DNA from: Acidobacteriota bacterium | GTDB lineage: Bacteria; Acidobacteriota; UBA6911; RPQK01; JANQFM01 | Assembly: GCA_041630155.1 (NCBI GenBank) | Contig: JBFKLX010000002.1 | Span: forward strand, 3,769-67,768 | Direction of reading: 5' to 3' | Length of the DNA stretch: 64,000 bases | Shown: one piece after another, positions 1-64,000 of the stretch | Layout: each line of letters begins with the position of its first letter | Position numbering within the stretch: the first letter of the stretch is position 1 | The notes under the pieces: model-generated | What the model saw: the letters and a program-made list of their open reading frames with translations, nothing else | Database searches by the model: none | Told to the model about the DNA's origin: nothing | Translations under genes and position numbers: made by a program

Positions 1-716
1 AGCCCATCGTCGACCTCGAGAGCGGGCGCATCGTGGCCTTCGAAGCACTGGCGCGGTGGCTTCACCCGGAGCGCGGCCTGCTGCACCCCAAGGATTTCAT
101 CCCCACCGCAGAAGAGACCGGGCTGATCATACTGATTGGCCGCCACGTCTTGTACGAGGCCTGCCGCCAGTTGGTGAGCTGGCACCACCGCTTTCCGTCC
201 TTTCAAAGCCTCTCGATGAGTGTCAACTTGTCGGGCCGGGAGTTCAGCCAGTCCAATTTGATCGACCAGATCGTCGACGTGCTGGAAGAGACCGGACTGG
301 CCCCCTCGCGCCTCCGCCTGGAATTGACCGAAAGCACCCTGATGGAGCACAACCGGCCCGTGCCGGAGAAGCTGAAGCGGTTACGGGATTTGCAGATCCA
401 GCTTCACATCGACGACTTCGGAACGGGCTACTCGTCCCTGAACTATCTGCAGCAGTTGCCCGCGGACGTGCTGAAGATCGACCGTTCTTTCATCCGGCGG
501 ATGCACGACCACAACGGCGCCTCGGAGATCGTGGGCACGATCATCGACCTGGCTCGGAGCCTGGGCATGAACGTGGCTGCCGAGGGCCTGGAGACGGCCA
601 ACGAACTGGCCCATCTGCGCAATCTCCGCTGCGGGTTTGGACAGGGTTATTTCTTTGCCGAGCCCCTGGATCGGGAGCGCGCCTCCAGCCTGCTGGCCAC
701 CAATCCCGTGTGGTGA
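1..716 (+). CDS. EAL-domain protein (c-di-GMP phosphodiesterase), 5'-partial; the in-frame ORF runs to the window edge
   Basis: EAL-domain signature residues are visible in the translation: 'FEALARW', 'ELTES', 'IDDFGTGYSSL', 'QGYFF'. The ORF is in frame back to position 3. Confidence 0.75.
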   Translation, partial: PIVDLESGRIVAFEALARWLHPERGLLHPKDFIPTAEETGLIILIGRHVLYEACRQLVSWHHRFPSFQSLSMSVNLSGREFSQSNLIDQIVDVLEETGLAPSRLRLELTESTLMEHNRPVPEKLKRLRDLQIQLHIDDFGTGYSSLNYLQQLPADVLKIDRSFIRRMHDHNGASEIVGTIIDLARSLGMNVAAEGLETANELAHLRNLRCGFGQGYFFAEPLDRERASSLLATNPVW

Positions 717-831
717 GCGCCGGTCTGCCCGGAGGTGATCAGAGGGCGGGGCGGGTAGGTTGGATCGCGGGGCGCGAAGATCCCCCCAACCCTGCAGACC
801 CGGGGCATTCCCTGAGACGGCCCGTTGTCGG

Positions 832-1557
832 TTACTGTTGCTCGTCGTCCCGCCCCAGCGACGAGGCCAGGCCGTACTTCTGAATCTCTTCCTCCAGAAG
901 CTTCAGCTCGTCGGAGAATTTCTTGATCAATTGCAGATTGTACTGGGTCGCCTCCGACGGGCTCGCCTGCTCTTCCTCTTCCGAGAGTGCCTGTTCGTAG
1001 TTGGCGATCTGCTCATCGTAGAACTTTCGCATTTCCTCGTTGGGGGCCTGGGCGCGGGCATCCTTCATCTGTTGCAGAGCCATTTCCAGGCTTCCGCTGG
1101 TCTGCTGGCGGATGTTGTCCGTCCAGGTCGCCAGCCCCGCCTCCAGGATCTGCTCTTTGACCCAGGTGTATTCGGCCGTATTGTGGCCCAACTCCTGGGC
1201 GGCGCGAATGTCGGCGGTCACCAGATTGCTCAAGTCCTTGAGCGCTCCCAGGCTCTGCCAGGCGGTGGACAATCCGGCTCCCTCCTTTTCCGCTTCTTTC
1301 AGAGCCTGGCCCTTGGCTTTCAGTTGTTCCGCCGCCGCTTTGGCCAGATCCCGTTCCCGTTTCTTCACTTCCAGGTACATCCGCACCTGCTCCTCCGTCA
1401 ACCTGCCGTCAGCCGGGGGATCGTAACGGTCCTTGCTGGCCTCCTCCAGGACGTCCAGCACACCTTTGTCTTTCAAGGCTTCTTCGGCCTCCTTGGGGCC
1501 TCCCAAGCCGCAGGCTCCCAGAACCAACGCGAACATCAGCAACGATAGTCTTTTCAT
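832..1557 (-). CDS. Hypothetical secreted/lipoprotein with coiled-coil character
   Basis: N-terminal signal peptide with lipobox-like sequence 'MKRLSLLMFALVLGACG'. Charged, coiled-coil-like composition. No recognisable catalytic motifs. Confidence 0.45.
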   Translation of the reverse strand: MKRLSLLMFALVLGACGLGGPKEAEEALKDKGVLDVLEEASKDRYDPPADGRLTEEQVRMYLEVKKRERDLAKAAAEQLKAKGQALKEAEKEGAGLSTAWQSLGALKDLSNLVTADIRAAQELGHNTAEYTWVKEQILEAGLATWTDNIRQQTSGSLEMALQQMKDARAQAPNEEMRKFYDEQIANYEQALSEEEEQASPSEATQYNLQLIKKFSDELKLLEEEIQKYGLASSLGRDDEQQ

Positions 1558-1759
1558 TTGGGCTTCTCCATTTACGGGCAGGTCTGAACAGGCGTCGGCC
1601 GCAGCGAATCCGGAGCCGGGAAAAGTGGCTCCGAATCAGGTCGCTCGGCCTCAAACGCGCCCCCCAGCCTCCCTGACTTCCCGATTTTCTCATGTTCCCG
1701 AGCGGCGCGCGAGTATCCAACCACAGAGCTGCTGCCAATCTCAGTCTGGGACGGGGTGC

Positions 1760-2344
1760 TCACCCTAGTGGTTCGAGCGGATTGCTCCGCCGCTCCCGCC
1801 GTCTTCCCGGCCTCTCGCCCCTCGGCAGCAGAGCAAGAGGGGGCGGGGGCAGGCTTTCGGGATTCCGGAAGAACCGTCCCCATTGTTCTCCCAGCCGGTC
1901 CAGATCCAGGCCGCAATACGTCGAGTGGAGGGAGGCGACCTCTTGGAGCTTGTCCAGGCCCTTGCGGGCCAGGCTGCGCATTCCCGCCGGGCGCCCCATC
2001 CGGTGCTTCAACAGGGCGGCGGCCACCTGTATCAATCCCTGCAGGAACCTTCCCGGAAGATCGCGCCGGCGGGTGGACTTCCAGATTCCTTCCCAAGACT
2101 CGTGTGCTTCCCAATAGTAGCCGTGATTGTAGAGGTCGATCCCGTACAGATAGTCTTCACAGCGCCTCCAGGCTCGCGGGTCGAAGACCGCCGGAGACGG
2201 CTCTCGCAGGCCGTAGGAATGGCCCTCCGGGTCCCGCACGGGATGAGGCGTCGTTCCGGGCCGGTGGCGATAGGCGGGGAACGGCTTGGAACCATACCGC
2301 CGCGGCCTCCGGCTCTTTCTGCCCGAATCAGTCGGCCTCGTCAT
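1760..2344 (-). CDS. DUF309-domain protein
   Basis: The motif 'LYNHGYYWEAHESWEGIW' matches the DUF309 consensus (FN.G.YwEaHE..E..W). Confidence 0.55.
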   Translation of the reverse strand: MTRPTDSGRKSRRPRRYGSKPFPAYRHRPGTTPHPVRDPEGHSYGLREPSPAVFDPRAWRRCEDYLYGIDLYNHGYYWEAHESWEGIWKSTRRRDLPGRFLQGLIQVAAALLKHRMGRPAGMRSLARKGLDKLQEVASLHSTYCGLDLDRLGEQWGRFFRNPESLPPPPLALLPRGERPGRRRERRSNPLEPLG

Positions 2345-2978
2345 CTTTCCGGATTTTGTCGTAGGGCTGCACGACGCTCGAGGCGATGTTGCTCAGGTGG
2401 GCGCTGATGCGCCTCAGAATGCGCGCTGCGGCCGAGTAGACCACGGCCAGGTCTGCGCTCAGATCGCTCTCCGCGATTGCCCGCGTCAGCTCGTCCAGCC
2501 GCCGCTTGAAGTCCAAGTGGTGGGCCATCACCTGCTTGGCCTCTTCGAGGTTGTCCTCGCGAAACGCCCGGATGCACACGTCGAACTGTGGCCGCAGCTC
2601 GGCCAGGATCTCTTTCAACCCGTCTCGAAACTTGCCTTGGCGACGGCTCTTGGCGAGAGGGATCAGCTCGCCCAGTCCGCGTGCGAAGTCCCCGATTCGT
2701 TCCGCGTCCTGACAAATGCTGGCCAGCAGCAGGCTGGCCACCAGATCCTGGCTCGGGTTGACCGCCAGGTGCTCCAGCACGCTCCGCCGGATCAGGCGTT
2801 CGTTCTCGTCCACGGTGTCGTCCATGCGGTCCAGGTCGACTTCCAGAGGCTGGTTGTCGAGGAAGGCCGCCGACGCCAAATCGAGCATCCTGGCCGACTG
2901 AGTCAGCATTTCTTCGATGTCGCGATAGGCGGCTTCGATCAAACGGGACTGGCCCTTACCGAACAAGCGCTCGAGCAT
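2328..2978 (-). CDS. PhoU-like (DUF47/PhoU family) phosphate-transport regulator partner of the Na/Pi cotransporter
   Basis: All-helical protein with repeated 'D..E..I' PhoU-like motifs. It overlaps the upstream cotransporter gene by 23 bp, which points to an operon. Confidence 0.6.
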   Translation of the reverse strand: MLERLFGKGQSRLIEAAYRDIEEMLTQSARMLDLASAAFLDNQPLEVDLDRMDDTVDENERLIRRSVLEHLAVNPSQDLVASLLLASICQDAERIGDFARGLGELIPLAKSRRQGKFRDGLKEILAELRPQFDVCIRAFREDNLEEAKQVMAHHLDFKRRLDELTRAIAESDLSADLAVVYSAAARILRRISAHLSNIASSVVQPYDKIRKDDEAD

Positions 2979-4191
2979 GATCCCCTCCTCCCAGAGAGCC
3001 CCGCTGTGCTCCAGCTTCCGGCGAGTGGGGTGGCTCCAGGAGACTGGACGCCGGTGACGCGTCCGCCGGCAATGCCGGCTTCAAACTCTCCTCAGGCGCC
3101 CCAAAACTCCCCGAAAGAAGCAACAGCAAAAGCGGGATACCGAAAAACACAATCAAGATATAGCTGACCGCCAGAGGGCGGCTGCGCACCGCCACGTCGC
3201 CCATCCAGCGCGCCAGCGCCAGCGGGATGCGACGAGTCGGCGGAGGAAGATAGATGAGCAGGGCGCCGCTGACGTTGAACATGAGATGGGCGAAGGCGAC
3301 CGTCAGCGCGGTGTGGCTCCCCAGGGCCAGCGACGCCATCAGAGCAGTCACGGTGGTTCCGATGTTGGCGCCGATCGTGAATGGAAAAGCCTGTTCCAGG
3401 GTGATGACCCCCGCAGCGATGAGCGGCACCAGCACCGAGGTGGTAATCGAGCTGCTCTGGACCATGACGGTCATCAGAATCCCGGCCAGGATGGCCGCCG
3501 CAACGGACCGAAAGAGCGTCCTGTGCAGCACGGCCTCGGCTTTGCCCGAGAGCACCTTTCTGAGAAACACCACCAGGTAGCGTAGAGCAAGAAACAGCAG
3601 GGTCACCCCCAGGATCAAGGTCAATGTCGGCGAGTGCCCCATGCCGTCGCTGATCGAGTCGGCCACGGGTCGAACCACCGCCCGCAACGGGTTCAGAAGA
3701 GGCATGCCTCCGGCGCCCTCCAGAAGATTGGCGAGCCAACTGGAGAAGCGCCCCAGGAATCCCAGGGCGAGTTCCAGCGGAAACAGCAACAGCACCGCCA
3801 TCCAGTTGAAGAAGTCGTGCACCGTGGCACCCGCGAACGCCCGCCGGAACTCCTCGGTGCGGTTCACGTGCGCCAGCGCCACGATGGTGTTGGTGACCGA
3901 GGTGCCGATGTTGGCGCCCATAATGATGGGAATCGCTCCCTCGATGGTCAACGCTCCCGCACTCACCATCGCCACGGTCATCGAGGTCGTGCTGGAAGAG
4001 CTCTGGACCAGGCTGGTGGCCAAAACACCCACGAACAGGCCCACGAACGGGTTGGAAGTGGTCTCGATCAGGGCCTCGGCGAACCCTTTTCCGAACAGCT
4101 TGAAAGCCAGCTGCATCATTTCCAGGCCGAGGAAAAAGCCATAGAGGAGAACCGCCAGGGTCAGCAACCGCGCCAGCATGCCCTTCATCAA
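2956..4191 (-). CDS. Na+/phosphate cotransporter (NptA / Na-Pi cotransporter II-related family)
   Basis: Duplicated 'QSSS.TTS' and 'GANIGT.VT' repeats characteristic of Na/Pi-II transporters. Multiple TM helices. Confidence 0.85.
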   Translation of the reverse strand: MMKGMLARLLTLAVLLYGFFLGLEMMQLAFKLFGKGFAEALIETTSNPFVGLFVGVLATSLVQSSSSTTSMTVAMVSAGALTIEGAIPIIMGANIGTSVTNTIVALAHVNRTEEFRRAFAGATVHDFFNWMAVLLLFPLELALGFLGRFSSWLANLLEGAGGMPLLNPLRAVVRPVADSISDGMGHSPTLTLILGVTLLFLALRYLVVFLRKVLSGKAEAVLHRTLFRSVAAAILAGILMTVMVQSSSITTSVLVPLIAAGVITLEQAFPFTIGANIGTTVTALMASLALGSHTALTVAFAHLMFNVSGALLIYLPPPTRRIPLALARWMGDVAVRSRPLAVSYILIVFFGIPLLLLLLSGSFGAPEESLKPALPADASPASSLLEPPHSPEAGAQRGSLGGGDHARALVR

Positions 4192-4321
4192 TTCTCCTCT
4201 ACCGCAGGATTGGGGACGGCACCGTCAAAGCCGTGTCCCGGAGCCTCAAATCCAACCGACTCGCGACCGACCGACCCATTCGGATTTGGCGGCGACGGGC
4301 GCGACCGTTTCAGCCCACACA

Positions 4322-5560
4322 CTACTCCCAGACCCGCCGGAAATAAACCGTGATCTCCAAAGTCTGAGCGTCTCGCTGGATGCCGAGCTGCAAGGAATCG
4401 CCCCACTCCTTGGATGCCAGGACGCTGTTCAACTGGGACCGGTGCTCGAGCGGCTCTCCTTCCAGGGTGAGCAGCAGGTCCCCCGTCTTCAGGCCGGCCC
4501 GTTCGGCTGCCGATTCCTTCTCCACAAAAATCACTTTCAGGCGGCCCGACTCCTTGTCGGCGTGGCTGGAGATGCCGAGCGCGGGGAAGGCGGCGAACCG
4601 TTCGGGAGGATATCCCCACAGGTAATTGGCGTAGGAGGCCTGAACCTCCTCAATCGGCTCCCCTTTGCCGTCCCGGACGGGAAGTGGGATCACCGAAGCC
4701 ATCTTCCCGTCGAACCACTGGGCTGCCTGGCGTTCGATACCCAGCCCGTAGGCCACGTGTCCGGCACCCACCAGCACCACCATGATGGGATTGCGGTCGG
4801 CGAAGCGGGCCAGGGTCTGGGTGGCGTTGTAGCCCATGCTGGCGTCCCAAGTGCACTGGGCGTTGAACATGCCCTGCCACTGCTCCTCGCTCAGCGAAGT
4901 GTGGAAGCCCTCCTCTTCGTCTTCGTCGTCACTTGCGAAGAAGGCCTTGAACAGCTCGAAGTGTTCCGGGTTTTCCGTGTCGACGGTTTCCGGGACGTGG
5001 GCCCGCTCCTCTTCGGAAAGCCCATCGAATCCCTTCTGCCGGACCGCGCTCACGACTGAGCGCGGGGTATTGACAGCGAACAAGGGGATGTTTCGCTGCT
5101 GAGCCATCAGGAAGATGGAGCGGTAGTAGCGCCAGTTGTACCCCCAGTTGCGGTACCAGTCCGCCAGCCGGACGAATCCCTCCTCGGTGAGGTAGCCCGA
5201 ATTCCAACTGTCCAGGTGTTTCTGCTCCGTATAGGGGAACATCTCGAGGCCCACCAGGACGGTGCGGCCCGAGTCGGCGAGGGCACGGATGATGCGCTCC
5301 TGAATTTGGTGCACCTCGGCGCTGGTGTGGTTCTCCCCGACGAAGACCAACTGGACGCCGGCAAGCTGCTGGACCAGGTCCGCCAGCGTGATCGTCTCAC
5401 CGGTTTGTGCATCGGTGACAGCGTCCAGCATCAGCGGCACACGGCGGTCCTTGCGCGCCGGATCGCCGATTGGCATCTGCAGCAGATCCGCGGCCTTCAG
5501 GGGAACCCAGAACAGACAGAGAAGCAACCACAATCGAATACTCGTTCTCACTTTCACCAC
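4322..5560 (-). CDS. ChaN-family (Cofac_haem_bdg/Tiki-like) lipoprotein fused to a C-terminal PDZ domain
   Basis: Signal peptide at the N-terminus. 'LVFVGENHTSAEVHQIQ' matches the ChaN GExH...H motif. The C-terminus 'GLKTGDLLLTLEGEPL...LQLGIQRD' is PDZ-like. Confidence 0.6.
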   Translation of the reverse strand: MVKVRTSIRLWLLLCLFWVPLKAADLLQMPIGDPARKDRRVPLMLDAVTDAQTGETITLADLVQQLAGVQLVFVGENHTSAEVHQIQERIIRALADSGRTVLVGLEMFPYTEQKHLDSWNSGYLTEEGFVRLADWYRNWGYNWRYYRSIFLMAQQRNIPLFAVNTPRSVVSAVRQKGFDGLSEEERAHVPETVDTENPEHFELFKAFFASDDEDEEEGFHTSLSEEQWQGMFNAQCTWDASMGYNATQTLARFADRNPIMVVLVGAGHVAYGLGIERQAAQWFDGKMASVIPLPVRDGKGEPIEEVQASYANYLWGYPPERFAAFPALGISSHADKESGRLKVIFVEKESAAERAGLKTGDLLLTLEGEPLEHRSQLNSVLASKEWGDSLQLGIQRDAQTLEITVYFRRVWE

Positions 5561-5572
5561 CTCGAAATTGGG

Positions 5573-6514
5573 TCATTGCCGATGCGCAGGGAACAGACGT
5601 TCGAAATTGCCTCGGAAGATCGCCTCCTCGTCGTCGGCCCCCACACCGAGTCCCTTCAGCAGCTGGCGCTGCTCGTCCCGAATACTGCGCTGCCAGCCCC
5701 GTGGAAAAAACGACGAGTCAGTGCCGAACAAGAGCCGCCTGGCTCCCAGCACCTGGAGCGTCTGAGCGAAGATCTGCTGAAGGTTGAGGCTGGCATGAAA
5801 CTTGACCCAGCTGTTGGAGCTGGAGGTGTCCAGCAGAACATTGGGATGCATATCGGCCAGCATGAGCGCCTCCCGGAGCATGCCCGCGCCGAAGTGGGGC
5901 AGGATGACCGGGAGTTCCGGGAAGCTCGACAACGCCGGGTGCAAGTCCAACGGATTCCCCAGACGAACGTCGAAGCGGCTGGGGAGGCCCAGTTTCGTTC
6001 GGACCCCCACCGAGAGCTGCCCACAGTGCACGAAAACGGCTTGCGCCTTTCCTTTCCATGCGGCCTCGAAGAGCTCGAGAGCAGCATCCCCATCCAGGCG
6101 AAAGCCGTGCATTGCCGGGAAGAGGCAGACGACGCGCAGGGCTCGACGCTGAAGGGCCGCCGCGACTCTCCGGGCGGCCTCGTCTCGAGTCGGATCGACC
6201 ATGAAAAGACCCACTAACCGGTCGGGATGGCGGTGTACGGCCGCTTCGACCGAAGTTTCGTCACCCGGCAAGCTGGCCATCAATGCGCAGCGGCGTACCT
6301 GGTGGGCGTCCAGTTCGCGTACCCAGCGATCGGCCAGTTCCTCCGATGTCCCCGGCCATTCCCAGCCGAGTCTGTCCACCACTTGGGGGGCTGGCAGGGG
6401 CTGCTGCGGGTCGATCTGGGCGCCCAGCTTCTCGAAAAATCCCGTCGAGAAGAAGTGGCAATGGGCATCATTGACGATGATCGGATGCATTCTGTCTCTC
6501 AGAGCGCGCTTCAC
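5573..6514 (-). CDS. Amidohydrolase-2 family metal-dependent hydrolase (TIM barrel)
   Basis: The N-terminal 'VNDAHCHFF' metal-binding HxH motif, plus overall Amidohydro_2-like layout. Confidence 0.6.
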   Translation of the reverse strand: MKRALRDRMHPIIVNDAHCHFFSTGFFEKLGAQIDPQQPLPAPQVVDRLGWEWPGTSEELADRWVRELDAHQVRRCALMASLPGDETSVEAAVHRHPDRLVGLFMVDPTRDEAARRVAAALQRRALRVVCLFPAMHGFRLDGDAALELFEAAWKGKAQAVFVHCGQLSVGVRTKLGLPSRFDVRLGNPLDLHPALSSFPELPVILPHFGAGMLREALMLADMHPNVLLDTSSSNSWVKFHASLNLQQIFAQTLQVLGARRLLFGTDSSFFPRGWQRSIRDEQRQLLKGLGVGADDEEAIFRGNFERLFPAHRQ

Positions 6515-6621
6515 AGAAAGTCCTCATTGTATGGGTTGGGCGGGAGTCTCTACAAGCCACGGGTTGGAAACTCCGGCGTCTGCCTGCTGCTGGGGCCGAG
6601 GCTGATTCGCCGGTAAAGCCT

Positions 6622-7719
6622 TCACAGCAGCACGAAGTCGTTGCGGTGCACGACGGGGCCGTAGCTGTAGCCCAGGCGCTCCTCGATGCCACTGGAATGG
6701 CAGCCGGCGATGCGCTCGAGGGCCTGGCTCGAATAGCGGCTGATGCCTCTCCCCAGCTCTTTCGACTCGGGGTCCAACACGACCACGGCGTCCCCCCGCT
6801 CGAACTGGTTCTCGACGCGCAGCAGACCGGCCGGAAGCAGCGACCTGCCCTGCTCGGCCAGCGCGCGGGCGGCGCCAGCGTCCACCTGCAGGCGGCCGCT
6901 GGGTTTGGGTCCCGCCAGGATCCAGCGTTTGCGGTTCTCGAGCGGGCTCTCCAAAGCCGCGAAACGCGTCCCTCGAGGCTGGCCCTGGAGGACGTCAGAG
7001 ATCACTCCGGGAATGCGTCCCGAGGCGATCACCACATCGGCGCCGGCCCGGCGTGCCAGATCCGCCGCCTGCAGCTTGGTGATCATCCCACCCACTCCCA
7101 GGCCGCTGACGCTCTCTCCGGCCAGGCGCTGGATCGACTCGTCGATGTCGCGCACCTCCGGGATCAGCTCTGCTTCGGGGTGGCGGCGAGGATCGGCCGT
7201 GAACAACCCGCTCTGGTCGGTCAGCAGCAGGAGTAGATCGGCTTCGGCCAGGATCGCGACCCGCGCCGACAGATTGTCGTTGTCTCCCACTTTGATCTCG
7301 TCCGTGGCCACGGCGTCGTTTTCGTTGACGATCGGGATGATGCGCTGCGACACCAATGCCTGCAAGGTGTCGCGGGCGTTCAGAAAGCGGTGGCGGTCTT
7401 CCAGGTCTGCCCGGGTCAGCAACATCTGTCCCACCCGGATGCCGTAGATGTCGAAGAGGCGCTCCCAGCTGAGCATCAGGCGACTCTGCCCCACCGCCGC
7501 CAGCATCTGCTGGTTGGTGAGTGTCGGGGCCAGCTCGGGGAATCCCAAGACTTCCCTCCCCGCCGCGATGGCACCCGAGGTGCAGAGGACCACCTCCAGG
7601 CCGCCGGCGTGCGCTTCGGCAAACTGGCGCACCAGCTCCAGCATCTGGGGACGGTCCAGGCTGCGGGTACCCCCCGTCAGCACGCTGGTTCCCAACTTGA
7701 CCACCAAACGCCGGTACAT
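6622..7719 (-). CDS. proB: Glutamate 5-kinase with C-terminal PUA domain
   Basis: 'VVKLGTS.LT', '[10 protein letters not shown]' and 'GDNDNLSA' motifs, plus a C-terminal PUA domain. The start is placed at the MYRRL methionine (residue 57 of the track ORF); the upstream extension is R/P-rich and non-conserved. Confidence 0.9.
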
Positions 7720-7892
7720 CGCGCCAGATAGTGTAGCGGAAAGATCCGCCCGCTCAACGCCCCGGTGCCTGGCGGGATGGCGGCCCGATGGGGACAGGGC
7801 AAGTTCAGCACTGGCCGGCTGACGGTTCGCAGGCGGCCTTGTGAGGGGAAGTTCCGGCCAGGAGGCACCTCCATTGGCTATAATCACACGTC

Positions 7893-9146
7893 ATGACGGA
7901 TCGATCGAACCGGGCCTCCGACTGGCTGAGGCTCAGCGAACGCATGTCGCGCCTGCCCCCCTACCTGTTCGGTCAGATCAACAAAGTCAAGGACCGGAAG
8001 CGCCGCGACGGCATCGACATCATCGACATGGCCATGGGCAATCCCACCGACCCCACGCCCGATCCAATCGTCGAGAAGCTCTGCGAGGTCGTTCAAGATC
8101 CCCGCAGCCACCGCTATTCGGCCGCCGGCGGGCTCTACAATTTGCGCCGCGACGTGGCTCGTTTCTACCAGAAGCATTACCAGGTCCGGTTGAACCCGGA
8201 GGACGAAGTCATCGCTACGATCGGCTCGAAGGAAGGCTTCGCCCACCTCTGCCTGGCGCTGATCGGCCCCGGGGACACCGCCATGGTCCCGGCTCCCTCC
8301 TACCCCATCCACAGCTACGGTGTGGTGCTGGCGGGGGGGAGCTACCTGAGCATTCCGATTGCCGACGATGAGGCCTTCCTGCGCGCCGTCGACCAAACCT
8401 GCCGCACCTACTTTCCCCGGCCCAAGGTCCTGTTCCTCAATTACCCGCACAACCCTACGGCCCGGACTGTCTCTCTGGACTTCTTCGAAGAGGTCGTCGC
8501 CCTGGCTCGCCGCCACGAGCTGATCGTGGTACACGACTTCGCTTACGGAGGCCTGGGCTTCGACGGCTATCATCCGCCCAGCTTCCTGCAGGCTCGGGGA
8601 GCCAATCAAGTCGGAGTCGAGTTCACCACCATGTCGAAGACCTTCAACATGGCCGGCTGGCGGATCGGCTTTTGCAGCGGCAACCGCACCGTAATTGACG
8701 GTCTGTCCCGCATCAAGGGCTACTACGACTACGGGATCTTCCAGGCCATCCAGATCGCCTCCATCATCGGGCTGCGCGGTTACGGACGCATCTCCAAACG
8801 GCAGTCCAAGCTCTACCAGGAACGCCGCGACGTGCTGGTGCAGCGGCTGCGGCAGGCGGGCTGGGACAACTTCCAGGAACCGCGGGCCGGGATGTTCGTC
8901 TGGGCGGGCATCCCTGCCGGACTGGAACACCTCGGCTCCATGCAGTTCGCTCAGCAGCTGATGGAGGAGGCTGAAGTGGCCGTAGCCCCCGGGATCGGCT
9001 TCGGGCCGGAGGGAGAAGGCTACGTGCGGATGGCGCTGATCGAAAATCGCCAGCGGATTCGCCAGGCCGCCCGCCAGATCCATCGAACGCTCAACCGGTG
9101 GCGGCAGTCCGGGGAGTCCAACGTCGAGAAGCTGAAAACCCGGTAG
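7893..9146 (+). CDS. alaC: Class I/II PLP-dependent aminotransferase, closest in pattern to glutamate-pyruvate aminotransferase AlaC/YfdZ
   Basis: Collinear with E. coli AlaC motifs: 'RLPPYLF', 'MGNP...P..IVEKLC', 'IGSKEG.AHL', 'PSYPIH', 'TMSKTFNMAGWRIGF', 'RIKGYYDYG', 'ALIEN..RIRQA'. Confidence 0.8.
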   Translation: MTDRSNRASDWLRLSERMSRLPPYLFGQINKVKDRKRRDGIDIIDMAMGNPTDPTPDPIVEKLCEVVQDPRSHRYSAAGGLYNLRRDVARFYQKHYQVRLNPEDEVIATIGSKEGFAHLCLALIGPGDTAMVPAPSYPIHSYGVVLAGGSYLSIPIADDEAFLRAVDQTCRTYFPRPKVLFLNYPHNPTARTVSLDFFEEVVALARRHELIVVHDFAYGGLGFDGYHPPSFLQARGANQVGVEFTTMSKTFNMAGWRIGFCSGNRTVIDGLSRIKGYYDYGIFQAIQIASIIGLRGYGRISKRQSKLYQERRDVLVQRLRQAGWDNFQEPRAGMFVWAGIPAGLEHLGSMQFAQQLMEEAEVAVAPGIGFGPEGEGYVRMALIENRQRIRQAARQIHRTLNRWRQSGESNVEKLKTR

Positions 9147-9236
9147 CGGGCTTTCGGAAACGATCGGCCGGCGCCACCGGAAGAGGCCAGCGTCCGACGA
9201 GATTCGGACTCGCGCAAGGGGCTTCGGGCCGTTCCG

Positions 9237-10007
9237 TCAACTCATGATCTGGCCTCCGCAAAGGTTGTAGGCCTGGCCGGTGATGTTGCGGGCCGCGGGC
9301 GAAGCCAGATAGCTGACCAGCTGGGCAATTTCCCCGGGCTCGATGATCTCTTTGAGCGGTACGCCGTCGAGGGCCATCCTCCGAAACTCTTCGTAGCTGA
9401 CATTTTGCCCCTTGGCGCCCGCCTCCATTCCCTGGCGAGCCATCGTCGTTTCGACCCAGCCCGGGCAGAGGGCGTTGACCGTGATCCTGCGCGGCGCCAC
9501 TTCCAGAGCCAGCGAACGCGTGAAGCCGATGATGCCGTGCTTGGCGCTGCAGTAGGCCGTGTAGCCCGGCACCCCGAAACGCCCCAGCACCGAGGAGAAA
9601 TTGATGATGCGTCCGCCCTCGGGCATGGTCTGCAGCGCCCGCCGGCTACAGAAGAAGGAGCCGTCCAGGGTCACGGCCAGGACCAGGTGCCAGCGGTCGT
9701 CACGAGGATCGTGAATCGGAGTCGGACCCCCTACCCCGGCGTTGTTCACGAGAATGTCGACCCGCTGCCAGCGCCCCTCCACGGCGTCGAAGAAACTCTC
9801 CACCTGGTCTCTCACGCTCACGTCGCAAACCTGGGCGAAGACCTCGACTCCTGCTTGGCGCAGCTCCGACTCGGCCCGCTCCAGCGCTTGGGAGCGCCGC
9901 GCGCAGATCGCCACCCGTGCTCCCTGCCGTCCAAGCTCTTCCGCGATGGCCTTGCCGATTCCCTCACTGGCACCTGTCACGACCGCAGTCTTGCTCTCGA
10001 GAGTCAT
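9237..10007 (-). CDS. Short-chain dehydrogenase/reductase (SDR) family oxidoreductase
   Basis: 'TAVVTGASEGIGKAIA' Rossmann motif, 'NNAG' motif, and YxxxK in 'YCSAKHG'. The start is placed at the MTLESK methionine (residue 40 of the track ORF). Confidence 0.85.
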   Translation of the reverse strand: MTLESKTAVVTGASEGIGKAIAEELGRQGARVAICARRSQALERAESELRQAGVEVFAQVCDVSVRDQVESFFDAVEGRWQRVDILVNNAGVGGPTPIHDPRDDRWHLVLAVTLDGSFFCSRRALQTMPEGGRIINFSSVLGRFGVPGYTAYCSAKHGIIGFTRSLALEVAPRRITVNALCPGWVETTMARQGMEAGAKGQNVSYEEFRRMALDGVPLKEIIEPGEIAQLVSYLASPAARNITGQAYNLCGGQIMS

Positions 10008-10189
10008 CGGCCGAGGACTATACCGGCTGCGGGCTGGCGGAACAAGAGGCGCCGTGCCGGTGGGTGGGCTGGCACCACGAAGCGGCGAGAGTCCGAGCTT
10101 CGATTCTCCGGGAAGTCTCTGCAATCCCCAATCATAGCCCCGGGGATCCGGAATTTGAGAGGAAAACGCTGGGGGGTGGCATGCCCCTC

Positions 10190-10654
10190 CTACCGAGGCG
10201 GGTTCGCGACTTTCGAGGACCGCTCAGACCATTCGGGCGGGTCGGTTCGCAGCAACGCGTCGAGACTCTTCAGATCTTCGTTGCGCGAAAAGTGCTGGAG
10301 CCCTTGCTCCAGTGTGGACAGGGCTTGGGGCAAGTCTCCAGTCTCCTGATAACCGCGGGCCAGCCAATAGTAGACCTGGGGAAACTCGGCCCCTTTCTCG
10401 AGGGCGTCCTGAAAGCGGCCGATGGCGTTCGGGAAATTGGCCAGCTTGAACTCGGTCATCCCCACGAGGTAGTGGCGCAAGGGGTCCTCGGGATGCAAGG
10501 ACAACTCCTGCTTGAACAGCTTCAGGGCCGCCTCGTACTGGGCGGCCACCGCCAGCCGGATTGCCTCGTCCAGCGTGTGATCCTGCGCTCGAGCGGGGAC
10601 CGTCAGCTGCCAGAGCAGAAGGATTCCGACGGCCGGATACCCGTTTCGCTTCAT
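10190..10654 (-). CDS. Secreted TPR-repeat protein
   Basis: Signal peptide 'MKRNGYPAVGILLLWQLTVPARA', followed by TPR-like helical repeats. Confidence 0.5.
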   Translation of the reverse strand: MKRNGYPAVGILLLWQLTVPARAQDHTLDEAIRLAVAAQYEAALKLFKQELSLHPEDPLRHYLVGMTEFKLANFPNAIGRFQDALEKGAEFPQVYYWLARGYQETGDLPQALSTLEQGLQHFSRNEDLKSLDALLRTDPPEWSERSSKVANPPR

Positions 10655-10835
10655 CGATCCCATCATACCGCACCGGCAGGTGCCTGACCGGGCGCCATGT
10701 GCCGCCCGGCCGGCGGCCCTCATGGGCTTCCGATTTCAGAGAGCACTTGCGCCGGAACCCCCCGATGCGGTATCACTATCGAGAATACGTTTTGGGGAGG
10801 CTGACAAGGAGATTCCATTCCTTTCGAGAAAGCAA

Positions 10836-11852
10836 ATGAGACCAACAACGACACGATTCGCCTTTTGCCTTGCGTTTCTCTGCCTGGCTGCCGGGCCGGC
10901 CGGACTGTTCGGCCAGGACCCCGTGGATCCGCCGGAAGGCGTGCCCCTCGGATCCGACTATCTGTACCGAAAACACTATGCCCAGGTGGAGGAGATCATG
11001 CAGCTCCCTCTGGGACAAAGGGAAAAGGCTCTGGAGAGCTATTACAGGAAACTGCATCCGGATACCAAGATCCGGCAGTACATTCCCGCCTTCTTCGGAC
11101 AGATCGTCAAGGACTACAAGAGCGCCGGCAACGCGGCCCAAGCCAAGGCCCTCGAAGACAAAGTCCTCCAGCTGTTTCCCCACCTGAAGCCGAGCCCCGA
11201 CCAGGAAGTCCAGGCCGCCTTCCAGAAGAAGGACTACGACCGGGCCATCCAGCTCGGTGAGGAGCTGTATGCCAAGCAGTCCAGCGGGAAGATAGCCAGC
11301 CTGGTGGCCAGCAGCTACATCGCCAAACAGAACGGGGCCAAGGCCGCGGAGTGGAGCGACAGAGCGCTGGACGGTCTGGGCGCCAAAGAGGGCTCTTACT
11401 ACGCCGCCTGGCTCTACGAGTACTACAAGGGACAGCAGCAGATTCCCAAGGCTCTGAGCTACATCGACAAACTGGCTGGGGCGTACGGCAACCAGCCGCC
11501 CCAGGGCTGGAAGGCGGCCCAATGGGATCAGACCCGAGGCGAAGCCGAATTCCTGCGCGCCTACCACTCCTATTCGCAGCAAAGCTACAAGCAAGCCATT
11601 CAGCAGTTCTACAAGTCGCTGGAGTACAACGGCGAGAACGAACAGGCGTACACCTTGATCGGTCTCAGCCACTGGAAGCTGAAGGAGCTGGAAGACGCCA
11701 TGGGGGCGTTCGCGGTCGCCACCGTCATGAACAAGCCTGGTTCCGCCAAGGCTCGGGAATATCTGGAGCAGATCTACAGCGCGCGTAACGGCGGCAAGCT
11801 GGACGGGCTCGACAAGCTTCTGACCGAAGCGCGCCAGGCCGTCAAGCCATAG
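10836..11852 (+). CDS. Secreted TPR-like repeat protein
   Basis: Signal peptide 'MRPTTTRFAFCLAFLCLAAGPAGLFG'. Helical repeat composition. ATG at 10836 confirmed in the sequence. Confidence 0.5.
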   Translation: MRPTTTRFAFCLAFLCLAAGPAGLFGQDPVDPPEGVPLGSDYLYRKHYAQVEEIMQLPLGQREKALESYYRKLHPDTKIRQYIPAFFGQIVKDYKSAGNAAQAKALEDKVLQLFPHLKPSPDQEVQAAFQKKDYDRAIQLGEELYAKQSSGKIASLVASSYIAKQNGAKAAEWSDRALDGLGAKEGSYYAAWLYEYYKGQQQIPKALSYIDKLAGAYGNQPPQGWKAAQWDQTRGEAEFLRAYHSYSQQSYKQAIQQFYKSLEYNGENEQAYTLIGLSHWKLKELEDAMGAFAVATVMNKPGSAKAREYLEQIYSARNGGKLDGLDKLLTEARQAVKP

Positions 11853-11930
11853 CGGGCTGGGGCTGACCCACGCTCTTGGGCCGAACCATGGCGCAGGATT
11901 GGCCCGGCCGCGCGTCGTCGCCCGCCTCCC

Positions 11931-14135
11931 TCAGTCCACTACTCGGAAGGCAGCCTCCCGGAGGTCCTCCCTGCGCGAGGACGGCCCAACCAGAACGCGG
12001 TGCTCGACCGCTTCCACTTTCCAGGCGCGCTCCCGTGGGTCGTAATAGGCCAGTTCCCGGGCCGGCACTTCGAGCACCACCCGCCTCGTTTCACCCGGCG
12101 CAAGGAGCACCTTCTGGAATGCCCGAAGCAACTTCACCGGCCGGTCTACGCTGGAATTGGGAAAGCCAACGTACAGCTGCACGACCTCCGATCCCTGCCG
12201 GTTGCCCGTGTTGGTCACTTCGACGCCAACCCGCAGCCGTCCCTCGGCTGGAATTTCCGGAGTCATTACCTCCAGAGACTCGAAGCGAAAGTCGGTGTAG
12301 CTGAGGCCATACCCAAAGGGGAAGGCGGGTTGGAGACCCACTTTGTCCAGCAACGTGTAGCCGTGGTAGTAGCCGTAAGTCACCGAATCCGCGTAGGGGT
12401 CGAAGGAGGGCAGCTGATCGAGACTCAACGGGATCGTGAGGGGTAGTTTTCCGCTGGGGCTGAGCTCGCCGAACAAGAGGCGCGCAAGAGCACGCCCTCC
12501 TTCCATGCCACCGTACCAGGCCATCAGGATGGAAGGCACCTGCTGCCTCCATTCTTCCATCGTGATGGCGCTGCCGCCGATCAGTACCACTACCGTTCTG
12601 GTGTTCTCCGCCGCGGCCGCCCGAATCACGGCCAGGTCCTGGTGGGTCAGCGACAAGGGATAGCGGTCGCCGCCCGGGCCCAGCCCAAGGATCGGTCGGG
12701 GCCGTTGCCCGGGCCGGGCACTCTTCCCTTGGATGCTGATGTATTCCCCCTCTTCGTCATGAGCGATTCCCACGACGACGATTGCGGCATCGGCTTCGCG
12801 GGCCACTCGCCGGACCTCTTCCAGGTCTGTTCCGGACGCGTGTGAGACCCGGTCGGCGCCCAGATACTCCTGAAGTCCCTGCAGAGGGGGGACCAGGTGA
12901 GGCGGTTTCACCTTACTACTGCCGCGGTCCCCGGTGTTGTCGGCACCGGCCAGGCGCCCCACGACCGCCAAGCGGGAAACGCTCTCACGTTCAAACGGCA
13001 GGACAGCCGGCTGGTTCTTCAGGAGAACCATGCTTTGCTCGGCCACCTCCCGAGCCAGTGTGACGTGCTCGTGAGAAGCCAGCCGGCTCTTCGAGTAGTC
13101 GATGGGATCGGGACGGGAGACGAATCGGAGCTTGGTGCGGAGGAGGTCCAGCACGAGCGGGTCGATCTCGTCCTCGGCGATCGCCCCCGACCGGATCAGC
13201 TCGCTCAGCCGCTTCCCGTAATGGCGAGCCGTCGCCATCTCCAGGTTGAGACCGGCCCGCACACCGGCCGTCGTGTCACGCAGGCCGTGCTCCCAGTCGG
13301 AACTGACGAAGCCTCGGAAGCCCCACTCGTTGCGCAGGATCTCGGTGAGCAGATAACGATTGTGCCCGCAAAACTCGCCGCGGACCTTGTTGTAGGCGCT
13401 CATCAGCGACGCGACCCCATGGTCGACACATTTCTTGAAATGAGGAAGATAGACTTCACGCAAGGTCCGCTCGTCGACCTGGACGTCCACGTGGTAACGG
13501 GAGAATTCGATGCTGTTGAGGGCGAAGTGCTTGGCGCTGACCATGACGTTGTGCCGTTGCGCGGCCTGCAGGTAGCTGACGGCCAGTTCGCCCGTCAGCC
13601 AGGGGTCTTCGCCGTAGCTTTCCTGGGCCCGCCCCCAGGAGGGATGGCGCAGCAGGTTGATACAGAGGCCTCCCAGGTAATTGGCACCCGCGGCTCGCGC
13701 TTCGATCCCCATCGCATCTCCCACCCGCCTCTCCAGCTCGACATCCCAGCTGGCGGCTCGCGCCAGGGCCACTGGAAAGGCCGTCGCCGGGGCCGTGGTG
13801 ATGCCGCGAGGACCGTCGGTGAAGGCTACCGGAGGGATGCCCAGCCGTGGGTTGCCTCCCGCGTGGATCACCGCAAAGTGGCCCGACCAGAGACTGGTCG
13901 CGACCGTCACCCACACCCCCTCACCGGTCATCTCGGCGAGTTTCTCGTCGAGAGTCATCCGGCCCAGAAGTTGCTCAGCCAGGACATCCATGTCCTGGCC
14001 CGGGGAGCGCTCCAACCAGGGATAGGCGGAAGGACTCACCTCCGGGCGAGGCTTCCAGAGCAGGTAGAAGAAACCCGCCGCGACGCCCAGAAGGACAGCG
14101 GCAATCAGGGCCAGAACGATCAGCAGGATTCTCAT
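11931..14135 (-). CDS. bglX: Glycoside hydrolase family 3 beta-glucosidase (BglX-like) with N-terminal membrane anchor
   Basis: GH3 N- and C-terminal domain motifs, including 'SDWEHGLRDT' (catalytic Asp region) and 'KHFALNS', followed by a fibronectin-like C-terminus. Confidence 0.85.
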   Translation of the reverse strand: MRILLIVLALIAAVLLGVAAGFFYLLWKPRPEVSPSAYPWLERSPGQDMDVLAEQLLGRMTLDEKLAEMTGEGVWVTVATSLWSGHFAVIHAGGNPRLGIPPVAFTDGPRGITTAPATAFPVALARAASWDVELERRVGDAMGIEARAAGANYLGGLCINLLRHPSWGRAQESYGEDPWLTGELAVSYLQAAQRHNVMVSAKHFALNSIEFSRYHVDVQVDERTLREVYLPHFKKCVDHGVASLMSAYNKVRGEFCGHNRYLLTEILRNEWGFRGFVSSDWEHGLRDTTAGVRAGLNLEMATARHYGKRLSELIRSGAIAEDEIDPLVLDLLRTKLRFVSRPDPIDYSKSRLASHEHVTLAREVAEQSMVLLKNQPAVLPFERESVSRLAVVGRLAGADNTGDRGSSKVKPPHLVPPLQGLQEYLGADRVSHASGTDLEEVRRVAREADAAIVVVGIAHDEEGEYISIQGKSARPGQRPRPILGLGPGGDRYPLSLTHQDLAVIRAAAAENTRTVVVLIGGSAITMEEWRQQVPSILMAWYGGMEGGRALARLLFGELSPSGKLPLTIPLSLDQLPSFDPYADSVTYGYYHGYTLLDKVGLQPAFPFGYGLSYTDFRFESLEVMTPEIPAEGRLRVGVEVTNTGNRQGSEVVQLYVGFPNSSVDRPVKLLRAFQKVLLAPGETRRVVLEVPARELAYYDPRERAWKVEAVEHRVLVGPSSRREDLREAAFRVVD

Positions 14136-14303
14136 GCAACGATCTCAGGGCACCTGCGGCACGTCGAGGAGTGAGAGGGAGCGCAACGCCGGCAACGGGC
14201 GTGGTCGCGGCCCCATCAAACGAGCTCTCTCGGAAAACGGGGGCTCAGCCCTCGTGCCTACGCCGGGAATCAACGGCAAGGATGCCGACGTCACTCCTCT
14301 TCT

Positions 14304-17060
14304 CTAGGAGTCCTCCAAAGCGGCGTGGGCGGCGGCCAGCCGGGCGATCGGCACACGGAAGGGCGAACAGGACACATAGTTCAGTCCCAGTTCGTGGCAC
14401 AAGGCGATGCTCTCGGGATCCCCTCCGTGCTCGCCGCAAATCCCGATCTCGATGTCGGGACGGGTTTGGCGGCCCAGCTCCACCGCCATCTGCATGATCT
14501 TTCCCACTCCGTTGCGGTCGATCGTGGCGAACGGATTGACGGGCAGGATCTTCCGTTCCAGGTATTCGACCAGGAAACCGGCCTCCGCGTCGTCACGGGA
14601 GATCCCGAAGATGGTCTGCGTCAAGTCGTTGGTGCCGAAGGAGAAGAACTGGGCGTACTCGGCCAGTTCGTCCGCTGTCAAAGCGGCGCGCGGAATCTCG
14701 ATCATGGTGCCGAACTTGTGCTTGACTTGAGTCTTTTCCCGTTTCATCACTTCGTGTGCCACCGCCTCGAGCGCCTCTCGCTGCTCTTTCAGCTCGTTGG
14801 CGTGGCAGGTCAGGGGAATCATGATCTCGGGATGCACCTCTACCCCTTCCCGGGTGCAGCTGCAGGCGGCTTCGAAAATGGCACGCACCTGCATCTTCGT
14901 CAGTTCCGGGATGAGCAGCCCCAGGCGCACTCCGCGCGTTCCCAGCATGGGATTGGCCTCGCTGAGCGCCTCCACCCGCTCCAGGTAGTCGGACTTGGTG
15001 CGGATTTCAGCCAGGATCTTGTCCGTTTCCGATAGCACCCGCGCGTGCTGCAGCTGGATTTTCAAATCGGTCAGGTCGTGCACCAGCTCCTTGAACGAGG
15101 GGAGGAACTCGTGCAGCGGTGGATCGATCAGCCGGATGATCACGGGATAGCCGTTCATTGCCCTGAAGAGACCTTCGAAGTCGGCTCGCTGGAAGGGCAG
15201 CAGTTTGTCCAGGGCGTGCTGCCGTTCAATCGGCGTGCGCGCCATGATCATCTGTTGGACGATGGGAATACGCTCGGCTTCGAAGAACATGTGCTCGGTC
15301 CTGCACAGTCCGATTCCCTGGGCACCGTATTCACGGGCGCGTTGAGCATCGGCCGGGTAATCGGCGTTGGCCCACACCCCCAGTTTTCGGATCTGGTCGG
15401 CCCAGCCGAGGATCTTGAGCAGCCAGGGGTTATCGAAGGAGGGGACGAAAGTCGCAATCTGGCCCAGGTAGACCTCGCCGGTGGTGCCGTCCAGTGAAAT
15501 CCAGTCGCCTTCCTTGACGACCAGGTCCTCGCCGACACTCATGTGCCGCCCGTCCAGATCGATGTCCAGTTCACTGACGCCCACAACAGCCGGCTTTCCG
15601 AACTGGCGCGCCACCAGCGCGGCGTGGCTGGTCCGACCACCACGGCTGGTCAGCACGCCCTTGGCCGCCAGCAGCCCGTGCACGTCGTCCGGTTTGGTCT
15701 CGGGCCGGACCATGATGACGTCTTTGCCTTCTTCCTTGGCCCAGCGCTCGGCAATGTCGGCGTCGAAGGCCACCACACCCACCGCTGCACCGGGGGAGAC
15801 GTTGAGTCCGCGGGCGATCATGCGGCCCTGCTTGCGCCCCTCCGGCTCCAGCTGGGGATGGAGGAAGAAGTCCACCTGTTCCGGCTTGACGCGGCGCACG
15901 GCGTCATCCTTGCTGATCAGCCCCTCCTCGACCATGTCCACGGCAATGCGCACTTCGGCCTGGGCGGTTCGCTTGCCGTCACGGGTCTGCAGCAGGTACA
16001 GCTTGCCGTTCTCGATGGTGAACTCCATGTCCTGCATGTTGCGATAGTGCTTTTCCAGCCGCTTGGCGATGCTGTCGAATTCGTCGTACAGCTCGGGCAT
16101 CTGGTCTCTCAGCTCGGCCAGCGGCTGGGTCAGCCGGATGCCGGCTACCACGTCTTCACCCTGGGCATTGATCAGGAAGTCCCCTTCCAGCTCCGGTTCT
16201 CCAGTCGAGGCGTTGCGCGACATGGCCACGCCCGTGGCCGAGCTGTCCCCCATGTTTCCAAACACCATCGTCTGAATGTTGACGGCGGTGCCCAGATCAT
16301 GAGGGATGTTGGTGGCGTTGCGGTAATCGATGGCTCGCTTGCTGTTCCAGGACTTGAACACGGCTTCCGTCGCCAGCTTGAGCTGGACGAAGGGGTCGGT
16401 GGGAAAGTCCTGATTGGTGTAGGTCCGCACGATCTCCTTGAAGCGCGAAGTCACCTCCTGCCAGTCGGAGGCTTTCATCTGGGTGTCGCTGGCCGCCCCG
16501 ATCCGTTTCCGGTGAGCCGTGATGACCGCTTCGAAGACCTCGTCGGGAACCCCCAGCACCACGCTGCCGAACATCTGGACCAGACGACGGTAAGAGTCGT
16601 AGATGAAGCGGGGATCGCGCCCCTTCTGGATGGCCAGCTGAGCGACTTCGTCGTTGAGCCCGATGTTGAGGATGGTGTCCATCATGCCGGGCATCGAGAA
16701 CTTGGCACCTGAGCGGCAGGAGACCAGCAGCGGGTTTTCCGGATCGCCGAAGGTCTTGCCGGTCGCCTCTTCGATCGCCCTCATGGCATCCACTTCCTGG
16801 CGCCAGATCTCTTCCGGAAAGCCGTTGGCGCGCAGATACTCTTTGCAGGCTTCGGTGGTCACGGTGAATCCGGGAGGAACCGGGACTCCGATGCGCGTCA
16901 TGTCGGCGAGGTTGGCCCCCTTCCCGCCCAGCAAACCCCGGACTTTCTCCCAGCTTCCTTCGAGCCGCTCCTCGGCCTGTTGCACTTCATTGAAGAGATA
17001 CACGTATTTGACGGCAGTCGCTGAAGCCTGGCTGCTTTTTACTTGCGTTTTCTCGGACAT
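14304..17060 (-). CDS. ppdK: Pyruvate, phosphate dikinase
   Basis: Full-length PPDK architecture. 'GGKGANLAEM' is the ATP-grasp motif; 'TSHAALVAR' contains the phospho-His site; the C-terminal domain is a PEP-utilising TIM barrel. Confidence 0.95.
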   Translation of the reverse strand: MSEKTQVKSSQASATAVKYVYLFNEVQQAEERLEGSWEKVRGLLGGKGANLADMTRIGVPVPPGFTVTTEACKEYLRANGFPEEIWRQEVDAMRAIEEATGKTFGDPENPLLVSCRSGAKFSMPGMMDTILNIGLNDEVAQLAIQKGRDPRFIYDSYRRLVQMFGSVVLGVPDEVFEAVITAHRKRIGAASDTQMKASDWQEVTSRFKEIVRTYTNQDFPTDPFVQLKLATEAVFKSWNSKRAIDYRNATNIPHDLGTAVNIQTMVFGNMGDSSATGVAMSRNASTGEPELEGDFLINAQGEDVVAGIRLTQPLAELRDQMPELYDEFDSIAKRLEKHYRNMQDMEFTIENGKLYLLQTRDGKRTAQAEVRIAVDMVEEGLISKDDAVRRVKPEQVDFFLHPQLEPEGRKQGRMIARGLNVSPGAAVGVVAFDADIAERWAKEEGKDVIMVRPETKPDDVHGLLAAKGVLTSRGGRTSHAALVARQFGKPAVVGVSELDIDLDGRHMSVGEDLVVKEGDWISLDGTTGEVYLGQIATFVPSFDNPWLLKILGWADQIRKLGVWANADYPADAQRAREYGAQGIGLCRTEHMFFEAERIPIVQQMIMARTPIERQHALDKLLPFQRADFEGLFRAMNGYPVIIRLIDPPLHEFLPSFKELVHDLTDLKIQLQHARVLSETDKILAEIRTKSDYLERVEALSEANPMLGTRGVRLGLLIPELTKMQVRAIFEAACSCTREGVEVHPEIMIPLTCHANELKEQREALEAVAHEVMKREKTQVKHKFGTMIEIPRAALTADELAEYAQFFSFGTNDLTQTIFGISRDDAEAGFLVEYLERKILPVNPFATIDRNGVGKIMQMAVELGRQTRPDIEIGICGEHGGDPESIALCHELGLNYVSCSPFRVPIARLAAAHAALEDS

Positions 17061-17309
17061 CTCAACCCTCCCTTGCTCACACTGGTCCAATGCCGGCGCT
17101 TTCTCCGAAATCCATTCTCATCCATTCCTCTAGCCCGGGATCCTTGCACGCTGGACCTCGCGGTTCGAACTGGTCTCTATTCGCCTCCACGGGTCGGCCA
17201 ATCACCGCCTTTTCCGCTGGAACCATAGAGCAAGCCGCTCTCGGACGCAAACCGCAGATCCAAAGACACACCGCGGCAGCTCACGGCGATTCCGCGCTCC
17301 CGGCAGTGT

Positions 17310-19172
17310 TCAATACGGCGCCGCCTCGGTAGAGATCTCGCCGCTTTCGTCTCGAAAGCTCACTTGGACCGGCTCAACATCCAACGTCCGCTCCCGGATC
17401 TTGCCGAGGATCTCCTCGACGAGAGCCCTTCGCTCCAACACCCGCTGCCCTTTCACCCGGTGGCGGCGGACCGAGACAGTACCGGCTCCCTGTTCCCGAT
17501 CTCCCACTACGAGCATATACGGGACCTTCCGTTCCTCAGCGGCGCGAACGCGGTAGTTGATCGAGTCGTCGACGTCGACTGAAGCGCGCACTCCGGCCGC
17601 CGTCAATTCCCGGCCCACGTCCTCCGCATACTCGACATGGCCGGCGCCCACCGGGAAGACCACCGCCTGCTCCGGTGCCAGCCAAGTGGGAAAAGCACCC
17701 GAGAAGTGCTCGATCAGAACCCCGATGAATCGTTCGAACGAGCCGAAGATGGCCCGATGAATGACGATGGGGCGCTGCAGGCTTCCGTCGGCTGCCGAAT
17801 AGCGCAAATCGAACTTGATGGGCAGCTGAAAGTCGAGCTGAACGGTGCCGCACTGCCAGCGCCGCCCCAGGCTGTCCCGGATGGCGACGTCGATCTTGGG
17901 ACCGTAGAAGGCCCCTTGCCCCTCGTCCACGCGATGGGGCTGGCCGAACTCGTCCAGAGCTTCACGCAGAGCGTCTTCGGCCTGCTCCCACAATTCCGGC
18001 TCACCCATGCAGGACTCAGGGCGAGTGGACAGGGCGACGTCGTACTCGACACCGAACACGCCATAGAGCCGCGAAAGCATCTCCAGGAGCTTCAGGATCT
18101 CCGACTGGAGGTGTTCGGGGCCCAGGAAGATGTGGGCGTCGTCCTGCACGAAGTTGCGGGTCCGCATGATGCCGTGGATGGCACCGGTGGGCTCGTTTCG
18201 ATGCAGCAACTGTCCCTCGGCGACCCGGAGGGGCAATTCCCTGTAGGAGCGGGTCTTGGTGCGGAAGAAAAGCATCGTGTCGGGGCAGTTCATCGGCTTG
18301 ATGACGAAACTCGGGCTCCCCTGCTCGTCCCGCAGCACGAACATGTCCTCGCGGAAGTGCTCCCAGTGACCGGAGCATTCGAACAGCTCCTTGCGGTACA
18401 GGATGGGATTGAGGATTTCGATGTAGTCCCCGCGGATGAATTCCCTCCAGAGGGCGAACAACTCGTCCCGCACGACCAAGCCCCGGGGATGCCAGAGCGC
18501 GGCGGCCGCCCAGGGATGGAAACTGAACAAGTCGAGCCGCGGGCCCAGTACCCGATGGTCCCTCGTCTTGGTTTCTTCCAGAAACACCAGGTACTTGCGA
18601 AGGCTCTTCGGATCGCGCCAAGCGGTCCCGGTCAGCCGGGTCAGAGAGGGCTGATCCTCGCGGCGCCAATGGGCGGCCGACAGGTTGAGCAACTTGAAGT
18701 GCCGGCAGTGGCCGGTGTCGGGAGCGTGCGGTCCGGCGCACAGATCGACGAAATCCCCGTTTCGGTACAGCGTGACCGTGTCGTCTTCGATCCGTTCCAG
18801 TATGTCCAGCTTGTACGACTGGCCGGCGCCGCGAAAGAGCTTTACGGCATCCGCCTTGGGCATCGCCGCGACTTCGAAAGGCTGTTGCTCCTGCACGATC
18901 TCTGCCATCACCTCCTCGAGCTTCTCCAGATCCTCGGAAGTCAAGGCTTCCGGTGGGCGAACGTCGTAGAAGAAACCCTGGGCGGTGGCCGGTCCGATCG
19001 CGAACTGGGTCTCCGGAAGAAGCCGTTGCAAAGCAGTCGCCATCACGTGAGAAGCCGAGTGTCGCACGCGCTTGAGTTTCTCGTCGGCCGCCAGGCGGTC
19101 GAACTCCCGGACGTCCACGGGACGCCAGGACAACCCCTCCAACCGGCTCACTTCTCGCTTCTCCTGGTGCAC
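17310..19172 (-). CDS. thrS: Threonine--tRNA ligase
   Basis: 'RHSASHVMA...AIGP..QGFFYD' is the N2 editing domain. The class II core and the anticodon-binding domain are both present. The start is proposed at the GTG encoding V75 of the track ORF, which has GGAGGG 8 nt upstream. The 5' portion of the track ORF overlaps the stop of the upstream gene. Confidence 0.85.
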   Translation of the reverse strand: MHQEKREVSRLEGLSWRPVDVREFDRLAADEKLKRVRHSASHVMATALQRLLPETQFAIGPATAQGFFYDVRPPEALTSEDLEKLEEVMAEIVQEQQPFEVAAMPKADAVKLFRGAGQSYKLDILERIEDDTVTLYRNGDFVDLCAGPHAPDTGHCRHFKLLNLSAAHWRREDQPSLTRLTGTAWRDPKSLRKYLVFLEETKTRDHRVLGPRLDLFSFHPWAAAALWHPRGLVVRDELFALWREFIRGDYIEILNPILYRKELFECSGHWEHFREDMFVLRDEQGSPSFVIKPMNCPDTMLFFRTKTRSYRELPLRVAEGQLLHRNEPTGAIHGIMRTRNFVQDDAHIFLGPEHLQSEILKLLEMLSRLYGVFGVEYDVALSTRPESCMGEPELWEQAEDALREALDEFGQPHRVDEGQGAFYGPKIDVAIRDSLGRRWQCGTVQLDFQLPIKFDLRYSAADGSLQRPIVIHRAIFGSFERFIGVLIEHFSGAFPTWLAPEQAVVFPVGAGHVEYAEDVGRELTAAGVRASVDVDDSINYRVRAAEERKVPYMLVVGDREQGAGTVSVRRHRVKGQRVLERRALVEEILGKIRERTLDVEPVQVSFRDESGEISTEAAPY

Positions 19173-19270
19173 AGTCGTGTCCCTCCGCTGCAACAGTCTA
19201 CCATCCTGAATGAAACGGATTGTGAAGGGCCTTTGACACCAGCATCCAGCCGGTGATTCGTCGACGCGAC

Positions 19271-19651
19271 CTACTCGGGGTTCTCCACAGGCTCCATCTC
19301 TTCCACCTGGAAGGGAGTGCCTTGCATGAAGATGGTGATGGTGTCGGGAGACTCTTTTCCCTTCACTTTCACGCGTGCACCCTCTTGGAACCACGATTCT
19401 TCCCGGTACTCGCCGATCGACAGGAGCAGGTAGGTCCCCTGCTCGGTCTCGAGCACCCAGCCGCCCGCCTCCACGGTTGGCTGCAGACGTCCTTCCAGTT
19501 CCTGCATTTCCTCCTCCGATGGGCCTGCGGCGGGATGCTGTTCGGCGGGGACCGCGGCCGGGGGCCGCGCCTCGTTTTCATTCGGCGCGCCGCGTCCGGC
19601 GCATCCCCACAACAGCAACAAGCAGGCTCCCAGCTTCCAACAGCATTTCAT
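19271..19651 (-). CDS. Small hypothetical lipoprotein
   Basis: Signal peptide with lipobox 'LLLLWGCAG'. Confidence 0.45.
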   Translation of the reverse strand: MKCCWKLGACLLLLWGCAGRGAPNENEARPPAAVPAEQHPAAGPSEEEMQELEGRLQPTVEAGGWVLETEQGTYLLLSIGEYREESWFQEGARVKVKGKESPDTITIFMQGTPFQVEEMEPVENPE

Positions 19652-19706
19652 TGGCGGTTCTCCTCAATTCGGCCCGGCAACCCGGCTAGGCGGCGCTCCG
19701 GCTGCT

Positions 19707-20210
19707 TCAGCCAGGGCGGAAAGCCGGAATTCCCTCTTCGGCGCCAAACAAAGGCTGGACCTCACGTTTGGCGGCTTCCGCCAGGCTGCGATTGGCCTCC
19801 TCGAAGCCGAGCCGTTCGAACGCCTCGATGGTCTGCTGGATCACCCCGTCGGCGGAAATCCAAAAACTGGTGGGAACGAACTCAACCCCATAGGACTCGC
19901 TGACCGTGAAGGGCTCCGGCTCGACCAGGATGGGCATCCGGATCTGATAGTCCTCCCGGAAACGGCAGGCATCGGCGACGGAATCCTGCAGCACCAGCAC
20001 CACCGAAGCCCCCTGCTGCCCGTAGTTCTGGTGGAGCCGGTCCAACAGGGGCAGGCACCACTGGCAAGTCGGGCAGGAGCTCTTGGCAAAGATGACCAGC
20101 GCGGGACCCCTGGCCAACAGCCCTTGCAGATCACAGCGGGCTTCTCTTCCCTCGGGTCGCGTCTCTTCCAATTCGAAATGGGGCGCTTCAGCTCCCGTTC
20201 CGAGCGTCAT
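19707..20210 (-). CDS. TlpA-like thioredoxin-fold thiol:disulfide oxidoreductase
   Basis: The CxxC active site 'SSCPTCQ' sits in a thioredoxin-like context. Confidence 0.65.
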   Translation of the reverse strand: MTLGTGAEAPHFELEETRPEGREARCDLQGLLARGPALVIFAKSSCPTCQWCLPLLDRLHQNYGQQGASVVLVLQDSVADACRFREDYQIRMPILVEPEPFTVSESYGVEFVPTSFWISADGVIQQTIEAFERLGFEEANRSLAEAAKREVQPLFGAEEGIPAFRPG

Positions 20211-21363
20211 GCACCAGCTCTCCTTCCACCCAAGTCGTGGTGACCCGCAGCCGCTCGTCCAGCATCACCAGGTCGGCATCGGCTCCCCTGCGGACGACGC
20301 CCTTGTTCCGCAGTCCCAGCAGGCGGGCCGGCTGGCGAGTGGCCATCGCCACCAACACCTTCAATTGTACCGGAGCAGGAGGCCCGAACCAGTCCACCAG
20401 ATGGCGCAGCCCCTCATCCATGCGCAGCGCACTGCCGGCCAGCCTTCCCTCAGCGTCCCGGCAGATACCCCGACGCAAATGCACGGTCACGCCCCCCACC
20501 CGGTAGTCACCGTCGGTCATACCGGCCGCGCTCACCGCGTCGGTCACCAGGACCAGGGATTTCGGGCCCTTGCAGCGGGCCAGCAGACGGATCATCTCCG
20601 GATGCACGTGAACTCCGTCGCCGATGAACTCGGCCATGATTTCCGGCGTGGAGCCGAGCGCGGCAGCCAGCAGGCCGGGGCGGCGGTGGTGCAGAGGGTC
20701 CATCGCATTGAAGACGTGCGTGATGGCGTTCGCGCCTGCCTGGAAGGCTCGCTGGGCCATTTCGAAGTCGGCTGCCGAGTGCCCCAGCGACACGATCGGC
20801 AAGTCCCGCCTGGCGCTCTCGATCACTTCCAGGGCGCCGGGCAGTTCCGGCGCGATCGTCAGCTTGCGGATGGTATCGCCCGCAGCCTCGCGGTAGGTCT
20901 GGAGACCCCTGAGCGAAGGTGTCTGCAGCGCCTCGGGGCGGTGAGCCCCACGGCGCTCCGGACTCAGGAACGGGCCTTCCAGGTGAATGCCCAGGGCTCG
21001 GGCCCCGCCTCGGGTGGCGTCCAGGACGCTGGACAGTTTCCGCAGCGACGAGACGAGGCCCTCCTCCCGATCGGAAATCAAGGTTGGCAAGAAGCCGGTC
21101 ACTCCGTCGGCAGCCATAGCGGCGGCCATCTTCGTCAGGGCCGCCTCCGTGCCTTCGGCAGCATCCGCACCGCGGGTCCCGTTGATATGAAGATCGAGCA
21201 TGCCGGGGATGAGCCGAGAGCCTTCGAAATCAGCGTCCGACACCCAGTCGCCCAGGCCCGCGACCCGGCCGTTTCGGACCTTCACGCAGGCCTTCTCCAG
21301 ACGCCGGGAGGGCGTCAGAACCTCGCCCGCGTTGATCCAGATGGTTTTGTTGACACCCGACAT
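20188..21363 (-). CDS. nagA: N-acetylglucosamine-6-phosphate deacetylase
   Basis: 'DLHINGTRGAD', 'HLEGPFLS' and the C-terminal 'GADADLV' are NagA/amidohydrolase signatures. Confidence 0.85.
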   Translation of the reverse strand: MSGVNKTIWINAGEVLTPSRRLEKACVKVRNGRVAGLGDWVSDADFEGSRLIPGMLDLHINGTRGADAAEGTEAALTKMAAAMAADGVTGFLPTLISDREEGLVSSLRKLSSVLDATRGGARALGIHLEGPFLSPERRGAHRPEALQTPSLRGLQTYREAAGDTIRKLTIAPELPGALEVIESARRDLPIVSLGHSAADFEMAQRAFQAGANAITHVFNAMDPLHHRRPGLLAAALGSTPEIMAEFIGDGVHVHPEMIRLLARCKGPKSLVLVTDAVSAAGMTDGDYRVGGVTVHLRRGICRDAEGRLAGSALRMDEGLRHLVDWFGPPAPVQLKVLVAMATRQPARLLGLRNKGVVRRGADADLVMLDERLRVTTTWVEGELVHDARNGS

Positions 21364-21386
21364 GCCCTCTACTATATAGGAGGCTC

Positions 21387-23252
21387 ATGACTCGTCAGAA
21401 CACGGTCGCTTCTTATTCCGCTGAAAAGATTGAAGCCCTGGAAATCATGGCCAACCGCCTGCGCCGCCACTCTCTGGTGTCGACCAGCGAGGCCGGCTCC
21501 GGTCATCCGTCCACCTGTTTTTCGTGCGCGGAGATCGTGGCGGGGCTCTTTTTCCATACCCTGCGCTTCGACGTTCCCAACCCGGACAACCCGCTCAACG
21601 ACCGCTTCGTGCTCTCCAAGGGACACGGGGCGCCCATTCTCTGGGCCGCCTGGGCCGAAGCCGGCGCGTTTCCCCGCCAGAAACTGTTGACTTTGCGCCA
21701 GATCGACAGTGAGCTGGAAGGGCACCCAACGCCGCGCAGCCCCTGGGTCGACGTGGCCACCGGCTCTCTCGGCCAGGGCCTCTCGATCGCATTGGGGATG
21801 GCCATCAGCGCTCGAATGGACGGACTGGACAATCAGATCTACGTGCTCACCGGCGATGGCGAACTGGCCGAGGGGGCCGTCTGGGAAGCCGCCATGCTGG
21901 CCAGCTATCGCGGCCTGGACAATCTGACCGCGATTCTGGACATCAATTGCTACGGGCAGAGTCAGGCCACCATGTACGGCCACGACACGGGTGCCTACCA
22001 GCAGCGTTTCGAGTCCTTTGGCTGGGAGACCGAAGTGATCGACGGCCACGACATCGAACAGGTGATCACGGCGCTCGACCGCGCCGCCGCCCATCGCGGG
22101 AGTCCCTACGCCATCGTGGCCGGGACGCTCAAAGGAAAGGGCGTCTCGTTCATGGAAGACCGGGACGGTTGGCACGGCAAGCCGGTCGCCAAGGACGGCC
22201 AGTTCGCCGAGGCGTTGCGGGAACTGGGCGACGATCGGGATTTGCCAACCGAGCTGAAGGTGACGCCGCCCCAGGGCGCCGCTCCCCAGTCTTCGGCGCC
22301 GCGACCGGTGGAGCCCCCCGATTTTGCGCCCGATGAGAAGCTGGCCACCCGGCAGGCCTATGGCAAGGCCCTGGCCAAGCTCGGACACGCCAACCCTCGT
22401 GTGGTCGCACTGGATGGAGACACCAAGAACTCCACCTACTCCCAGGACTTTCTGGCGGAGCATCCCGACCGCTTCGTGGAGTGTTTCATCGCCGAGGGCA
22501 ACATGGTGGGCGTCCAGGTGGGACTGAGCGCTCTCGGCAAGATCCCGTTTGCCTCAACCTTCGCCTGCTTCCTGACTCGCGCCTACGACCAGATCCGCAT
22601 GGGCGCGATCTCACAGGCCAACCTGAAGCTCTGCGGTTCTCACTGCGGAGTGTCCATCGGCGAGGACGGACCCTCACAGATGGGCTTGGAGGACCTGGCG
22701 ATGATGCGGGCCGTGGCAGGTTCGACCGTACTCTACCCTTCCGATGCCGTCTCGACCCAGCGGCTGGTCGAATTGGCCGCCAGCACTCCCGGCATCGTCT
22801 ACATTCGCACGACCCGTCCCAAGACCCGGCTCCTCTACAAGAGCAGCGACTCGTTCCAGGTAGGAGGCAGCAAGGTGCTGCGCAGCTCTTCACAGGACAA
22901 AGCGACCGTCGTGGCCGCCGGCATCACCCTGCACGAAGCCTTGCAGGCAGCCGACCTGCTGGCCGCCGAAGGCACTCAGGTCCGCGTCATCGACCTTTAT
23001 TCGGTCAAGCCCGTGGACGAAGCCACCCTCCTCGAGGCCGTTCGGGACACCGGCGCCATCGTCACCGTGGAAGACCACTATCCCGAAGGGGGCTTGGGCG
23101 ACGCCGTGCTGGGAGCCATCGGCGGCCAGTCCTTCCGCTACCGCAAATTGGCGGTCAGCGGACTCCCCCGCTCCGGTCCGGCTCAGCAACTCCTGAAGAC
23201 CTTTCAGCTGAGCGCCTCAGACATCGCGGCCGCCGTCAAGGCGTTGCTTTGA
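21387..23252 (+). CDS. tkt: Transketolase (single-chain short form, about 620 aa)
   Basis: 'GHPS', 'LSKGHG', 'GSLGQGLS' and '[10 protein letters not shown]' are TPP-binding motifs. The Pyr and C-terminal domains are present. Confidence 0.85.
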
Positions 23253-23652
23253 GCCGCCCCGCAGCGGCCCCTTCGCCCGAACCCAACCATCCGCGCGGCG
23301 GCCTGGCGTGCTTCCCCTCGCCGAAGTCCCGGCCAGGCGGCGGGGCATCGTTCTTTGCGGGTGGGGCCGGCGGGTTTTTTCGAGTCGGCGCCACCCTCAC
23401 CCGCTCCTCCAGCTTTTCGAATTTCTTCTCCCCGATGCCCCGAACATTCAGCAGGTCCTCGATCTTGCCGAAGCGACCGTTCTTCTCACGGTACTCCAGG
23501 ATTCGCTCCGCCAAGGCGGGACCGATGCCGGGCAAAGACAGCAGCTGACTGAGGCTGGCTTCGTTCAGGTCGATCTTGGGCTGGGGCCCGGCCCAGCACA
23601 AGGACATCACCAACAGCACGATCGGACCCGGGAACATCATGGTTCGTCTCAT
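23236..23652 (-). CDS. comEA: ComEA-like helix-hairpin-helix DNA-binding competence protein
   Basis: TM/signal segment, then '[35 protein letters not shown]...[17 protein letters not shown]', a tandem HhH. The start is placed at MRRTMM (M18 of the track ORF). Confidence 0.75.
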
Positions 23653-23824
23653 TTTCGGCCTCCTCTCGAGGCGCCGCGGAATTGCGCCGCCTTCTTCATC
23701 CATTACGTCTCAGGTCGAAAATGAGCGAAATCTGGGAATCCCAAGCCCGAGGCTCGCGCCTGCAAGCGAGGTCCCACGTCACGAAGCGGAATCTTCAGGG
23801 AAACAGCGGCGAACAGCGCAGGGC

Positions 23825-24616
23825 TCAGCCGATCCAGCCGAAGTACCAACTCAGCAGGTCGTTTCCCCAAAGCACCGAAGCCATGGCCCCGGCGGCCAGA
23901 AAGGTCCCGAACGGGAGTTCGTAGAGGCGCCCCTTGCCCAAGGTGAGGATATAGGCGGCACCCAGCAGGGCTCCTGAAAGGGAGCCCAGCAGGATCGTCA
24001 ACCAGGCCATCCGCCAGCCCAGGAAGGCTCCGACCATGACCATCATCTTGATGTCCCCGAAGCCCATCCCCTCGATCTTTTTGAGCCGAAAGTAGAGCCA
24101 GGCCACCAGCCAGAGCATGCCCCCTCCGAAGACCGCTCCCAGGACACTGTTGAACAGTTGCGACGCGGCCGAGCCGCCTCCCAGGAACTCGGAAGCCTGC
24201 CAGGGCGCCGCCAGCAAACCGGCGGCCGCCCCGCTGAAGGTGATCAGATTGGGCAGCAGCCTCTCGAACAAGTCGATGAACATCAAGACGATCAGGAGGC
24301 AGAAGAACACAGCGTTGACGGCGAACACGACCGACAGCCCGAACTTCCAGTGCAGCAGCAGCAGGCAGCCTGCCGTCAGAAGCTCGACGACCGGATACAC
24401 CCAGCTGATAGCTGCCTGGCATCCGCGGCAGCGGCCCCTCAGGAGCAGATAGCTGAGGACGGGAATGTTCTCCCAGGCGCGGATCAAGCGCCCGCAGTGC
24501 GGGCAGCTGGAGCGAGGGGTGACGACCGACTGGCTTCGGGGCAGCCGGTGGATGCAGACGTTGAGAAAACTCCCGATCACGAGCCCGAACAGGACCACGG
24601 CCAGCGGCGTCAACAT
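23825..24616 (-). CDS. pilD: Prepilin peptidase (type IV leader peptidase/N-methyltransferase, A24 family)
   Basis: 'GLVIGSFLNVCIHRLP', the 'CPHCG...CRGC' zinc tetracysteine, and a multi-TM region carrying catalytic Asp residues. The start is placed at M23 of the track ORF. Confidence 0.9.
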   Translation of the reverse strand: MLTPLAVVLFGLVIGSFLNVCIHRLPRSQSVVTPRSSCPHCGRLIRAWENIPVLSYLLLRGRCRGCQAAISWVYPVVELLTAGCLLLLHWKFGLSVVFAVNAVFFCLLIVLMFIDLFERLLPNLITFSGAAAGLLAAPWQASEFLGGGSAASQLFNSVLGAVFGGGMLWLVAWLYFRLKKIEGMGFGDIKMMVMVGAFLGWRMAWLTILLGSLSGALLGAAYILTLGKGRLYELPFGTFLAAGAMASVLWGNDLLSWYFGWIG

Positions 24617-24822
24617 CCGCCGATTATACCGTGACCGGTTGGTGACTCCGGCCTCCCGGCCGACGATTCCCGGAAAGGGCACGCCCAGACGGCTCGAGCC
24701 TCAACCTTTTCGCGAACTGGGACCCGGGGAGAGGCGCCGCCCACACCCGGGCGAGGAGGAAGGAGGTGGGGGGAGAACAGGCCTCAGGAGGCGATGGCTC
24801 ACCCCCTGAGGCAACACGATGA

Positions 24823-25878
24823 TCAGAACGGTGGCTTGGAGCTGGGATCGTCGTCGGGATCGGGGTCGTCCGACCCACGCTTCAGGGTCGGCCGGTCGCG
24901 CTTCAGGGTTGGCTTGTCGCGTTCACTGCGATCGGTGTTGGTCTTGCGCTTGAGGGTCGGCCGCTTGGCCCCTTGCGTCTCGTCGCCTCCCGGCTCGGCA
25001 AGCTTGTTGTCGATCTGGACCAGCCGCGCCTTCACGCGGTCGAAATCGGAGGTGTTGATCAGGTACTCGTCCTTACGGGGCAGATAACTGATCTCCTGCT
25101 GCACGTGCTCGATCCGGTTTTCAATGGGCGGGTGCGTCCGGAAGAAACTGGCGAACTTGCCCGGCTTGTCCTTCTCCTTGGCCTGCAGCTTTTCGAAGAA
25201 ACTGATATAGCCGTGGGGGTCGATCCCGGTGTTCCACAAGTACTGCGTACCCAGCTGGTCGGCTTCGGCCTCCGACTTGCGGGTGATTCCCAGCACGGCC
25301 AGCGACAAGCCCAGGCCCAGACCTTGGCGAATCGCCACCTGAGTCCAGTACCCGCCGACGAAGAGGGCCGGAATGGCTGCGATCTGAAGGAGCTGGCCCT
25401 TGGTCATGCGCTCGGTTGCGTGGCGCGCCGTGACGTGTGCGATCTCATGAGCCATCACCCCGGCGAGCTCCGATTCATTCTCGGCTTCCAGAATGAGCCC
25501 CTTGTTGACGAAGAAATACCCGCCCGGCAAGGCGAACGCATTCACCTCGTCGGTGTCCACGACCTTGATTACGAAAGGCACCTTGGCATCGGAGTTGCGG
25601 ACGATTCTCTGCCCCAACTCCTCGACGTACTCCGCCACTACCGGATCCTCGACCAGGCGGGCTGTCTGCTCGAACATTTGGGCGTACTGCGCTCCGATCT
25701 GGATTTCCCGCTCCAGTGAGACAAAATTCGGGAACAAACCCGCCACCCGGCCGTTGATCTTGCGGTTCCCGATGTTTTCGACGTCCCCATGCTTCCGGCC
25801 TGCCAGCAGCGGTGGGCTTGCGAGCAGGATCAGCGTTAGAATTCCACCCGTCGCCTTTCCCAACCAACTAGTCTTCAT
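24823..25878 (-). CDS. Secreted M48-family zinc metallopeptidase
   Basis: Signal peptide. 'HEIAHVTARH' is the HExxH motif. M48/BepA-like layout. The C-terminal tail is basic and repetitive ('PTLKR' three times). Confidence 0.8.
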   Translation of the reverse strand: MKTSWLGKATGGILTLILLASPPLLAGRKHGDVENIGNRKINGRVAGLFPNFVSLEREIQIGAQYAQMFEQTARLVEDPVVAEYVEELGQRIVRNSDAKVPFVIKVVDTDEVNAFALPGGYFFVNKGLILEAENESELAGVMAHEIAHVTARHATERMTKGQLLQIAAIPALFVGGYWTQVAIRQGLGLGLSLAVLGITRKSEAEADQLGTQYLWNTGIDPHGYISFFEKLQAKEKDKPGKFASFFRTHPPIENRIEHVQQEISYLPRKDEYLINTSDFDRVKARLVQIDNKLAEPGGDETQGAKRPTLKRKTNTDRSERDKPTLKRDRPTLKRGSDDPDPDDDPSSKPPF

Positions 25879-26043
25879 TGAACCTTTCCTCCCGGTTCCT
25901 CGTGTCTCTCTCGATTATAGCCGACTACGCCCTTTCAATCAGCCCGTTTCTTTGCTAACGTCTCGATACTCTTTGGATGAGCGGCGCGGGGAGAAGTTTC
26001 AATGCAGCGCCGGCGCACAGCGGCCCGCTGACCCGGACGAACC

Positions 26044-27633
26044 ATGAAGATCCTCAACGTCGAGCAAATGACCGAGGTCGACCGGCTGAGCACCGAGAAG
26101 TGCGGGATTCCCTCTCTGTTGCTGATGGAAAACGCCGGCATGAACCTCTTCCGGGCATTGCGGCACACATTCCGCGAACACTTGTCCGCACAGCGCATCC
26201 TGATCCTGTGCGGCAAGGGCAACAACGGCGGCGACGGGCTGGTTCTGGCCCGCCAGCTGGTCCAGCGCGGCATGGAGCCTCGCGTGGTACTGCTGGGACG
26301 ACGCCAGGAGGTCAAAGGAGACGCCGCAGCCAACCTGAACATCTTTCTGGAATCCGGACAGCCGGTCCAGGAAGTGGACTCCCTCGAAGCGTGGCGGGGC
26401 ATCCAACCCGAGATGGCTCGAGCCGACGTGATCGTGGATGCGCTGCTGGGCACGGGACTCGGCAAGCCCCTGCGCGACTTGTATGCCGAGGCAGTCCGCT
26501 CCATCAATCAGAACCGCGCCTTCGTTCTGGCAGTCGACATTCCGACCGGTATGTTTTCCGACTCGCTGGAGCCAAGTCCACTGTCGGTCCAGGCCGATCT
26601 GACGGTAACCTTCACGGCGCCCAAGATCGCCCACGTGTTCAACCCCGACCAAGCAGCTATGGGCCGCGTAATCGTGGCGCCCATCGGGAGCCCGGAGTGG
26701 CTCATGGACCGGCCCGAATACTACCTCCAGCTGCTGGAGCCGGAGGAACTGTCCGAACTTCTCACCGACCGCCCCCTGGACACCCACAAGGGAGCTCTGG
26801 GGAAGGTCGCGGTGATCGGCGGCAGTCGCGGCAAAGCAGGTGCGGCCGCCCTGGCAGCTTCGGCTGCTCTCCACGCCGGCAGCGGCCTGGTGACCGCCCT
26901 GGTTCCGCGCGGCGCTCAAGGTCTGGTCGCCTCGTTCCTGCCCGACATCATGACCGAGGGGCTGCCGGAAACCGACAGTGGCGGCTTCAACCGGGAGGCC
27001 GCATCTCCAGTCCTCGAGATCCTGGCGCACATGAACGCGGCAGCATTGGGGCCGGGACTCGGTACTCATCCTGAGAGCTTCGACTTCGTGCGGGAGCTGG
27101 TCACTCACTCACCCGTGCCGCTGGTTCTGGACGCGGACGCCCTCAACGCCCTCGCTCAGGACCCCAGCAAGATCCGGAACGACAAGGGCCAGCCGCTGGT
27201 CCTCACCCCCCACCCCGGCGAATTCGGACGCCTGATCGGACGCCGCACCAGCGAGCTGCTGCCCGACCGGATCCGGCTCTCCAGAAACTTCGCGCGCCAG
27301 CACGGCGTTTGGCTCGTTCTCAAGGGCTTCCGAAGTTTGATCGCGGAGCCGGGAGGACAGGTCTACGTCTGTGACCGGGGGAATCCCGGAATGGCTACCG
27401 GCGGCATGGGCGATGTCCTCAGCGGGGTGCTGCTGCGCCACCTGGGGGAGCTGGATGCGCGCGGTTGGAACCTGCCCGAAGAGGTGACCTGGCCCGTGGC
27501 GCTGGGGGTCTACCTGCACTCGGCCGCCGGCGACCTGGCGGAAGAAGACCTGGGCCCGGAGAGCCTGACCGCCTCGGCTCTGATCGAGTACCTGGGCGAG
27601 GCTGCGCGCCAGCTGCGTGAGTCCTCCTCATGA
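26044..27633 (+). CDS. nnr: Bifunctional NAD(P)H-hydrate repair enzyme (epimerase/ADP-dependent dehydratase)
   Basis: The YjeF-N domain shows 'CGKGNNGGDGLV'. The YjeF-C carbohydrate-kinase domain shows 'GGSRGKAGA', 'THPGE' and 'GMATGGMGDVLSG'. Confidence 0.9.
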   Translation: MKILNVEQMTEVDRLSTEKCGIPSLLLMENAGMNLFRALRHTFREHLSAQRILILCGKGNNGGDGLVLARQLVQRGMEPRVVLLGRRQEVKGDAAANLNIFLESGQPVQEVDSLEAWRGIQPEMARADVIVDALLGTGLGKPLRDLYAEAVRSINQNRAFVLAVDIPTGMFSDSLEPSPLSVQADLTVTFTAPKIAHVFNPDQAAMGRVIVAPIGSPEWLMDRPEYYLQLLEPEELSELLTDRPLDTHKGALGKVAVIGGSRGKAGAAALAASAALHAGSGLVTALVPRGAQGLVASFLPDIMTEGLPETDSGGFNREAASPVLEILAHMNAAALGPGLGTHPESFDFVRELVTHSPVPLVLDADALNALAQDPSKIRNDKGQPLVLTPHPGEFGRLIGRRTSELLPDRIRLSRNFARQHGVWLVLKGFRSLIAEPGGQVYVCDRGNPGMATGGMGDVLSGVLLRHLGELDARGWNLPEEVTWPVALGVYLHSAAGDLAEEDLGPESLTASALIEYLGEAARQLRESSS

Positions 27634-28058
27634 CGCTCCACAGCCGGGACGCGGCCCAGACCCGCCAGCTGGGCGAACGAATCGGCCGCCTTCTCGAGCC
27701 TCCTCGGACCGTCCTGCTCGAGGGCCCGCTGGGAAGCGGCAAGACGGTCCTGACGAAAGGCCTGGTGGCCGGCCTGGGAGGCGACCCCGAGCTGGTCACC
27801 AGCCCCACCTTCGCACTCGTCAACCGGTACCCGCTGCCCGCCGGAATCTGCTACCATCTGGACCTCTACCGGCTCGAAACCGTCCGCGACCTCTATTCGA
27901 TCGGAATCGAAGAAATCCTGGGCGAGCAAGCCATCGTGGTCGTCGAATGGGCCGAGAAACTCCCCCTCACCGTCCAACACCCGCTGCGGATCCGAATCAG
28001 AGCGGAAGGAAACCAGCGCTGGTTCGAAATCGAGCCGCCCTTGGACGAATTGAGGTGA
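27630..28058 (+). CDS. tsaE: tRNA threonylcarbamoyladenosine biosynthesis ATPase TsaE
   Basis: 'LEGPLGSGKT' is a P-loop; 'SPTFALVN.Y' is a TsaE/YjeE signature. The start overlaps the nnr stop. Confidence 0.85.
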   Translation: MTLHSRDAAQTRQLGERIGRLLEPPRTVLLEGPLGSGKTVLTKGLVAGLGGDPELVTSPTFALVNRYPLPAGICYHLDLYRLETVRDLYSIGIEEILGEQAIVVVEWAEKLPLTVQHPLRIRIRAEGNQRWFEIEPPLDELR

Positions 28059-28250
28059 ACACGGTCCAGTCGTGAGGCGGGAATTCTTGCCGGTAATCGG
28101 ACCCTTCCCCGGCGGCTGGCGGAGGCCCCGCAGAAAAAAAGATTTTCACCCCAGCTCAACAACACAAACTATTGACGCAGAACGTCTTCCAGTGAATTCC
28201 GGAACCGCGATCCCGCCTCGGGACTTCGTGCACTTCAGATCTCGGACGTA

Positions 28251-28838
28251 ATGGTGAACAGGAAGGATGAGCCGATGAGTTGGGACCTCGAGCACGAATC
28301 CTGGATTTGCAGACGGAGAACCCCTCCAGCGGACCTCCCGAAGGTGGATCGGCCTCGGGGCAGCCCGAAGGCGCCCGCCGGCCCCCCCTCGTTGACAGCC
28401 GCCCGGCGTCCCCAGCAGCACGGGTTCCAGTTGTTGGATCTCATGCTCACCTGCCTGCTGGTGGCCTTCTTGGCCGTCTCGGGTCTTCCCTTCCTGCGAG
28501 ACCTGTCCCTGCAGCAGAAACAAGTGGCCGCCTGCGATCTGTTCGTGTCGACGCTCTCCCAAGCGCGTTCCCTGGCGATTTTCCGCAACCTCCCCGTGGA
28601 GGTGCTGGTCGAGCCGCCGGGACGTTTCGCCTCGAGCGCGCGCTTCGAGGGTGAGCCAATCGTCTGGCGTCTTCTGCCCGAGCCGGTCGTCTTCCAACAA
28701 TTTCCGCGCCGATCCGTGACCTTTCACCCGCGGGGGACCGCTGCGCCCGGCGGGACCTTCGTCCTCAGCACGGGCCGGGGCGGTTTCAAGATCGTTGTCG
28801 CGGTCTCCGGCCGCATACGCTGGAGCCGGCTGCGATGA
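28251..28838 (+). CDS. gspH: GspH/FimT-like minor pseudopilin (prepilin-type N-terminal domain)
   Basis: Prepilin cleavage motif 'G|FQLLDLMLTCLLVAF' (Asp at +5). The C-terminus 'VTFHPRGTAAPGGTFVL' resembles the GspH/FimT beta-domain. The true start may be an internal TTG that would give an 11-residue leader. Confidence 0.6.
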   Translation: MVNRKDEPMSWDLEHESWICRRRTPPADLPKVDRPRGSPKAPAGPPSLTAARRPQQHGFQLLDLMLTCLLVAFLAVSGLPFLRDLSLQQKQVAACDLFVSTLSQARSLAIFRNLPVEVLVEPPGRFASSARFEGEPIVWRLLPEPVVFQQFPRRSVTFHPRGTAAPGGTFVLSTGRGGFKIVVAVSGRIRWSRLR

Positions 28839-28860
28839 GAAATCAGCGAAGGTCAGAAAG

Positions 28861-29208
28861 ATGAGTTTCTCAGTACTCACGCGGCCAGCGGGGAATCCCG
28901 GCACGAGGCGCAGGGCCGGCTTCAGCCTTCTGGAAGTGCTCATCGCGGCTTCGCTGTTCACCGTGGCGGCGGGAGTTCTCCTCCATGAACTGGCCTTCTC
29001 CTACCGCCACTACAGCCTGGCTCGAGACGACTGGAAAGCTGCTTTGGAGCTCTGGAATCGAGCCGGTCGTTGGCGGGCCGGGGGTACTACCAGCACGTCC
29101 GAGAACGCCCAGATCCGGGGCCGAACAGCGCCCCTGCACCGGATCCGCTTCGAAACCGCGAGCGCCGGTCGAACTCTCACCTGGGAGGTGTGGCATGTTC
29201 ATCCCTGA
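28861..29208 (+). CDS. gspI: GspI-like minor pseudopilin
   Basis: Leader 'MSFSVLTRPAGNPGTRRRAG' followed by 'FSLLEVLIAASLF', a canonical G|F..LE prepilin N-terminus. About 115 aa, matching GspI size. Confidence 0.65.
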   Translation: MSFSVLTRPAGNPGTRRRAGFSLLEVLIAASLFTVAAGVLLHELAFSYRHYSLARDDWKAALELWNRAGRWRAGGTTSTSENAQIRGRTAPLHRIRFETASAGRTLTWEVWHVHP

Positions 29209-29824
29209 ATTGCCCCCATGCACAGCCGGTTGCGAGCCATCGAGCTCACCCTCCGCTCCCGGCGGTTCGGCCTCAATCGGGGCTTCTCTGGTGGAATTAC
29301 TGGTCGCTCTGGGTCTCTCGATTCTCTTGTCAACGGCTCTCCTTTCCTGGGTTTGGAGTTATCAGCAGTGGAGCGGCCGGCTGAGCCGTGCCCTGGAAAG
29401 AGACGAGAACCTGCGTCTGGCGCCCGTCCTGCTGGCCGGTTACCTGTCTGGGGCCGGCAACCAGCGCTGGCGCCACGGCTGGCCCGGGCTGGAATGGACC
29501 GGGGCTGGGCTCCACGTTCAGGCCGACATCGAAGGCCCGAACGGGTTTCCCGACGGGAAGTTGGAGGGACGATTCGAGCGCTTCTGGCTTCGTCAGCAGG
29601 GGCACCAGTTCCGTCTCCGGAGCGGGCGCGGCGGCTACCAGCCCCTCCTGACTCGCGTCTCCGGCTGGGCAATCGACCGGCCCACATCCCAGCTGCTGAA
29701 GGTCAGCGTTCAGGGGCGGGCCCTGGCGGCTCCGGGGCAGAGCCGGGTGGGGCTGGACGAGAGCCTGCAACTGGAGTTCTTCCTGCCCAACTTCCGTTCC
29801 AGCCTGTTCCCGGAGGAGCCATGA
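29195..29824 (+). CDS. gspJ: GspJ-like minor pseudopilin
   Basis: 'G|ASLVELLVALGLSILL' is a prepilin-type N-terminus with Glu+5. About 209 aa. The start overlaps the upstream gene's stop. Confidence 0.6.
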   Translation: MFIPELPPCTAGCEPSSSPSAPGGSASIGASLVELLVALGLSILLSTALLSWVWSYQQWSGRLSRALERDENLRLAPVLLAGYLSGAGNQRWRHGWPGLEWTGAGLHVQADIEGPNGFPDGKLEGRFERFWLRQQGHQFRLRSGRGGYQPLLTRVSGWAIDRPTSQLLKVSVQGRALAAPGQSRVGLDESLQLEFFLPNFRSSLFPEEP

Positions 29825-31122
29825 GGGCATCCCACACCGCTGGCACAGCCGGCCTCCGCTTCACCGACCCCATTCGGCGCCAGATCGGCGCCCGGAGGAA
29901 AGAGCTGGAATCCGGCTTCAGTCTGATCACCGTTCTCCCCTGGATCGTCCTGCTGGGACTCGTGGCGCTGCTCCTCCATCTGAGGCTGCTGGGGCATCTG
30001 GAATCTCTGCCGGCCTCCGAGCGCCAGCTCTACAGCCTGGTCGTGGCCCACAACGGGATCGAGTACGCCCGCTCCGTGCTGCCACTGCTGGAATTGAACA
30101 GTTTGCTGAAAGGTCAGGATGGACGACACGCCGGAACGAACGTCCCGGAATGGCGCAATCCCCTCCCCTGGAGCAGAGCTCGAACCACCGATCCGGCCCG
30201 GATCCGACTCACCCCCGACGACGGATTGCCGTGGGGCCCACCCGAAATCGAGCTGGGCGCCCACCACCGCCTGGCCGGCAACGGCCACTTCTTCATCCGG
30301 TTCAGCAACAACCCGGAGGAGCCTCCGGATGAAGACCGCGACGGGATCGTGGTGGTTCGCAGTCTGGGTGTGGCAGCGGGCCGGCTGCCGAACCTCTCGC
30401 TGGGGCGCGTCGTGCACAGTACCTCCCTGGTCGAAGCCCGGCTGCGTCAGGAGCGGGTCTTCCAGTCCCCCTCGGCCGTGACTCTCCTGGGCGAGAGCGG
30501 TCGCTTCCAGTGGGAGGGAGAAGACTTCGAAATCCGCGGGGGCGTGCGCGCCGCCATCAGCCTGGTGGCTCCCGGCGTCGGCCCCCAGCTGGAGGGTGAC
30601 CTGGCGGGCTCCCTCTCAGAGGCTCAGCGATCGCGAATCGGAGGCCGACAGATCCGCGCCTGGGCCGACGAAACGGCAGTTTTCAGCGTCCACCCTCATT
30701 GGAAACGGCTCTTCAGCACCCGTTTCTGGGAGCATTTCGAGCAACACCTGCCGGAATTCAGCGAGCCCGCCATTCCCGGCCTGCGATTCCTGCCTGCGGG
30801 CGGCGAGTTGCAAGGCCGGTTTCACGGGGTCCTGGTGGCTCAGGGATCTCTGCGGCTGACGGGAACCGCGCGCGTTCGCGGGCTGGTCGTGCATTTGGGC
30901 GGAGGGATCGTCGCACTGGAAGATGAGGCGCAATTGACGGGTGCACTGTGGATGCGGGCCTCGAACGGGTCCGCCACAGGAGCAGTATCCGGCAGAATTC
31001 GGCTGAGGATCGCCGGAAACGCCAGGATCATCTTCGATTCCCGAGCGATGAGCGAGGCGCTGTGGCTCTTGCCGCCCACCCAGTTGGGCTGGCGGATTCT
31101 CTTTCCGGAAATGGCTCTTTGA
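29821..31122 (+). CDS. gspK: GspK/PilX-like large minor pseudopilin
   Basis: 'G|FSLITVLPWIVLLGL' is a prepilin-type N-terminus that lacks Glu+5 (Thr instead), the hallmark of GspK. ATGA start/stop overlap with the upstream gene. The first 200 codons of the 29218 track ORF lie in the wrong frame and are excluded. Confidence 0.6.
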   Translation: MRASHTAGTAGLRFTDPIRRQIGARRKELESGFSLITVLPWIVLLGLVALLLHLRLLGHLESLPASERQLYSLVVAHNGIEYARSVLPLLELNSLLKGQDGRHAGTNVPEWRNPLPWSRARTTDPARIRLTPDDGLPWGPPEIELGAHHRLAGNGHFFIRFSNNPEEPPDEDRDGIVVVRSLGVAAGRLPNLSLGRVVHSTSLVEARLRQERVFQSPSAVTLLGESGRFQWEGEDFEIRGGVRAAISLVAPGVGPQLEGDLAGSLSEAQRSRIGGRQIRAWADETAVFSVHPHWKRLFSTRFWEHFEQHLPEFSEPAIPGLRFLPAGGELQGRFHGVLVAQGSLRLTGTARVRGLVVHLGGGIVALEDEAQLTGALWMRASNGSATGAVSGRIRLRIAGNARIIFDSRAMSEALWLLPPTQLGWRILFPEMAL

Positions 31123-31284
31123 CGATCACGCGTCGCGCGCGACGAGGCCGAAAAGGCCACAAGACGCCCCACTGAAGTTCGGCCCTGCAGGCAGGCATGC
31201 CTTGCGCCGAAAGGCCGGGCACTGCGCCGCGGCTGGAAATCTGTGATCACAGCCCGCCATCCAATAGGATATAATCGGCCCATT

Positions 31285-31950
31285 ATGAGGTGGATTCTTC
31301 TGGCAATTCTGGCACTGTCAACCGCGCTCCCGGCCCAGAGCAGCTCCCAGAGCTCCCAGGATGAGAAGCAGCAGCCTTCGCTGGCGGAACTCGCGAAAGC
31401 TGCCCGCGAGCGCAAGCAGAAAGCGGCAGGCGGCACCCGTGTCATCACCAATTCCGACTTGAAGTCGATGCGAGCCAACGTCTCGACGGGCACCATCCCG
31501 ACCCCGGCCACTTCCGACACGGAAGACGTCTCCGAGGAAGCTGGTGAAGGGACCGAAGGCGAAGAAGCTCTGCCTTCGGCGGCTCCGGGCGAGCTCACGG
31601 AAGAGGACTTGGCACGCTGGCGTGAAGCCTTCGGTGAGGCTCGAGAGAATCTGCAGAACGCGGTCAGCGAGAACTTGGTCCTTCAGCTGCGCATGAACAA
31701 TCTCCGCAACGCTTACCTGCGGCAGGCCGACGGCTCCACCCAGGAGCGCATCCAAGCCCAGCTGGAAGAGACAGTGCAGGCCCTGGAACAGAACAAGCAG
31801 GAACAGGAGAACGCCCGGCGGGCCATTTCACGACTGCAGACCGACGCACGGCAATCTGGCCTGACCAACCAGCAAATTGACGAGCTGACGGGCCAGCTCC
31901 CAGAGCCCCCACCCGACGTGCTGAGCCCCGAAAGCACCTCGGGATCGTGA
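31285..31950 (+). CDS. Secreted coiled-coil hypothetical protein
   Basis: Signal peptide 'MRWILLAILALSTALPAQS'. The remainder is Glu/Gln-rich and coiled-coil in composition. Confidence 0.45.
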   Translation: MRWILLAILALSTALPAQSSSQSSQDEKQQPSLAELAKAARERKQKAAGGTRVITNSDLKSMRANVSTGTIPTPATSDTEDVSEEAGEGTEGEEALPSAAPGELTEEDLARWREAFGEARENLQNAVSENLVLQLRMNNLRNAYLRQADGSTQERIQAQLEETVQALEQNKQEQENARRAISRLQTDARQSGLTNQQIDELTGQLPEPPPDVLSPESTSGS

Positions 31951-32159
31951 GCGGCGTCTGACGCCGGGCTCTTGGCGCAACAATTCTCCCCTCTGTGAGA
32001 CCGGGATCGCTGCCGCTGTTGCTCTCCGAGAATCTGTCCCGAGCCGTGCCACAGGGTTTGCTGCCCCTGGCGACCGGTGCGCGCCTGCACCAGGCAAAAC
32101 GACTCGGGTTCGGATGTTTCTGGATTGACTTCACGTCGATCCCGATCTGAACGGATCGA

Positions 32160-35009
32160 GTGTCCACGATGGCGAGCCGGCGGACGGTCTCCAATCGGTT
32201 TTCCTGGTCGATCAGGGCCCTGTTGCCCCTGTGTTTGCTCACACCCGCGCCGGCTGCCGGACAAGCCCCGCCCACTCCGACGCTCGTGACCCCGGTCTTC
32301 CTGGGCGGCTTGAACCGAGATCCTCAACTCGGCCTCCGAGAGAGTGTCGGGCAATCCCGGCCTGGCAGCCTCCTCGTTTCCGAAGTCGACTCGGCCGTCG
32401 GCTGGATCAAGGAGGTTCGAGAACTGGGCTTCTCCCGCCCCCAAAGCCCTTTCGGCCAGGCCAAGCAGCTGCAGTGGACGGGCAGTGCAGAGGCCTCCTT
32501 CTCGTTCCAATTCCGGGGACTCGCTCCGCCCCAACTGGCCCGCCGAGCCAACCGGGGTTTTCTCGTCTTCAATTTGAGAGTCACGAGTGAAACACGGACC
32601 GATTTGCGAGTTGGGATCCGCTGCGCAGGCGTCGTCTTCCATTGCCTCACCGAGGTCACCCTCACCACCGAAGACCTTCCGGCCAGGGAGGTCTGGCAGA
32701 CCTTCCGCATCCCCGTTCACCCGCTCCCCCAGTTCACGGTGAGACCTGGACTCTCCCACGACTCCAAGGAACTTCCCCACCAAGGCGGTCAATCCGTCAT
32801 CTCTTTTCGAACTCGAGGCGCCACTCCGATGACGCTCGAATTGGCCTCGGTCCGGCTGGAAAAGTACGCCTCCGGCTGGAGCTTCGCCGAAAGCCGCGCC
32901 TCCGACCTGCTGCCGGAGATGACACTGGCGGAGAAGGTCGGCCAGATGATCATGGTCACCATCGACGCGTCTCCCGACTTCTTTCCCTCGGCGATGGCTC
33001 AATTCGGCCTGGGCGCGACCTTGATGGGGGGCGGCGCGGTTCCCGTGGACGGGGAACGAAACTCCCTGGATCGCACCGTGGAGTCCTTCGCCGCTTCTTT
33101 CGACGCCTTTCAGCGAGGCGCCCTGGCGACCCGGCTGGCCATTCCCGCGCTGAACGGCTGGGATTCGGTCCATGGCGCCTCCAATTCTTCAGGCACCACC
33201 GTGTTCCCTCATCAAATCGGCCTGGGTGCGACTCGAAATTCCGACCTGGTCCGCCGGATTGGCGAGATCACGGCTCGGGAATCGAGGGCTGGCGGTGCAA
33301 ATCTGGCTTTTTCGCCCGTCCTGGACGTGGCACGCGATCAGCGCTGGGGCAGAACCTACGAGAGTTTCAGTGAGGATCCCGAAATCGTCACTCGAATGAC
33401 CAGCCTCATCGACGGCTTGCAGGGGACGAGCGGGGCTGGGGCTGCGGAAGTCCTGGGCCCCCAGGGCGTTCTGGCTACCGCCAAACACTACCCGGGCGGG
33501 GGCTCGACCGACTTCCAGCTCCCCGATGTCTGCCGAGTGGCCGCCGCGCAGTGCCCCGGTTTTCATCAAATGACAACCCTGGACGGTAGAGACTCGACAC
33601 TCTCCGAACAGGATCTGCGAGCCATCCACCTGCAGCCTTTTCAGGAGGCGGTCCGCCGCGCAGTCGGGCTCGTCATGGTTGGCTACAGCGGCTGGAACGG
33701 CCTGGAAGCCCACGCTCACCGCTTCTTGATCACCGACCTGCTGAAAGGGGAACTGGGCTTCCAGGGGGTCGTGCTCTCGGACTGGGACGGCGACGGCGAA
33801 GTCGACCCGGCCAGCCCGCGTGACGGAGCGATCGAAGTAGTCGAGGCCGGGATCGACCTGCTCATGTTGCCCTTCCTCGAGGAGGTCTCGGGCGTGACCC
33901 AGGCCCTCATGACCCAGGTGCCGGAAACCAGAATCGACGACGCCGTCCATCGCATCTTGCAGGCCAAATTCCGCGCCGGCCTGTTCGACATCCCCTTCTC
34001 GCAGCCGGGACTTCGCAGCACTGCCCGATCCGAGGGGCACCTGCAGACGGCCCGTCAGGCCGTTCGGGAGTCACTGGTTCTGTTGAAGAACGACGCAGCC
34101 ACCCTGCCCCTGGCCCCCTCCCGAAAGATCTACCTGGCGGGAAAGGCCGCCGACAACCTGGGAATTCTGCTGGGAGGGTGGAGTCTCACCTGGCAGGGCG
34201 TGATCGACCCGGAAGACCAACGACGCCCCACAGGAACCACCATCCGCCAAGGCCTGGAGCGACTCCTGGGTGCGGACGATGTGATCTTCAGCCCGGACGG
34301 ATCGCTGCCCCTGGCCGGCGCTGAGGCGGGAATCGTGGTGGTGGGCGAGTATCCCTATGCAGAAGGCTGCGGGGATATCGAGAACCGGGTCTGGTGGTGT
34401 CCCTTCGCCAAGCCTCCGCCCACGCCCGGGAGCGTTGTGGTGACCGAGACCAGACCGCCGGGATTCGAGGCAGGTCTGTCGACGCTGCTGCCGCCGTCAC
34501 ACTCCATGAGCCTGGAAACGGACCGGTTCACTCACGTCTTTCCTTCCGGCGTCTTTGCCTCCAGCCCCGTCGAAGCCGACTACCTGATCGACCCCGACTC
34601 GGATTCCCGGCTGGTGGACCGGGTCTGTTCCGCGGTGCATGCAGCCGGAAACCCGTGTGTGGTGATCCTGGTCTCGGGGCGGCCCCTGTTCGTCGACCAG
34701 GAAATCGCGCAGGCGGACGCCTTCGTCGCGGCCTGGCTACCCGGTTCGGAGGGGGGAGACGGCATTGCCCAACTTTTGCTCCAGGACTGCGAGGGCGAGG
34801 TCGCGGCCGGTGACTGTGACTTCACCGGGACACTTTCCCACACCTGGCCCGCCCGCCCGGAGGGATCGGACTCCCCTGCCCTGGACTATCGCCCCCAGAA
34901 CATTTTCGTGGGCCAAAACGGCAGCCTGGACCGGGTTCTCGAGGTCAACGGCCAGCCCCTCCTGGTCGGATACGGGCTCAGCTACGACGGCCCGATCCGG
35001 AGGGATTGA
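32160..35009 (+). CDS. Secreted glycoside hydrolase family 3 protein with a roughly 260-aa N-terminal domain of unknown function
   Basis: Signal peptide. The GH3 N-domain motifs 'LAEKVGQM', 'FPHQIGLGATRN', 'LDVARDQRWGRTYESFSEDP' and 'VVLSDWDGDG' begin about 270 aa into the protein. A GH3 C-domain follows. Confidence 0.8.
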   Translation: MSTMASRRTVSNRFSWSIRALLPLCLLTPAPAAGQAPPTPTLVTPVFLGGLNRDPQLGLRESVGQSRPGSLLVSEVDSAVGWIKEVRELGFSRPQSPFGQAKQLQWTGSAEASFSFQFRGLAPPQLARRANRGFLVFNLRVTSETRTDLRVGIRCAGVVFHCLTEVTLTTEDLPAREVWQTFRIPVHPLPQFTVRPGLSHDSKELPHQGGQSVISFRTRGATPMTLELASVRLEKYASGWSFAESRASDLLPEMTLAEKVGQMIMVTIDASPDFFPSAMAQFGLGATLMGGGAVPVDGERNSLDRTVESFAASFDAFQRGALATRLAIPALNGWDSVHGASNSSGTTVFPHQIGLGATRNSDLVRRIGEITARESRAGGANLAFSPVLDVARDQRWGRTYESFSEDPEIVTRMTSLIDGLQGTSGAGAAEVLGPQGVLATAKHYPGGGSTDFQLPDVCRVAAAQCPGFHQMTTLDGRDSTLSEQDLRAIHLQPFQEAVRRAVGLVMVGYSGWNGLEAHAHRFLITDLLKGELGFQGVVLSDWDGDGEVDPASPRDGAIEVVEAGIDLLMLPFLEEVSGVTQALMTQVPETRIDDAVHRILQAKFRAGLFDIPFSQPGLRSTARSEGHLQTARQAVRESLVLLKNDAATLPLAPSRKIYLAGKAADNLGILLGGWSLTWQGVIDPEDQRRPTGTTIRQGLERLLGADDVIFSPDGSLPLAGAEAGIVVVGEYPYAEGCGDIENRVWWCPFAKPPPTPGSVVVTETRPPGFEAGLSTLLPPSHSMSLETDRFTHVFPSGVFASSPVEADYLIDPDSDSRLVDRVCSAVHAAGNPCVVILVSGRPLFVDQEIAQADAFVAAWLPGSEGGDGIAQLLLQDCEGEVAAGDCDFTGTLSHTWPARPEGSDSPALDYRPQNIFVGQNGSLDRVLEVNGQPLLVGYGLSYDGPIRRD

Positions 35010-35362
35010 GTTCGAGTGTCCCCGTCGGCGCGCGGTTCCCCGCGAAGAGTGGCGTCAGTTGCCGGTTTTTTGCGTCTTCCGAGGCGCCCATCGGTATGAA
35101 TCTTGCAACTAAGTTTTTTAGAGCTCGGCCGCCCGGGCGAGCCGTCCTCTCCGTTGCCGCCGCCGGTTGCCCGGTGAGACTGGGAGCCCGTTCGAGAAAG
35201 GCCGGCCTGAGCTCCCATCGTGGGGAATCGCCCTCGCGGTTGGTCTTACGGGTGAATCCACCCGTAATTGGTCGAGTTGGCCCACGACGCATCGGGCCAA
35301 CTCGGCCCTCGAAGCACCGTGGCTGCCAGCCGCGAGCGAACGATCTGGAACCGAGAACGACC

Positions 35363-35941
35363 ATGCTCGAGATTCGCTTTCATGGCCGAGGGGGACAAGG
35401 GACGGTCGTGGCTTCAGAGATTCTGGCCGTGGCCCTCTTCCAGGAAGGCAAATTCGTACAAGCTTTTCCCGCCTTCGGAGTGGAGCGGCGGGGCGCTCCG
35501 GTGGCCGCTTTTCTCCGTTGTGACGAGCGCCCGATTCGCCTGCGCTGTCAGATTGAAAGTCCCCATCACGTCGTGGTCCTGGACCCCACCTTGATCCGGG
35601 CAGTCGACGTCACGGCGGGACTCCAGCCCGGCGGGAGCTTGTTGATCAACAGCGAATGCCCTCCGGAGAGCTTCGAGGAGTTCCGGGCCGGAGGCTGGCA
35701 GGTCGCCACCGTGAACGCTTCCGGACTGGCGCTCCGGCATCACCTGGGGGCGCGAACACACCCGATTGTCAACACAGCGATCCTGGGGTCTTTTTCCCGG
35801 GTCACCGGAATGGTCGGTTTGAACTCCATCCTGGAGGCGATCGCCAGCGAAGTTCCCCTGCAGCCCGAGGACAACGTCGCAGCTGCACGCGAGGCCTACC
35901 AGGAGGTGCTTTTCGAAGCCGCCCCTGTTTCAGGAGGGTGA
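35363..35941 (+). CDS. porG: 2-oxoacid:ferredoxin oxidoreductase gamma subunit
   Basis: 'HGRGGQG' gamma-subunit motif. About 190 aa. It sits immediately upstream of the delta, alpha and beta subunits. The start is placed at the MLEIRF methionine (residue 120 of the track ORF). Confidence 0.8.
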   Translation: MLEIRFHGRGGQGTVVASEILAVALFQEGKFVQAFPAFGVERRGAPVAAFLRCDERPIRLRCQIESPHHVVVLDPTLIRAVDVTAGLQPGGSLLINSECPPESFEEFRAGGWQVATVNASGLALRHHLGARTHPIVNTAILGSFSRVTGMVGLNSILEAIASEVPLQPEDNVAAAREAYQEVLFEAAPVSGG

Positions 35942-35942
35942 C

Positions 35943-37631
35943 GTGAACCGCGAGACTCGTTTCGCCACCGCATCCGATTTGCCGCCCATGGCAGTGTCCA
36001 GGTCCGATACGACCGCCAACAAGACCGGGAGCTGGAGATATCTGCGGCCGGTGATCCGCGAAAAGCTCGCTCCCTGCCGCCATGCCTGTCCCGCTGGGAC
36101 AGATCTTCCGCGGGTCTTGCGGATGATTGGTGAGGGACGATGGAGAGAGGCCCACCAGCTCATTCTCGAGGAGAACCCTCTGCCTGGCGTGTGCGGCCGG
36201 GTCTGTTACCGCCCTTGCGAAACCGCCTGCAACCGCCGCCACTTCGACGAAGCCGCCTCGATCCAGGCTCTGGAGCGCTTCGTCGCCGACGTCTGTTTCG
36301 ACCTGCCGCCGGAGGCGGCCCAGCCCCAACGCAGGAAAGAGCGTATCGCCATAATCGGCACTGGACCCGCCGGGCTTTCGTGCGCCTATTTTCTGGCCCG
36401 CGAAGGGTTTCCAGTCACCATGATCGAAGCAGCATCGAAACCCGGGGGCATGCTCCGCACGGGAATTCCACGATACCGGCTGCCGCGCCGCGTCCTGGAT
36501 CGTGAAATCGGGAACATTGCCCGGCTCGGCGTCCAGATCCTGCTCGACTGCCGAGTGGGGGAACAGGTCACCCTGCAACAGCTCCAACAGGCCTTCGAGG
36601 CAATCTTCGTGGCCACGGGAGCCCACCGCAGCGTCAGTCTTGATCTCCCCGGGGGAAACCGGGCCAAAATCATGCCGGGGCTGGAGTTTTTGAAGCTGGT
36701 CAACGCCGGCCAGCCTCCCGAAATCGGCAAAGAAGTCCTCGTCATCGGCGGCGGCAATACCGCCATGGACGCCGCCCGCGCGGCCTTACGCCTGCGGAGC
36801 CGGCCGCTGGTCGCTTACCGTCGCAGCAGGGCCGAAATGCCCGCAGTTCCGGACGAGGTCGAGCAAGCCGAAAGCGAAGGCGTCGCGTTCCAGTTTCTGG
36901 CCTCGCCTCTGAGATTGCGGAAACGAAACGGCCGGATCGAGGTGGAGATGATCCGCATGGAGCTGGGCGAAATGGACAGCTCAGGCCGCCCCCGGCCGGT
37001 TTCGGTCCCGGGCTCCGAGTTCACTTTGATCGTCGATTCAGTTCTCGAGGCGGTGGGGGAAGGCTCTGAGCTGGCCGACCTGGCCCAAGGTCTTCTGGTC
37101 TCTGAGAAAGGCTCGCAGGTGCTCAGTGAGAAAGAGTCGCTGCAGTTTCTCGAAGCGGGAGGCCTGTTGGTCGGAGGGGACGCCGCTACCGGCGCCGGCA
37201 CGGTGGTGGAAGCCATCGCCTCTGGAAAGAGGGCGGCGCGTCAGATCGTGAGCCGCTTCTCACGGGAGCGGGAGGTCGTGCGGCCGGCGGAAGAGCCCGG
37301 CACCGGGATCCCGTTTTCCGACCTTCACCTGGAGACCTTCACCCGCAGCCCCCGCAAAGACCCCCCTCATCGAAGCGTGGCCGAGCGAATCGCGAGATTC
37401 ACCGAGGTGGTTGGACCTCTCGACGCCGCGGCAGCTGTGGCCGAGGCGAGGCGCTGCTTCTCGTGCGGGGTCTGCAATCAATGCGACAACTGCTGGGTGT
37501 TTTGTCCCGAAGGAGCGGTTTCCCGAGGCGCGGACGGCTACCGGCTCAACCTCGACTACTGCAAGGGATGTGGGATCTGCGTGCAGGAATGCCCCGGGGG
37601 GGTGATCTCACTGGTCCAGGAGGGACAATGA
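35943..37631 (+). CDS. Fusion protein: GltD/NfnB-like NAD(P)H:FAD oxidoreductase with C-terminal 2x[4Fe-4S] ferredoxin (POR delta-like) domain
   Basis: Collinear with the glutamate synthase small subunit: 'GVCGRVCYRPCETAC', 'ERIAIIGTGPAGLSCA', 'GGMLRTGIPRYRL', 'VLVIGGGNTAMDAARAA', 'GGDAATGAGTVVEAIASGKRAA'. The C-terminus 'CFSCGVCNQCDNCWVFCP...CKGCGICVQECP' carries two CxxCxxCxxxCP ferredoxin motifs. Confidence 0.8.
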   Translation: MNRETRFATASDLPPMAVSRSDTTANKTGSWRYLRPVIREKLAPCRHACPAGTDLPRVLRMIGEGRWREAHQLILEENPLPGVCGRVCYRPCETACNRRHFDEAASIQALERFVADVCFDLPPEAAQPQRRKERIAIIGTGPAGLSCAYFLAREGFPVTMIEAASKPGGMLRTGIPRYRLPRRVLDREIGNIARLGVQILLDCRVGEQVTLQQLQQAFEAIFVATGAHRSVSLDLPGGNRAKIMPGLEFLKLVNAGQPPEIGKEVLVIGGGNTAMDAARAALRLRSRPLVAYRRSRAEMPAVPDEVEQAESEGVAFQFLASPLRLRKRNGRIEVEMIRMELGEMDSSGRPRPVSVPGSEFTLIVDSVLEAVGEGSELADLAQGLLVSEKGSQVLSEKESLQFLEAGGLLVGGDAATGAGTVVEAIASGKRAARQIVSRFSREREVVRPAEEPGTGIPFSDLHLETFTRSPRKDPPHRSVAERIARFTEVVGPLDAAAAVAEARRCFSCGVCNQCDNCWVFCPEGAVSRGADGYRLNLDYCKGCGICVQECPGGVISLVQEGQ

Positions 37632-38794
37632 CCACGCTATCGGCCCAAGCGAAAGTAATGACGGGGAATCACGCCGTCTCCCACGGCGCCCTGCTGTCGC
37701 GCGTGCAGGTGATCTCTGCCTACCCGATCACACCTCAGACGCAAGTCGTCGAACGGCTGGGCCGTTTCTGCGAAGAGGGTCGGCTGGAAGCCCGGTTCAT
37801 CAGAGTGGAGTCGGAACACTCGGCCATGGCGGCCCTGGTCGGCGCCGCCACAGCCGGCGCGCGAACCTTCACCGCCACCTCTTCGCAAGGCCTCGCCCTG
37901 ATGCACGAGATGCTGCACTGGGCAGCCGGGGCCAGGCTGCCGATCGTGATGGCCAACGTCAACCGCGCCCTCGGCCCTCCCTGGTCGGTCTGGACCGACC
38001 AAAACGACAGCCTCTCACAACGGGACACGGGCTGGATGCAAATCTACTGCGAGAGCAACCAGGAGGTGCTCGACAGCCTGATCCAGGCCTACCGGGTCGC
38101 CGAGAAGGTCTCGCTTCCAGTCATGCTGGTACTGGACGCCTTCGTGCTGTCGCATACTGCCGAGCCGGTCTCACTGCCGAACCAGGAGACGGTGGACTGC
38201 TATCTGCCCCCGTACCAGCCCGAGTGGAAGCTGGACATCGCGGACCCGCGCAGCTTCAGCGGCCTCACGACACCGGACACCTACATGGAATTCCGGTTCA
38301 AGATGCAGGAGGCGATGGAGCGAGCGCTGGAAGAGTTCGAAGCTGCCGATGCCGAGTTCCAGGCGCTGTTCGAACGCCGCTACGGCCTGGTGGAAGCCTA
38401 TCGCTGCGAGGATGCAGAGCTGATTCTGGTGACCTCCAGTACCGCCACCAGCACGGCACGAGTCGTCATCGACGAGTTGCGCGAGCAGGGACGTCCCATC
38501 GGGCTGCTGAAGATCCGGCTCTTTCGCCCCTTCCCGGCCCGGCAGGTCCTCGAGGCCCTGTCCACGGCGCGAAAGGTGGCCGTGCTGGACCGGAACATCG
38601 GCTTCGGAGCCGGCGGGATCTTCGCGCAGGAGGTCAAGGCCGCCCTGTACAACCACCTCCAAATCCCGGTCTTCGGCTTCGTGGCGGGACTTGGGGGCCG
38701 CGACATCACACCCGCCGTCCTGCGGGAGGTGATCGACTACGCGACGGATCATGCCCAGCCGGAAGACCTCGTGTGGATAGGGGGAAAGCCATGA
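37628..38794 (+). CDS. porA: 2-oxoacid:ferredoxin oxidoreductase alpha subunit
   Basis: 'VISAYPITPQT' alpha-subunit signature. About 389 aa. ATGA overlap with the upstream gene. Confidence 0.85.
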   Translation: MTTLSAQAKVMTGNHAVSHGALLSRVQVISAYPITPQTQVVERLGRFCEEGRLEARFIRVESEHSAMAALVGAATAGARTFTATSSQGLALMHEMLHWAAGARLPIVMANVNRALGPPWSVWTDQNDSLSQRDTGWMQIYCESNQEVLDSLIQAYRVAEKVSLPVMLVLDAFVLSHTAEPVSLPNQETVDCYLPPYQPEWKLDIADPRSFSGLTTPDTYMEFRFKMQEAMERALEEFEAADAEFQALFERRYGLVEAYRCEDAELILVTSSTATSTARVVIDELREQGRPIGLLKIRLFRPFPARQVLEALSTARKVAVLDRNIGFGAGGIFAQEVKAALYNHLQIPVFGFVAGLGGRDITPAVLREVIDYATDHAQPEDLVWIGGKP

Positions 38795-39705
38795 GTCAGG
38801 TCCATTTCCCGTTTCCCGAAGAAGAACTCCTCAGCACGGGGCACCTGGGTTGCCAGGGCTGCGGCGCCGCTCTGGCCATGCGCCACGTGCTCAAAGGCCT
38901 GGGCGAGAAGACCGTCGTGGTAATCCCGGCTTGTTGCTGGTCAATCATCGCGGGCCCCTTCCCCTATTCGGCCCTCCGCGTCCCCGTGTTGCACACGGCT
39001 TTCGAGACAGCAGCCGCGTCGGCTTGCGGGGTGCGGGCCGCGCTGGACTGCAAGGGGGACCGCGAGACCACGGTCATGGCTTGGGCGGGAGACGGCGGGA
39101 CCTTCGACATCGGACTTCAGGCACTTTCCGGAGCCGCCGAGCGGAACGAGAACATCCTTTACGTGTGCTACGACAACGAGGCCTACATGAACACGGGTGT
39201 CCAAAGCAGCTCGGCAACCCCCTGGGGCGCCTGGACTACCACGACTCCCGATTACAAGAAACAGTCCAAGAAGGACATCATGCGGATCATGGCGGCTCAC
39301 GGGATCCCCTACGCCGCAACCGCATCCGTGGCTCACCCGGATGACCTGGTGCGGAAAGTGCAAAGCGCCCGGGACATCGAAGGGATGCGTTTCCTGCACG
39401 TGCTGGCGCCCTGCCCACCGGGCTGGAAGATCCCCTCCGAGCTCGCGATCAAGCTGGCCCGTCTGGCCGTCCAGACACGGATGTTTCCCCTCTTCGAAAT
39501 CGAAGACGGCCTGCGCTGCCGGCTCAGCCCGGTGGCCGACCCGCAACCGCTCGAAGAGTACCTGCGCCTGCAGGGCCGCTTCAGCCATCTGAGCGAGCGG
39601 GACGTCCAGCACCTGCAACGGATGGTGGACGAGCGCTGGGAGCAGCTCGAGAACTGGGCGGCACGCGAGCCCGTCTCGACGCCGGCCGTGCCGGCGAAGT
39701 CGTAA
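38791..39705 (+). CDS. porB: 2-oxoacid:ferredoxin oxidoreductase beta subunit (TPP-binding)
   Basis: 'CQGCG' motif. 'GDGG.FDIG...N' is a TPP-binding GDG...N motif. 'VCYDNEAYMNTG'. ATGA overlap with porA. Confidence 0.85.
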   Translation: MSQVHFPFPEEELLSTGHLGCQGCGAALAMRHVLKGLGEKTVVVIPACCWSIIAGPFPYSALRVPVLHTAFETAAASACGVRAALDCKGDRETTVMAWAGDGGTFDIGLQALSGAAERNENILYVCYDNEAYMNTGVQSSSATPWGAWTTTTPDYKKQSKKDIMRIMAAHGIPYAATASVAHPDDLVRKVQSARDIEGMRFLHVLAPCPPGWKIPSELAIKLARLAVQTRMFPLFEIEDGLRCRLSPVADPQPLEEYLRLQGRFSHLSERDVQHLQRMVDERWEQLENWAAREPVSTPAVPAKS

Positions 39706-39920
39706 AAGCCAGCATCCCTCGCCAAACCCGCGCGCCAGCGCTCCTGGTCGACGGCCCGGCCGATCCGCGACTCTTCGCCGGCGGCCTGGCACCCCAGCCG
39801 AGGCGTTCCCATTCACCCCCTCGCCGTCCATCGCGCCCCTGCCGATCCACCGATCCCAGGCCTCCACTGCCAGCCTTCGCCATCCCCTCTCCACAGCAAC
39901 CGAGTCGCTGTCCAGAGAGG

Positions 39921-39965
39921 CTCGATTTTCACTCACGTGTCACATTAGATTCTAGAATCTAAATA
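39921..39965. repeat. AT-rich 45-bp element, copy A (ctcgattttcactcacgtgtcacattagattctagaatctaaata)
   Basis: Direct near-identical copy of the element at 40530-40573. Strongly AT-rich in a roughly 65% GC genome. Contains the -10-like sequence TAGAAT. Confidence 0.7.
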
Positions 39966-40140
39966 TCTTCATAAAATAGAACTCTTCTCCTATTAGATCC
40001 CGTACTGGACACCCGGCTGAAAGAGAATTGCCCTGTCCCCTTTCCCGTCCCCTCTCCCGCTTGTGCTCGGGGGTTCGACCCGGCGTCGGTCCGATTGTGC
40101 CCTGTCCCCAGCCGGCCATCCGCACGGGCGGATCTGTGCC

Positions 40141-40192
40141 CTGTCCCCAGGTTTTTCGCTGTCCCCAGGTTTTTCTGTCCCCAGGTTTTTCG
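40141..40192. repeat. Tandem repeat, three units of CTGTCCCCAGGTTTTT(CG)
   Basis: Three adjacent units of 18, 16 and 18 bp seen directly in the sequence. Each unit embeds the second half of the dispersed motif (TGTCCCC). Confidence 0.8.
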
Positions 40193-40529
40193 ACCCGGTT
40201 TCCAGCTGTGACCCCGGGAGGTCTGGAGGTCTGAAGGCAGACGGAGAGTGTGTGAATCCTGCCCTGTCCTCATTCTCCGTTCGTTCCCACCTCGTCCCCG
40301 TCAGCCGGCCTCGGTCCGACTTCTGCCCTGTCCCCAGCCTGTCTGCCGCCTACGTCGAGGGCCCAGACGAGGCTCAACCGTTGGCCGGCATCCTCACACA
40401 CGGTCGACTCGTTGCGATTCACAACCCACTCCCACCCTCATCGCTGCCCTACCTCTCTGACGACTCGAAGCCCACCCTCGCCACCCTCGCCACCCTCCCC
40501 ACAAACCCCGAATGGCTGCCTGACACGCG

Positions 40530-40573
40530 CTCGACTTTTACTCATTTTTCACATTAGAACCTATAATCTAAAT
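40530..40573. repeat. AT-rich 45-bp element, copy B (ctcgacttttactcatttttcacattagaacctataatctaaata)
   Basis: Direct copy of the 39921 element (about 80% identity). Contains a perfect TATAAT. Confidence 0.7.
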
Positions 40574-41373
40574 AGCCGTAAAAAAGTTATTAATCTTAGG
40601 CGCAATTCCGTTCCCTGATGGAAACGAGCTGCCACAGAGTTGTCCAGCCCCTGTCACCCGGCCCGTCCGATTCTGCCCTGTCCCCAGTCTGCCCAGCCTG
40701 GCGAGAGCCAAGGGAAATTCACGAAGCTGCTGGAATCCTGGCCCGCGCCGCCTGGCAGGCGTCACATCTGCCCTATCTCCCAAGAGCCTTCGATCGGGTT
40801 TCAGCGGTGAGCTCCTGGGGGTCTGGATGCAACGGTTGTCCTGAATCTTGCCCTGTCCCCTATGATTCCCTTCTGCGCACTCTGCCGGGGACGGAGAATC
40901 GCTGAGGCGCGGCTGCCTGGTTGGGTGATCTGACCCGTGGGGGGTGCTTATTACACTGCCTGCTGGAAGCATCACTGTTCACACACTCCGAACCCACCTC
41001 TTCAATCTGAACAGTCCCCCGCGCTCCCCTTGCGCTCTGAGGATGACCCGGGCTGGCTCGGGTGGCCGCGCCTCGAATGACTCTCTGGCACATTGGGCTG
41101 GCTGCCTCGGCTCGGCCGGAAGGCCCTTCAGCACAAGGCTTCCCGCGCTTCGCGACGCATCAAATGCGAATCGCAGGCCAATCGAGCCGCAGCAGCTCCC
41201 GGGCCGGGATCGACCGCCTTCTGCGCCGGTCATCCCCGATCCGAGGGGACTCGGCAACCGATTGGCGAGCCGACAGCGGTATAGAAGTTGCTTCGCTGTC
41301 TGCATTCGACGGATTAGAGAATCCGGTACACGCAGAATGCTTTCGAGCCGCATTTCTGGAAGGGGGTCCAGCT

Positions 41374-43071
41374 ATGACAAGGCGAACTTTACGACTCAGC
41401 TTACTGGCAATCACGATCTCCGTGCCAGCCTTCGTGCGGGCCGATGGAGACTATCGCTCGGTCGACACGGAGGGTCCTGAGAGCCGCTCTGGCCACACCC
41501 TGAGCGGAGTGTACATGTTCGGAGGTCGGAGCGACGAAGGAGACGTCTTCGATGAACTCTGGGAGTTTGGCTTTGATGGGGAGACTGGCTTTGATCCTGA
41601 ATGGAACGAAGTGCCTTTCATTGACCCCTGGCCCGCGGGGCGCTGGGGTCACGTCTCCTGGGTCTCGGACCGCTACCTTTACATTGCGGGCGGCCGCGGC
41701 GCCGACTCCCAGTTCATCCCGGACGCGTGGCGCTTCGACACCGTCGCCAGGACCTGGCAGGAGATCGAATTCTATCCAGGCCCGCACCAGGTCGCCGGAG
41801 GAGCCGCCTCACACGACAACAACGGCTACCTGTTTGCCACCGAGGACGGCGCGATCCATACGTACGACGAGGAGACCAACCAATGGGAGACGCTACTCCC
41901 CGACAGCGGGCCCACCCAGCGCTCTCATAGCACCGTGGTCCAGAATATCCCCCCCGGACCCGCCAATGGTCAGCAGCCGCTTCAGAATGGCAACTCGTCG
42001 AAAGCCTGGGTGATCGGCGGTGCCAACGCGTCTGGCATCTCGAGCGAAGTTTGGGAGTTCGACTTCGCCACTCAAAGCTGGACCCGGCGGGCCGATCTGC
42101 CCGTGGCTCTGTCCAGCCTGGCCGGAGCTTACGATGATCAGCGAGATCGAGTGCTGGTTTTTGGCGGCGTGAGCCCCGAGGGTTTCAGCCGAGCCACCTG
42201 GGAGTACGATCCCGCCACGGATTCCTGGACGCGACGTCTCGACATGCCTGAGGCCCTAGTACTGTCCGGGGCCACGGCCACTGGCGAAGGGGGAACAATC
42301 ATCTTCGGGGGCCGCAGGAGCGACCAGACCGCTTCGGGACGAACACTCGCCTATCGCTCCGGCGAGACCCTGTACATGGCTCAGTTCGGCAACGGCCAGG
42401 GGTTCACCAGCGACATCGTGTTGGCCAACCCCACCGCCGACCAGACAGCTTCGGGCACGATTTCCTTTGCCGGAAACGAAGGACTTCCCCTGGAGGTCAC
42501 GATCGTGGGGGACACTGGATCAGCGTCCGCTCATCGAATCATTCCCCTTCAGGCCGGTTCAGAGGTGGAGTTCTCCATCCCTCCGCGAGCCAGCATCACG
42601 CTGTCGACGGACGGCCAAGGCGATTTGGTCGAGGGCTCCGCACGGGTTCTCTCAAACCTCCGCCTGGGAGGAGTGATCCGCTTCAGCATCCCCGCAATCG
42701 GGATTGCGGGCGTGGGGGCGAGTCCCCCGATGGACGGTTTCATTGTCCCGGTGCGACGCCAGGCGGGAGGTATCAACACCGGTCTGGCCATCTTCAGCCG
42801 GGAAGTGAGGCCGGTCACTCTCGTGCTGACGCTCTACAGTGATGGTCAGCAGATTGCGACCACGACGATCGAAGATTTCGTGGCCCGGGCCCACCTGGCC
42901 CGCTTCATCGATGGCCTCTTTCCCGAGGTCGACACCACCGACTTCGTAGGAACAGTGGTGGTCGAAGTGATCGACGGCCAAGTCACTGCCACGGCCCTTG
43001 AGCTCGGCCGCCAGCCCGGCCAGTTCACCACTCTACCGGTGACTCCCCTGGAGCCGAGCCCCAGTTCGTGA
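41374..43071 (+). CDS. Secreted Kelch-repeat (galactose-oxidase-like beta-propeller) protein with a C-terminal beta-rich domain
   Basis: Signal peptide 'MTRRTLRLSLLAITISVPAFVRA'. Repeated 'GG...W.FD/YD....W' Kelch blades. The start is placed at residue 105 of the track ORF. Confidence 0.7.
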   Translation: MTRRTLRLSLLAITISVPAFVRADGDYRSVDTEGPESRSGHTLSGVYMFGGRSDEGDVFDELWEFGFDGETGFDPEWNEVPFIDPWPAGRWGHVSWVSDRYLYIAGGRGADSQFIPDAWRFDTVARTWQEIEFYPGPHQVAGGAASHDNNGYLFATEDGAIHTYDEETNQWETLLPDSGPTQRSHSTVVQNIPPGPANGQQPLQNGNSSKAWVIGGANASGISSEVWEFDFATQSWTRRADLPVALSSLAGAYDDQRDRVLVFGGVSPEGFSRATWEYDPATDSWTRRLDMPEALVLSGATATGEGGTIIFGGRRSDQTASGRTLAYRSGETLYMAQFGNGQGFTSDIVLANPTADQTASGTISFAGNEGLPLEVTIVGDTGSASAHRIIPLQAGSEVEFSIPPRASITLSTDGQGDLVEGSARVLSNLRLGGVIRFSIPAIGIAGVGASPPMDGFIVPVRRQAGGINTGLAIFSREVRPVTLVLTLYSDGQQIATTTIEDFVARAHLARFIDGLFPEVDTTDFVGTVVVEVIDGQVTATALELGRQPGQFTTLPVTPLEPSPSS

Positions 43072-43145
43072 AGAATGAGTCACGGGGTACGGGAAGGAGC
43101 ACGAGGGGCAGGGCACTTTGTCCGGCTTGCCTCCTACAAAAAAAT

Positions 43146-43231
43146 TGCCCTGTCCTCACTCCCGAGAGTGCCCTGTCCCTGTCTCCAACTAGACTCCCAA
43201 CTAGAAGGTCGATGAAGTTTGCCCTGTCCCC
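43146..43231 (+). repeat. Second cluster of the TGCCCTGTCC[CT]C motif, three copies
   Basis: Copies at about 43146, 43169 and 43220. They lie between the convergent Kelch gene and the Cys-rich protein gene. One further copy sits at 51110-51121. Confidence 0.7.
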
Positions 43232-43362
43232 AAAAGATAGTCCCCAAAAGATAAAGAGAAGAGAGAACGAAATCTGGAGTGAGCTTCCTCCCAGGGCAGG
43301 GGTATTCTCTCTCGCGCGAGTCTGAGGAATGGACTGGGTTCTTCGTGAGAGTGTTCAATTCA

Positions 43363-43803
43363 TCACTGCTTCACGACCACCTCGAATATGCACGTGCCAC
43401 CAACGGAACAGCTCCCCTCGCATGCGATGATTCCGTCGATGATCCTGACCTTGCAGTTGCTGGAACCACTCGAAGAACAGGTGCAACTGAAAGTGCCCTT
43501 GACTCCGGCTGCTCCCTGCTTTCTCAAAACCAGCCTGTTTCTGGCCGCGATTTCGAATTCGTAGCCTTTCTCGAGGCTCAGTCGATTTCCCTCCAGCTTC
43601 ACTCCCTCGGGAACTCTTCGTCGTTGGGTCACCGTTCGTCCGGGCTGCTCCTCGGACCCCTCGAAACTCTCGGCTGCGGCAACGACTTTGGCGCGTTCTC
43701 GGGGAGTCGAAGGGTAGGTGTGACCTGAACTTGTTGCTTTCTTTGCGATCGCCGGGGCCATCAGAATGACCGCCAGTGCCGGAAGCAGAATTCTCCCGCT
43801 CAT
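43363..43803 (-). CDS. Small secreted Cys-rich hypothetical protein (146 aa)
   Basis: Strong RBS, GGAGGAACaaaATG. Signal peptide 'MSGRILLPALAVILMAPAIA'. Six cysteines in the last 40 residues, 'CTCSSSGSSNCKVRIIDGIIACEGSCSVGGTC'. GC content and codon usage are lower than in neighbouring genes. Confidence 0.6.
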   Translation of the reverse strand: MSGRILLPALAVILMAPAIAKKATSSGHTYPSTPRERAKVVAAAESFEGSEEQPGRTVTQRRRVPEGVKLEGNRLSLEKGYEFEIAARNRLVLRKQGAAGVKGTFSCTCSSSGSSNCKVRIIDGIIACEGSCSVGGTCIFEVVVKQ

Positions 43804-44008
43804 TTTGTTCCTCCGTTTGTTTCAACTCGTTTCGTCAGGTCGGGATTCACCTTCCGCGAGAAGGCTTCACTGTTGCACTCCTTTCTAACCGAATCAGGTG
43901 GAAGTTTCAATGGGCCAGGTCTCTCTCGAGGCGAGGGCTCGGTGTGGTTGCACCGGAGTGGAGGTGCCGGAAAACTCCCGTTTCCCGCCACTGACGGCGC
44001 AACTCGGC

Positions 44009-44698
44009 TCAAGCGGGAACACTCATCGGTCGTCCGTTGTCCTTGGGTCCCAGGCCCAAGAGAAATGGAACGGCTCGTCTCGCCCACTGTCGGGGACTCG
44101 GATGGGAAGCCGCGCTTGGTCCAAAGCAGCTCTCCAACATCTGAGTGTGAATCACTCCTGGATTGAGAGGCACCGCCGCCATCCCTTCCGGTAATTCCTG
44201 GGCCAATGCGCGCGTCAGGCCTTCAATGGCCCATTTGGTCGCGCAATAGGGAGCCACCTCCCGCGACGTGGACCGCCCCCAGCCGGAACTGAAATTGACG
44301 ATCACGCCTCTGCCACGCTCGACCATCGCCGGTACGATGTGACGAACGAGGTGATACACGCCTTTGATATTGACATCCACGACCTTCGAAAACTCTTCGC
44401 CGGGGACTTCCCACAGGGGTGCGTTCCGGTTGATCAAAGCCGCGTTGTTGAGCAGCAAGTCGGGTGGGCCGAAATCGGCCAGGATGATTTCAGCCCAGCG
44501 GCGAACTTCCTCTTCGAGACACACATCGACGGTCTCGAAACGGTGCGGGCGCGGATAGCGATGGCGCAGTTCCTCAATCTGCTGTCGTGAGCGCGCACAG
44601 CCCAGCACGGTATGCCCGCGCCGAGCGAATCCATCCACCATCGCGCGTCCCAGGCCCCGGCTCGCACCAGTCAGCAAAACCCGTTTCGACTCCCCCAT
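44009..44698 (-). CDS. SDR family oxidoreductase
   Basis: 'VLLTGASRGLGRAM' Rossmann motif, 'NNAA', and YxxxK in 'YCATKWA'. Confidence 0.8.
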   Translation of the reverse strand: MGESKRVLLTGASRGLGRAMVDGFARRGHTVLGCARSRQQIEELRHRYPRPHRFETVDVCLEEEVRRWAEIILADFGPPDLLLNNAALINRNAPLWEVPGEEFSKVVDVNIKGVYHLVRHIVPAMVERGRGVIVNFSSGWGRSTSREVAPYCATKWAIEGLTRALAQELPEGMAAVPLNPGVIHTQMLESCFGPSAASHPSPRQWARRAVPFLLGLGPKDNGRPMSVPA

Positions 44699-44868
44699 GG
44701 CAACACTCTATCACCCGGGAACCGAAGCTTTACGGACGGCAGATTCTCGAGACTCCACGGATCGAAAGTGCCGCGAAGTGCCAGTCGATTGAAGACCTGG
44801 TTGGGGACCGGGCAAATTGCGAATTGCGGACCCGATCAGGGGCTTGGATCGATGCTGGCGGGCCGATC

Positions 44869-45948
44869 TCAGGCAATCTTGCGCAGCTGTCGGTAGAGCG
44901 TGTCGCGCTGGGCGGGGACGTAGCCGGCTTCTTCCACGAGCCGGATCAAATCCTGGCTGGTGGCCTTGCGGTGGGCTCCGGCCGAACTGATCACGTTCTC
45001 CTCGATCATGATGCTGCCCACGTCGTTGGCGCCGAAATGCAGGGCAATCTGGGCCACTTTCAAGCCTTGCGTCAACCACGAGACTTGGATGTTCTGGATA
45101 TTGTCCAGGTAGATGCGGCTGACCGCCAGCAGGAGAAGATACTCAACCGCTGAAACCTCGGTCTTGATGGTCTGGGACATCGGCGTCCCTTCCAGCTGGA
45201 CGTTCCAGGGAATGAACGCCACGAACCCTCCGGTCTCATCCTGCAGGCGGCGCAGTCTCTCCAGGTGTTCCACCCGCTCCTCCAAAGTCTCGCCCCCCCC
45301 GATCATCATCGTGGCGGTCGTCAGCAGGCCCTCTTCGTGAGCAATGCGCATGATGTCGAGCCACTCCTGCGCAGTACATTTGCCCGGACCGATTTCCCGG
45401 CGCATCCGTTCGGTCAGGATCTCGGCGCCCCCCCCTGGGATGGAATCCAAGCCCGCCGCCTTGAGGCGACGGATGGCCTCCCGAAAGGAGATCCGGCTCA
45501 GCCTTGCCAGGACCACGATTTCCGGGGGGGAAAAGCAGTGGAGGTGAATCGGGAAGCGCTGGCGGATGGAGCGCAACAGATCTTCGTAGTAATCGATCTT
45601 CAAGTCGGGATTCATGCCCCCCTGCATGAGAATCCCAGTTCCCCCCAGTTGGAGCGTTTCCTCGATCTTGCGAAAGATCTCCTCGTGCTCCAGAAGGTAG
45701 CCTTCCTCGTGCCTGGGCTTGCGATAGAAGTTGCAGAAGGTGCAACGTGCCACGCAGACGTTGGTGTAGTTGATATTGCGGTCGATCAGAAACGACACAA
45801 TGTTGCCGGGATGCTTGCGGCGACGGACGCAATCGGCCGCTTCGCCGATGGCGGCCAGATCGTGCGACCGCAGCAGCACGAGACCCTCCTCGGGCGTGAG
45901 GCGTTTCCCTGCCTGAACCGACTCGAGGATTTCCGGAACACTCCTCAT
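44869..45948 (-). CDS. Radical SAM enzyme of the MqnC/MqnE/CofH family (futalosine-pathway type)
   Basis: 'NINYTNVCVARCTFCNFY' is a CxxxCxxC motif in MqnC/MqnE-like context. 'GGTGILMQGG'. The C-terminal barrel is shared with MqnC/MqnE/CofH. The start is placed at M51 of the track ORF. Confidence 0.7.
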   Translation of the reverse strand: MRSVPEILESVQAGKRLTPEEGLVLLRSHDLAAIGEAADCVRRRKHPGNIVSFLIDRNINYTNVCVARCTFCNFYRKPRHEEGYLLEHEEIFRKIEETLQLGGTGILMQGGMNPDLKIDYYEDLLRSIRQRFPIHLHCFSPPEIVVLARLSRISFREAIRRLKAAGLDSIPGGGAEILTERMRREIGPGKCTAQEWLDIMRIAHEEGLLTTATMMIGGGETLEERVEHLERLRRLQDETGGFVAFIPWNVQLEGTPMSQTIKTEVSAVEYLLLLAVSRIYLDNIQNIQVSWLTQGLKVAQIALHFGANDVGSIMIEENVISSAGAHRKATSQDLIRLVEEAGYVPAQRDTLYRQLRKIA

Positions 45949-46116
45949 CCTCACTATTGTAGAGGCTTGTTCGGACCGGCGCCAAGTGGGCGCGACGGGT
46001 GAGCTGCCCGCCGGCGGCGGGAAGCTCCCCATCGACGAGCCAAGCCAGCTCCGGGATTCGGGTCGCGGCTCAGCGCGATTCGAGCGGCCCACGGCCAAAT
46101 CGACTAGAATGAAGGC

Positions 46117-46710
46117 ATGACAGCTCGCAGTATTTTCTGCATCCTGTGCTTGCTGGGTCTCGCCTTCCAGGTACCGCCGGCGGGACGCCGCAATCTACCG
46201 CCTCCCTTGCGGCTGCACGTGCCGTTCGAGACCGTCTGGAAGGTCACTGAAACCGAGCTCGAGACCGAGCAGGAGGAGCCGCTCCTTTTGAAGGATCGCG
46301 CCCAGGGGCGGTTCATGACTCCGTTCCGCGAATTCAGCTCGGGCCTGCTCACCGAGAGCCATATCGAAAAGATCGGCGAAAGGCCCAAGCTGATCGACGC
46401 TGTGTGGAAGAGCGTCCAGTATCAGTACGACGTCGGGCTCACGTTGATCGACGACAAGCAGACCCTGCTGACCGTGGACGTCAACATCCGGGCTCTCAAA
46501 CGGGAATTCCTGGGTGCGGAAAGCTGGGTCAACATTCCCTCCAATGGCCGTCTGGAGACTGACCTGCTCAACCTGATCGGACGCAACCTCTTCGGCCAGT
46601 CCTTCTCCCTGGCTGCACCCAAGAAGGGCTTCTGGGAACGTGAACCTGGCTACATCCAGGACGCCGAAATCAACCCTCAGGTAATCGGCCCGGAGCGCAA
46701 GCGGCCGTGA
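46117..46710 (+). CDS. Hypothetical secreted/lipoprotein
   Basis: N-terminal signal peptide. No catalytic motifs. Confidence 0.45.
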   Translation: MTARSIFCILCLLGLAFQVPPAGRRNLPPPLRLHVPFETVWKVTETELETEQEEPLLLKDRAQGRFMTPFREFSSGLLTESHIEKIGERPKLIDAVWKSVQYQYDVGLTLIDDKQTLLTVDVNIRALKREFLGAESWVNIPSNGRLETDLLNLIGRNLFGQSFSLAAPKKGFWEREPGYIQDAEINPQVIGPERKRP

Positions 46711-46755
46711 GCCGCTTTGCTTGGGCCTCGGGAAACCACCCTTGTCGAGTGAAAC

Positions 46756-47415
46756 ATGAACCCGGAAGCACTCATCATTCTGGAGCAAAGCGTGCGTTGG
46801 GCGCTGTTGGCCTTCCTGGGCAGCTTCCTCATTTTGGCGCTCTACAGCTGGACCCGCCTGCGGCGACGACGCCGGGGGCTGGCCGACCTGATGCACGAGC
46901 AGTTGGACGCGGAGCTGAGCGAGGCACTGGGCCTGGACGAAGCCCAGGACACCGCCCTCCAGCTCACCCCGTCCAACCGCCTGCGGCCGTTTTTCTACTC
47001 GTTTCTGCTGGCGGGCGTCGTTTCCGTGGCCACCTTCCTGCTGTGCAGCTTCGCTCCCCTCCCTTTCCTGCACAACTTCGCCACCGAGGCCAGCTGGCGT
47101 GAGACGCCGTTGCGACTGACCGCAGTCGATTACGAACGCTTCTTCGAGGGGTTCAGTCTGGAGGGGCAGGTCTGGAACCAGCAGGATCAGGCTCTCGCCT
47201 CGATCACGGCGCACATCGAGGTGCTGGACGCGCAGCGCCAGGTGCTGGACGAGGTGAGTGCACAGGTGAAGCCAACTCCGCTGGCCCCGGCCCAATCGGG
47301 GAAATTCGAGGTGCGTTACACGGAGAACTCCCCCCTGATCTACGGTTACCGAATCGCTTTCCGGGACGCCGAAGGCAACCAGATTCCGCATGTTGAAGGG
47401 TTCGAGATTCGCTGA
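46756..47415 (+). CDS. Hypothetical membrane protein (two TM helices plus a soluble C-terminal domain)
   Basis: Hydrophobic segments 'WALLAFLGSFLILALY' and 'FFYSFLLAGVVSVATFLL'. The large minus-strand ORF antisense to it looks like compositional noise. Confidence 0.45.
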   Translation: MNPEALIILEQSVRWALLAFLGSFLILALYSWTRLRRRRRGLADLMHEQLDAELSEALGLDEAQDTALQLTPSNRLRPFFYSFLLAGVVSVATFLLCSFAPLPFLHNFATEASWRETPLRLTAVDYERFFEGFSLEGQVWNQQDQALASITAHIEVLDAQRQVLDEVSAQVKPTPLAPAQSGKFEVRYTENSPLIYGYRIAFRDAEGNQIPHVEGFEIR

Positions 47416-49147
47416 ACACCCGTTGGCCGGTCTGATTCCCTATCTGGGCCGCTATCGCGCCAAGCTGCTGCTGGGGACCGGAATGGTGCTGGCAACCAAC
47501 GCGGTGGCGGTAGTCACACCCTGGGTGCTGGGACGCGCCATCGACGACCTGAGGCTGGAAGTCACCCGTGACAAGCTACTGATCTACGCCACGGTCCTGG
47601 TGGGGCTCAGCGCTCTGGAGGGGGTCTTCCGTTTCCTGATGCGCAGCGTGCTGATCGGCACCTCCAGGCGCCTCGAGTTCGACCTCCGCAGCGACCTGTA
47701 CGCCCATCTGTTGCGCCTCACCCCTTCGTTTTACCAGCGCTACACCACGGGGGACCTGATGTCGCGTGCCACCAACGACCTGAGCGCCGTGCGCAGTGTC
47801 CTGGGGCCGGGCATCATGTACTCTCTGAACACCCTGTTCACCACTGTTCTGACCGTGAGCCTGCTGATCTCGATCGACCCGTCGCTGGCCCTGTACACCC
47901 TGATTCCACTGGTGGCGGTCTCGGTCTGCGCCCGCTATTTCGGCAGCCAGATCCACCGACGCTTTCGAAGCATTCAGGAGCAATTCTCGGAACTGACTTC
48001 GCTGGTTCAGGAAAACGTGGCGGGCATGCGGGTGGTCAAAGCCTACAACCAGGAGCCGGCCTTCGTCCGGCGCTTCGCCGAGAGCAACCGGATCTACGTG
48101 GATCGCAGCCTGGGTCTGGCCCGTATCTCGGGACTCTTCCACCCCAGCCTGGCCCTGCTGTTGGGGCTCTCTTCGCTGACCCTGCTCGGCCTGGGGGGAT
48201 GGAAGGTGACGTTGGGTGAAATCAGCCTGGGAGACCTGGTCGCCTTCATGGCCTATCTGGCCATGCTCACCTGGCCCACCATTGCCCTGGGCTGGGTGAT
48301 CAACATCGTGGAACGCGGCTCTGCATCGATGCGGCGAATCCAAGACCTGCTGGACTCACGACCGGCAATCTCGGTTCCGAACTCTTCAGCGACAGACATC
48401 ACCGCCGGTTCCATTGAAGTTTCCGATTTGAGCTTCGCCTACGACGGACCCCAGGCCCTGCAGGACATCAGCTTCGAGGTGCCAGCCGGCTCCACACTGG
48501 CGATCGTGGGCCGCACCGGATCGGGGAAATCCACACTGGCCAACCTGCTCTGTCACTTCTATCCCGTGGAGCGCGGCCAGATCCGCATCGACGGCGAGGA
48601 TCTGAACGACATCCCGCTGGAAGTCCTGCGCCGCCGCATCGCCTACGTTCCTCAGGACACGTTCCTATTCTCGGACACGGTGCGCGGAAACATCGCCTTC
48701 GGACGCCCCCAGGCCACCCGGGACCAGGTCGAAAAGATGGCCCGCACCAGTGACATCTGGTCCGACATCCAGAGATTTCCCGAGCAGTTGGACACCTTCG
48801 TGGGCGAGCGCGGGGTGACCCTGTCGGGGGGCCAGAAACAGCGCATCGCCATCAGTCGCGCGCTGCTCGTGGACGCTCCCATCCTGATCCTGGACGATTC
48901 ACTGTCCAGCGTGGACACCCAGACGGAGGAACGCATTCTGGAGCGGCTGGCAGGGCAGCTGCGAAAGCGCTCGGCGATTGTCATTTCCCATCGGATTTCG
49001 ACGGTGAAGGGGGCCGACCAGATCCTGGTCATGGACGAGGGCCGAATCGTCGAACGCGGCACGCATCGCCAACTGGTGGATCAGGAGGGACTCTACCGGC
49101 AGCTTTATGAGCGGCAGCTCTTACAGGAGGAGCTTGGAATCGAATGA
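47390..49147 (+). CDS. ABC transporter permease/ATP-binding fusion (type I exporter, MsbA-like), half 1
   Basis: Six-TM domain followed by Walker A 'GRTGSGKST', signature 'LSGGQKQR' and Walker B 'ILILDD'. Confidence 0.9.
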   Translation: MLKGSRFAEHPLAGLIPYLGRYRAKLLLGTGMVLATNAVAVVTPWVLGRAIDDLRLEVTRDKLLIYATVLVGLSALEGVFRFLMRSVLIGTSRRLEFDLRSDLYAHLLRLTPSFYQRYTTGDLMSRATNDLSAVRSVLGPGIMYSLNTLFTTVLTVSLLISIDPSLALYTLIPLVAVSVCARYFGSQIHRRFRSIQEQFSELTSLVQENVAGMRVVKAYNQEPAFVRRFAESNRIYVDRSLGLARISGLFHPSLALLLGLSSLTLLGLGGWKVTLGEISLGDLVAFMAYLAMLTWPTIALGWVINIVERGSASMRRIQDLLDSRPAISVPNSSATDITAGSIEVSDLSFAYDGPQALQDISFEVPAGSTLAIVGRTGSGKSTLANLLCHFYPVERGQIRIDGEDLNDIPLEVLRRRIAYVPQDTFLFSDTVRGNIAFGRPQATRDQVEKMARTSDIWSDIQRFPEQLDTFVGERGVTLSGGQKQRIAISRALLVDAPILILDDSLSSVDTQTEERILERLAGQLRKRSAIVISHRISTVKGADQILVMDEGRIVERGTHRQLVDQEGLYRQLYERQLLQEELGIE

Positions 49148-50922
49148 CGGCTCCCTGGGAAGAGAAAGACCGCAGCGGCTACGATTCCCACCTGGCACGC
49201 AGGCTGTTCGGCTACCTGGCTCCCTACCGAAAGGTCGTGGCCACGGCCGTGGTGCTGCTGCTGGGATTGTCGGCGGTTCGCCTGGCTGGCCCCTATCTCA
49301 CCAAGGTCGCCATCGACGGACCCATCCGCAACGAGGATCCGCAGGGATTGCTCTACATCACCTTGCTGTTTCTGCTGCTCCTGATCGCCCAGTTCGGACT
49401 CGGTTATCTCCAGACGTACTGGACCAACTGGATCGGGCAGCAGGTCATGTCCGACCTGCGCCGCCAGCTTTTCGGGCACCTGCAGAAACAGGACGCGGCC
49501 TTCTTCGACCGCACGCCGGCCGGCCGCATCATCACGCGCATCACCAATGATGTCGACGTCATGAACGACTTGTTCACGTCCGGCGTAGTGAGCGTCTTCG
49601 GAGACGCCTTCTCGCTGCTCGGAATCGTTGTGATCATGCTCCTGATGAACTGGAAGCTGGCCCTGGTCTGCTTTTCAGTGATTCCTTTGCTCTTCCTGCT
49701 CACGCTCTGGTTCAAGCTGCGGGTGCGCGACAGCTACCGCCGCGTTCGGGGGGCCGTAGCCGCCATCAACGGCTTCCTGCAGGAGAGCTTCACCGGCATG
49801 GCGGTCACCCAGATGTTCGTTCAGGAGGGGCGTAAGTTCGGAGAGTTCGAAAAGCACAACCGCCGGCACATGCAGGCCAACCTCGACTCCATCTTCTACT
49901 ATGCCGTCTTCTACCCCGCCGTCAACCTGGTGGGGGCCCTGGCGATCGCCCTGATTCTCTGGGCGGGCGGCATCCAGGTCCTGGACGCCGGGCTCACCCT
50001 GGGAGCAGTCGTAGCCTTCATTCAGTATTCGGAACGCTTCTACAAACCGATCAGCGACTTGAGCGAAAAGGTCAACATCCTGCAGAGCGCCATGGCCAGC
50101 GCAGAACGCATCTTCGGACTCCTGGACACGGGACCGACCATTCGACCGCCCCAGCGGCCGCACCGTGCCCCCGTGCAGGGCCAGATCCATTTCGATCGAG
50201 TCAGCTTCTGGTATCGGGAAGGGACGCCGGTGCTGCACGGAGTCGATTTGAGAGTCGAGCCGGGAGAGAAAGTCGCCATCGTGGGGGCAACCGGTTCGGG
50301 AAAGACGACGCTGATCAACCTCCTGGGACGGCTCTACGACGTCTGTGAAGGGGCCGTTCGGGTCGACGGGACGGACCTCCGACAGTGGGAACCGGAGGCC
50401 TTGCGGCAATCGATCGCGGTCGTACTACAGGACGTTTTTCTGTTCAACGGCAGCGTCGGGGACAACATCCGGCTCTGGAGCGGGCGGGTCACGGATTCAG
50501 CGGCTCAACAGGCGGCTCGCCGGGTGGCGGCTGACCGCTTCATCCAGCGGCTGCCCGCTGCTTACCAGTCCCCCGTGCGGGAACGGGGCTCGGCGCTCTC
50601 GGTGGGACAGCGACAGCTCCTGGCGTTCGCCCGTGCGCTGGCCCACGATCCCCGAATTCTGGTCCTGGACGAGGCGACCTCGTCGGTGGACACGGAAACC
50701 GAACAGCTCATTCAGAAGGCGCTGGCAGAGCTCATGGAGGGGCGCACCGCCCTGATCATCGCCCACCGTCTGTCGACCATCCAGCATTGCGATCGGATCG
50801 TCGTGCTTCACCGGGGCGAAATTCGGGAGGAAGGCACCCATCAGCAGCTGCTGCGGCAGCGCGGCATCTACTTCAAACTCTACCAGTTGCAGTACAAGGA
50901 CCAACTGGTCGACGCCGTCTGA
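49144..50922 (+). CDS. ABC transporter permease/ATP-binding fusion (type I exporter), half 2
   Basis: Walker A 'GATGSGKTT', signature 'LSVGQRQL' and Walker B 'ILVLDEATS'. Overlaps the upstream partner, so the two likely form a heterodimeric exporter. Confidence 0.9.
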   Translation: MTAPWEEKDRSGYDSHLARRLFGYLAPYRKVVATAVVLLLGLSAVRLAGPYLTKVAIDGPIRNEDPQGLLYITLLFLLLLIAQFGLGYLQTYWTNWIGQQVMSDLRRQLFGHLQKQDAAFFDRTPAGRIITRITNDVDVMNDLFTSGVVSVFGDAFSLLGIVVIMLLMNWKLALVCFSVIPLLFLLTLWFKLRVRDSYRRVRGAVAAINGFLQESFTGMAVTQMFVQEGRKFGEFEKHNRRHMQANLDSIFYYAVFYPAVNLVGALAIALILWAGGIQVLDAGLTLGAVVAFIQYSERFYKPISDLSEKVNILQSAMASAERIFGLLDTGPTIRPPQRPHRAPVQGQIHFDRVSFWYREGTPVLHGVDLRVEPGEKVAIVGATGSGKTTLINLLGRLYDVCEGAVRVDGTDLRQWEPEALRQSIAVVLQDVFLFNGSVGDNIRLWSGRVTDSAAQQAARRVAADRFIQRLPAAYQSPVRERGSALSVGQRQLLAFARALAHDPRILVLDEATSSVDTETEQLIQKALAELMEGRTALIIAHRLSTIQHCDRIVVLHRGEIREEGTHQQLLRQRGIYFKLYQLQYKDQLVDAV

Positions 50923-51170
50923 CCCACCGGCTGAATGGGCTCAGGCTGCTGTGCCCGCTGGTCCTGGTGTTCCGATGGGTCGATCATCTTTCGCGGAGTC
51001 GCCACTCCGGATCCTGTCGATCCTGTGATCCCTCCCGAGACCCGGATTCGATTCCGGAGACAGGACAGGATCCTCCGAGCCTCGGCGGGGAAACCCGGTC
51101 GAGGGAACTTGCCCTGTCCCCCAAAATGGGGCACCAAGCCCCGCGTTGCTGCACGGGGCGGGGGCGGATG

Positions 51171-52604
51171 CTATCTGGCGCCCCGCCCGGTGAAGACGGC
51201 GGGTATGGTCAGGAGCATGATGTGCAAGTCTCGCCACAACGACCAGTTGTCGATGTACTGGAGGTCCAGGTCCATCCACTGCTGAAAATCGATCTCGCTG
51301 CGGCCCGACACCTGCCAGAGGCACGTGATCCCCGGCTTGACGCTGAGGCGGCGCCTCTGCTTGATCGAGTAGTGGCGGACTTCCTCGGGAACGGGGGCCC
51401 GAGGCCCCACGATGCTCATCTCGCCTTTGAGCACGTTCCAGAACTGAGGCAGCTCGTCGATGCTGGACTTGCGTAGGAAGCGCCCCAGCCAGGTGACGCG
51501 CGGATCGTTGCGCATCTTGAAGACTGGGCCGGACATTTCATTGAGGTGCTTGATTTCCCACAACCGGTCCTCGGCTCCCTCGACCATGGTGCGAAACTTG
51601 ACCAGGACGAACGGCCGCCCGAACTGTCCGCAGCGCAGCTGGCGATAGAAAATGGGGCCCCTCGAGCTGAGCTTGATCAGGAAGGCGGTAGCGGCCATCA
51701 AAGGGAAAAACAAAACCAGGCCCGCCGAGGCCACCAAGAAATCCAACACTCGCTTCGCCACCAGCGGCAAGCTGTGCTCGGGGACCGTCGACAACGTCAG
51801 CAGCGGCAACTCCTCCAGGAAATCCACTGAGATGCGCGACGCCGCCGTGGGCAGGAAATCGGCCGCCATCCGAATCCGGATGCCGAGATCTTCACACAGG
51901 CGAATCATTTCTTCCGAGTCGGCTAGATCCTTGACGTCGGCGCTGTAGAAGACGATCTCATGCACCGCCAGCCCCTCGCGCAACAGCTGGGGCAGGTCCT
52001 CGAGCGCGCCCAGTATCTTGATACCTTCGGCCTGCTGCTCGCCGTTGGCCAGCAGATGCCCCACCACGCGAAAGCCCCAACGCTGGAAGCTCTCCATGCG
52101 CCGGGCCAGACGACGCGCCTGCTCACTGGTGCCCACGATCAAAATGTGGATCTGATTGTGCTCGTTGATGTTGCGGCTGCGCAGGACCCAGACCAGCAGG
52201 ACCCGGTTCAGTCCCATCAGTGCTCCGGCGCTGATCAGGAACAGAAAGAAGATGGGGCGGCTCACCTCGAGCTTGAAGGTATAGGTCAGCAGCGCCATCA
52301 GCGGTCCGGAGATCAGGAAGAATCGCGCTAGCCGGGAGGCCTGGCGGCGCGCAGGCAGGTGCAACGCCGTGTCGTAGCGCTGGGTCACCCACAGCAGTGC
52401 CAGCCAGGCGGGAAGGACGAGCAGGAAATAAAACAGGTATTCCCGAAACGGCAACAGCTGGGGATTGAAGTGCTGGCTCAGCTCCAGTGGGCTGAAGCGG
52501 ACCAGGCTGCGCAAGGAGTACGCGAGTGCCAGCGCAACCAAGCTGACGGCCCAGTCGGCCATGAAAAGAATCGTCGAGTAAACTTGCTTGTGGCGTACGA
52601 ACAT
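51171..52604 (-). CDS. Polyprenyl glycosylphosphotransferase (WbaP/WcaJ/EpsB-type bacterial sugar transferase)
   Basis: N-terminal TM block, then the C-terminal 'PIFYRQLRCG..G..F...KFRTM' and 'LPQFWNVLKGEMSIVGPR' motifs of bacterial sugar transferases. Confidence 0.85.
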   Translation of the reverse strand: MFVRHKQVYSTILFMADWAVSLVALALAYSLRSLVRFSPLELSQHFNPQLLPFREYLFYFLLVLPAWLALLWVTQRYDTALHLPARRQASRLARFFLISGPLMALLTYTFKLEVSRPIFFLFLISAGALMGLNRVLLVWVLRSRNINEHNQIHILIVGTSEQARRLARRMESFQRWGFRVVGHLLANGEQQAEGIKILGALEDLPQLLREGLAVHEIVFYSADVKDLADSEEMIRLCEDLGIRIRMAADFLPTAASRISVDFLEELPLLTLSTVPEHSLPLVAKRVLDFLVASAGLVLFFPLMAATAFLIKLSSRGPIFYRQLRCGQFGRPFVLVKFRTMVEGAEDRLWEIKHLNEMSGPVFKMRNDPRVTWLGRFLRKSSIDELPQFWNVLKGEMSIVGPRAPVPEEVRHYSIKQRRRLSVKPGITCLWQVSGRSEIDFQQWMDLDLQYIDNWSLWRDLHIMLLTIPAVFTGRGAR

Positions 52605-52898
52605 GAACGAACTCTACCCCTGCAAGAGCTGCTCCCGGCCCCCTCGGCTCGCCTTGCAAGCCCGACTCCCGATTCTCTCAGCAAAGCCCGACGGCTTGTC
52701 GCGGACCCCGTCAGATGCACCCCAGGTGCGAAACTTATCGCATTCTACCACTCGACCGCCAGCTTTCAAATGGGCCTGGTGGGCTCGAGGCGCGGAGCCG
52801 GCGGCCGGGGGGCCTGGATGGTGGTACGAGCTCGAGCCTTGGCCCCGCAGGAGCGCCGTCATCACCGAGGGTCACTCGCAAGAGTCACTCGAACTCTC

Positions 52899-53600
52899 TC
52901 AACATTCCGATAGATCCCCTACCCTCGGTAGCCTCGACAGCAGGAATCCCTCCCCGTATTGGCAGTCCACGAGGCTGCCGAAATGTCGGGCCTGGGCGCG
53001 GATCTGATCCAGGAAATCGGGGCGGCTCAAATAGGTCTCCGGCTGCTCTGAATCGGGCTGGTGCAACTGCGAGCGATAGCACCGCAACACAGCCTCCTTC
53101 TCCTCGTAGACGCCCGAAACGTCCACCACGATTTCGGGGGAACGACTCTGGCGGAACTCCAGCCAGTAGGCGATCTTGTCGGGGCGGTGGCGCTCGCCGC
53201 CGGCACCGATCCTGGCCAGGCCGGAATGATGCACCGCCTCTCGAACCAGCCGGCAGGTCTGCCCGTGATCGGGGTGGCCGGTGGCCGAATGCGTGATCAC
53301 CAAACGCGGACGGCAGGTTCGAATGATCTCGATCAACCGCAACCGCGCCTCCCGGGTGACAGTGATTTCTCCATCTTCCAACTGCAGGTTCTCCCGAAAG
53401 GCCAGGCCCAGCAGTCGGGCCGCGGACTGCGCTTCCTGGACTCGTTGCCGGGGCGTCCCCCGGCTCCCCAACTCACCCCTGGTCAGATCGATGACCGCGC
53501 TGCTCTTTCCCAGCTTTGCCAACGCCAGCAGCGTTCCACCGCAGCCCAGTTCCACGTCGTCCGGATGCGCACCAATGGCCAGAACGTCAACACTCGTCAT
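52899..53600 (-). CDS. PIG-L/LmbE family N-acetylglucosaminyl deacetylase (BshB1-like)
   Basis: 'VLAIGAHPDDVELGCGGTL' LmbE motif. A second motif, 'HPDH', is also present. Confidence 0.8.
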   Translation of the reverse strand: MTSVDVLAIGAHPDDVELGCGGTLLALAKLGKSSAVIDLTRGELGSRGTPRQRVQEAQSAARLLGLAFRENLQLEDGEITVTREARLRLIEIIRTCRPRLVITHSATGHPDHGQTCRLVREAVHHSGLARIGAGGERHRPDKIAYWLEFRQSRSPEIVVDVSGVYEEKEAVLRCYRSQLHQPDSEQPETYLSRPDFLDQIRAQARHFGSLVDCQYGEGFLLSRLPRVGDLSEC

Positions 53601-53677
53601 GGTTGAAATCAGTTCGAGGCTCTCGATTCTAGATCACGGCGCAACGAGCCATGGTCCCCCGGGCCGGAGTAACCGCG

Positions 53678-54586
53678 TCATGAGCGCACCCCTCCCGCGC
53701 TTCCTGCGGCGCGAAGCCCCAGCTCATTCAGCGCGCTCGCAATGGCCAGCTTCTCGTCTTCCTCGAGCGGCAGCAGCGGCAAGCGGCTGTGGCCGCCCCG
53801 CAAACCCAGCAGATCCATGGCATGCTTCAAGCCCGGAATACCGTATTGACCGCTGACCCGATCGGAGAACCGACACAGGCACCCCTGGAGCTCACCGATC
53901 TCCTCTCCAGCCAGGAACGCCTCGATCAGCCGAACCGGCAGATCGGGCAGGGCGGACGCCACGGCCAGGATGGCTCCCCGGATTCCCAGCGTCAGGCTCG
54001 GCCCCAGCACTTGCGACGAGCCGGTGAGGAATTGGAAGTCCGAGCCCGTCGCCGCCAGGATGCGCTGTGCATAAATCAAGTCGCCGCTGCTCTCCTTCAT
54101 CCCGATGATGCGCGGATGCCGGGACAGCCGCACCACCGCCTCCACCGGCAGGGACAGCCCTGAGAACTGCGGCACGTTGTACAGCAGCAGAGGAAAAGGA
54201 GCTGCGTCAGCCAGTTCCTGGTAGTAGCGGTAGAGCGCCTCGGCCGTCATGCGTGCCTTGAAGTAGGACGGCGCTCCGGCCAACAGGGCGGCTACCGGAT
54301 ACCCCTCCAACCGTTTCGTCCAGGCAGCCGCCAATTGGAGGCTGCCGGCCGGCGCTCCCACCAGCAACAGCTTGTCCGAAGGGAGCAGTTGGCTGCCTCG
54401 TTCCAGGATGGAGAGCATTTCTCTCTCGCTCAAGTGGACCGACTCTCCTGTGGAGCCCAGCAGCAGAACGCCCCGCAGTTGGGAGGCGAAAAAGACGCGC
54501 AGATTTCCTTCCAGCGCGTCCAGATCGACATCTCCGTTCGAGGTGAAGGGGGTCGTGACAGCGGGAAAGACTCCATCCAGTTGCAT
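53678..54586 (-). CDS. Dihydrodipicolinate synthase family lyase (DapA-like)
   Basis: 'GVFPAVTTPF' and 'LLLGSTGE' are DapA/NAL family motifs. About 300 aa TIM barrel. Confidence 0.75.
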   Translation of the reverse strand: MQLDGVFPAVTTPFTSNGDVDLDALEGNLRVFFASQLRGVLLLGSTGESVHLSEREMLSILERGSQLLPSDKLLLVGAPAGSLQLAAAWTKRLEGYPVAALLAGAPSYFKARMTAEALYRYYQELADAAPFPLLLYNVPQFSGLSLPVEAVVRLSRHPRIIGMKESSGDLIYAQRILAATGSDFQFLTGSSQVLGPSLTLGIRGAILAVASALPDLPVRLIEAFLAGEEIGELQGCLCRFSDRVSGQYGIPGLKHAMDLLGLRGGHSRLPLLPLEEDEKLAIASALNELGLRAAGSAGGVRS

Positions 54587-54812
54587 CCCGCCACTTTAAC
54601 GGATCAGGCGGCGGCGGCGCTAGCCCGGATTGCTCCGTGAGGCGGCATCGAGACGGCGGGAAGGCGAGAGGAAGCGTAGAGGCTGAGAGACTCGATTGGT
54701 TCTGCTGCGCGCTTTCCCGGGGCCTTCGGGGGCCCATGGTACGACCTCTCGGGTACTCGACTGCGACGCACGCATCGACGCGGCGCTCGCAGCTCCCGGC
54801 GACGAGCCCTCG

Positions 54813-55532
54813 TCAGGATTCGTTGCCGACCCAGAGGCTCTTTTCGGGCTGTTGCGGATCGTGGTAGGCCTGCCCCTGATCTCCCTCTTCCCAACGCTGC
54901 GCCTCCTGGGGCGACAGGTAGCCGCTCTTTCCCTGGTGCTCGACTCCATACAGGTCGCGGTAGCTGTAGAGGATTCGCCACTGCCGCACCCGGTTGACCG
55001 ACATGTTGGTCTCTTGCAAGCCGGTGACGGTCGCGCCCACCAGTTGCCCTTCCCTGCGCAGCCTGGAACGCGCCAGCTTCTTGCGCAGCGAGATCCCAAA
55101 GATGATGCCGCCCGCCAGCGTGAACGCGCCCCCCAGCAGAGTGAACACGGAAACCAGCACCCAATCGCCTTGCCCGGCCACCCGGTTCGTGTGCGGGTCA
55201 TCCGGGATGTACTCGAGCTCGATCGGACCCTGCTCCTCCAAGGCCTCCCACAAATCGACATCGATGTCCTGCCGGCCTTCGTATGATTGCTCGTCCAGGG
55301 CCTCGAACCGATACCGGACGGAGTAGCGAGTGCTGCTGCGGCTCTCCCTGCTGGCCCGCGTGATTTCCTTCGTCAGGACCTTTCCCTCGACCCGAACCGC
55401 TTCTTCAGCGAAGCGTCCCTGGCTTTGCCATTGCCACAATCCGACAATGAGAAACGGCACCCCGACGACAAGCCAGATACCGCCAAACAGCAACCCGAAG
55501 TTATTGGCCATGAACCCGCCGCTCTTACCCAT
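54813..55532 (-). CDS. DUF3592-like membrane protein (duplicated module)
   Basis: Two TM helices, each followed by a soluble beta-rich region, with patterns similar to DUF3592 proteins. Confidence 0.45.
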   Translation of the reverse strand: MGKSGGFMANNFGLLFGGIWLVVGVPFLIVGLWQWQSQGRFAEEAVRVEGKVLTKEITRASRESRSSTRYSVRYRFEALDEQSYEGRQDIDVDLWEALEEQGPIELEYIPDDPHTNRVAGQGDWVLVSVFTLLGGAFTLAGGIIFGISLRKKLARSRLRREGQLVGATVTGLQETNMSVNRVRQWRILYSYRDLYGVEHQGKSGYLSPQEAQRWEEGDQGQAYHDPQQPEKSLWVGNES

Positions 55533-55741
55533 GACCGGTTCGCCTCCTCACGAATGCCCTCATTGTCCACTTGTCGGAATCCAGAGTCGAGCCCATTCTT
55601 TTGGCGGGACAGCGGTGTTTTGGCAGAGCCCTGGAATCCCACACCTGGGGCTCCCCTGAGAGGCGGAAGGGCGCGAACGCCCAGAGCAACCCTGGCGGCG
55701 TTGCGTTCCCGCCGGCTCCCACGACATTCGCGCCCAATCCC

Positions 55742-56410
55742 CTACGCCAGGCTTCCCTGCTTCCAGAGCTGCCAGACGGTCAGCGCCCCTTGCGCGGCGA
55801 CCAGCAGGTTGACGGCCAGGGCCCAGAATTCCCAGTCGCCCGTAAGGCTGGCCAAGTGACAGGTCCATACGGCGCCCGACGAGCCGGCGGCCACCAGCAG
55901 GATCCCGCCCGCCAGGAGGACTGACTCGCCGCCCCGGCCGCGGCCGACGGCATGCCTCCAGGTCAGTGCTCCCACCAGGATTACCAGCAGGCAGGCTGAA
56001 ACCTTCAAGGCATTCAGCGTCCCGGATCCATCGTCGAAGAGAGCCGAGTGCACCGCCACCAGCGCGGCAGCGACGGCAGTGAGCGATGCCGACAGCAGAA
56101 GTGTTTTGCGCAACATTTCATCCTCGCGGAAGGGTGGGTCGCCGGCGAGACCAATGGGGGAAGTCGCCTTGGAAGCCTCGGGCTCGAGCTGTTCGAACGT
56201 CTCGATCAACTCCTGGACCGAACCAAAGCGCTGGAGCGTCAGGTCGATTGCTCGTTCCTCGGCCAACCCGGCTTGGACGAGGGATTCCGCCGACTCCAGC
56301 AGGTGTTCCCGAACCTCGTCCAGGATGCGCCGCCGCGTCGTCGCCGGCCAACTCCAGAGTTCCCGCTCCAGCTGTTCCAAAAAGGCGGAGATCCTGTGCT
56401 GGCCAGCCAA
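55742..56410 (-). CDS. DUF1700/HAAS-domain membrane protein
   Basis: N-terminus 'ISAFLEQLERELWSWPATTRRRILDEVREHL' resembles the DUF1700 helical sensor domain. Multi-TM C-terminus. Confidence 0.45.
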   Translation of the reverse strand: MAGQHRISAFLEQLERELWSWPATTRRRILDEVREHLLESAESLVQAGLAEERAIDLTLQRFGSVQELIETFEQLEPEASKATSPIGLAGDPPFREDEMLRKTLLLSASLTAVAAALVAVHSALFDDGSGTLNALKVSACLLVILVGALTWRHAVGRGRGGESVLLAGGILLVAAGSSGAVWTCHLASLTGDWEFWALAVNLLVAAQGALTVWQLWKQGSLA

Positions 56411-56481
56411 TCGGATCCTTCTTTCCGGTAACGATCGATCGAACCAACATTAAGTGGATCCGATTGGTCTTGCGTCGCTCG

Positions 56482-56946
56482 ATGATCCACGTCCGGGCAA
56501 ATGGGAACTTCTCCGTCGTATTCGACCCGCTGGCGGCGACTTCTGCACGCTTGGATGAATTTGTGCTGATTGAGCACCTCATTGAATACTCTCCTGACGG
56601 TGATGTAGCTCAGTCACTCCGAATGACTGATTGGCAAGAGGGAGCTGCCATCTGGTCGGTCTCGGCGGAGGCGCCCGACACAACGCTGGTACAATTGAGT
56701 CGCTTTTCTCCCTCGAGCGTAACAGTCTCCCGGGGCTTCGGCAACGAATCGGTGCGAAGTCTTTCCCTGCACCCGTCCCAATTGGTACGGGTCGGCCCAA
56801 GCGGGCAGCAGAGGGCGGTTGAACCAACGCCAGCTGAACGACTTCTGGGAACCACCGAGCAAGGGGACCTCGTGACCTGCACAGGAACTGACCAAGGTCA
56901 GTTGAAAGTGTATGCCGCACAAGCGAGACCGGGAGGCAGGCCGTAG
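56482..56946 (+). CDS. Possible small hypothetical protein (154 aa)
   Basis: An ATG-initiated ORF sits in an otherwise gene-less 950-bp gap. It has moderate GC and balanced composition. No motif support. Confidence 0.25.
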   Translation: MIHVRANGNFSVVFDPLAATSARLDEFVLIEHLIEYSPDGDVAQSLRMTDWQEGAAIWSVSAEAPDTTLVQLSRFSPSSVTVSRGFGNESVRSLSLHPSQLVRVGPSGQQRAVEPTPAERLLGTTEQGDLVTCTGTDQGQLKVYAAQARPGGRP

Positions 56947-57367
56947 TCGCTCTCGACGCACACCCACCACAATCTGTGCCCAGCGGCGTAATAGGGTAAG
57001 GTATCTGTTGACCGCCCAGGAATCGACGTAGGCTCCGAAGAAAGCCAGCTGTGTCCCGCCAGAGCCGAAAACTCTTGATTCACTCTATCCTCCTATGTTA
57101 CATTTCCGGCAATCCTACATATGGGATTCTCTGGTTTTCTCCAGCGGGGAGGGCTAAGCCGCTGATCGACAGCGGGGAGCTTTCTCGATTCGACCAGAGC
57201 GTGTAGTTTCAGCTGGAGAGAGTTCGGTCCCCTGTGCCGATCGGTGAAGTTGGGTTTTCCAGCGCACCGGTCAGATACTCGCCAGATCGCCACCCGGGGC
57301 TCGCAGGCCTTCCTGCCAAACCTCACCAGCCTCTTTTTTCGGGTTTCTAACGAGAGGAGGTTCTCAA

Positions 57368-58861
57368 ATGAAACGGAAGAGACTCATATTCACGGGCTTC
57401 GCATGGCTCGCCGCGGGTCTATTGGTGGTGGCGCAGATCGGCGGACCGGCGCTTCCGGACGGTTTCACCCACGAGGAAATCGTGGAGGGCTTGAGCCAAG
57501 GCGACTTGTCGCTCAAAGAGGTGCGAGCGCGCGGCCTGGCTGTCTTCTCGACACCCTTCAACACCTTCGACGGCATGGGGGACGGGCCTTTCGACGAAAC
57601 CGAGTTCCCTCCCTTCGAGTTCGGACACCGCCCCACCCTGCAGGGAAACGGGCTGGTGCTGCGGGTCAACGGTCTGGATGCTCAAAGCTGCAATGAATGC
57701 CACACCATCGTGAGCAATCGGACTCAACCCCCCACTTTGGGGCTGGCAGGCATCGGGGGGATCGTCCAGAACGCGATCATCGTGCCCACGTTGATCGACG
57801 TGGCCGACTCCTTCGATGATCGCGTCTTCTTCATGCCGGGTCACGACCCGTCGCTACCGCTGGAATTCGACGGTGTTGCCGACTACAACGGCCGCTTCGC
57901 CAATCCCCCATTCCTGTTCGGTGGCGGAGGCACGGAGCTGCTGGGCAAAGAAATGACCAGTGATCTGCAGGAGCTGCTGGACATCGCTCAGGACTCTCCT
58001 GCGGGTACGACGGTCTCTCTGGACACCCACGGAGTCAACTTCGGCTACCTGACCAGCCTGGGGGGTGGGGAGGTCGACCTGAGCAACGTCGAGGGCATCG
58101 GCTTCACTGACAACGACGCCCACGATCCGGAAGACGTTCTGATCGTTCGGCCCTTCGGACGCAAGGGCGAAAACTTCAGCATGCGCGACTTCGACCGTGG
58201 AGCCATGCAGTTTCACTTCGGCATGCAGCCCGTCGAGGTCGTCGGTGCAAACTTCGATGAAGACGGGGATGGCGTCGAGAACGAGGTGACGGTTGGTGAA
58301 ATGACGGCGCTGCACATCTTCGACGTCACCAATCCTCGGCCCTTCATGAAGCCACTTTCGGACGCTGCGGAGAAGGGTTTCCGCCGCTTCCGGGAGATCG
58401 GCTGCGCCTATTGTCACCGGCCGTTCCTGGAGACCCAATCGCGCTTCCTGCCGCTGGCTCATCCCGAGGTTCCGGACGATCCCTGGGCCAACGTCTATCT
58501 GGAAATCGACCTGGTCAAAGTGGGCTTCGAGCCTTCTCCCAACGGTGGTGTGTACGTCCCCTTCTTCGCGGACCTGAAGCGCCACGACATGGGAGACGGA
58601 CTAGCGGAGACCTTCGAGCGGGGCGAGATTCCCAACCGGGAATTCACCACGGCACGGCTCTGGGGAATCGCCGACACGGCCCCCTACATTCACGACGGCC
58701 GGGCCACTACGCTCTTCGAAGCGATCGAGGCCCACGGCGGTGAAGCCGCCTCGGCGCGCAACGCTTTCTTGGCGCTCAGGAAAAACCAACAGCGCCAGGT
58801 GATCCGGTTTTTGATGAGTCTGCGAGTCCCACGAAAACCGAACGAGGAGCTGTTAAAATAA
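57368..58861 (+). CDS. DUF1111-family di-heme cytochrome c (putative peroxidase/thiol oxidoreductase)
   Basis: Strong RBS, GAGAGGAGG. Signal/TM N-terminus. Two CxxCH haem-binding sites, 'CNECH' and 'CAYCH', spaced as in DUF1111 proteins. Confidence 0.75.
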   Translation: MKRKRLIFTGFAWLAAGLLVVAQIGGPALPDGFTHEEIVEGLSQGDLSLKEVRARGLAVFSTPFNTFDGMGDGPFDETEFPPFEFGHRPTLQGNGLVLRVNGLDAQSCNECHTIVSNRTQPPTLGLAGIGGIVQNAIIVPTLIDVADSFDDRVFFMPGHDPSLPLEFDGVADYNGRFANPPFLFGGGGTELLGKEMTSDLQELLDIAQDSPAGTTVSLDTHGVNFGYLTSLGGGEVDLSNVEGIGFTDNDAHDPEDVLIVRPFGRKGENFSMRDFDRGAMQFHFGMQPVEVVGANFDEDGDGVENEVTVGEMTALHIFDVTNPRPFMKPLSDAAEKGFRRFREIGCAYCHRPFLETQSRFLPLAHPEVPDDPWANVYLEIDLVKVGFEPSPNGGVYVPFFADLKRHDMGDGLAETFERGEIPNREFTTARLWGIADTAPYIHDGRATTLFEAIEAHGGEAASARNAFLALRKNQQRQVIRFLMSLRVPRKPNEELLK

Positions 58862-59112
58862 GCCCTTGGCTCGTGACACCGGCCCGCCGCCGGTGATCCG
58901 TTGGTCGTGAGACCAAGCCTCCCAGCCGGTGATTCGGGGCCCTCGTGTTCACTGCTGACACCGGCCGTCGAGGCCGGTTTGGTGTGCACGCGGACGGCAT
59001 CGTGCCCACGGTCCCCGGGACGGAAGGCAATCGTCAGCTCTTTCTAAGGGGCTTTCGCCAGGGCCTTTTGCTCCCGGAATGCTGGCGAAACGAGGCTTGG
59101 AGGTATTCCAGC

Positions 59113-60672
59113 TTGGGATGCAACGCGCTCAACTCGGCAGGTCAGCGAGTTGCGTCACTGCTGTTGCTCGGCCTGAGCACGTGCAGCTTTCCTGCGGGCG
59201 AGCCGGCCACTCCGGAATCCCCTTCGGGCGTCCGTACTCCGTCCCCCCGGTCCCAGTCCGAAAAAGCCGAAACTCCCTTGATCGAAGCCGTTCGCTCCGG
59301 CAACGAGCTTCTGGCGGAGCAACTCGTCTCTCGGGCCGAAGCCGACGGCCGCGGACTGCATGGCCGGACTGCCCTCATGTACGCTGCAGCCGGGGGCAAG
59401 ATCGGGGTAGTCCGTCGCCTCCTGGAGGCGGGAGCCGATCCGCACCTGACGGACGACTCGGGCAACACGGCGCTCTTCTTCCTCCCCCAGGAGGACGACC
59501 CGACCATCGCGCGCCTGTTGGTGGAAGCCGGCGCCGACGTCAATCGGACCAATCGATCCGGAGCGACTCCCCTTGTCACGGCCGCCCGGCTCGGTCACAC
59601 CGAAATCGCCCGCTATCTGCTCGAGCAGGGGGCGTCGGCTCGTGGCGACCCTGCCATCCTGATCGAGGCGATGCGCAATGTTCGCCTGGAGACGGCTCGG
59701 CTCCTCTTGGAGTCCGGCGCGGCGCCCAATCCGGCCCTGAAGGACGGCCGATCGCTGCTGCACGAGATTGCCGAGAGGGGCGAGCTGGAAGCTGTTCGGC
59801 TCCTGCTCGAGCGCGGGGTGGTGCCCGATCGTGAAGCCCCTGCTGACAGTTGTTGCCCGGGGCAGACCCCGCTGATGGCCGCGGCGGCCAACGGACACCG
59901 GGAGGTCGTCTCCCTCCTTCTCGAACGCAGAGCCCGTCCCGACGGCTCGAGCCAGGCCCGCACTACCCCGCTCCTGCTGGCCATCGGTGGCGGACACCTG
60001 GAGGTCGTGAGGCTGCTCCTGAAGGCAGGCGCGAACGTCGACCGACGGGGACGGGAGGAGTCACGCCCGACACCACTCTTGCTCGCCGCCATGGAGGGCC
60101 AACCCGAGATCCTCCGGCTGCTGTTGGACGCCGGTGCCGATCCCAACGCCCGCAACCGCCACGGCGTGACACCTCTGATGTTTGCCGCTTTCCATGGACG
60201 GACGGAGACGGCCCGCCTGTTGCTCCGGCAACGGGTCGAGTTGGAGGCAGTCAACCAGGACGGCAACACTGCCTTGATGCTGGCGGTCTTCCGGCGCCAC
60301 GCTCCGGTGGTGAAGTTGCTGCTCGAGCGGGGAGCGTCCGTCGATGTTCGCAACCACATCGGGGGGTTCGGCTTCGTCAGCCCACTCATGCTGGCGGCCG
60401 GTCGCGGCGATCTGGAGATCGCACATGACCTGCTGGAGCACGGCGCCGCCCCCGACCAGTTCGACGAAGTGGAAGAGCTGGGGCACATCAGCCCACTCAT
60501 GCTGGCGGCGCGCCGAGGGTTCAACGACCTCGTGACCCTGCTGCTGGAGCATGGAGCCGATCCGGGACTCCAGGACGACAGCGGCCAAACCGCGCGCGAC
60601 TGGGCGCGCCAGAACGATCGACCGGAAGTCGAGGCCATCCTGGAGCGTGCCACCCGAGAGAGGCCGAGGTGA
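59113..60672 (+). CDS. Ankyrin-repeat lipoprotein (at least 12 ANK repeats)
   Basis: Repeated 'G.TALM.AA..GH.EVV.LLLE.GA..' units. Putative lipoprotein signal with lipobox 'LLLLGLSTC'. A TTG start with an upstream GGAGG is proposed, since there is no in-frame ATG upstream of the signal peptide. Confidence 0.7.
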   Translation: MGCNALNSAGQRVASLLLLGLSTCSFPAGEPATPESPSGVRTPSPRSQSEKAETPLIEAVRSGNELLAEQLVSRAEADGRGLHGRTALMYAAAGGKIGVVRRLLEAGADPHLTDDSGNTALFFLPQEDDPTIARLLVEAGADVNRTNRSGATPLVTAARLGHTEIARYLLEQGASARGDPAILIEAMRNVRLETARLLLESGAAPNPALKDGRSLLHEIAERGELEAVRLLLERGVVPDREAPADSCCPGQTPLMAAAANGHREVVSLLLERRARPDGSSQARTTPLLLAIGGGHLEVVRLLLKAGANVDRRGREESRPTPLLLAAMEGQPEILRLLLDAGADPNARNRHGVTPLMFAAFHGRTETARLLLRQRVELEAVNQDGNTALMLAVFRRHAPVVKLLLERGASVDVRNHIGGFGFVSPLMLAAGRGDLEIAHDLLEHGAAPDQFDEVEELGHISPLMLAARRGFNDLVTLLLEHGADPGLQDDSGQTARDWARQNDRPEVEAILERATRERPR

Positions 60673-60724
60673 CGGGACGCCTGAGACGGGCGCGCCCGCG
60701 ACTCTCTTGCTTCTTCCCTGCCCC

Positions 60725-63700
60725 CTATTCGATGACCTGGGCCGGAACGGCCGAGAGATGGGTCAAGGCGGAGTTGCCGAAGAGCTGCTGTCCCACCAGG
60801 GGCTGGCTGGAACGCACCAGAACGTATCCTCCCGCCTGGCCCGCCGAGCGCGGCACCAGCTCCGGCAGCAGCCGTGACAAGCGCTCTCCCCGCTTCAAGG
60901 TCAACCTGCTTTCGCCCGACAAGCGGCCCTCGGCGGTGTAGTCCTGAAGCACCACCTGTGCATCCGCTTCAGACGGATTGTAGAGGGCCAGGCCCGTGAA
61001 GAAATCGCGCAGGTTGGCCACGTGGCTGAACACGGCCTCTTTGAAGGGCCGGCCGTCCAGATTCAGCGCGGCGGCGAAATTCATGTTTTCGGGGTCCCCG
61101 AAGAGCAGGTTGCCGATCAGACCCGGACCGTCGGCTTCGGCCCGCAGGGAGCCGACTCGCGTGGAGGTCGCAGGGAAACCAAAGAGCGTGGCTGCGTCCG
61201 ATTCGATCGAGTCCCCCGGTGGTAGCAGCAAGGTGACCGGGTCCGCCAGCGGTGACCCGTCTGGGGCCACGGCGTGCAAGGTGACCCGGCGAAGCTCATC
61301 CGCCGTGTTGATCAGTTTGAGGTTGGAGAAGATATTGGACCCGCTGGCCAGCTGGGCCGAGTAGAGGTGTCCGGTCTGTTCCGGCGTGACTGCGTTGAAG
61401 GCCACCAGCGTCTCCGGATCGTCCAGGCGGATGAGTTGAAACCCGATCAGGCTGCCCCGCTCCTGGGCCACCTCTACCTTGACGTGGGCGCTGGGGTAGT
61501 CGGCCCAGGCGAAGTAGCGAAAGCGGAGATCTTCTTTGTGCAGGCCATAGGCCGGGAGATTGACCCACCAGACGCTGGTCTCGGGAGCGTACTCGGGGGA
61601 GCGGTCCTTGGCGATCAGCGTGAGTTTGACCGGGACGGAGTATCCGTTGGGGTTCACCAGGTAGAGCTCGTTGAGGGCCGTCTTTCCCCGGAAGCGATTC
61701 TCTCCCATGGTGATTCGCGGGAAGTAGAGAACTCTCGAAGGCTCTTTCTGGGCAATCGCCCCGTCCAACCCGTCACCATGCTGAAAGAGGAAGAAGCTCC
61801 CGGTGGTGGCCGTCTCCGACCCCAGTTCGAACCAGAAGTTCCAAAGGCTGTCGGCTCCGAAGATCTCTTTGCCCAGCCTGGCCCATTGAGACCGGGGTTG
61901 CAGGTCCAGTAACCGGTGGTTGCTGGGGACGACGTTGGGATCACCATCGGCGTTGTAACCCCTCAGCCTCAGCCGGACCGGCTGGGCCGCGGGGTTGGAA
62001 ACTGCGAAGCCGGTGAACCTCCGGTAGTTTTCCTCGATGAAGGGAAAGATCCAGCGCACCGGTGAGCGGAGCTCCGCGGCCGAGGGGGGCGTTCCCCGGG
62101 TGCGGGAGTGCAGCTTGGACATCGGGAAGAGGACGACCTCTTCGGCGGTGCTGACGGCGAGCTGGTCGTCGCCCCAGATCAACAGGCCCGTGGGAGGCTC
62201 CGCATCGTCGATCAGCAGGACTCCCACCCGCAGGAAGGTGTGGATGTCGTAGGCTTCGACGAGCAGACGCCGGTCTCCGTAATTGCGCCGCCCCAGGTCT
62301 GCCAGGAAATAGACCAGACCCCGATCCAGGTCGGGGGCAATGAAGTCGGCCCAGTAGAACTCGTCGCTGTACAGGTCCACGGCAAACCGTCCCAGGCTCT
62401 CCTGGGATTTGGCGTCGATGATCACGGCGGCGGGAGTGAAACAGAGATCGTACTGGCAACGCATCTGGTCGGTGGAGAACACCATCGGGGTCACCCCCGA
62501 GGTGGCCGACAGCAGTTCCACGCCTTGGTCGGTGACGGCCAGCTCGCGGAAATTGAGGAAGCCATAGAGCGACCTGCCCGAGCCGTCCCACTGGATCGAC
62601 TGAATCTGCGTGTCGTAAGGGAGTTCGGAGGTCGCCCGAGGGCGCTTGCTCGGCCCGTCGAAGACCGCCACCCCGTGGGGCACGATGTACTCCGGATTTC
62701 CCGGCAAGGCAGCTCGGGCCACCACGAACGATTCGGGTCGACCGGGATAGGCGAGGATCTCATTGACCCGGGTCGGACGCCGCCCCCAACCCGTATCGGC
62801 TTCGTCGTAGAGGGGGATTCGGAGGTCGGGGACGAGATCCTCCAGCCGGACCCGCTGGACGGCCCAACCCGAATACAGTCCGGCGTACAGGTACTGGCCG
62901 TTGTCGGAAATCGCCATTTGCCAGGGGTCCGAACCGATCCAGGTCGGCATTCCCACGCGGCCCCGGACGGGGTCGATCGGCACCAGGCTGTTCCCGATCG
63001 TGGAGGACCAGTTGGGCGTGCTGGCCAGGATCCTGTTCCGCTCGGCGTCGTAGACGATGGCGTTGTTTTGGAGCGCAATGCGGCGAATCTCGCCGCTGAG
63101 CGGCTGATCGGGTGGCCGCTGCCAGGCGGGCACCTGCTGAATCAGGGAAATGGGGAAGAGGGTGATGAAGGGATTCTCCGGCCCGAATCCTCCCATCGCC
63201 AGTACCGGACCGCAGAGTACGGTCTGCTCCGGGGTCCAGGGGACGTGGACCGGACCGTAGAAGGACTCGAAGTATCCGGTCCTGCGAAAAGTCGTCCGGT
63301 CGAACTCGGCCAGAAAGAAGTCATAGCCCGAGCGGGTAGCGAAATAGACGCGATCCCGTTCCCAGTCGATGGCGAAGGAAGTGGCGAAGAGGGCCTCGAA
63401 GCTGTAATAGCGCCCTTCGATGGTCCGTTGCACGGGGTCCACGACGCGACCCTTGCTGGTGTAGAGCAGGCCGTCTCGGAACACGAGCCGGGTGACGAAT
63501 CCGAAGAACAGACCCACCACCGGCCCGCTGCTCACCGTGATTCCCTGGCCGTCGATCTTCAGCCCGTAGAAACGGAAGGCATCGTTGGACCCGTCGTATC
63601 CCCACAGAGTGCGCGAATCCGCTCCGAAACAGAAGCGAACGATCCCCAGGCCGGGCGCAAGGATCCTGGGTCGCATGACACCATCGTCGAACACCGCAAG

Positions 63701-64000
63701 TGCGGCCAGACCCGGTCCGAAACCCTCCTGGCCGACACTCGCGACAATCGAGGTGGGCCGGTCCGGAAAGACGTGAATCTCGACGATGACCCGGTCGGAG
63801 ACGCCTGTCGCTTCCGTCGAAAACACGAGATCCCTGGTGAAGGTTCGCAGGTCGACTCTGACGATGTTCCCACCCACCAGGCCGGCGTAGAGATAGCGCT
63901 CGTCGCGGGACATGGCGAGAGCCCAGGCTTCGGCTTCCAAGGGGAGAGACCGGCCCAGGGCACCCGTGCTCGGGTGGACGACGGTGATGGTGCGGGGACG
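60725..64000 (-). CDS. Very large (more than 1,090 aa) beta-propeller/beta-sandwich repeat protein, 5'-partial (N-terminus lies beyond the window)
   Basis: The ORF stays open in frame to the window edge. Repetitive 'YAGL..G', 'DG..LY', 'G..VFD' beta-propeller-like segments are followed by C-terminal beta-sandwich-like repeats. Confidence 0.7.
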   Translation of the reverse strand, partial: RPRTITVVHPSTGALGRSLPLEAEAWALAMSRDERYLYAGLVGGNIVRVDLRTFTRDLVFSTEATGVSDRVIVEIHVFPDRPTSIVASVGQEGFGPGLAALAVFDDGVMRPRILAPGLGIVRFCFGADSRTLWGYDGSNDAFRFYGLKIDGQGITVSSGPVVGLFFGFVTRLVFRDGLLYTSKGRVVDPVQRTIEGRYYSFEALFATSFAIDWERDRVYFATRSGYDFFLAEFDRTTFRRTGYFESFYGPVHVPWTPEQTVLCGPVLAMGGFGPENPFITLFPISLIQQVPAWQRPPDQPLSGEIRRIALQNNAIVYDAERNRILASTPNWSSTIGNSLVPIDPVRGRVGMPTWIGSDPWQMAISDNGQYLYAGLYSGWAVQRVRLEDLVPDLRIPLYDEADTGWGRRPTRVNEILAYPGRPESFVVARAALPGNPEYIVPHGVAVFDGPSKRPRATSELPYDTQIQSIQWDGSGRSLYGFLNFRELAVTDQGVELLSATSGVTPMVFSTDQMRCQYDLCFTPAAVIIDAKSQESLGRFAVDLYSDEFYWADFIAPDLDRGLVYFLADLGRRNYGDRRLLVEAYDIHTFLRVGVLLIDDAEPPTGLLIWGDDQLAVSTAEEVVLFPMSKLHSRTRGTPPSAAELRSPVRWIFPFIEENYRRFTGFAVSNPAAQPVRLRLRGYNADGDPNVVPSNHRLLDLQPRSQWARLGKEIFGADSLWNFWFELGSETATTGSFFLFQHGDGLDGAIAQKEPSRVLYFPRITMGENRFRGKTALNELYLVNPNGYSVPVKLTLIAKDRSPEYAPETSVWWVNLPAYGLHKEDLRFRYFAWADYPSAHVKVEVAQERGSLIGFQLIRLDDPETLVAFNAVTPEQTGHLYSAQLASGSNIFSNLKLINTADELRRVTLHAVAPDGSPLADPVTLLLPPGDSIESDAATLFGFPATSTRVGSLRAEADGPGLIGNLLFGDPENMNFAAALNLDGRPFKEAVFSHVANLRDFFTGLALYNPSEADAQVVLQDYTAEGRLSGESRLTLKRGERLSRLLPELVPRSAGQAGGYVLVRSSQPLVGQQLFGNSALTHLSAVPAQVIE

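Follow-up and report, generated by a model that had tools for sequence, protein, structure and literature searches.

A conserved minor pilin operon with a predicted solenoid-bearing cap protein in Acidobacteriota, probably encoding the complex that primes and caps a type IV pilus

The window, i.e. the whole 64 kb stretch of DNA that was analysed, carries four co-directional neighbouring genes on its plus strand (P1-P4; 28275-31122), as read from the open reading frames. These genes and their relevant neighbours are listed below; a slash marks the predicted cleavage site in the motifs.

23236..23703, minus strand: ComEA-like periplasmic helix-hairpin-helix DNA-binding protein (Pfam HHH_3, E 8.2e-24), downstream of pilD on the same strand
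23825..24682, minus strand: prepilin peptidase of the PilD/GspO type (Pfam A24_N_bact, E 3.4e-36; Peptidase_A24, E 1.2e-17)
26044-27633: Nnr
27630-28058: TsaE
28275..28838, plus strand: P1, predicted GspH/FimU-family minor pilin, 187 aa; motif HG/FQLLD, Asp at +5
28861..29208, plus strand: P2, small GspI/PilV/ComGE-like putative minor pilin, 115 aa; motif AG/FSLLE
29195..29824, plus strand: P3, minor pilin with a modelled GspJ/PilW-type fold, 209 aa; motif IG/ASLVE
29821..31122, plus strand: P4, putative cap pilin, 433 aa; motif SG/FSLIT, lacking Glu5
31285..31950, plus strand: D235, secreted coiled-coil protein, possible accessory gene, immediately following P4 in roughly half of the homologous loci

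P2 and P3 overlap by 14 nt and P3 and P4 overlap in the sequence ATGA, whereas a gap of 22 nt lies between P1 and P2. This tight spacing implies that the four genes form a single operon. The original prediction was right that the genes are consecutive, but overlaps occur only at P2/P3 and P3/P4 and not between all of them. Scans of positions 27500-32300 yielded no promoter-like site ahead of P1 and one terminator-like site in the block (30272-30287, inside P4), which did not exceed shuffled sequences. Neither the Rfam scan nor the tRNA scan of the window returned a match.

All four proteins have a class III signal peptide, consisting of a basic leader up to a Gly and a hydrophobic helix, with an uncertain leader length in P1. 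Direct reading showed about 20 hydrophobic residues after each cleavage motif. The extended motifs are QQHG/FQLLDLML in P1, RRAG/FSLLEVLI in P2, ASIG/ASLVELLV in P3 and LESG/FSLITVLP in P4. P4 has a predicted leader of 32 residues. Hence, Glu5 is present in P2 and P3, replaced by Asp5 in the window copy of P1, and absent from P4. A regular expression for prepilin motifs, applied to all six frames of the 64 kb, matched P2, P3 and two sites in a non-hydrophobic context; the expression disallows Gln at +2, so that P1 was not scored. The prepilin N-termini originally proposed for the four genes were thus confirmed by reading the motifs, which are kept in homologues at 46 species-level loci. Pseudogenes or chance open reading frames were rejected in view of this conservation across 46 species and of the confident folds described below.

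The longest open reading frame of P1 spans 28251-28838 (195 aa), while the recorded gene call starts at ATG 28275 (187 aa), 8 nt downstream of the sequence AGGAAGG. Alternative in-frame starts at GTG 28344 and TTG 28392 would leave leaders of 26 and 10 residues, respectively, before the cleavage-site Gly; many P1 homologues have leaders of 4-12 residues. The atypically long leader (49-57 aa) that had been noted earlier therefore depends on the start codon chosen. The Asp at +5 stands, and is shared by the window copy and its closest relatives, whereas most homologues have Glu at this position. P1 matched the Pfam family GspH (PF12019), which we take to include FimU, with 31.7-32.8 bits (cut-off 21), as did 17 of 17 homologues; N_methyl (PF07963) matched 6 of the 17. 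Its best NCBIfam match was PpdA (PRK10506; 26.9 bits, below the cut-off of 158), and GspH (TIGR01708) scored 14.7 bits, below the cut-off of 80. Because both of these equivalog models stayed below their cut-offs, P1 is by its sequence matches a member of the GspH/FimU family rather than a named orthologue of the GspH or PpdA equivalogs. Its profile matched PDB sequences mostly through the pilin N-terminal helix, with a weak additional match to FimU.

P2, whose exact 115-aa sequence is already on record, matched Pfam N_methyl (PF07963) with 27 bits (cut-off 21.2). All of its NCBIfam scores remained below the cut-offs given in brackets: 24.7 for gspI TIGR01707 (44.35), 19.8 for ComGE (49) and 11.4 for PilV (52.2). 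Among 16 family members, ComGE and GspI were each matched by 13 and PilV by 11, most or all below the curated cut-offs. We therefore call P2 GspI/PilV/ComGE-like on the basis of size, position and weak similarity, with no curated equivalog cut-off reached. Matches of the P2 profile to repeat proteins in the PDB were rejected as artefacts, and the rest were mostly pilin N-terminal helices. Sequence models of this kind do not tell T2SS pseudopilins from type IV minor pilins.

For P3, neither the window copy nor its 19 homologues matched the GspJ and PilW sequence models, and no curated equivalog cut-off was reached; N_methyl was matched by 17 of the 19 and ComGF, weakly, by seven. In the PDB, its profile mostly matched pilin N-terminal helices. 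The AF2 model, of moderate confidence (pLDDT 74.7), appears to adopt the GspJ/XcpW/EpsJ fold, i.e. a pilin core with a second sheet. A word-indexed homologue search retrieved only two proteins when started from the single sequence and 11 when started from a profile, and the model therefore rests on a shallow alignment. Its best Foldseek matches in the PDB were XcpW (6utu_E, 5vtm_W), EpsJ (2ret, 3cfi_B), TTHA1219 of Thermus (5g23) and GspJ (3ci0_J). The top eight were all XcpW, EpsJ or TTHA1219, and GspJ ranked 11th (probabilities 0.92-1.0, TM 0.33-0.52).

P4 matched no family in Pfam or NCBIfam, and its profile detected no similarity to any PDB chain, ComZ included. Divergent relatives in Acidobacteriota are annotated as "hypothetical protein" and once as "pseudopilin PulG", and a literature search on Acidobacteria minor pilins and DUF2572 returned nothing relevant. 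Residue +5 was Thr, Ala, Val or Ser, and Glu was absent from all 39 family members, in agreement with the original prediction. The conclusion drawn there from this absence, that P4 is GspK, did not hold. The lack of Glu5 is not a hallmark of GspK, as PilX of type IV pili lacks Glu5 too (bioRxiv 10.64898/2026.02.12.705559). Moreover, none of the 39 members matched T2SSK (PF03934) or T2SSK_1st (PF21687), even at E up to 1, and GspK did not appear in the 50 best Foldseek matches of the AF2 model (pLDDT 86.6, pTM 0.79), which is nearer to ComZ. In the model, a pilin helix at the N-terminus is combined with a sheet of four strands and a beta-solenoid/helix module; the order is helix, four strands, solenoid, final strand. 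ComZ was its best PDB match (6QVI; E 5e-4, probability 0.8), although globally weak (TM ~0.2). Next came ice-binding beta-solenoids, among them FfIBP (4nu2). The structural neighbours reported for ComZ itself are of the same two kinds (PMC6561018). The modelled architecture of P4 thus appears to resemble the design of ComZ and cyanobacterial PilX, in which a beta-solenoid is placed ahead of the last strand of a pilin without Glu5.

We fetched 48 related loci (L001-L048) to compare the block across genomes. Intact P1-P2-P3-P4 blocks were kept at 46 species-level loci in Acidobacteriota, and complete genomes carrying the block include OY764083.1, OY760074.1, OZ241897.1, OZ246889.1 and OZ220706.1. 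In three genomes (L035, L040, L046) the block was interrupted by insertion sequences, and it is therefore dispensable in some lineages. The original prediction had correctly placed nnr and tsaE upstream and the prepilin peptidase and ComEA on the opposite strand; pilD-comEA lies 3.6 kb upstream. In 20 related loci, a prepilin peptidase gene lay no more than 10 kb upstream of the block, and in 14 the pilD-comEA pair recurred upstream. The peptidase at 23825-24682 is the enzyme expected to process P1-P4. Conversely, a functional tie to nnr and tsaE was rejected, since the block stays intact where its upstream side is rearranged: in L009, the 8.7 kb upstream contained neither nnr nor tsaE, and the genes ubiE-DHQS-thiG on the downstream side were as in L001 and L002. 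On the downstream side, D235 followed P4 in 25 of the 48 loci, often at 5-10 nt. The protein combines a signal peptide with the conserved motif SLAELAR-ERERR, an acidic linker and a coiled coil; searches of Pfam, NCBIfam and the PDB returned no relative, only coiled-coil noise.

Among the ~48 open reading frames scanned in the 64 kb window, no pilus or secretion machine gene was found besides PilD and ComEA. In particular, GspD, E, F, G and C/L/M were all absent from the window, and no PilB-type Walker motif was found in it. The annotated genes within 10 kb of the blocks in L001, L002 and L009 included no pilus ATPase, platform, secretin or major pilin, and motif scans of the 48 fetched loci revealed no further prepilin and no PilB-type ATPase. 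The operon is thus an orphan, as had been claimed, in the sense that no machine gene adjoins it. It is not an anomaly, because minor-pilin operons are commonly separate, for example ppdA-ppdB-ygdB-ppdC of E. coli. We assume that the genomes carrying the block have a type IV pilus machine.

Several known systems resemble the block. The locus pilA1-pilA2-pilA3-comZ of Thermus thermophilus (HB8 TTHA1217-1220) likewise consists of four pilin-like genes, encoding a small protein, a GspI-like protein, a GspJ-like protein and a large cap. The P3 model matches TTHA1219 and the P4 model matches ComZ, whose pilin fold carries a beta-solenoid akin to ice-binding proteins, an arrangement also predicted for P4. 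Thermus, too, has the genes of its pilus machine at other loci. In contrast, ComZ and P4 share no detectable sequence similarity and a global TM of only ~0.2; we take ComZ to be ~550 aa long, which would make P4 (433 aa) shorter, with a solenoid of presumably about half the size. Furthermore, comZ is presumably followed by the major pilin gene pilA4, whereas in the window the cap gene is followed by that of an unrelated secreted coiled-coil protein. The Thermus genes pilA1-3 adjoin comZ (PMC6561018; PMC5131608), with a GspI-like Tt1218, a GspJ-like Tt1219 and ComZ next (PMC5131608).

In Proteobacteria, fimU-pilV-pilW-pilX of Pseudomonas aeruginosa and ppdA-ppdB-ygdB-ppdC of E. coli similarly encode four minor pilins, equivalent to H, I, J and K, that prime type IV pilus assembly. 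The operon of E. coli K-12 stands alone between the housekeeping genes thyA and recC, with overlapping reading frames, and its PpdA provides the best NCBIfam model for P1. The terminal subunit of the proteobacterial operons also lacks Glu5, and their small PilX and PpdC proteins depend on PilY1, a separate adhesin (bioRxiv 10.64898/2026.02.12.705559). The Acidobacteriota block differs in the large solenoid module modelled for its cap pilin and in having no PilY1-like gene nearby. In cyanobacteria, a beta-solenoid PilX without Glu5 has been proposed to replace PilY1 at the tip (bioRxiv 10.64898/2026.02.12.705559); going by its published description, the order of secondary-structure elements in P4 fits this design, in a different phylum. 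Finally, GspH-GspI-GspJ-GspK of the T2SS (E. coli 3CI0, Pseudomonas XcpUVWX) resemble the block in that the first three proteins agree in order and size, P3 models as a GspJ-type fold and the tip is without Glu5. However, P4 has neither the alpha-domain of GspK nor the T2SSK domains of Pfam, and no adjacent gsp machine genes were seen at the 46 loci. Hence, the order that had been read as GspH-I-J-K stands as H-I-J-cap, without GspK as the fourth protein. This H-I-J-cap order therefore copies that of Thermus pilA1-pilA2-pilA3-comZ and Pseudomonas fimU-pilVWX.

We consider it likely that P1-P4 form the set of core minor pilins in a filament of the type IV pilus class, with the genes for its motor, platform, secretin and major pilin lying at other places in the genome. 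A priming tip complex with its core elsewhere had been one of the readings offered originally, and it is the best reading of this four-gene H-I-J-cap minor (pseudo)pilin operon. Judging from the families after which they are named, P1-P4 would each enter the inner membrane as a prepilin, which the PilD peptidase would cleave behind the conserved Gly and N-methylate. The N-terminal helices of P2 (I-type) and P3 (J-type) would pair. P4, without Glu5 and with its bulky beta-solenoid module, would then top this pair as the terminal subunit, because, as we propose, no subunit could be added above it, and P1 (H/FimU-type) would join the cap to the first major pilin. The complex would prime polymerisation at the platform and finish at the pilus tip, where the P4 solenoid may form the exposed business end. 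A competence pilus is possible, because pilD-comEA lies 3.6 kb upstream and is conserved there. Given this neighbourhood and the analogy with Thermus ComZ, it is conceivable, and we suggest it tentatively, that the solenoid serves as the receptor for extracellular DNA of such a pilus.

Alternatively, within the same type IV priming complex, the P4 solenoid might be a tip plug or an adhesin for surfaces or polysaccharides, acting in motility or attachment, with the comEA neighbourhood as inherited synteny without function. We regard this as a possible but somewhat unlikely explanation. Cyanobacterial PilX, with the same pilin-plus-solenoid design and its proposed role as a plug or adhesin replacing PilY1 (bioRxiv 10.64898/2026.02.12.705559), speaks for it, as does the absence of PilY1-like genes near the block in L001, L002 and L009. 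The housekeeping genes M48-nnr-tsaE between pilD and the block are, moreover, equally conserved, a pattern of plain vertical synteny. Against this, the best structural match of P4 is the DNA-binding ComZ, and the upstream pairing of pilD and comEA is conserved; neither observation is decisive.

A quite unlikely explanation is that P1-P4 are the GspH-I-J-K pseudopilus tip of a T2SS with gspD/E/F/G/C/L/M elsewhere, which would prime a short periplasmic pseudopilus pushing folded exoproteins through the secretin. The Pfam family matched by P1 bears the name GspH, gspI is the best single NCBIfam match of the window P2, the closest solved folds of P3 are GspJ, XcpW and EpsJ, P4 shares the lack of Glu5 with GspK, and the prepilin peptidase is common to both systems. 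However, in Thermus and Pseudomonas the minor pilins of type IV pili are equally close to GspH, GspI and GspJ (PMC5131608). The T2SSK families were matched by none of the 39 P4 members, and in the fold comparison ComZ came first and GspK fell outside the top 50. The genes gspH-K almost always lie inside a gsp operon beside gspG, but no gsp gene was seen near the homologous loci, according to the annotations of L001, L002 and L009 and the motif scans of 48 loci, and the conserved neighbour is comEA rather than a secretion gene. Still less credible, to the point of being highly improbable, is a minimal filament sufficient by itself, which would either lack a separate major pilin or use P1 as its main subunit. 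The distinct minimal filament that had also been proposed draws its sole support from the finding of no major pilin gene either in the window or around the 46 loci, and it did not stand: P1 is of the GspH/FimU adapter type and not a major pilin, and such a filament would still require an ATPase and a platform, plus a secretin in a diderm, none of which is linked. Moreover, all characterised sets of the H-I-J-K type prime a major subunit (bioRxiv 10.64898/2026.02.12.705559; PMC5131608).

Returning to the type IV priming complex, the block is an ordinary kind of operon, and its separation from the machine should not be taken as unusual; what is new is a cap-protein family without earlier annotation. 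More speculatively, and in our view rather doubtfully, P4 and ~380 cluster representatives could constitute an unannotated solenoid tip-pilin family restricted to Acidobacteriota, which together with P1-P3, pilD-comEA and perhaps D235 would form a dedicated DNA-capture tip for natural transformation.

Four genes that are listed as "hypothetical protein" or left unnamed in dozens of uncultured Acidobacteriota genomes can now be named and given a testable role. The results would also carry a recently recognised design, in which the cap pilin has a beta-solenoid of its own, beyond Thermus and cyanobacteria into a third phylum. To our knowledge, competence has not been demonstrated in Acidobacteriota, a major phylum of soils and sediments. 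Should the tip bind DNA, natural transformation by means of a pilus would be indicated for this abundant, poorly cultivated phylum; otherwise, the operon would belong to routine pilus biology.

Four consecutive minor-pilin genes (P1-P4) are located on one strand of the window, which has a G+C content of ~64%:

28251-28838, plus strand, P1 (longest open reading frame; the start of the recorded product is ATG 28275, which AGGAAGG precedes by 8 nt)
28861-29208, plus strand, P2
29195-29824, plus strand, P3
29821-31122, plus strand, P4

A gap of 22 nt separates P1 from P2, the P2/P3 overlap is 14 nt long and the P3/P4 overlap consists of ATGA, so the arrangement fits a single operon. The original prediction of overlapping genes thus holds for P2/P3 and P3/P4 but not for P1/P2. 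Each product carries a class III signal-peptide motif (HG/FQLLD in P1, AG/FSLLE in P2, IG/ASLVE in P3 and SG/FSLIT in P4) followed by a hydrophobic helix. These motifs are conserved across the homologues of all four proteins, which confirms the predicted run of prepilin N-termini. The residue at +5 is always Glu in P2 and P3 homologues, Glu in most P1 homologues (Asp in the window copy and its nearest relatives), and Thr, Ala, Val or Ser, never Glu, in P4 homologues. Neither an additional prepilin nor a PilB-type Walker box emerged from a six-frame motif scan of the whole 64 kb.

The P1 leader in the window comprises 49-57 residues. This length may be a start-codon artefact, since many P1 homologues have leaders of just 4-12 residues; alternative starts at GTG 28344 and TTG 28392 leave 26 and 10 residues, respectively, before the cleavage-site Gly. 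The better ribosome-binding site is that of the upstream ATG, which is also the called start.

P1 exceeded the gathering score of Pfam GspH (PF12019), which we take to include FimU, as did 17 of 17 homologues; its best NCBIfam model was E. coli PpdA, with a score far under the model cut-off. P2 passed the N_methyl model and gave weak, sub-threshold matches to gspI, ComGE and PilV, a pattern found family-wide. P3 itself had no family match, and its homologues matched N_methyl (17/19) and, weakly, ComGF (7/19). The AlphaFold2 model of P3, built from 11 sequences (pLDDT 74.7), had its best PDB matches in XcpW, EpsJ, GspJ and Thermus TTHA1219 (probabilities 0.92-1.0).

P4 matched no Pfam or NCBIfam family. 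None of the 58 homologues from a word-indexed search had a Pfam domain or any name beyond "hypothetical", and an exhaustive profile search yielded 382 cluster representatives at E <=1e-3 (79 at E <=1e-30), the longer members measuring 460-586 aa. Representatives named by their source were Acidobacteriota "hypothetical protein", apart from one "pseudopilin PulG". The confident P4 model (pLDDT 86.6, pTM 0.79) runs from a long N-terminal helix through four antiparallel strands into a strand-rich region broken by helices, and closes with a short helix and final strand made up by the near-invariant motif PPTQLGWRILFPE at the C-terminus. Its best PDB match was the Thermus thermophilus competence pilin ComZ (6QVI; E 5e-4, probability 0.8), followed by ice-binding-protein beta-solenoids, including FfIBP (4NU2). 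The resemblance is architectural rather than demonstrable homology, because TM-scores were low (~0.2 against ComZ, ~0.3 against ice-binding proteins) and the family profile had no match among PDB sequences. GspK, as which P4 had been predicted, was ruled out, with GspK domains in 0 of 39 family members and ComZ as the best fold match.

Scanning a single genome for each species gave 46 loci, every one of them from Acidobacteriota (one labelled Aminicenantes), and the homologues of window proteins came in all cases from uncultured Acidobacteriota. By tblastn with the window proteins, the P1-P2-P3-P4 block was present in nearly all of these loci, usually preceded by an M48 peptidase gene (minus strand), nnr and tsaE (both plus strand). 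Farther upstream, 20 loci had a prepilin peptidase gene, adjoined by a ComEA-like gene in 14. The window has the same pair, a ComEA-like HHH_3 gene following pilD on the same strand (23236-24682, minus); in a few of the 14 related loci with both genes upstream, a Phosphodiest gene lies between them. We know of no standard pilD-comEA arrangement of this sort. No additional prepilin and no pilus ATPase occurred within 10 kb of the block among the fetched loci, ATPase and major pilin were absent from the window and all fetched loci, and platform and secretin were also absent at L001, L002 and L009, whose flanks are annotated. In L009 the upstream side is rearranged, with a transposase, and the block is intact; its downstream genes (ubiE, DHQ synthase, thiG) are those of L001 and L002.

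Three genomes (L035, L040, L046) have insertion sequences between or within block genes, which suggests that some lineages can dispense with the block. In L035 (7337-8764), P1 and P2 are separated by a DDE transposase; in L040 (8247-9620), a transposase stands in place of P1, P2 and the greater part of P3; and in L046 (7980-9572), a 531-aa open reading frame splits P4. Two more L046 frames between tsaE and P1 (2776-4868), of which one contains the Walker A motif GEAGTGKT, are suspected to be Tn7-like transposition genes. After P4, the window (31285-31950, plus) and 25 of the 48 fetched loci carry a gene, D235, often merely 5-10 nt away. Besides a signal peptide and the conserved motif SLAELAR-x-ERERR, its 221-aa secreted product shows a low-complexity, acidic linker and, at the C-terminus, a coiled coil with VLQLRMNNLRNAY. 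D235 had no Pfam, NCBIfam or PDB relative, and may serve the pilin operon in an accessory role.

Other window genes include family-3 glycoside hydrolases and an Amidohydro_1-family amidohydrolase, putatively NagA-like, flanking the pilin region (11931-14135, minus; 20188-21363, minus; 32160-35009, plus). One of the two hydrolases has 949 aa and an N-terminal galactose-binding-like domain. Together, these three genes around the locus hint at turnover of amino sugars or glycans. A 2-oxoacid:ferredoxin oxidoreductase cluster (35006-39705, plus) has the order gamma (POR), alpha (POR_N/PFOR_II), beta (TPP_enzyme_C), with a 562-aa, presumably GltD-like frame (Pyr_redox_2, Fer4_20, Fer4) between gamma and alpha. 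Two frames of 197 and 219 aa without Pfam match (46117-47415, plus) adjoin, upstream, two fused ABC exporter genes (47390-49147 and 49144-50922), with which they may form one operon. Ankyrin and Kelch repeats, uncommon in bacteria, occur in a 575-aa protein consisting almost entirely of ankyrin repeats (58945-60672, plus; Ank E 3e-87) and a 669-aa protein with Kelch-repeat beta-propeller domains (41062-43071, plus). A 1071-aa frame (60725-63940, minus) has coding-like codon bias and no Pfam match at E <=1e-5.

We interpret P1-P4 as an operon of core minor pilins of the type IV pilus class. The prediction is thus partly right: the minor-pilin operon and its priming tip complex are retained, with a cap pilin that is probably ComZ/PilX-like instead of GspK. 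Assignment to a type IV pilus rather than a T2SS rests on P4 architecture, the Thermus-like arrangement and the lack of adjacent gsp genes. In Thermus HB8, GspI-like TTHA1218 and GspJ-like TTHA1219 are followed by TTHA1220, which is ComZ, and these genes are required for transformation, not piliation (PMC5131608; PMC6561018). The H-I-J-cap gene order and the fold matches of P3 to TTHA1219 and P4 to ComZ reproduce this locus, and ComZ's own paper gives ComZ exactly the pair of relationships found for the P4 model (PMC6561018). Solenoid-bearing cap pilins are a kind already established, as a 2026 preprint reports that every cyanobacterial PilX protein carries this ice-binding-like solenoid, inserted at an identical point (bioRxiv 10.64898/2026.02.12.705559). 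PilX also lacks Glu5, so this loss is not the GspK hallmark it was taken for. Nor is the "orphan" placement unusual: in E. coli K-12, the four genes of ppdA-ppdB-ygdB-ppdC overlap and lie between thyA and recC, likewise without a pilus machine in their vicinity.

Judging from their families, the four prepilins would be processed by PilD (23825-24682), and P2 and P3 would pair. P4 would cap this pair, since without Glu5 and with its bulky module no subunit could add above it, and P1 would bridge cap and major pilin. Using a platform whose gene lies elsewhere, the complex would prime assembly and be displayed at the tip, with the P4 solenoid as exposed surface. The ComZ resemblance and the conserved upstream pilD-comEA pair suggest that this solenoid may act as a receptor for DNA. 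The cyanobacterial precedent, in which the PilX solenoid may stand in for PilY1 as tip plug (bioRxiv 10.64898/2026.02.12.705559), would agree equally well with a plug or an adhesin. The gain is modest and consists of a cap-pilin family, so far unannotated, that the P1-P4 operon defines in Acidobacteriota, together with a hint of competence.

Follow-up and report, generated by a model that had tools for sequence, protein, structure and literature searches.

Background

2-Oxoacid:ferredoxin oxidoreductases normally need a soluble low-potential electron carrier. The PadEFGHI enzyme of Azoarcus/Aromatoleum is a phenylglyoxylate:NAD+ oxidoreductase of the PorABDG type, in which an extra FAD subunit reduces the pyridine nucleotide. 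The earlier note cited as precedent NADP-dependent 2-oxoglutarate oxidoreductases whose third subunit is GltD-like. The KorC subunit of Azoarcus evansii is a ferredoxin-NADP-reductase-like protein of ~34 kDa and is not known to be GltD-like. In the pyruvate:NADP+ oxidoreductase (PNO) of Euglena and Cryptosporidium, a PFOR made of one polypeptide carries a cytochrome-P450-reductase-like FMN/FAD domain at its C-terminus.

The NfnB-like flavoprotein module in the large subunits of NfnABC and Stn takes NADPH and passes its electrons singly along [4Fe-4S] clusters, without bifurcation (PMC10482914; PMC11829005). In the HdrA of ANME-1, according to the legend of S8 Fig, an NfnB-like domain interrupts an inserted ferredoxin domain (PMC9012536). 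We found no paper that tests an NADP(H)-linked design combining PorD with a flavoprotein, such as the one described below.

Organization of the por operon

The window (the whole 64-kb stretch of DNA that was analysed) contains four genes at 35363-39705, all on the + strand, in the order porG, 562-aa gene, porA and porB. These coordinates match exactly those of the earlier note. The operon and its 5' boundary are composed of the following features:

35050..35074, + strand: terminator-like hairpin and T-run, 3' of the GH3 gene, marking the 5' boundary of the operon
35363..35941, + strand: porG (porC), gamma subunit, 192 aa, ATG start, Pfam POR (PF01558, 1.3e-34)
35943..37631, + strand: 562-aa gene, GTG start, read as a PorD split by the insertion of a permuted GltD/NfnB-like flavoprotein module
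37628..38794, + strand: porA, alpha subunit, 388 aa, POR_N and PFOR_II
38791..39705, + strand: porB, beta subunit, 304 aa, TPP_enzyme_C

The GH3 gene lies upstream of the por operon, at 32160-35009, and the hairpin that follows it is the sole terminator-like site found by scanning positions 34900-40300. Translational coupling through ATGA overlaps had been proposed for the entire operon. Such overlaps are present between the 562-aa gene and porA (37628-37631) and between porA and porB (38791-38794), but not between porG and the 562-aa gene, where the junction reads TGA-c-GTG, the GTG start lying one base past the stop codon with a GGAGG six bases upstream.

The catalytic subunits were assigned by profile searches. 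PorG matches TIGR02175 (PorC_KorC) at 198.5 bits (cutoff 81.1), PorA matches PF01855 (6.6e-74) and PF17147 (5e-29), and PorB belongs to PF02775. The nearest solved chains are those of Methanosarcina acetivorans POR, 9bt4_B for PorA (3e-105) and 9bt4_C for PorB (2.7e-76). The TPP motif GDG...N of PorB spans residues 100-134, with GDG at residue 100, and its cluster cysteines C21, C24, C48/49 and C208 align with those of 9bt4_C.

A delta subunit interrupted by a flavoprotein module

In Pfam and NCBIfam searches the 562-aa protein contains Fer4_20, Pyr_redox_2 and a C-terminal 4Fe-4S dicluster domain. It also matches the curated model NF009410 (PRK12771, 'NAD(P)-binding protein') at 533.4 bits (cutoff 516), residues 17-560 covering profile positions 22-565 of 566. 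Its full-length homologues number more than 180, and the AF2 model of the monomer has a pLDDT of 91.3 and a pTM of 0.89. The gene may be divided as follows:

35943..36065, + strand: residues 1-41, N-terminal PorD arm (ANKTGSWRYLRPV motif), with PDB and PorD profile matches
36066..36302, + strand: residues 42-120, helical Fe-S domain without its first two cysteines, with C45, C49, C88, C92, C96 and E111
36303..37262, + strand: residues 121-440, FAD- and NADPH-binding Rossmann domains, Pyr_redox_2 over residues 134-428
37263..37466, + strand: residues 441-508, linker and displaced N-terminal GltD/NfnB segment, ending in R-C505-F-S-C508
37467..37631, + strand: residues 509-562 and stop codon, PorD 2x[4Fe-4S] ferredoxin domain, with C511/514/517/521 and C540/543/546/550

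The earlier note had described a GltD-type protein ending in a 2x[4Fe-4S] domain. The PorD domain is indeed at the C-terminus (residues 506-560; PorD_Arch 67.7 bits, TIGR02179 58.8 bits), but the first 41 residues are a PorD arm as well. The only PDB match of residues 1-52 is the PorD of M. acetivorans POR (9bt4_G, residues 11-37), and both PorD_Arch and TIGR02179 cover the arm at profile positions 6-38. An excised construct joined in silico (residues 1-41 + 503-562) matches TIGR02179 at 77.2 bits (cutoff 60.05) over profile positions 6-77 of 78. Among 182 relatives (26 + 33 + 123), G29 and W31 of the arm are invariant, as are all eight cysteines of the PorD domain. The pLDDT of the arm is low in the monomer model, as expected of a docking arm. 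Both halves of PorD are present but ~465 residues apart, whereas the usual delta subunit is a single protein of ~80-105 aa. On these profile matches, the GltD/NfnB-like module is inserted within PorD and does not form a simple end-to-end fusion with it.

Nor did end-to-end collinearity with the GltD small subunit or NfnB, as claimed initially, hold, since residues 1-41 are the PorD arm and the module is, by alignment, circularly permuted. The native sequence matches Fer4_20 at profile positions 30-108 of 113 only, and TIGR01316 and TIGR01318 only from position ~33-48 on. The displaced first segment of the module is found at residues 466-508, with two cluster cysteines. Residues 471-511 align with residues 8-48 of NfnI-L (5jca_L), C505 and C508 corresponding to Cys42 and Cys45, whose role as ligands is taken from PMC12221290. 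When residues 456-508 were moved in silico ahead of residue 42, the Fer4_20 score rose from 65.1 bits (profile positions 30-108) to 88.7 bits (positions 2-108), and those of TIGR01316 and TIGR01318 rose from 308.9 to 325.6 bits and from 262.6 to 295.2 bits, respectively, with both profiles fully covered. A canonical collinear GltD/NfnB (RCxxC segment, CxxxCP, FAD/NADPH domains) was rejected, as full coverage was obtained only after this re-permutation.

The earlier note had named a lack of the FAD and NADPH motifs as grounds for refutation, but both are present and conserved (G139-x-G141-x-x-G144 for FAD; G269-G-G-N-T-A274 and Y292-R-R for NADPH), like the Fe-S cysteines. The PDB sequence matches of the Rossmann part are the NfnABC/Stn large subunits, NfnB/NfnL, GltD and DPD. 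All 16 predicted Fe-S ligands and the FAD and NADPH motifs are invariant or nearly so in the 182 relatives, C45, C49, C88, C92, C96 and E111 being invariant. E111 aligns to a Lys in 9bov_A; the proximal-cluster ligand is Lys170 in StnC and a Glu in NfnB (PMC10482914). E111 is predicted to be the proximal-cluster ligand here, on the basis of an estimated numbering offset between the chains. One [4Fe-4S] site is predicted to be rebuilt from cysteines of both insertion junctions.

Gene neighbourhood and distribution

In all 61 species-level loci with a retained PorD arm, OFOR genes adjoin the homologue of the 562-aa gene; they do so in none of the 19 GltD-like loci that lack the arm. Two fixed operon orders were found, porG-X-porA-porB and porG-porA-porB-X, where X is the homologue of the 562-aa gene. 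The earlier note had proposed to check the neighbourhood for a free ferredoxin or delta gene, and both were missing: no free porD or small ferredoxin gene or motif was found in the 64-kb window, and no such gene within 5 kb on either side of 59 related loci, where other dicluster ORFs numbered only two. Clustering of the flanking ORFs of these 59 operons yielded nothing recurrent besides the por genes, and no conserved NfnA/PyrK-like or other second-branch subunit. A PEP synthase gene is located directly 5' of porG in a few relatives, and a pyruvate phosphate dikinase gene lies 18 kb from the operon in the window.

The design occurs in hundreds of species of many phyla, and carriers include Bipolaricaulota, Acidobacteriota, Planctomycetota, Desulfobacterota, Actinomycetota and Rhodocyclaceae. 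The porG-porA-porB-X operon is carried by many aerobic or facultative lineages.

Proposed function and electron path

We consider it fairly likely, from sequence comparisons, that the operon encodes a PorABDG-type 2-oxoacid oxidoreductase, probably acting on pyruvate, with a built-in NADP(H) port in its delta subunit and no need for ferredoxin. As the delta subunit is interrupted by an NADPH flavoprotein, electrons probably pass straight to NADP+ and not to ferredoxin. The association of a delta subunit with an NAD(P)H flavoprotein, first noted for this locus alone, is borne out by a conserved fusion, invariant motifs and ligands and constant OFOR neighbours; direct electron transfer is a prediction from this architecture.

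We infer cofactor ligation, electron path, preference for NADPH, substrate and direction as follows. Electrons of the TPP intermediate would pass to the [4Fe-4S] cluster of PorB and on to the two PorD clusters. The module would carry one FAD and two [4Fe-4S] clusters, and would receive the electrons at its distal cluster (predicted ligands C505, C508, C45 and C96), from which they would reach the proximal cluster (predicted ligands C49, C88, C92 and E111), the FAD and, as hydride, NADP+. C508, at the end of the displaced segment, and C511, the first PorD ligand, are separated by two residues only, which would place the distal and PorD clusters side by side; the adjoining clusters would then form one continuous wire of five clusters. 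The FAD would act as a plain, non-bifurcating converter between two-electron and one-electron transfer. The net reaction would be pyruvate + CoA + NADP+ -> acetyl-CoA + CO2 + NADPH, without soluble ferredoxin. With textbook potentials of -500 and -320 mV, this reaction is strongly downhill, at about -35 kJ/mol.

Substrate

The substrate is probably pyruvate, judging by the models and structures closest to the catalytic subunits. The best NCBIfam model for PorA is PorA_Arch (NF040682), at 499.7 bits and below its cutoff of 550, compared to 413.9 bits for the VOR alpha model. PorB scores 373.3 bits with the POR equivalog PRK11865 (cutoff 405) and PorG 199.9 bits with its best-scoring POR equivalog (cutoff 225), so that none of PorA, PorB and PorG reaches a POR-specific equivalog cutoff. 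The top model for PorB is NF008818, labelled 3-methyl-2-oxobutanoate dehydrogenase beta, which it passes at 419.3 bits (cutoff 405). The predicted substrate pocket has Trp and Val, compared to L121 and I123 in D. africanus PFOR and to Ile and Ile in M. acetivorans POR.

It is possible, with appreciably lower probability, that the architecture and acceptor are as proposed and that the substrate is not pyruvate but a branched-chain (VOR-like) or other small 2-oxoacid. The passing of NF008818 and not of the PorB equivalog, the score of the VOR alpha model and pocket residues unlike those of known PORs all point that way. However, the top models of PorA, of the delta parts and of PorG are PorA_Arch, PorD_Arch and POR gamma, respectively, the nearest solved enzyme is a true POR, and the Trp of the pocket would favour a small substrate over a branched one. 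In six representative relatives drawn from both operon types, PorA_Arch again scores highest for PorA. Relatives with the porG-porA-porB-X order have nearly the same pocket as M. acetivorans POR, and there the POR models exceed VOR by ~150 bits.

Electron acceptor

The PorD ferredoxin domain is intact, with its eight cysteines, and stand-alone NfnB-like proteins act as ferredoxin:NADP+ oxidoreductases (PMC12221290); ferredoxin genes may also be present elsewhere in the genome, outside the 64-kb window. The enzyme might accordingly depend mainly on ferredoxin or flavodoxin, the flavoprotein acting as a built-in ferredoxin:NADP+ reductase, a side entry or exit for electrons that is used only under certain conditions, or functioning in redox sensing or protection. 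We regard this as unlikely, since neither a ferredoxin nor a free porD gene is found near any of the 59 operons and the covalent C508-xx-C511 junction sets a cluster of the module beside those of PorD, favouring internal transfer. The strict co-inheritance of arm, module and OFOR genes also argues for an obligatory role of the flavoprotein.

An NfnB-like FAD could also bifurcate or confurcate, linking NADP(H) both to the POR chain of low potential and to a second partner of higher potential. Bifurcating NfnB proteins are characterized by an nfnA gene directly upstream, by Arg333 near the FAD and by an extended N-terminus that packs on the cluster helices (PMC12221290). Here the gene directly upstream is porG, and the operon contains no nfnA-like gene. 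The position of Arg333 of PfNfnI-L (P. furiosus NfnL) is occupied by V302, and in the 182 relatives by I/V/H/F/M/L/N/S/T and never by R, which by the published discriminators indicates a monofunctional enzyme (PMC12221290). A segment homologous to the extended N-terminus is retained (residues 471-511, corresponding to residues 8-48 of the P. furiosus protein) but is displaced to a position after the flavoprotein domains. Bifurcation would agree with the Glu of NfnB type, and not Lys of Stn type, at the proximal-ligand position, with the conserved R179 (equivalent to R201) and with the PEP synthase and pyruvate phosphate dikinase genes mentioned above, the former hinting at a gluconeogenic role. 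It is nevertheless improbable, considering that the 59 operons share no second-branch subunit and that the module is a non-bifurcating NADPH port in its nearest solved relatives (PMC10482914; PMC11829005). If it were true, the enzyme could use NADPH to drive pyruvate synthesis without ferredoxin, which would let bacteria, among them the aerobic or facultative carriers of the porG-porA-porB-X operon, assimilate CO2 and acetate, or could reduce NADP+ and another acceptor together.

Finally, there is hardly any chance that a GltD-like gene and porD were merged into the 562-aa ORF by a frameshift or an assembly error, the possibility raised by the earlier note for its C-terminal ferredoxin domain: no evidence in its favour was found, an identical (100%) protein is encoded in the independent NCBI assembly GCA_041600635.1 and occurs in three further cluster members, at least 120 homologues from independent assemblies are collinear with it over the full length (45-58% identity), the same uninterrupted ORF is present in 61 loci of species-representative genomes, the curated full-length model NF009410 is passed, and a single frameshift could not yield an ORF with PorD sequence at both ends.

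Significance

A hard-wired NADP(H) port, as proposed, would tie the interconversion of pyruvate and acetyl-CoA directly to the NADPH pool. Members of the family are currently annotated only as 'NAD(P)-binding protein', 'delta subunit' or 'glutamate synthase small subunit', so that metabolic reconstructions probably assign the wrong electron acceptor. If the predicted function is true, the enzyme would be a compact NADP-linked catalyst of pyruvate decarboxylation (or carboxylation) of biotechnological interest.

Comparison with known systems

The predicted net reaction equals that of PNO and would likewise proceed through a fused flavoprotein, but the flavoprotein of PNO is unrelated and is fused end to end. 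A eukaryote-type PNO was rejected, as the subunits are separate here and Pfam/NCBIfam searches detected neither a flavodoxin nor an FNR-type domain. PadEFGHI resembles the present enzyme in concept, as a PorABDG-type enzyme that reduces pyridine nucleotide via a flavoprotein, whereas it keeps flavoprotein (PadH) and delta subunit (PadF) on separate polypeptides. Identity with PadEFGHI was rejected on the model scores (PadE 166.7 vs 300, PadG 313 vs 700, PadI 257.3 vs 700, PadF at most 57.5 vs 150), and no PadH-named model was among the matches listed for the flavoprotein core.

M. acetivorans POR (PorABDG, 9bt4) has homologous alpha, beta and gamma subunits and shares the PorD arm and 2x[4Fe-4S] domain, and in PorABDG operons of the order porG-porD-porA-porB the porD slot is the one occupied here by the 562-aa gene. 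It differs in that PorD is broken here by a ~465-residue FAD/NADPH/2x[4Fe-4S] module, in its acceptor, which is free ferredoxin there and predicted to be NADP+ here, and in its pocket (Ile/Ile vs Trp/Val). NfnB/NfnL of NfnAB (NfnSL) and the NfnB-like ferredoxin:NADP+ oxidoreductases of the Cac_0764 type share with the module the fold, the NADPH site and the cofactors, namely FAD and two [4Fe-4S] clusters with Glu among their ligands. The module differs from these proteins in its permuted segments, the absence of an NfnA partner and Val/Ile/His at the Arg333 position, and in that its electron donor would be covalently joined to it, in place of free ferredoxin.

By sequence as well as by fold, the module is closest to StnC (8oh5) and to NfnA of NfnABC (9bov, 9n5u), with a TMq of 0.75-0.76 and E-values of 3.8e-108 (9bov_A), 2.9e-99 (9n5u_A) and 1.5e-83 (8oh5_C). 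These large subunits have the same permuted order, in which the RCxxC segment follows the flavoprotein domains, and their module is also inserted into another Fe-S protein. However, their host is NuoG/formate-dehydrogenase-like and sits on a HydBC-type bifurcating core, whereas here it is PorD on a TPP enzyme, and the position of the proximal ligand is Lys (9bov_A; Lys170 of StnC, PMC10482914) instead of Glu (E111). ANME-1 HdrA likewise holds an NfnB-like module within a domain of ferredoxin type, but the larger redox enzyme that hosts it is a heterodisulfide reductase (PMC9012536). StnC and NfnABC, ANME-1 HdrA and the present PorD clearly exemplify how an NfnB-like cassette, mobile and circularly permuted, has been spliced into various Fe-S proteins.

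Organization of the operon

The four genes lie tightly packed on the + strand and fill exactly the span (35363-39705) that the earlier note gave.

Features of the operon region
35050-35074: terminator-like hairpin, 3' of the upstream GH3 gene and ahead of porG
35363-35941, + strand: porG, 192 aa, ATG start
35943-37631, + strand: gene of the 562-aa protein (X), GTG start
37628-38794, + strand: porA, 388 aa
38791-39705, + strand: porB, 304 aa

The ATGA overlaps proposed for all junctions were found at two of the three, namely 562-aa gene/porA and porA/porB, whereas the porG/562-aa gene junction reads TGA-c-GTG, with GGAGG six bases upstream of the GTG. This GTG is the correct start, because F7, P14, A17 and S19, which follow it, are conserved across the family. 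Pfam and NCBIfam searches identified the por genes as POR gamma, POR alpha (POR_N and PFOR_II) and POR beta (TPP_enzyme_C), and detected Fer4_20 (residues 43-118), Pyr_redox_2 (134-428) and a 4Fe-4S dicluster (510-556) in the 562-aa protein.

The 562-aa protein family

The 562-aa protein is matched along its whole length by NF009410 (PRK12771, "NAD(P)-binding protein"), a curated NCBIfam model (533.4 bits, cutoff 516), and a database search yielded at least 5978 relatives at E <= 1e-20, some of them named "2-oxoacid:acceptor oxidoreductase delta subunit" by JGI. The best 120 of these are 45-58% identical to it; 118 measure 527-594 aa and two, with PorG fused, 745-769 aa. A frameshift artefact is ruled out by these full-length homologues, by the genomic loci of relatives and by a 100% identical copy in assembly GCA_041600635.1. 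The sequence family is already catalogued as PRK12771, of which the protein in the window is an ordinary representative. In-frame fusions of porG with the PorD/GltD gene, whose products measure 737-769 aa, occur in the loci L012, L016, L018, L019, L047 and L057 and in the database proteins P0024 and P0074, the hosts being Planctomycetota/Phycisphaerae, Melioribacter and Lewinellaceae.

A permuted flavoprotein module within PorD

Residues 1-52 match a single solved protein, PorD of Methanosarcina acetivorans POR (9bt4_G, residues 11-37), over the motif ANKTGxWRxxRPV. When residues 42-502 were removed in silico, the remaining 101 residues scored 77.2 bits on TIGR02179 (PorD_KorD; cutoff 60.05), over profile positions 6-77 of 78, which places the flavoprotein between the N-terminal arm (residues 1-41) and the ferredoxin domain of a split PorD.

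The inserted module is itself circularly permuted. Fer4_20 on the N-terminal side is matched at profile positions 30-108 alone, and residues 471-511 align with residues 8-48 of P. furiosus NfnI-L (5jca_L), and also with the GltD N-terminus. C505 and C508 coincide exactly with Cys42 and Cys45 of NfnI-L, which are reported as the first pair of [4Fe-4S] ligands in NfnB (PMC12221290). When residues 456-508 were placed ahead of residue 42, full-length matches to three models were regained.

Profile matches of the native core (residues 42-445) and of the re-permuted sequence
Fer4_20: native 65.1 bits, profile 30-108 of 113; re-permuted 88.7 bits, 2-108 of 113
TIGR01316: native 308.9 bits; re-permuted 325.6 bits, 2-445 of 449
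TIGR01318: native 262.6 bits; re-permuted 295.2 bits, 3-464 of 467

Collinearity with GltD followed by a ferredoxin tail, as the earlier note had it, was contradicted by the TIGR02179 construct and by the re-permutation. The AlphaFold2 model is one confident body (pLDDT 91.3, pTM 0.89), in which confidence drops only over residues 1-30, in the arm, and 441-450, in the linker. Its top fold matches are the NfnABC chains 9bov_A and 9n5u_A and the Stn chain 8oh5_C (TMq 0.75-0.76 over ~600 columns), with NfnL/NfnB, GltD and DPD ranking behind.

Gene neighbourhoods

When one genome per species was scanned, at least 569 relatives of the 562-aa protein emerged; 80 loci were fetched.

Gene order in the 80 loci
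porG-X-porA-porB, as in the window: 26 loci and one cut by a contig end; por/OFOR genes adjacent
porG-porA-porB-X: 33 loci; por/OFOR genes adjacent
Match reaching the arm, divergent neighbours (L063): 1 locus; divergent OFOR alpha/beta pair adjacent
GltD-like match beginning at residue 36 or later: 19 loci; no por/OFOR genes adjacent

The 19 arm-less loci serve as a natural control. The porG-porA-porB-X order is carried by Rhodocyclaceae, Sulfurisoma, Rubrivivax, Rhodoferax, Rhizobiales, Paracoccaceae, Solirubrobacterales, Gleimia and Succinivibrio. The nearest por operon is that of a Ca. Fraserbacteria MAG (L002), with identities of 72% for PorA, 69% for PorG, 67% for PorB and 54% for the fusion. 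The absence of a separate delta or ferredoxin gene, a point raised earlier for relatives of the operon, was confirmed, as a free porD occurs in none of the 59 related loci, which hold just two other dicluster ORFs; across the 64-kb window no other CxxCxxCxxxCP motif was found, nor any paralogous por or GltD-like gene elsewhere in it.

All-against-all clustering of the flanking ORFs in these 59 loci revealed no conserved fifth gene; the clusters consisted only of por genes, shadow ORFs antisense to them, and PEP synthase/PPDK. A gene of the last kind immediately precedes porG in four loci, including L023 (3-2114, +), and the window has a PPDK gene 18 kb upstream of the operon (14304-17090, -); this proximity weakly hints at a link to pyruvate/PEP interconversion. 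No functional link was shown to the window neighbours (GH3 glycosidase, Kelch protein, ABC exporters and an MqnC/CofH-like radical SAM gene).

Directly downstream of porB, L002 (8672-11647, +) has an ORF, 992 aa long or more, that combines the domains POR_N, TPP_enzyme_C, Fer4_20 and Pyr_redox_2, that is, a second, IorA-like kind of OFOR fused to a GltD-like flavoprotein; such fusions also occur in L003 (from ~10760) and L019 (from ~10550) and are missing from the window. A Ca. Tectomicrobia PorB ORF (L009, 7261-9498, +) has 745 aa, with a long C-terminal addition. In porG-porA-porB-X loci (e.g. L023, L026 and L044), the PorA C-terminus is ~30 residues longer, with a conserved FLDLDxxxV...SGPxAE tail, and a gap or extension of 80-250 nt precedes the PorB core.

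Downstream of porB, 1.36 kb (39706-41061) are without a convincing ORF. This region contains seven of the 13 window copies of the 12-mer TGCCCTGTCCCC (0.86 expected by chance), the others being intergenic too (43146-43231, 44803, 51110 and 7790), as well as three tandem copies of CTGTCCCCAGGTTTTTCG (40141-40192). Two copies of a 57-nt AT-rich element (39920-39976 and 40529-40585), 609 nt apart and 77% identical, lie in surroundings of 64% GC; the first holds a perfect palindrome, TTAGATTCTAGAATCTAA (39946-39963), that looks like an operator. An Rfam scan at gathering thresholds found no RNA family, rRNA or tRNA in the 64 kb. Two proteins of types uncommon in bacteria are encoded in the window, a 669-aa Kelch-repeat protein (41062-43071) and a 575-aa ankyrin-repeat protein (58945-60672).

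Predicted cluster ligands and electron path

Conservation was assessed in 182 relatives, from the 26 porG-X-porA-porB loci, the 33 porG-porA-porB-X loci and 123 metagenomic proteins. C45, C49, C88, C92, C96, E111, C505, C508, the eight PorD cysteines and G29 and W31 of the arm are 100% conserved, and so are GxGxxG and GGGNTA, the FAD/NAD(P) motifs on which the proposed fusion depended; Y292-R-R is kept in nearly all, with a few exceptions. By homology with DPD and NfnB, we take the ligands to be C505, C508, C45 and C96 for the distal cluster and C49, C88, C92 and E111 for the proximal one. Two residues separate C508 from C511, the first PorD ligand, a spacing that would place the distal cluster of the module beside a PorD cluster.

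The closest relatives of the module, Stn and NfnABC, are experimentally non-bifurcating NADPH ports, in which it passes electrons singly into a [4Fe-4S] chain (PMC10482914; PMC11829005). That the inserted flavin bifurcates would agree with E111, an NfnB-type Glu where 9bov_A has Lys and StnC Lys170 (PMC10482914), and with R179, the retained equivalent of R201. However, of three published discriminators of bifurcating NfnB (PMC12221290), two do not hold for the 562-aa protein: there is no nfnA here, and the position of Arg333 is V302, with Arg in none of the 182 relatives. The third, a long N-terminal segment, is retained but at another place in the chain. Bifurcation is thus not favoured. Given the non-bifurcating relatives and the two failing discriminators, we favour a linear wire, in which electrons would pass from TPP by way of the PorB cluster, the pair of clusters in PorD and the pair in the module to FAD and on to NADP+.

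The core of the earlier idea of a pyridine-nucleotide-linked OFOR, a flavoprotein in the delta subunit with a probable wire to NADP+, was therefore retained and its topology revised. The enzyme would then be an NADP(H)-linked oxidoreductase independent of ferredoxin; the YRR motif and the use of NADPH by all solved homologues suggest NADPH over NADH. From textbook potentials, the oxidative direction is exergonic by about 35 kJ/mol.

Substrate

Pyruvate is our best guess for the substrate and a fairly probable one. Archaeal pyruvate-synthase models score best for PorA, PorG and the PorD parts, yet below their equivalog cutoffs. PorA_Arch is also the best model for PorA of six representative relatives from both operon types. 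Among solved enzymes, 9bt4, a true POR, is closest to the por subunits, and oxalate oxidoreductase comes next. Less in favour of pyruvate are PorB, which scores above the cutoff of a model for VOR beta, and the predicted substrate pocket, NRALGPPWSVWTDQ, in which Trp and Val take the places of L121 and I123 of D. africanus PFOR and of two Ile of M. acetivorans POR; at these positions, porG-porA-porB-X relatives hardly differ from the methanogen enzyme. The pocket residues are suggestive of the substrate but not decisive.

Relation to known systems

2-Oxoacid oxidoreductases linked to pyridine nucleotides are known already, among them PadEFGHI, the A. evansii KGOR and the eukaryotic PNO; membership in PadEFGHI and PNO was rejected on NCBIfam/Pfam profile matches. 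The GltD-like third subunit that the earlier note gave as a precedent is probably mistaken, KorC of A. evansii being a ~34-kDa protein that resembles ferredoxin-NADP reductase. No paper describing or assaying a PorD/GltD-type protein was found in the literature searched, a collection with few subscription journals. The closest solved relatives are the large subunits of Bfu-type transhydrogenases, which have the same permuted order (sequence matches: 9bov_A, 3.8e-108; 9n5u_A, 2.9e-99; 8oh5_C, 1.5e-83). In Stn, the GltD domain (residues 102-565) is flanked by a [2Fe-2S] domain on one side and the remainder of a NuoG-like protein on the other (PMC10482914). NfnB-like cassettes are inserted in Fe-S proteins in Stn/NfnABC and in ANME-1 HdrA too, whereas the host here is PorD. 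What sets the present case apart is this PorD host together with a predicted cluster site rebuilt at the two insertion junctions.

Follow-up and report, generated by a model that had tools for sequence, protein, structure and literature searches.

The non-coding stretch at 39706-41373 of the 64-kb window (the whole stretch of 64,000 nucleotides that was analysed) appears best explained as an old, lineage-specific tandem duplication of a module of about 0.6 kb. Each unit of it runs, from left to right, through a C-rich, G-poor tract, an AT-rich core and an array of a short motif on the same strand, and the two units are most alike in the core and the motif. That these units are two lineage-specific non-coding transcription units, of unproven function, is the reading that we tentatively prefer, as possible rather than probable.

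The non-coding DNA fills 39706-41373 exactly, with the porB stop codon ending at 39705 and the ATG of the gene for a secreted Kelch-repeat protein, which forms the downstream flank, at 41374. The region is without coding signal: every ORF inside it had a negative codon-usage score and lacked GC3 periodicity (gc1, gc2 and gc3 all about 0.6, compared with a gc3 of 0.74-0.84 in real genes). No other non-coding stretch of the window is as long, and the longest run of low coding potential is 39601-41601. The earlier note had delimited the same gene-free stretch, and its boundaries stand. Its statement that nearly every other gap is below 300 bp is roughly true, the exceptions being a second apparently non-coding stretch of 957 nt at 56411-57367 and two further gaps longer than 300 nt, 19152-19706 and 28839-29217. 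The AT-rich segments that it pointed out are real and extreme, and the several distinct repeat families that it described were found as the motif, four short repeats and a macro-repeat of about 609 bp. The proposed 4-kb islet fared less well: low codon scores were confined, among its would-be genes, to the 146-aa gene and the SDR gene, whereas the codon usage of the Kelch gene is ordinary (0.24 per codon vs 0.26 for porB).

The region is made up of a pair of direct repeats that have diverged and lie about 609 bp from each other, together with a decayed third start. By blastn, unit 1 matched unit 2 with 68% identity over 226 nt (E = 2e-10); the overall identity is 56%, rising to peaks of 80% (25-nt windows) at the AT core and the motif. 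The latter is a C-rich sequence of 12-14 nt, (Y)TGCCCTGTCCCC(A), present in seven copies in one unit and in three to four in the other. Two further short repeats in the region have units of 12 nt (2.1 copies) and 8 nt (2.6 copies). No sequenced near relative covering the locus was found, and the comparison draws on two units only. The features of the region are the following.

39706-41373, no strand assigned: whole non-coding region, from Pfam on the flanking genes and from codon scores and GC3 periodicity of the internal ORFs
39747-39919, plus strand: C-rich, G-poor tract 1 (C 0.47, G 0.24), directly 3' of porB and homologous to tract 2
39920-40000, plus strand: AT-rich core 1 (GC 0.30), putative rightward promoter P1, with the invariant block TCACATTAGAttCTAgAATCTAAATA at 39940-39965 and the -10-like TAGAAT at 39953-39958
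40028-40343, plus strand: motif array 1, with TGCCCTGTCC(C/T)C at 40029, 40098, 40137, 40260 and 40324
40136-40192: segment of three TGCCCTGTCCCCAG in array 1
40141-40192, plus strand: 16-18-nt half-motif tandem CTGTCCCCAGGTTTTTCG, three copies, in array 1
40189-40271, plus strand: block kept in both units (unit-2 counterpart 40789-40860), TTCGAyCnGGTTTCCAGCnGTGA...CTGGnGGTCTGnAnGCA...TGAATCyTGCCCTGTCC
40354-40528, plus strand: C-rich, G-poor tract 2 (C 0.46, G 0.19), holding the 9-nt tandem repeat
40472-40502, plus strand: 9-nt tandem CCACCCTCG, 3.4 copies, inside tract 2
40529-40605, plus strand: AT-rich core 2 (GC 0.28), putative rightward promoter P2, with the invariant block at 40549-40574 and the -10-like TATAAT at 40562-40567
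40641-40899, plus strand: motif array 2, with exact copies at 40674 and 40849, a degenerate copy near 40641, the degenerate TGCCCTATCTCC at 40768 and a partial inverse copy, GGGGACGGAGAATC, at 40886-40899
40977-41095, plus strand: possible decayed third C-rich tract, of weak similarity only (CGAATGACTCTCTGGCAC vs CGAATGGCTGCCTGACAC) and without an AT core

Within the cores, the AT-rich segments are 39925-40000 (GC 0.30) and 40534-40605 (GC 0.28), and they contain the two 60-mers of lowest GC in the window (0.27 and 0.23, the next lowest being 0.38). The invariant 26-mer of the cores gave two matches where none is expected. An inverted repeat, TTAGA-N8-TCTAA, overlaps the -10-like hexamer in both, and only the plus-strand hexamer of the cores is kept in both units. 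Elsewhere in the window, intergenic TAnAAT hexamers behave as promoter markers: TATAAT or TAGAAT occurs eight times in the intergenic 12% of the window vs four times in the coding 88%, and the intergenic occurrences outside the region (5/5) sit 6-140 nt upstream of a start codon on the same strand. Because these all lie just upstream of genes, we read the cores as putative rightward promoters, whose products would be either non-coding RNAs, C-rich and unstructured, or extended leaders of the Kelch gene. No -35 element was found at normal spacing, the best candidate being TTyACT with a 19-nt spacer. A consensus promoter scan returned no promoter in the region, so that the case for P1 and P2 rests on the genome's own -10-only pattern. 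The AT content of the cores is far above that of the window's other promoters, and they may thus act besides, or instead of, promoting transcription. Hidden coding, in the form of a small ORF or RiPP, was considered and rejected, since the copies carry the motif in differing frames and no ATG, GTG or TTG lies at leaderless distance 3' of either core hexamer.

The two strongest C-over-G 80-mers of the 64 kb fall at 39755-39934 and 40370-40570, with a maximal (C-G)/80 of 0.41 in tract 1. Both tracts have the make-up of a Rho-dependent terminator, namely an excess of C over G in weakly structured RNA 3' of a transcription unit, and tract 1 is a candidate Rho-utilisation-type terminator region for the por operon. 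A terminator scan detected no intrinsic terminator in the region, and the RNA ends proposed below are therefore guesses. Minus-strand G-quadruplex candidates (loops of at most 12 nt) are enriched in the region, which holds 4 of the window's 18, because it is C-rich.

The 11-mer core of the motif had 16 matches in the window at up to one mismatch vs 3.9 expected, a number reached by 0/100 shuffles. Its distribution in the window is intergenic only, all 12/12 copies of TGCCCTGTCC lying outside genes at four separate loci. About 11 copies of the motif, all on the plus strand, lie in the region; five more are spread over about 6.2 kb of other intergenic DNA, at these places.

7790-7803, minus strand: single motif in the promoter gap between the divergent proB and aminotransferase genes, lying about 55 nt 5' of the proB -10 (TACACT)
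43145-43232, plus strand: cluster of three copies between the convergent Kelch gene and 146-aa gene
51109-51122, plus strand: single motif between convergent ABC-transporter and sugar-transferase genes

The copy at 7790, on the minus strand and upstream of the proB -10, is outside any predicted transcript, an observation that speaks against display on RNA. Motif positions were not clearly different from the rest of the sequence in unpaired probability, and in the literature nothing resembled the motif except, by coincidence, the human insulin-linked polymorphic repeat, a sequence that forms i-motifs and G-quadruplexes.

From these features of the DNA we infer transcription, RNA ends, an involvement of Rho and a sponge function. 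Rightward transcription from P1 and P2, beginning near 39965 and 40574, would give C-rich, poorly structured, untranslated RNAs of about 0.4-0.6 kb, on which many copies of the motif would be displayed. Factor-dependent (Rho-type) termination within C-rich tract 2 would end RNA 1; RNA 2 would terminate as well or extend into the Kelch gene as its long leader, and C-rich tract 1 would do the same terminating job for the por operon. The arrays may form a concentrated binding platform for a factor that reads the motif, and since single copies occur in other intergenic or UTR positions, they would act as a decoy or sponge. Both strands of both units were folded and proved no more stable than shuffles (z between -0.06 and +0.94); the plus-strand RNAs, at z = +0.9, thus fit an unstructured, Rho-accessible display RNA. 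The earlier note had named RNA as one of two readings more likely than spacer. The -10-type hexamer conserved in each unit, with nothing coding downstream, lends the RNA reading indirect support, whereas the shuffle-like folds and the Rfam scan do not: there was no match at the gathering threshold in the 64 kb and none with E<=5 inside 39706-41373 (39000-44500 scanned). A tRNA/tmRNA scan of the window was likewise empty. A more specific form of the RNA reading, in which the units are tandem paralogues of a new kind of long C-rich decoy RNA whose four to seven copies of UGCCCUGUCCCC titrate an RNA-binding protein or Rho, with single UTR copies read too, seems to us clearly unlikely.

All sibling MAG contigs reaching the region carry the same sequence, with 99.6-99.9% identity. 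The nearest relative with the same por operon (L095, PorB 74% identity) has only 22 nt after porB and no intergenic motif, which supports the region being lineage-specific. A PorB search of genome contigs, a set from which the species itself is absent, gave a best match of 68% identity and the motif in 0/80 loci; two other relatives (L098 and L099, ThrRS 78-81% identity) had no motif in 12 kb, and Kelch homologues at 37-40% identity have ordinary upstream gaps. The AT-core pattern had one chance match in metagenome contigs, in AT-rich DNA, and searches of viral contigs with the motif-pair and core patterns gave only chance coding matches or none. The contigs P0031 and P0095, at one point supposed to be paralogues, turned out to be from other organisms.

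An alternative that we regard as somewhat unlikely takes the motif for a genome-wide dispersed selfish or structural intergenic repeat, whose copies, with the tandem duplication, piled up here and have no function beyond spacing or terminating the por operon. The REP/BIME elements of Enterobacteria and Pseudomonas are imperfect palindromes that alternate in orientation within clusters and have a cognate RAYT transposase. Like them, the motif is short, dispersed and strictly intergenic (the 12/12 copies at four loci), often lies between convergent genes (2/3 of the outlying sites) and occurs both singly and in clusters that reach about a dozen copies. Pairing with degenerate inverse partners in long hairpins is also predicted to be possible for three outlying copies and one in the region (z = -1.9, -1.2, -1.6 and 0.0, those of the outlying copies spanning -1.2 to -1.9). 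A 5-nt slippage (+CCTGC) within one motif copy of a sibling MAG, and the breaking of sibling assemblies at the 9-nt tandem repeat (three of the contigs end at 40472-40502), would suit such an element as well. However, the motif itself is not palindromic, its copies in the region share one orientation where BIME REPs alternate, and the window holds no gene for a RAYT, Y1 or other transposase. The forward arm is fixed while the inverse partners degenerate, which points to sequence recognition rather than to selection for hairpins. The cluster is, moreover, organised around two AT-rich, promoter-like cores, and an invariant 26-mer within units of 56% identity is left unexplained.

It is rather unlikely, in our estimation, that some sequence-specific DNA-binding protein has the motif as its site, be it a regulator, a protein of nucleoid or partition type, or a polar barrier to replication or transcription, and that the dense cluster surrounds two regulated promoters controlling the Kelch gene. 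The direct-repeat substructure of the motif, TGCCC-TGTCC(CC), and the arrays of one orientation are in line with such a site, and so are the motif clusters on both sides of the Kelch gene and the operator-like inverted repeat over the -10 of both cores. One copy, furthermore, precedes the proB transcription start by about 70 nt, where activators typically bind, and another abuts a TATGAT hexamer at 40861. Against this, the position of the motif relative to promoters is inconsistent, two outlying sites being located between gene 3' ends; start-to-start distances are irregular (69, 39, 18, 16, 89 and 64 nt) and show no helical phasing; and no candidate DNA-binding, rep or par gene is nearby.

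The earlier note's other suggestion, the remnant or boundary of an integrated element, found no positive support. We consider it improbable that the cores and repeats are att, arm-type or end leftovers of an element gained by integration or horizontal transfer, which would have brought the Kelch, 146-aa and SDR genes as cargo. Horizontal acquisition is common for Kelch and other eukaryote-like proteins, and this was counted in its favour along with the atypical codon usage of the 146-aa and SDR genes, the 22-nt gap that stands in place of the region in the closest relative sharing the por operon, and the motif clusters flanking the Kelch gene. Those clusters, however, are direct rather than inverted and no inverted ends were seen, the Kelch gene has ordinary codon usage, and the 64 kb contain no tRNA, integrase, transposase or rep/par gene. 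Blastn revealed no plasmid or phage similarity, and sibling MAG contigs showed no presence/absence variation. The motif is native to the genome, being present as well at two loci unrelated to the region (7.8 kb and 51.1 kb).

A replication origin, chromosomal or plasmid-type, with AT-rich unwinding elements beside initiator-box arrays, is largely refuted and very improbable: the window's two most AT-rich segments do adjoin same-orientation repeat arrays, but the GC skew is negative across 1-58 kb with no switch near the region, no DnaA box occurs there at up to one mismatch, dnaA, dnaN and rep genes are absent from the window, the boxes are irregularly spaced and the upstream genes point into the region.

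Inspection for parS gave 11/16 matches in core 1 only, not kept in core 2. A CRISPR array was likewise rejected: only 12-14 nt are conserved, at irregular spacing, vs the near-identical, regularly spaced repeats of 23-50 nt of such arrays, no Cas domains occur in the window's genes, and the motif is also found singly at 7790 and 51109 and at 43145-43232.

Activity of P1 and P2 would make the region a candidate locus of regulatory RNA, in a lineage without cultured members or described non-coding RNAs and next to a secreted Kelch-repeat protein, a eukaryote-like class tied to host association. The dispersed, intergenic-only motif would mark a regulon or a termination or stability signal, traceable in the MAGs of the group. 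Were the decoy form of the RNA reading true, it would amount to a Csr-like global post-transcriptional circuit with a wholly different motif and partner in an uncultured, probably host-associated bacterium. REP-like clutter would be an ordinary finding, mainly explaining why short-read assemblies of the species break here.

Among known systems, the sponge RNAs CsrB and RsmY/Z (with tandem RsmX copies in Pseudomonas) carry GGA motifs in hairpin loops. The putative RNAs described here, if transcribed, would resemble them in being untranslated, in having their own putative promoter, in carrying many irregularly spaced copies of a short motif that also occurs singly in mRNA untranslated regions, and in that paralogous copies can be tandem. 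They differ in a C-rich motif of 12-14 nt instead of GGA in hairpin loops, in having no predicted hairpin display, intrinsic terminator or Rfam match, and in that transcription and partner are putative. LhrC1-5 of Listeria and RsaE/RoxS of Firmicutes are sRNAs of about 100 nt that end in clear intrinsic terminators and carry UCCC/CCCC motifs in their loops; the likeness lies in tandem paralogous non-coding genes whose RNAs, putative here, expose repeated C-rich motifs, the difference in RNAs of 0.4-0.6 kb that would be unstructured and in a much longer motif. The iteron and centromere arrays of parC of plasmid R1 and of the pSC101/RK2 origins flank a promoter at a regular spacing of about 11 or 22 bp. 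The arrays found here share with them short direct repeats of one orientation beside an AT-rich segment or promoter, but lack regular spacing and an adjacent par or rep gene, lie in a chromosomal housekeeping context and consist of a motif that is also scattered over other parts of the genome. Rho-dependent terminator (rut) regions, finally, are C-rich, G-poor and weakly structured as RNA, as are the tracts described here, and the region likewise lies directly 3' of an operon. A simple rut site needs neither AT cores nor a specific repeated motif, whereas here the C-over-G bias spans about 900 nt and is broken by both.

Region 39706–41373 fills exactly the interval between the porB stop codon and the ATG of a Kelch-protein gene:

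35006–39705, plus strand: por operon, in the order porG, GltD-like oxidoreductase gene, porA and porB (last gene)
41374–43071, plus strand: gene for a secreted Kelch-repeat protein of 565 aa, the first downstream of the region

No ORF within the region had coding character, codon-usage log-odds never exceeding about 4 and being strongly negative in most, with GC flat over the three codon positions (real genes of the window have gc3 of 0.74–0.84 and gc2 of about 0.45–0.5). By a sliding six-frame score, 39601–41601 was the longest low-coding stretch in the 64 kb. The gene-free 1.67-kb stretch directly after the por operon described in the earlier note was thus confirmed, its remark that nearly every other gap is below 300 bp being slightly overstated, with two or three more gaps above 300 nt besides 56411–57367 (957 nt), which appears non-coding. 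This second long gap is flanked by genes for a HAAS-domain protein (−) and a di-haem oxidoreductase (+), and contains ORFs with negative codon scores, −10-like hexamers at 56690 (+) and 56912 (−), and no copy of the C-rich motif listed below. A gap of about 555 nt (19152–19706) 5′ of the threonyl-tRNA synthetase (ThrRS) gene, whose start was taken from a 613-aa database protein, could house a leader or regulatory element; Rfam gave no match there.

The repeats of the region are organised and not a random pile. The region is made up of two copies of a module, direct and diverged, with an offset of about 609 bp (39747–39965 against 40354–40574: 68% identity, E = 2e-10, blastn), and a faint third copy of the module's first part lies at 40977–41095. 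Each unit comprises a tract, an AT-rich core and a body:

39747–39919: C-rich, G-poor tract 1 (C 0.47, G 0.24)
40354–40528: C-rich, G-poor tract 2 (C 0.46, G 0.19)
40029, 40098, 40137, 40260 and 40324, plus strand: body array of unit 1, motif (Y)TGCCCTGTCCCC(A)
40141–40192, plus strand: three tandem half-motifs CTGTCCCCAGGTTTTTCG, unit 1
40674 and 40849, plus strand: body array of unit 2, with further, degenerate copies close to 40641 and 40768

Of all 80-mers in the window, the two with the strongest C-over-G skew fall within the tracts; its two most AT-rich 60-mers (GC 0.27 and 0.23; next lowest 0.38) fall within the cores, themselves at GC 0.30 and 0.28. Each core contains the block TCACATTAGAnnCTAnAATCTAAATA, with all 23 specified positions the same in both; the window has two matches to it where none is expected. 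Every motif copy of the region lies on the plus strand. Because identity between the units, 56% overall, reaches its peak of 80% at the AT core and at one motif copy, these look like the constrained elements of the module. G-quadruplex-type patterns were enriched on the minus strand of the region (i-motif-type on the plus strand), which holds 4 of the 18 minus-strand candidates (loops ≤12 nt) in 2.6% of the sequence.

A generic sigma-70 scan of the region returned no promoter. In the window's own promoters the −10 dominates and a leader is often lacking; intergenic sequence contains TATAAT or TAGAAT eight times and coding sequence four times, and all five intergenic occurrences outside the region (7879+, 25919−, 46105+, 53631− and 52747−) lie 6–140 nt 5′ of a same-strand start codon, other genes being preceded by TACAAT, TATAGT, TACACT or TATGAT. 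Both cores carry such a hexamer within the invariant block (TAGAAT at 39953, TATAAT at 40562), conserved between units in the plus-strand reading only. Since neither hexamer has a start codon after it at leaderless distance and the sequence downstream is without coding, the AT-rich cores are best read as putative promoters that would drive untranslated RNA rightward. In both units the hexamer is straddled by an inverted repeat, TTAGA-N8-TCTAA, placed as an operator would be. Apparently leaderless genes are many in the window, with a TAnAAT-type −10 at 6–10 nt 5′ of the start codon and little or no −35 (7879, 46105, 21376(−), 7735(−) and 10136(−)), a pattern that helps in annotating this lineage.

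The predicted plus-strand RNAs, RNA 1 from about 39965 and RNA 2 from about 40574, are C-rich and fold no better than shuffles (z = +0.9; minus strand, −0.06 and +0.43), and no intrinsic terminator was found in the region. C-rich, G-poor, unstructured and untranslated RNA is the classical Rho substrate, and as the predicted RNA has these properties, Rho-type termination would be the simplest reading: tract 1 would terminate the por operon and tract 2 RNA 1, with RNA 2 either stopping or running on into the Kelch gene as a leader of roughly 800 nt. The earlier note's suggestion of an RNA-encoding region gained from the promoter-like cores and the lack of coding downstream, and lost from the shuffle-like folds and the Rfam scan it had proposed, which matched no family. 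We tentatively favor, at somewhat less than an even chance, a pair of non-coding transcription units, both directed rightward, whose RNAs might serve as decoys or as long leaders for the Kelch gene.

The motif is not peculiar to this region but a signal of the genome. With up to one mismatch allowed, its 11-mer core is matched 16 times (3.9 expected; 16 reached in 0 of 100 shuffles), and all 12 copies of TGCCCTGTCC are intergenic, though 88% of the window is coding. They are spread over four separate loci, the region and three others:

43145–43232: three copies, with the Kelch gene and a 146-aa gene converging on them
51109: one copy, with an ABC-transporter operon and a sugar-transferase gene converging on it
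7790, minus strand: one copy in the divergent proB/aminotransferase gap

A loose GA(A/T)(C/T) element lies upstream of the motif core. REP/BIME-like accumulation of such intergenic repeats is a rather unlikely alternative; copies at the outlying sites can pair with a degenerate inverse copy 25–60 nt away (z-scores −1.2 to −1.9), and a partner of this kind is present for just the final copy of the main cluster. The motif may act in RNA, as a decoy or sponge or as a signal for termination or stability, or else in DNA, as a binding-site array. In the predicted RNAs, unpairing is not clearly greater at its positions than elsewhere, and the copy 5′ of the proB −10 would fall outside any predicted transcript; motif spacing is without helical phasing, which argues against an array acting at the DNA level, a reading we consider unlikely. 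A DNA-uptake sequence was set aside, the motif being absent from coding DNA and far sparser than known uptake sequences. Possible DNA-uptake or type IV pilus machinery is encoded at 23236–24682 and 28251–28838 (ComEA-like HHH_3 protein, prepilin peptidase and GspH-like pseudopilin).

Exact or 99.6–99.9%-identical contigs were present in several NCBI MAGs (GCA_0415–0416 series), all breaking within the region, at 40469/40470/40488 (9-nt tandem repeat) or 40800. Contigs of four sibling MAGs end there, three of them at the 9-nt tandem CCACCCTCG, so that the locus is an assembly breakpoint for the species, and copy number may be heterogeneous. The sibling GCA_041625595.1 carries a 5-nt insertion, CCTGC, in the motif copy at 40257, changing TGCCC-TGTCC to TGCCC-TGCCC-TGTCC, which shows slippage of the TGCCC pentamer sub-repeat. 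The organism belongs to an uncultured lineage; its ThrRS is 78–81% identical to three MAG proteins and places it nearest Longimicrobium and Gemmatimonadetes, at just 60–64% identity.

Relatives were compared, as the earlier note had proposed. Next-best PorB proteins are 70–74% identical; in the closest relative that shares the four-gene por operon, 22 nt separate porB from a convergent gene, and Kelch homologues (37–40% identity) have ordinary upstream gaps of 250–365 nt. About 1.4 Mb of relatives' sequence gave only coding chance matches to the motif, plasmid, phage and viral collections had no match, and one metagenome scan gave a chance hit only. By these comparisons the region is lineage-specific. 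The GltD-like gene of the por operon (35943–37631; Fer4_20, Pyr_redox_2 and 4Fe-4S) lies between porG and porA, and the four-gene order is retained in the relative with 74%-identical PorB. The ~230 C-terminal residues of the Kelch protein (329–560; 42358–43071), without a Pfam domain, bear the signature LYxAQFGNGxGxxSDIVLxNP...GIAGVG...VPVRRQAGGINTG...GQFTTLPV and are 50–59% identical to hundreds of multi-domain secreted proteins with FN3, LRR, SBBP or beta-helix domains, sometimes in tandem.

The surrounding genes are of the chromosomal housekeeping type (ThrRS, PPDK, a transketolase-family gene, TsaE, proB, an ABC exporter and menaquinone-type radical-SAM genes). The window's eukaryote-like proteins suggest a host-associated lifestyle; besides the Kelch protein they are:

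58945–60672: large ankyrin-repeat protein of 575 aa
10190–10723 and 10680–11852: TPR/ANAPC3-like proteins

The window encodes no Cas protein. With no integrase, transposase, Rep or Par protein and no tRNA in the window, and no plasmid or phage match, the remnant or boundary of an integrated element proposed in the earlier note is very improbable. A replication origin is scarcely credible, as the region has no DnaA box and GC skew, which the earlier note had wished profiled, stays below zero over 1 to about 58 kb, without a switch at 40 kb.

The original observation is confirmed and sharpened: the region is a non-coding module, organised and present in duplicate, that combines promoter-like cores with arrays of an intergenic motif of genome-wide occurrence. 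It is a lead and not a discovery. The motif resembles the human insulin-linked polymorphic repeat, a coincidental likeness, and the locus stands outside every known family that could be tested.
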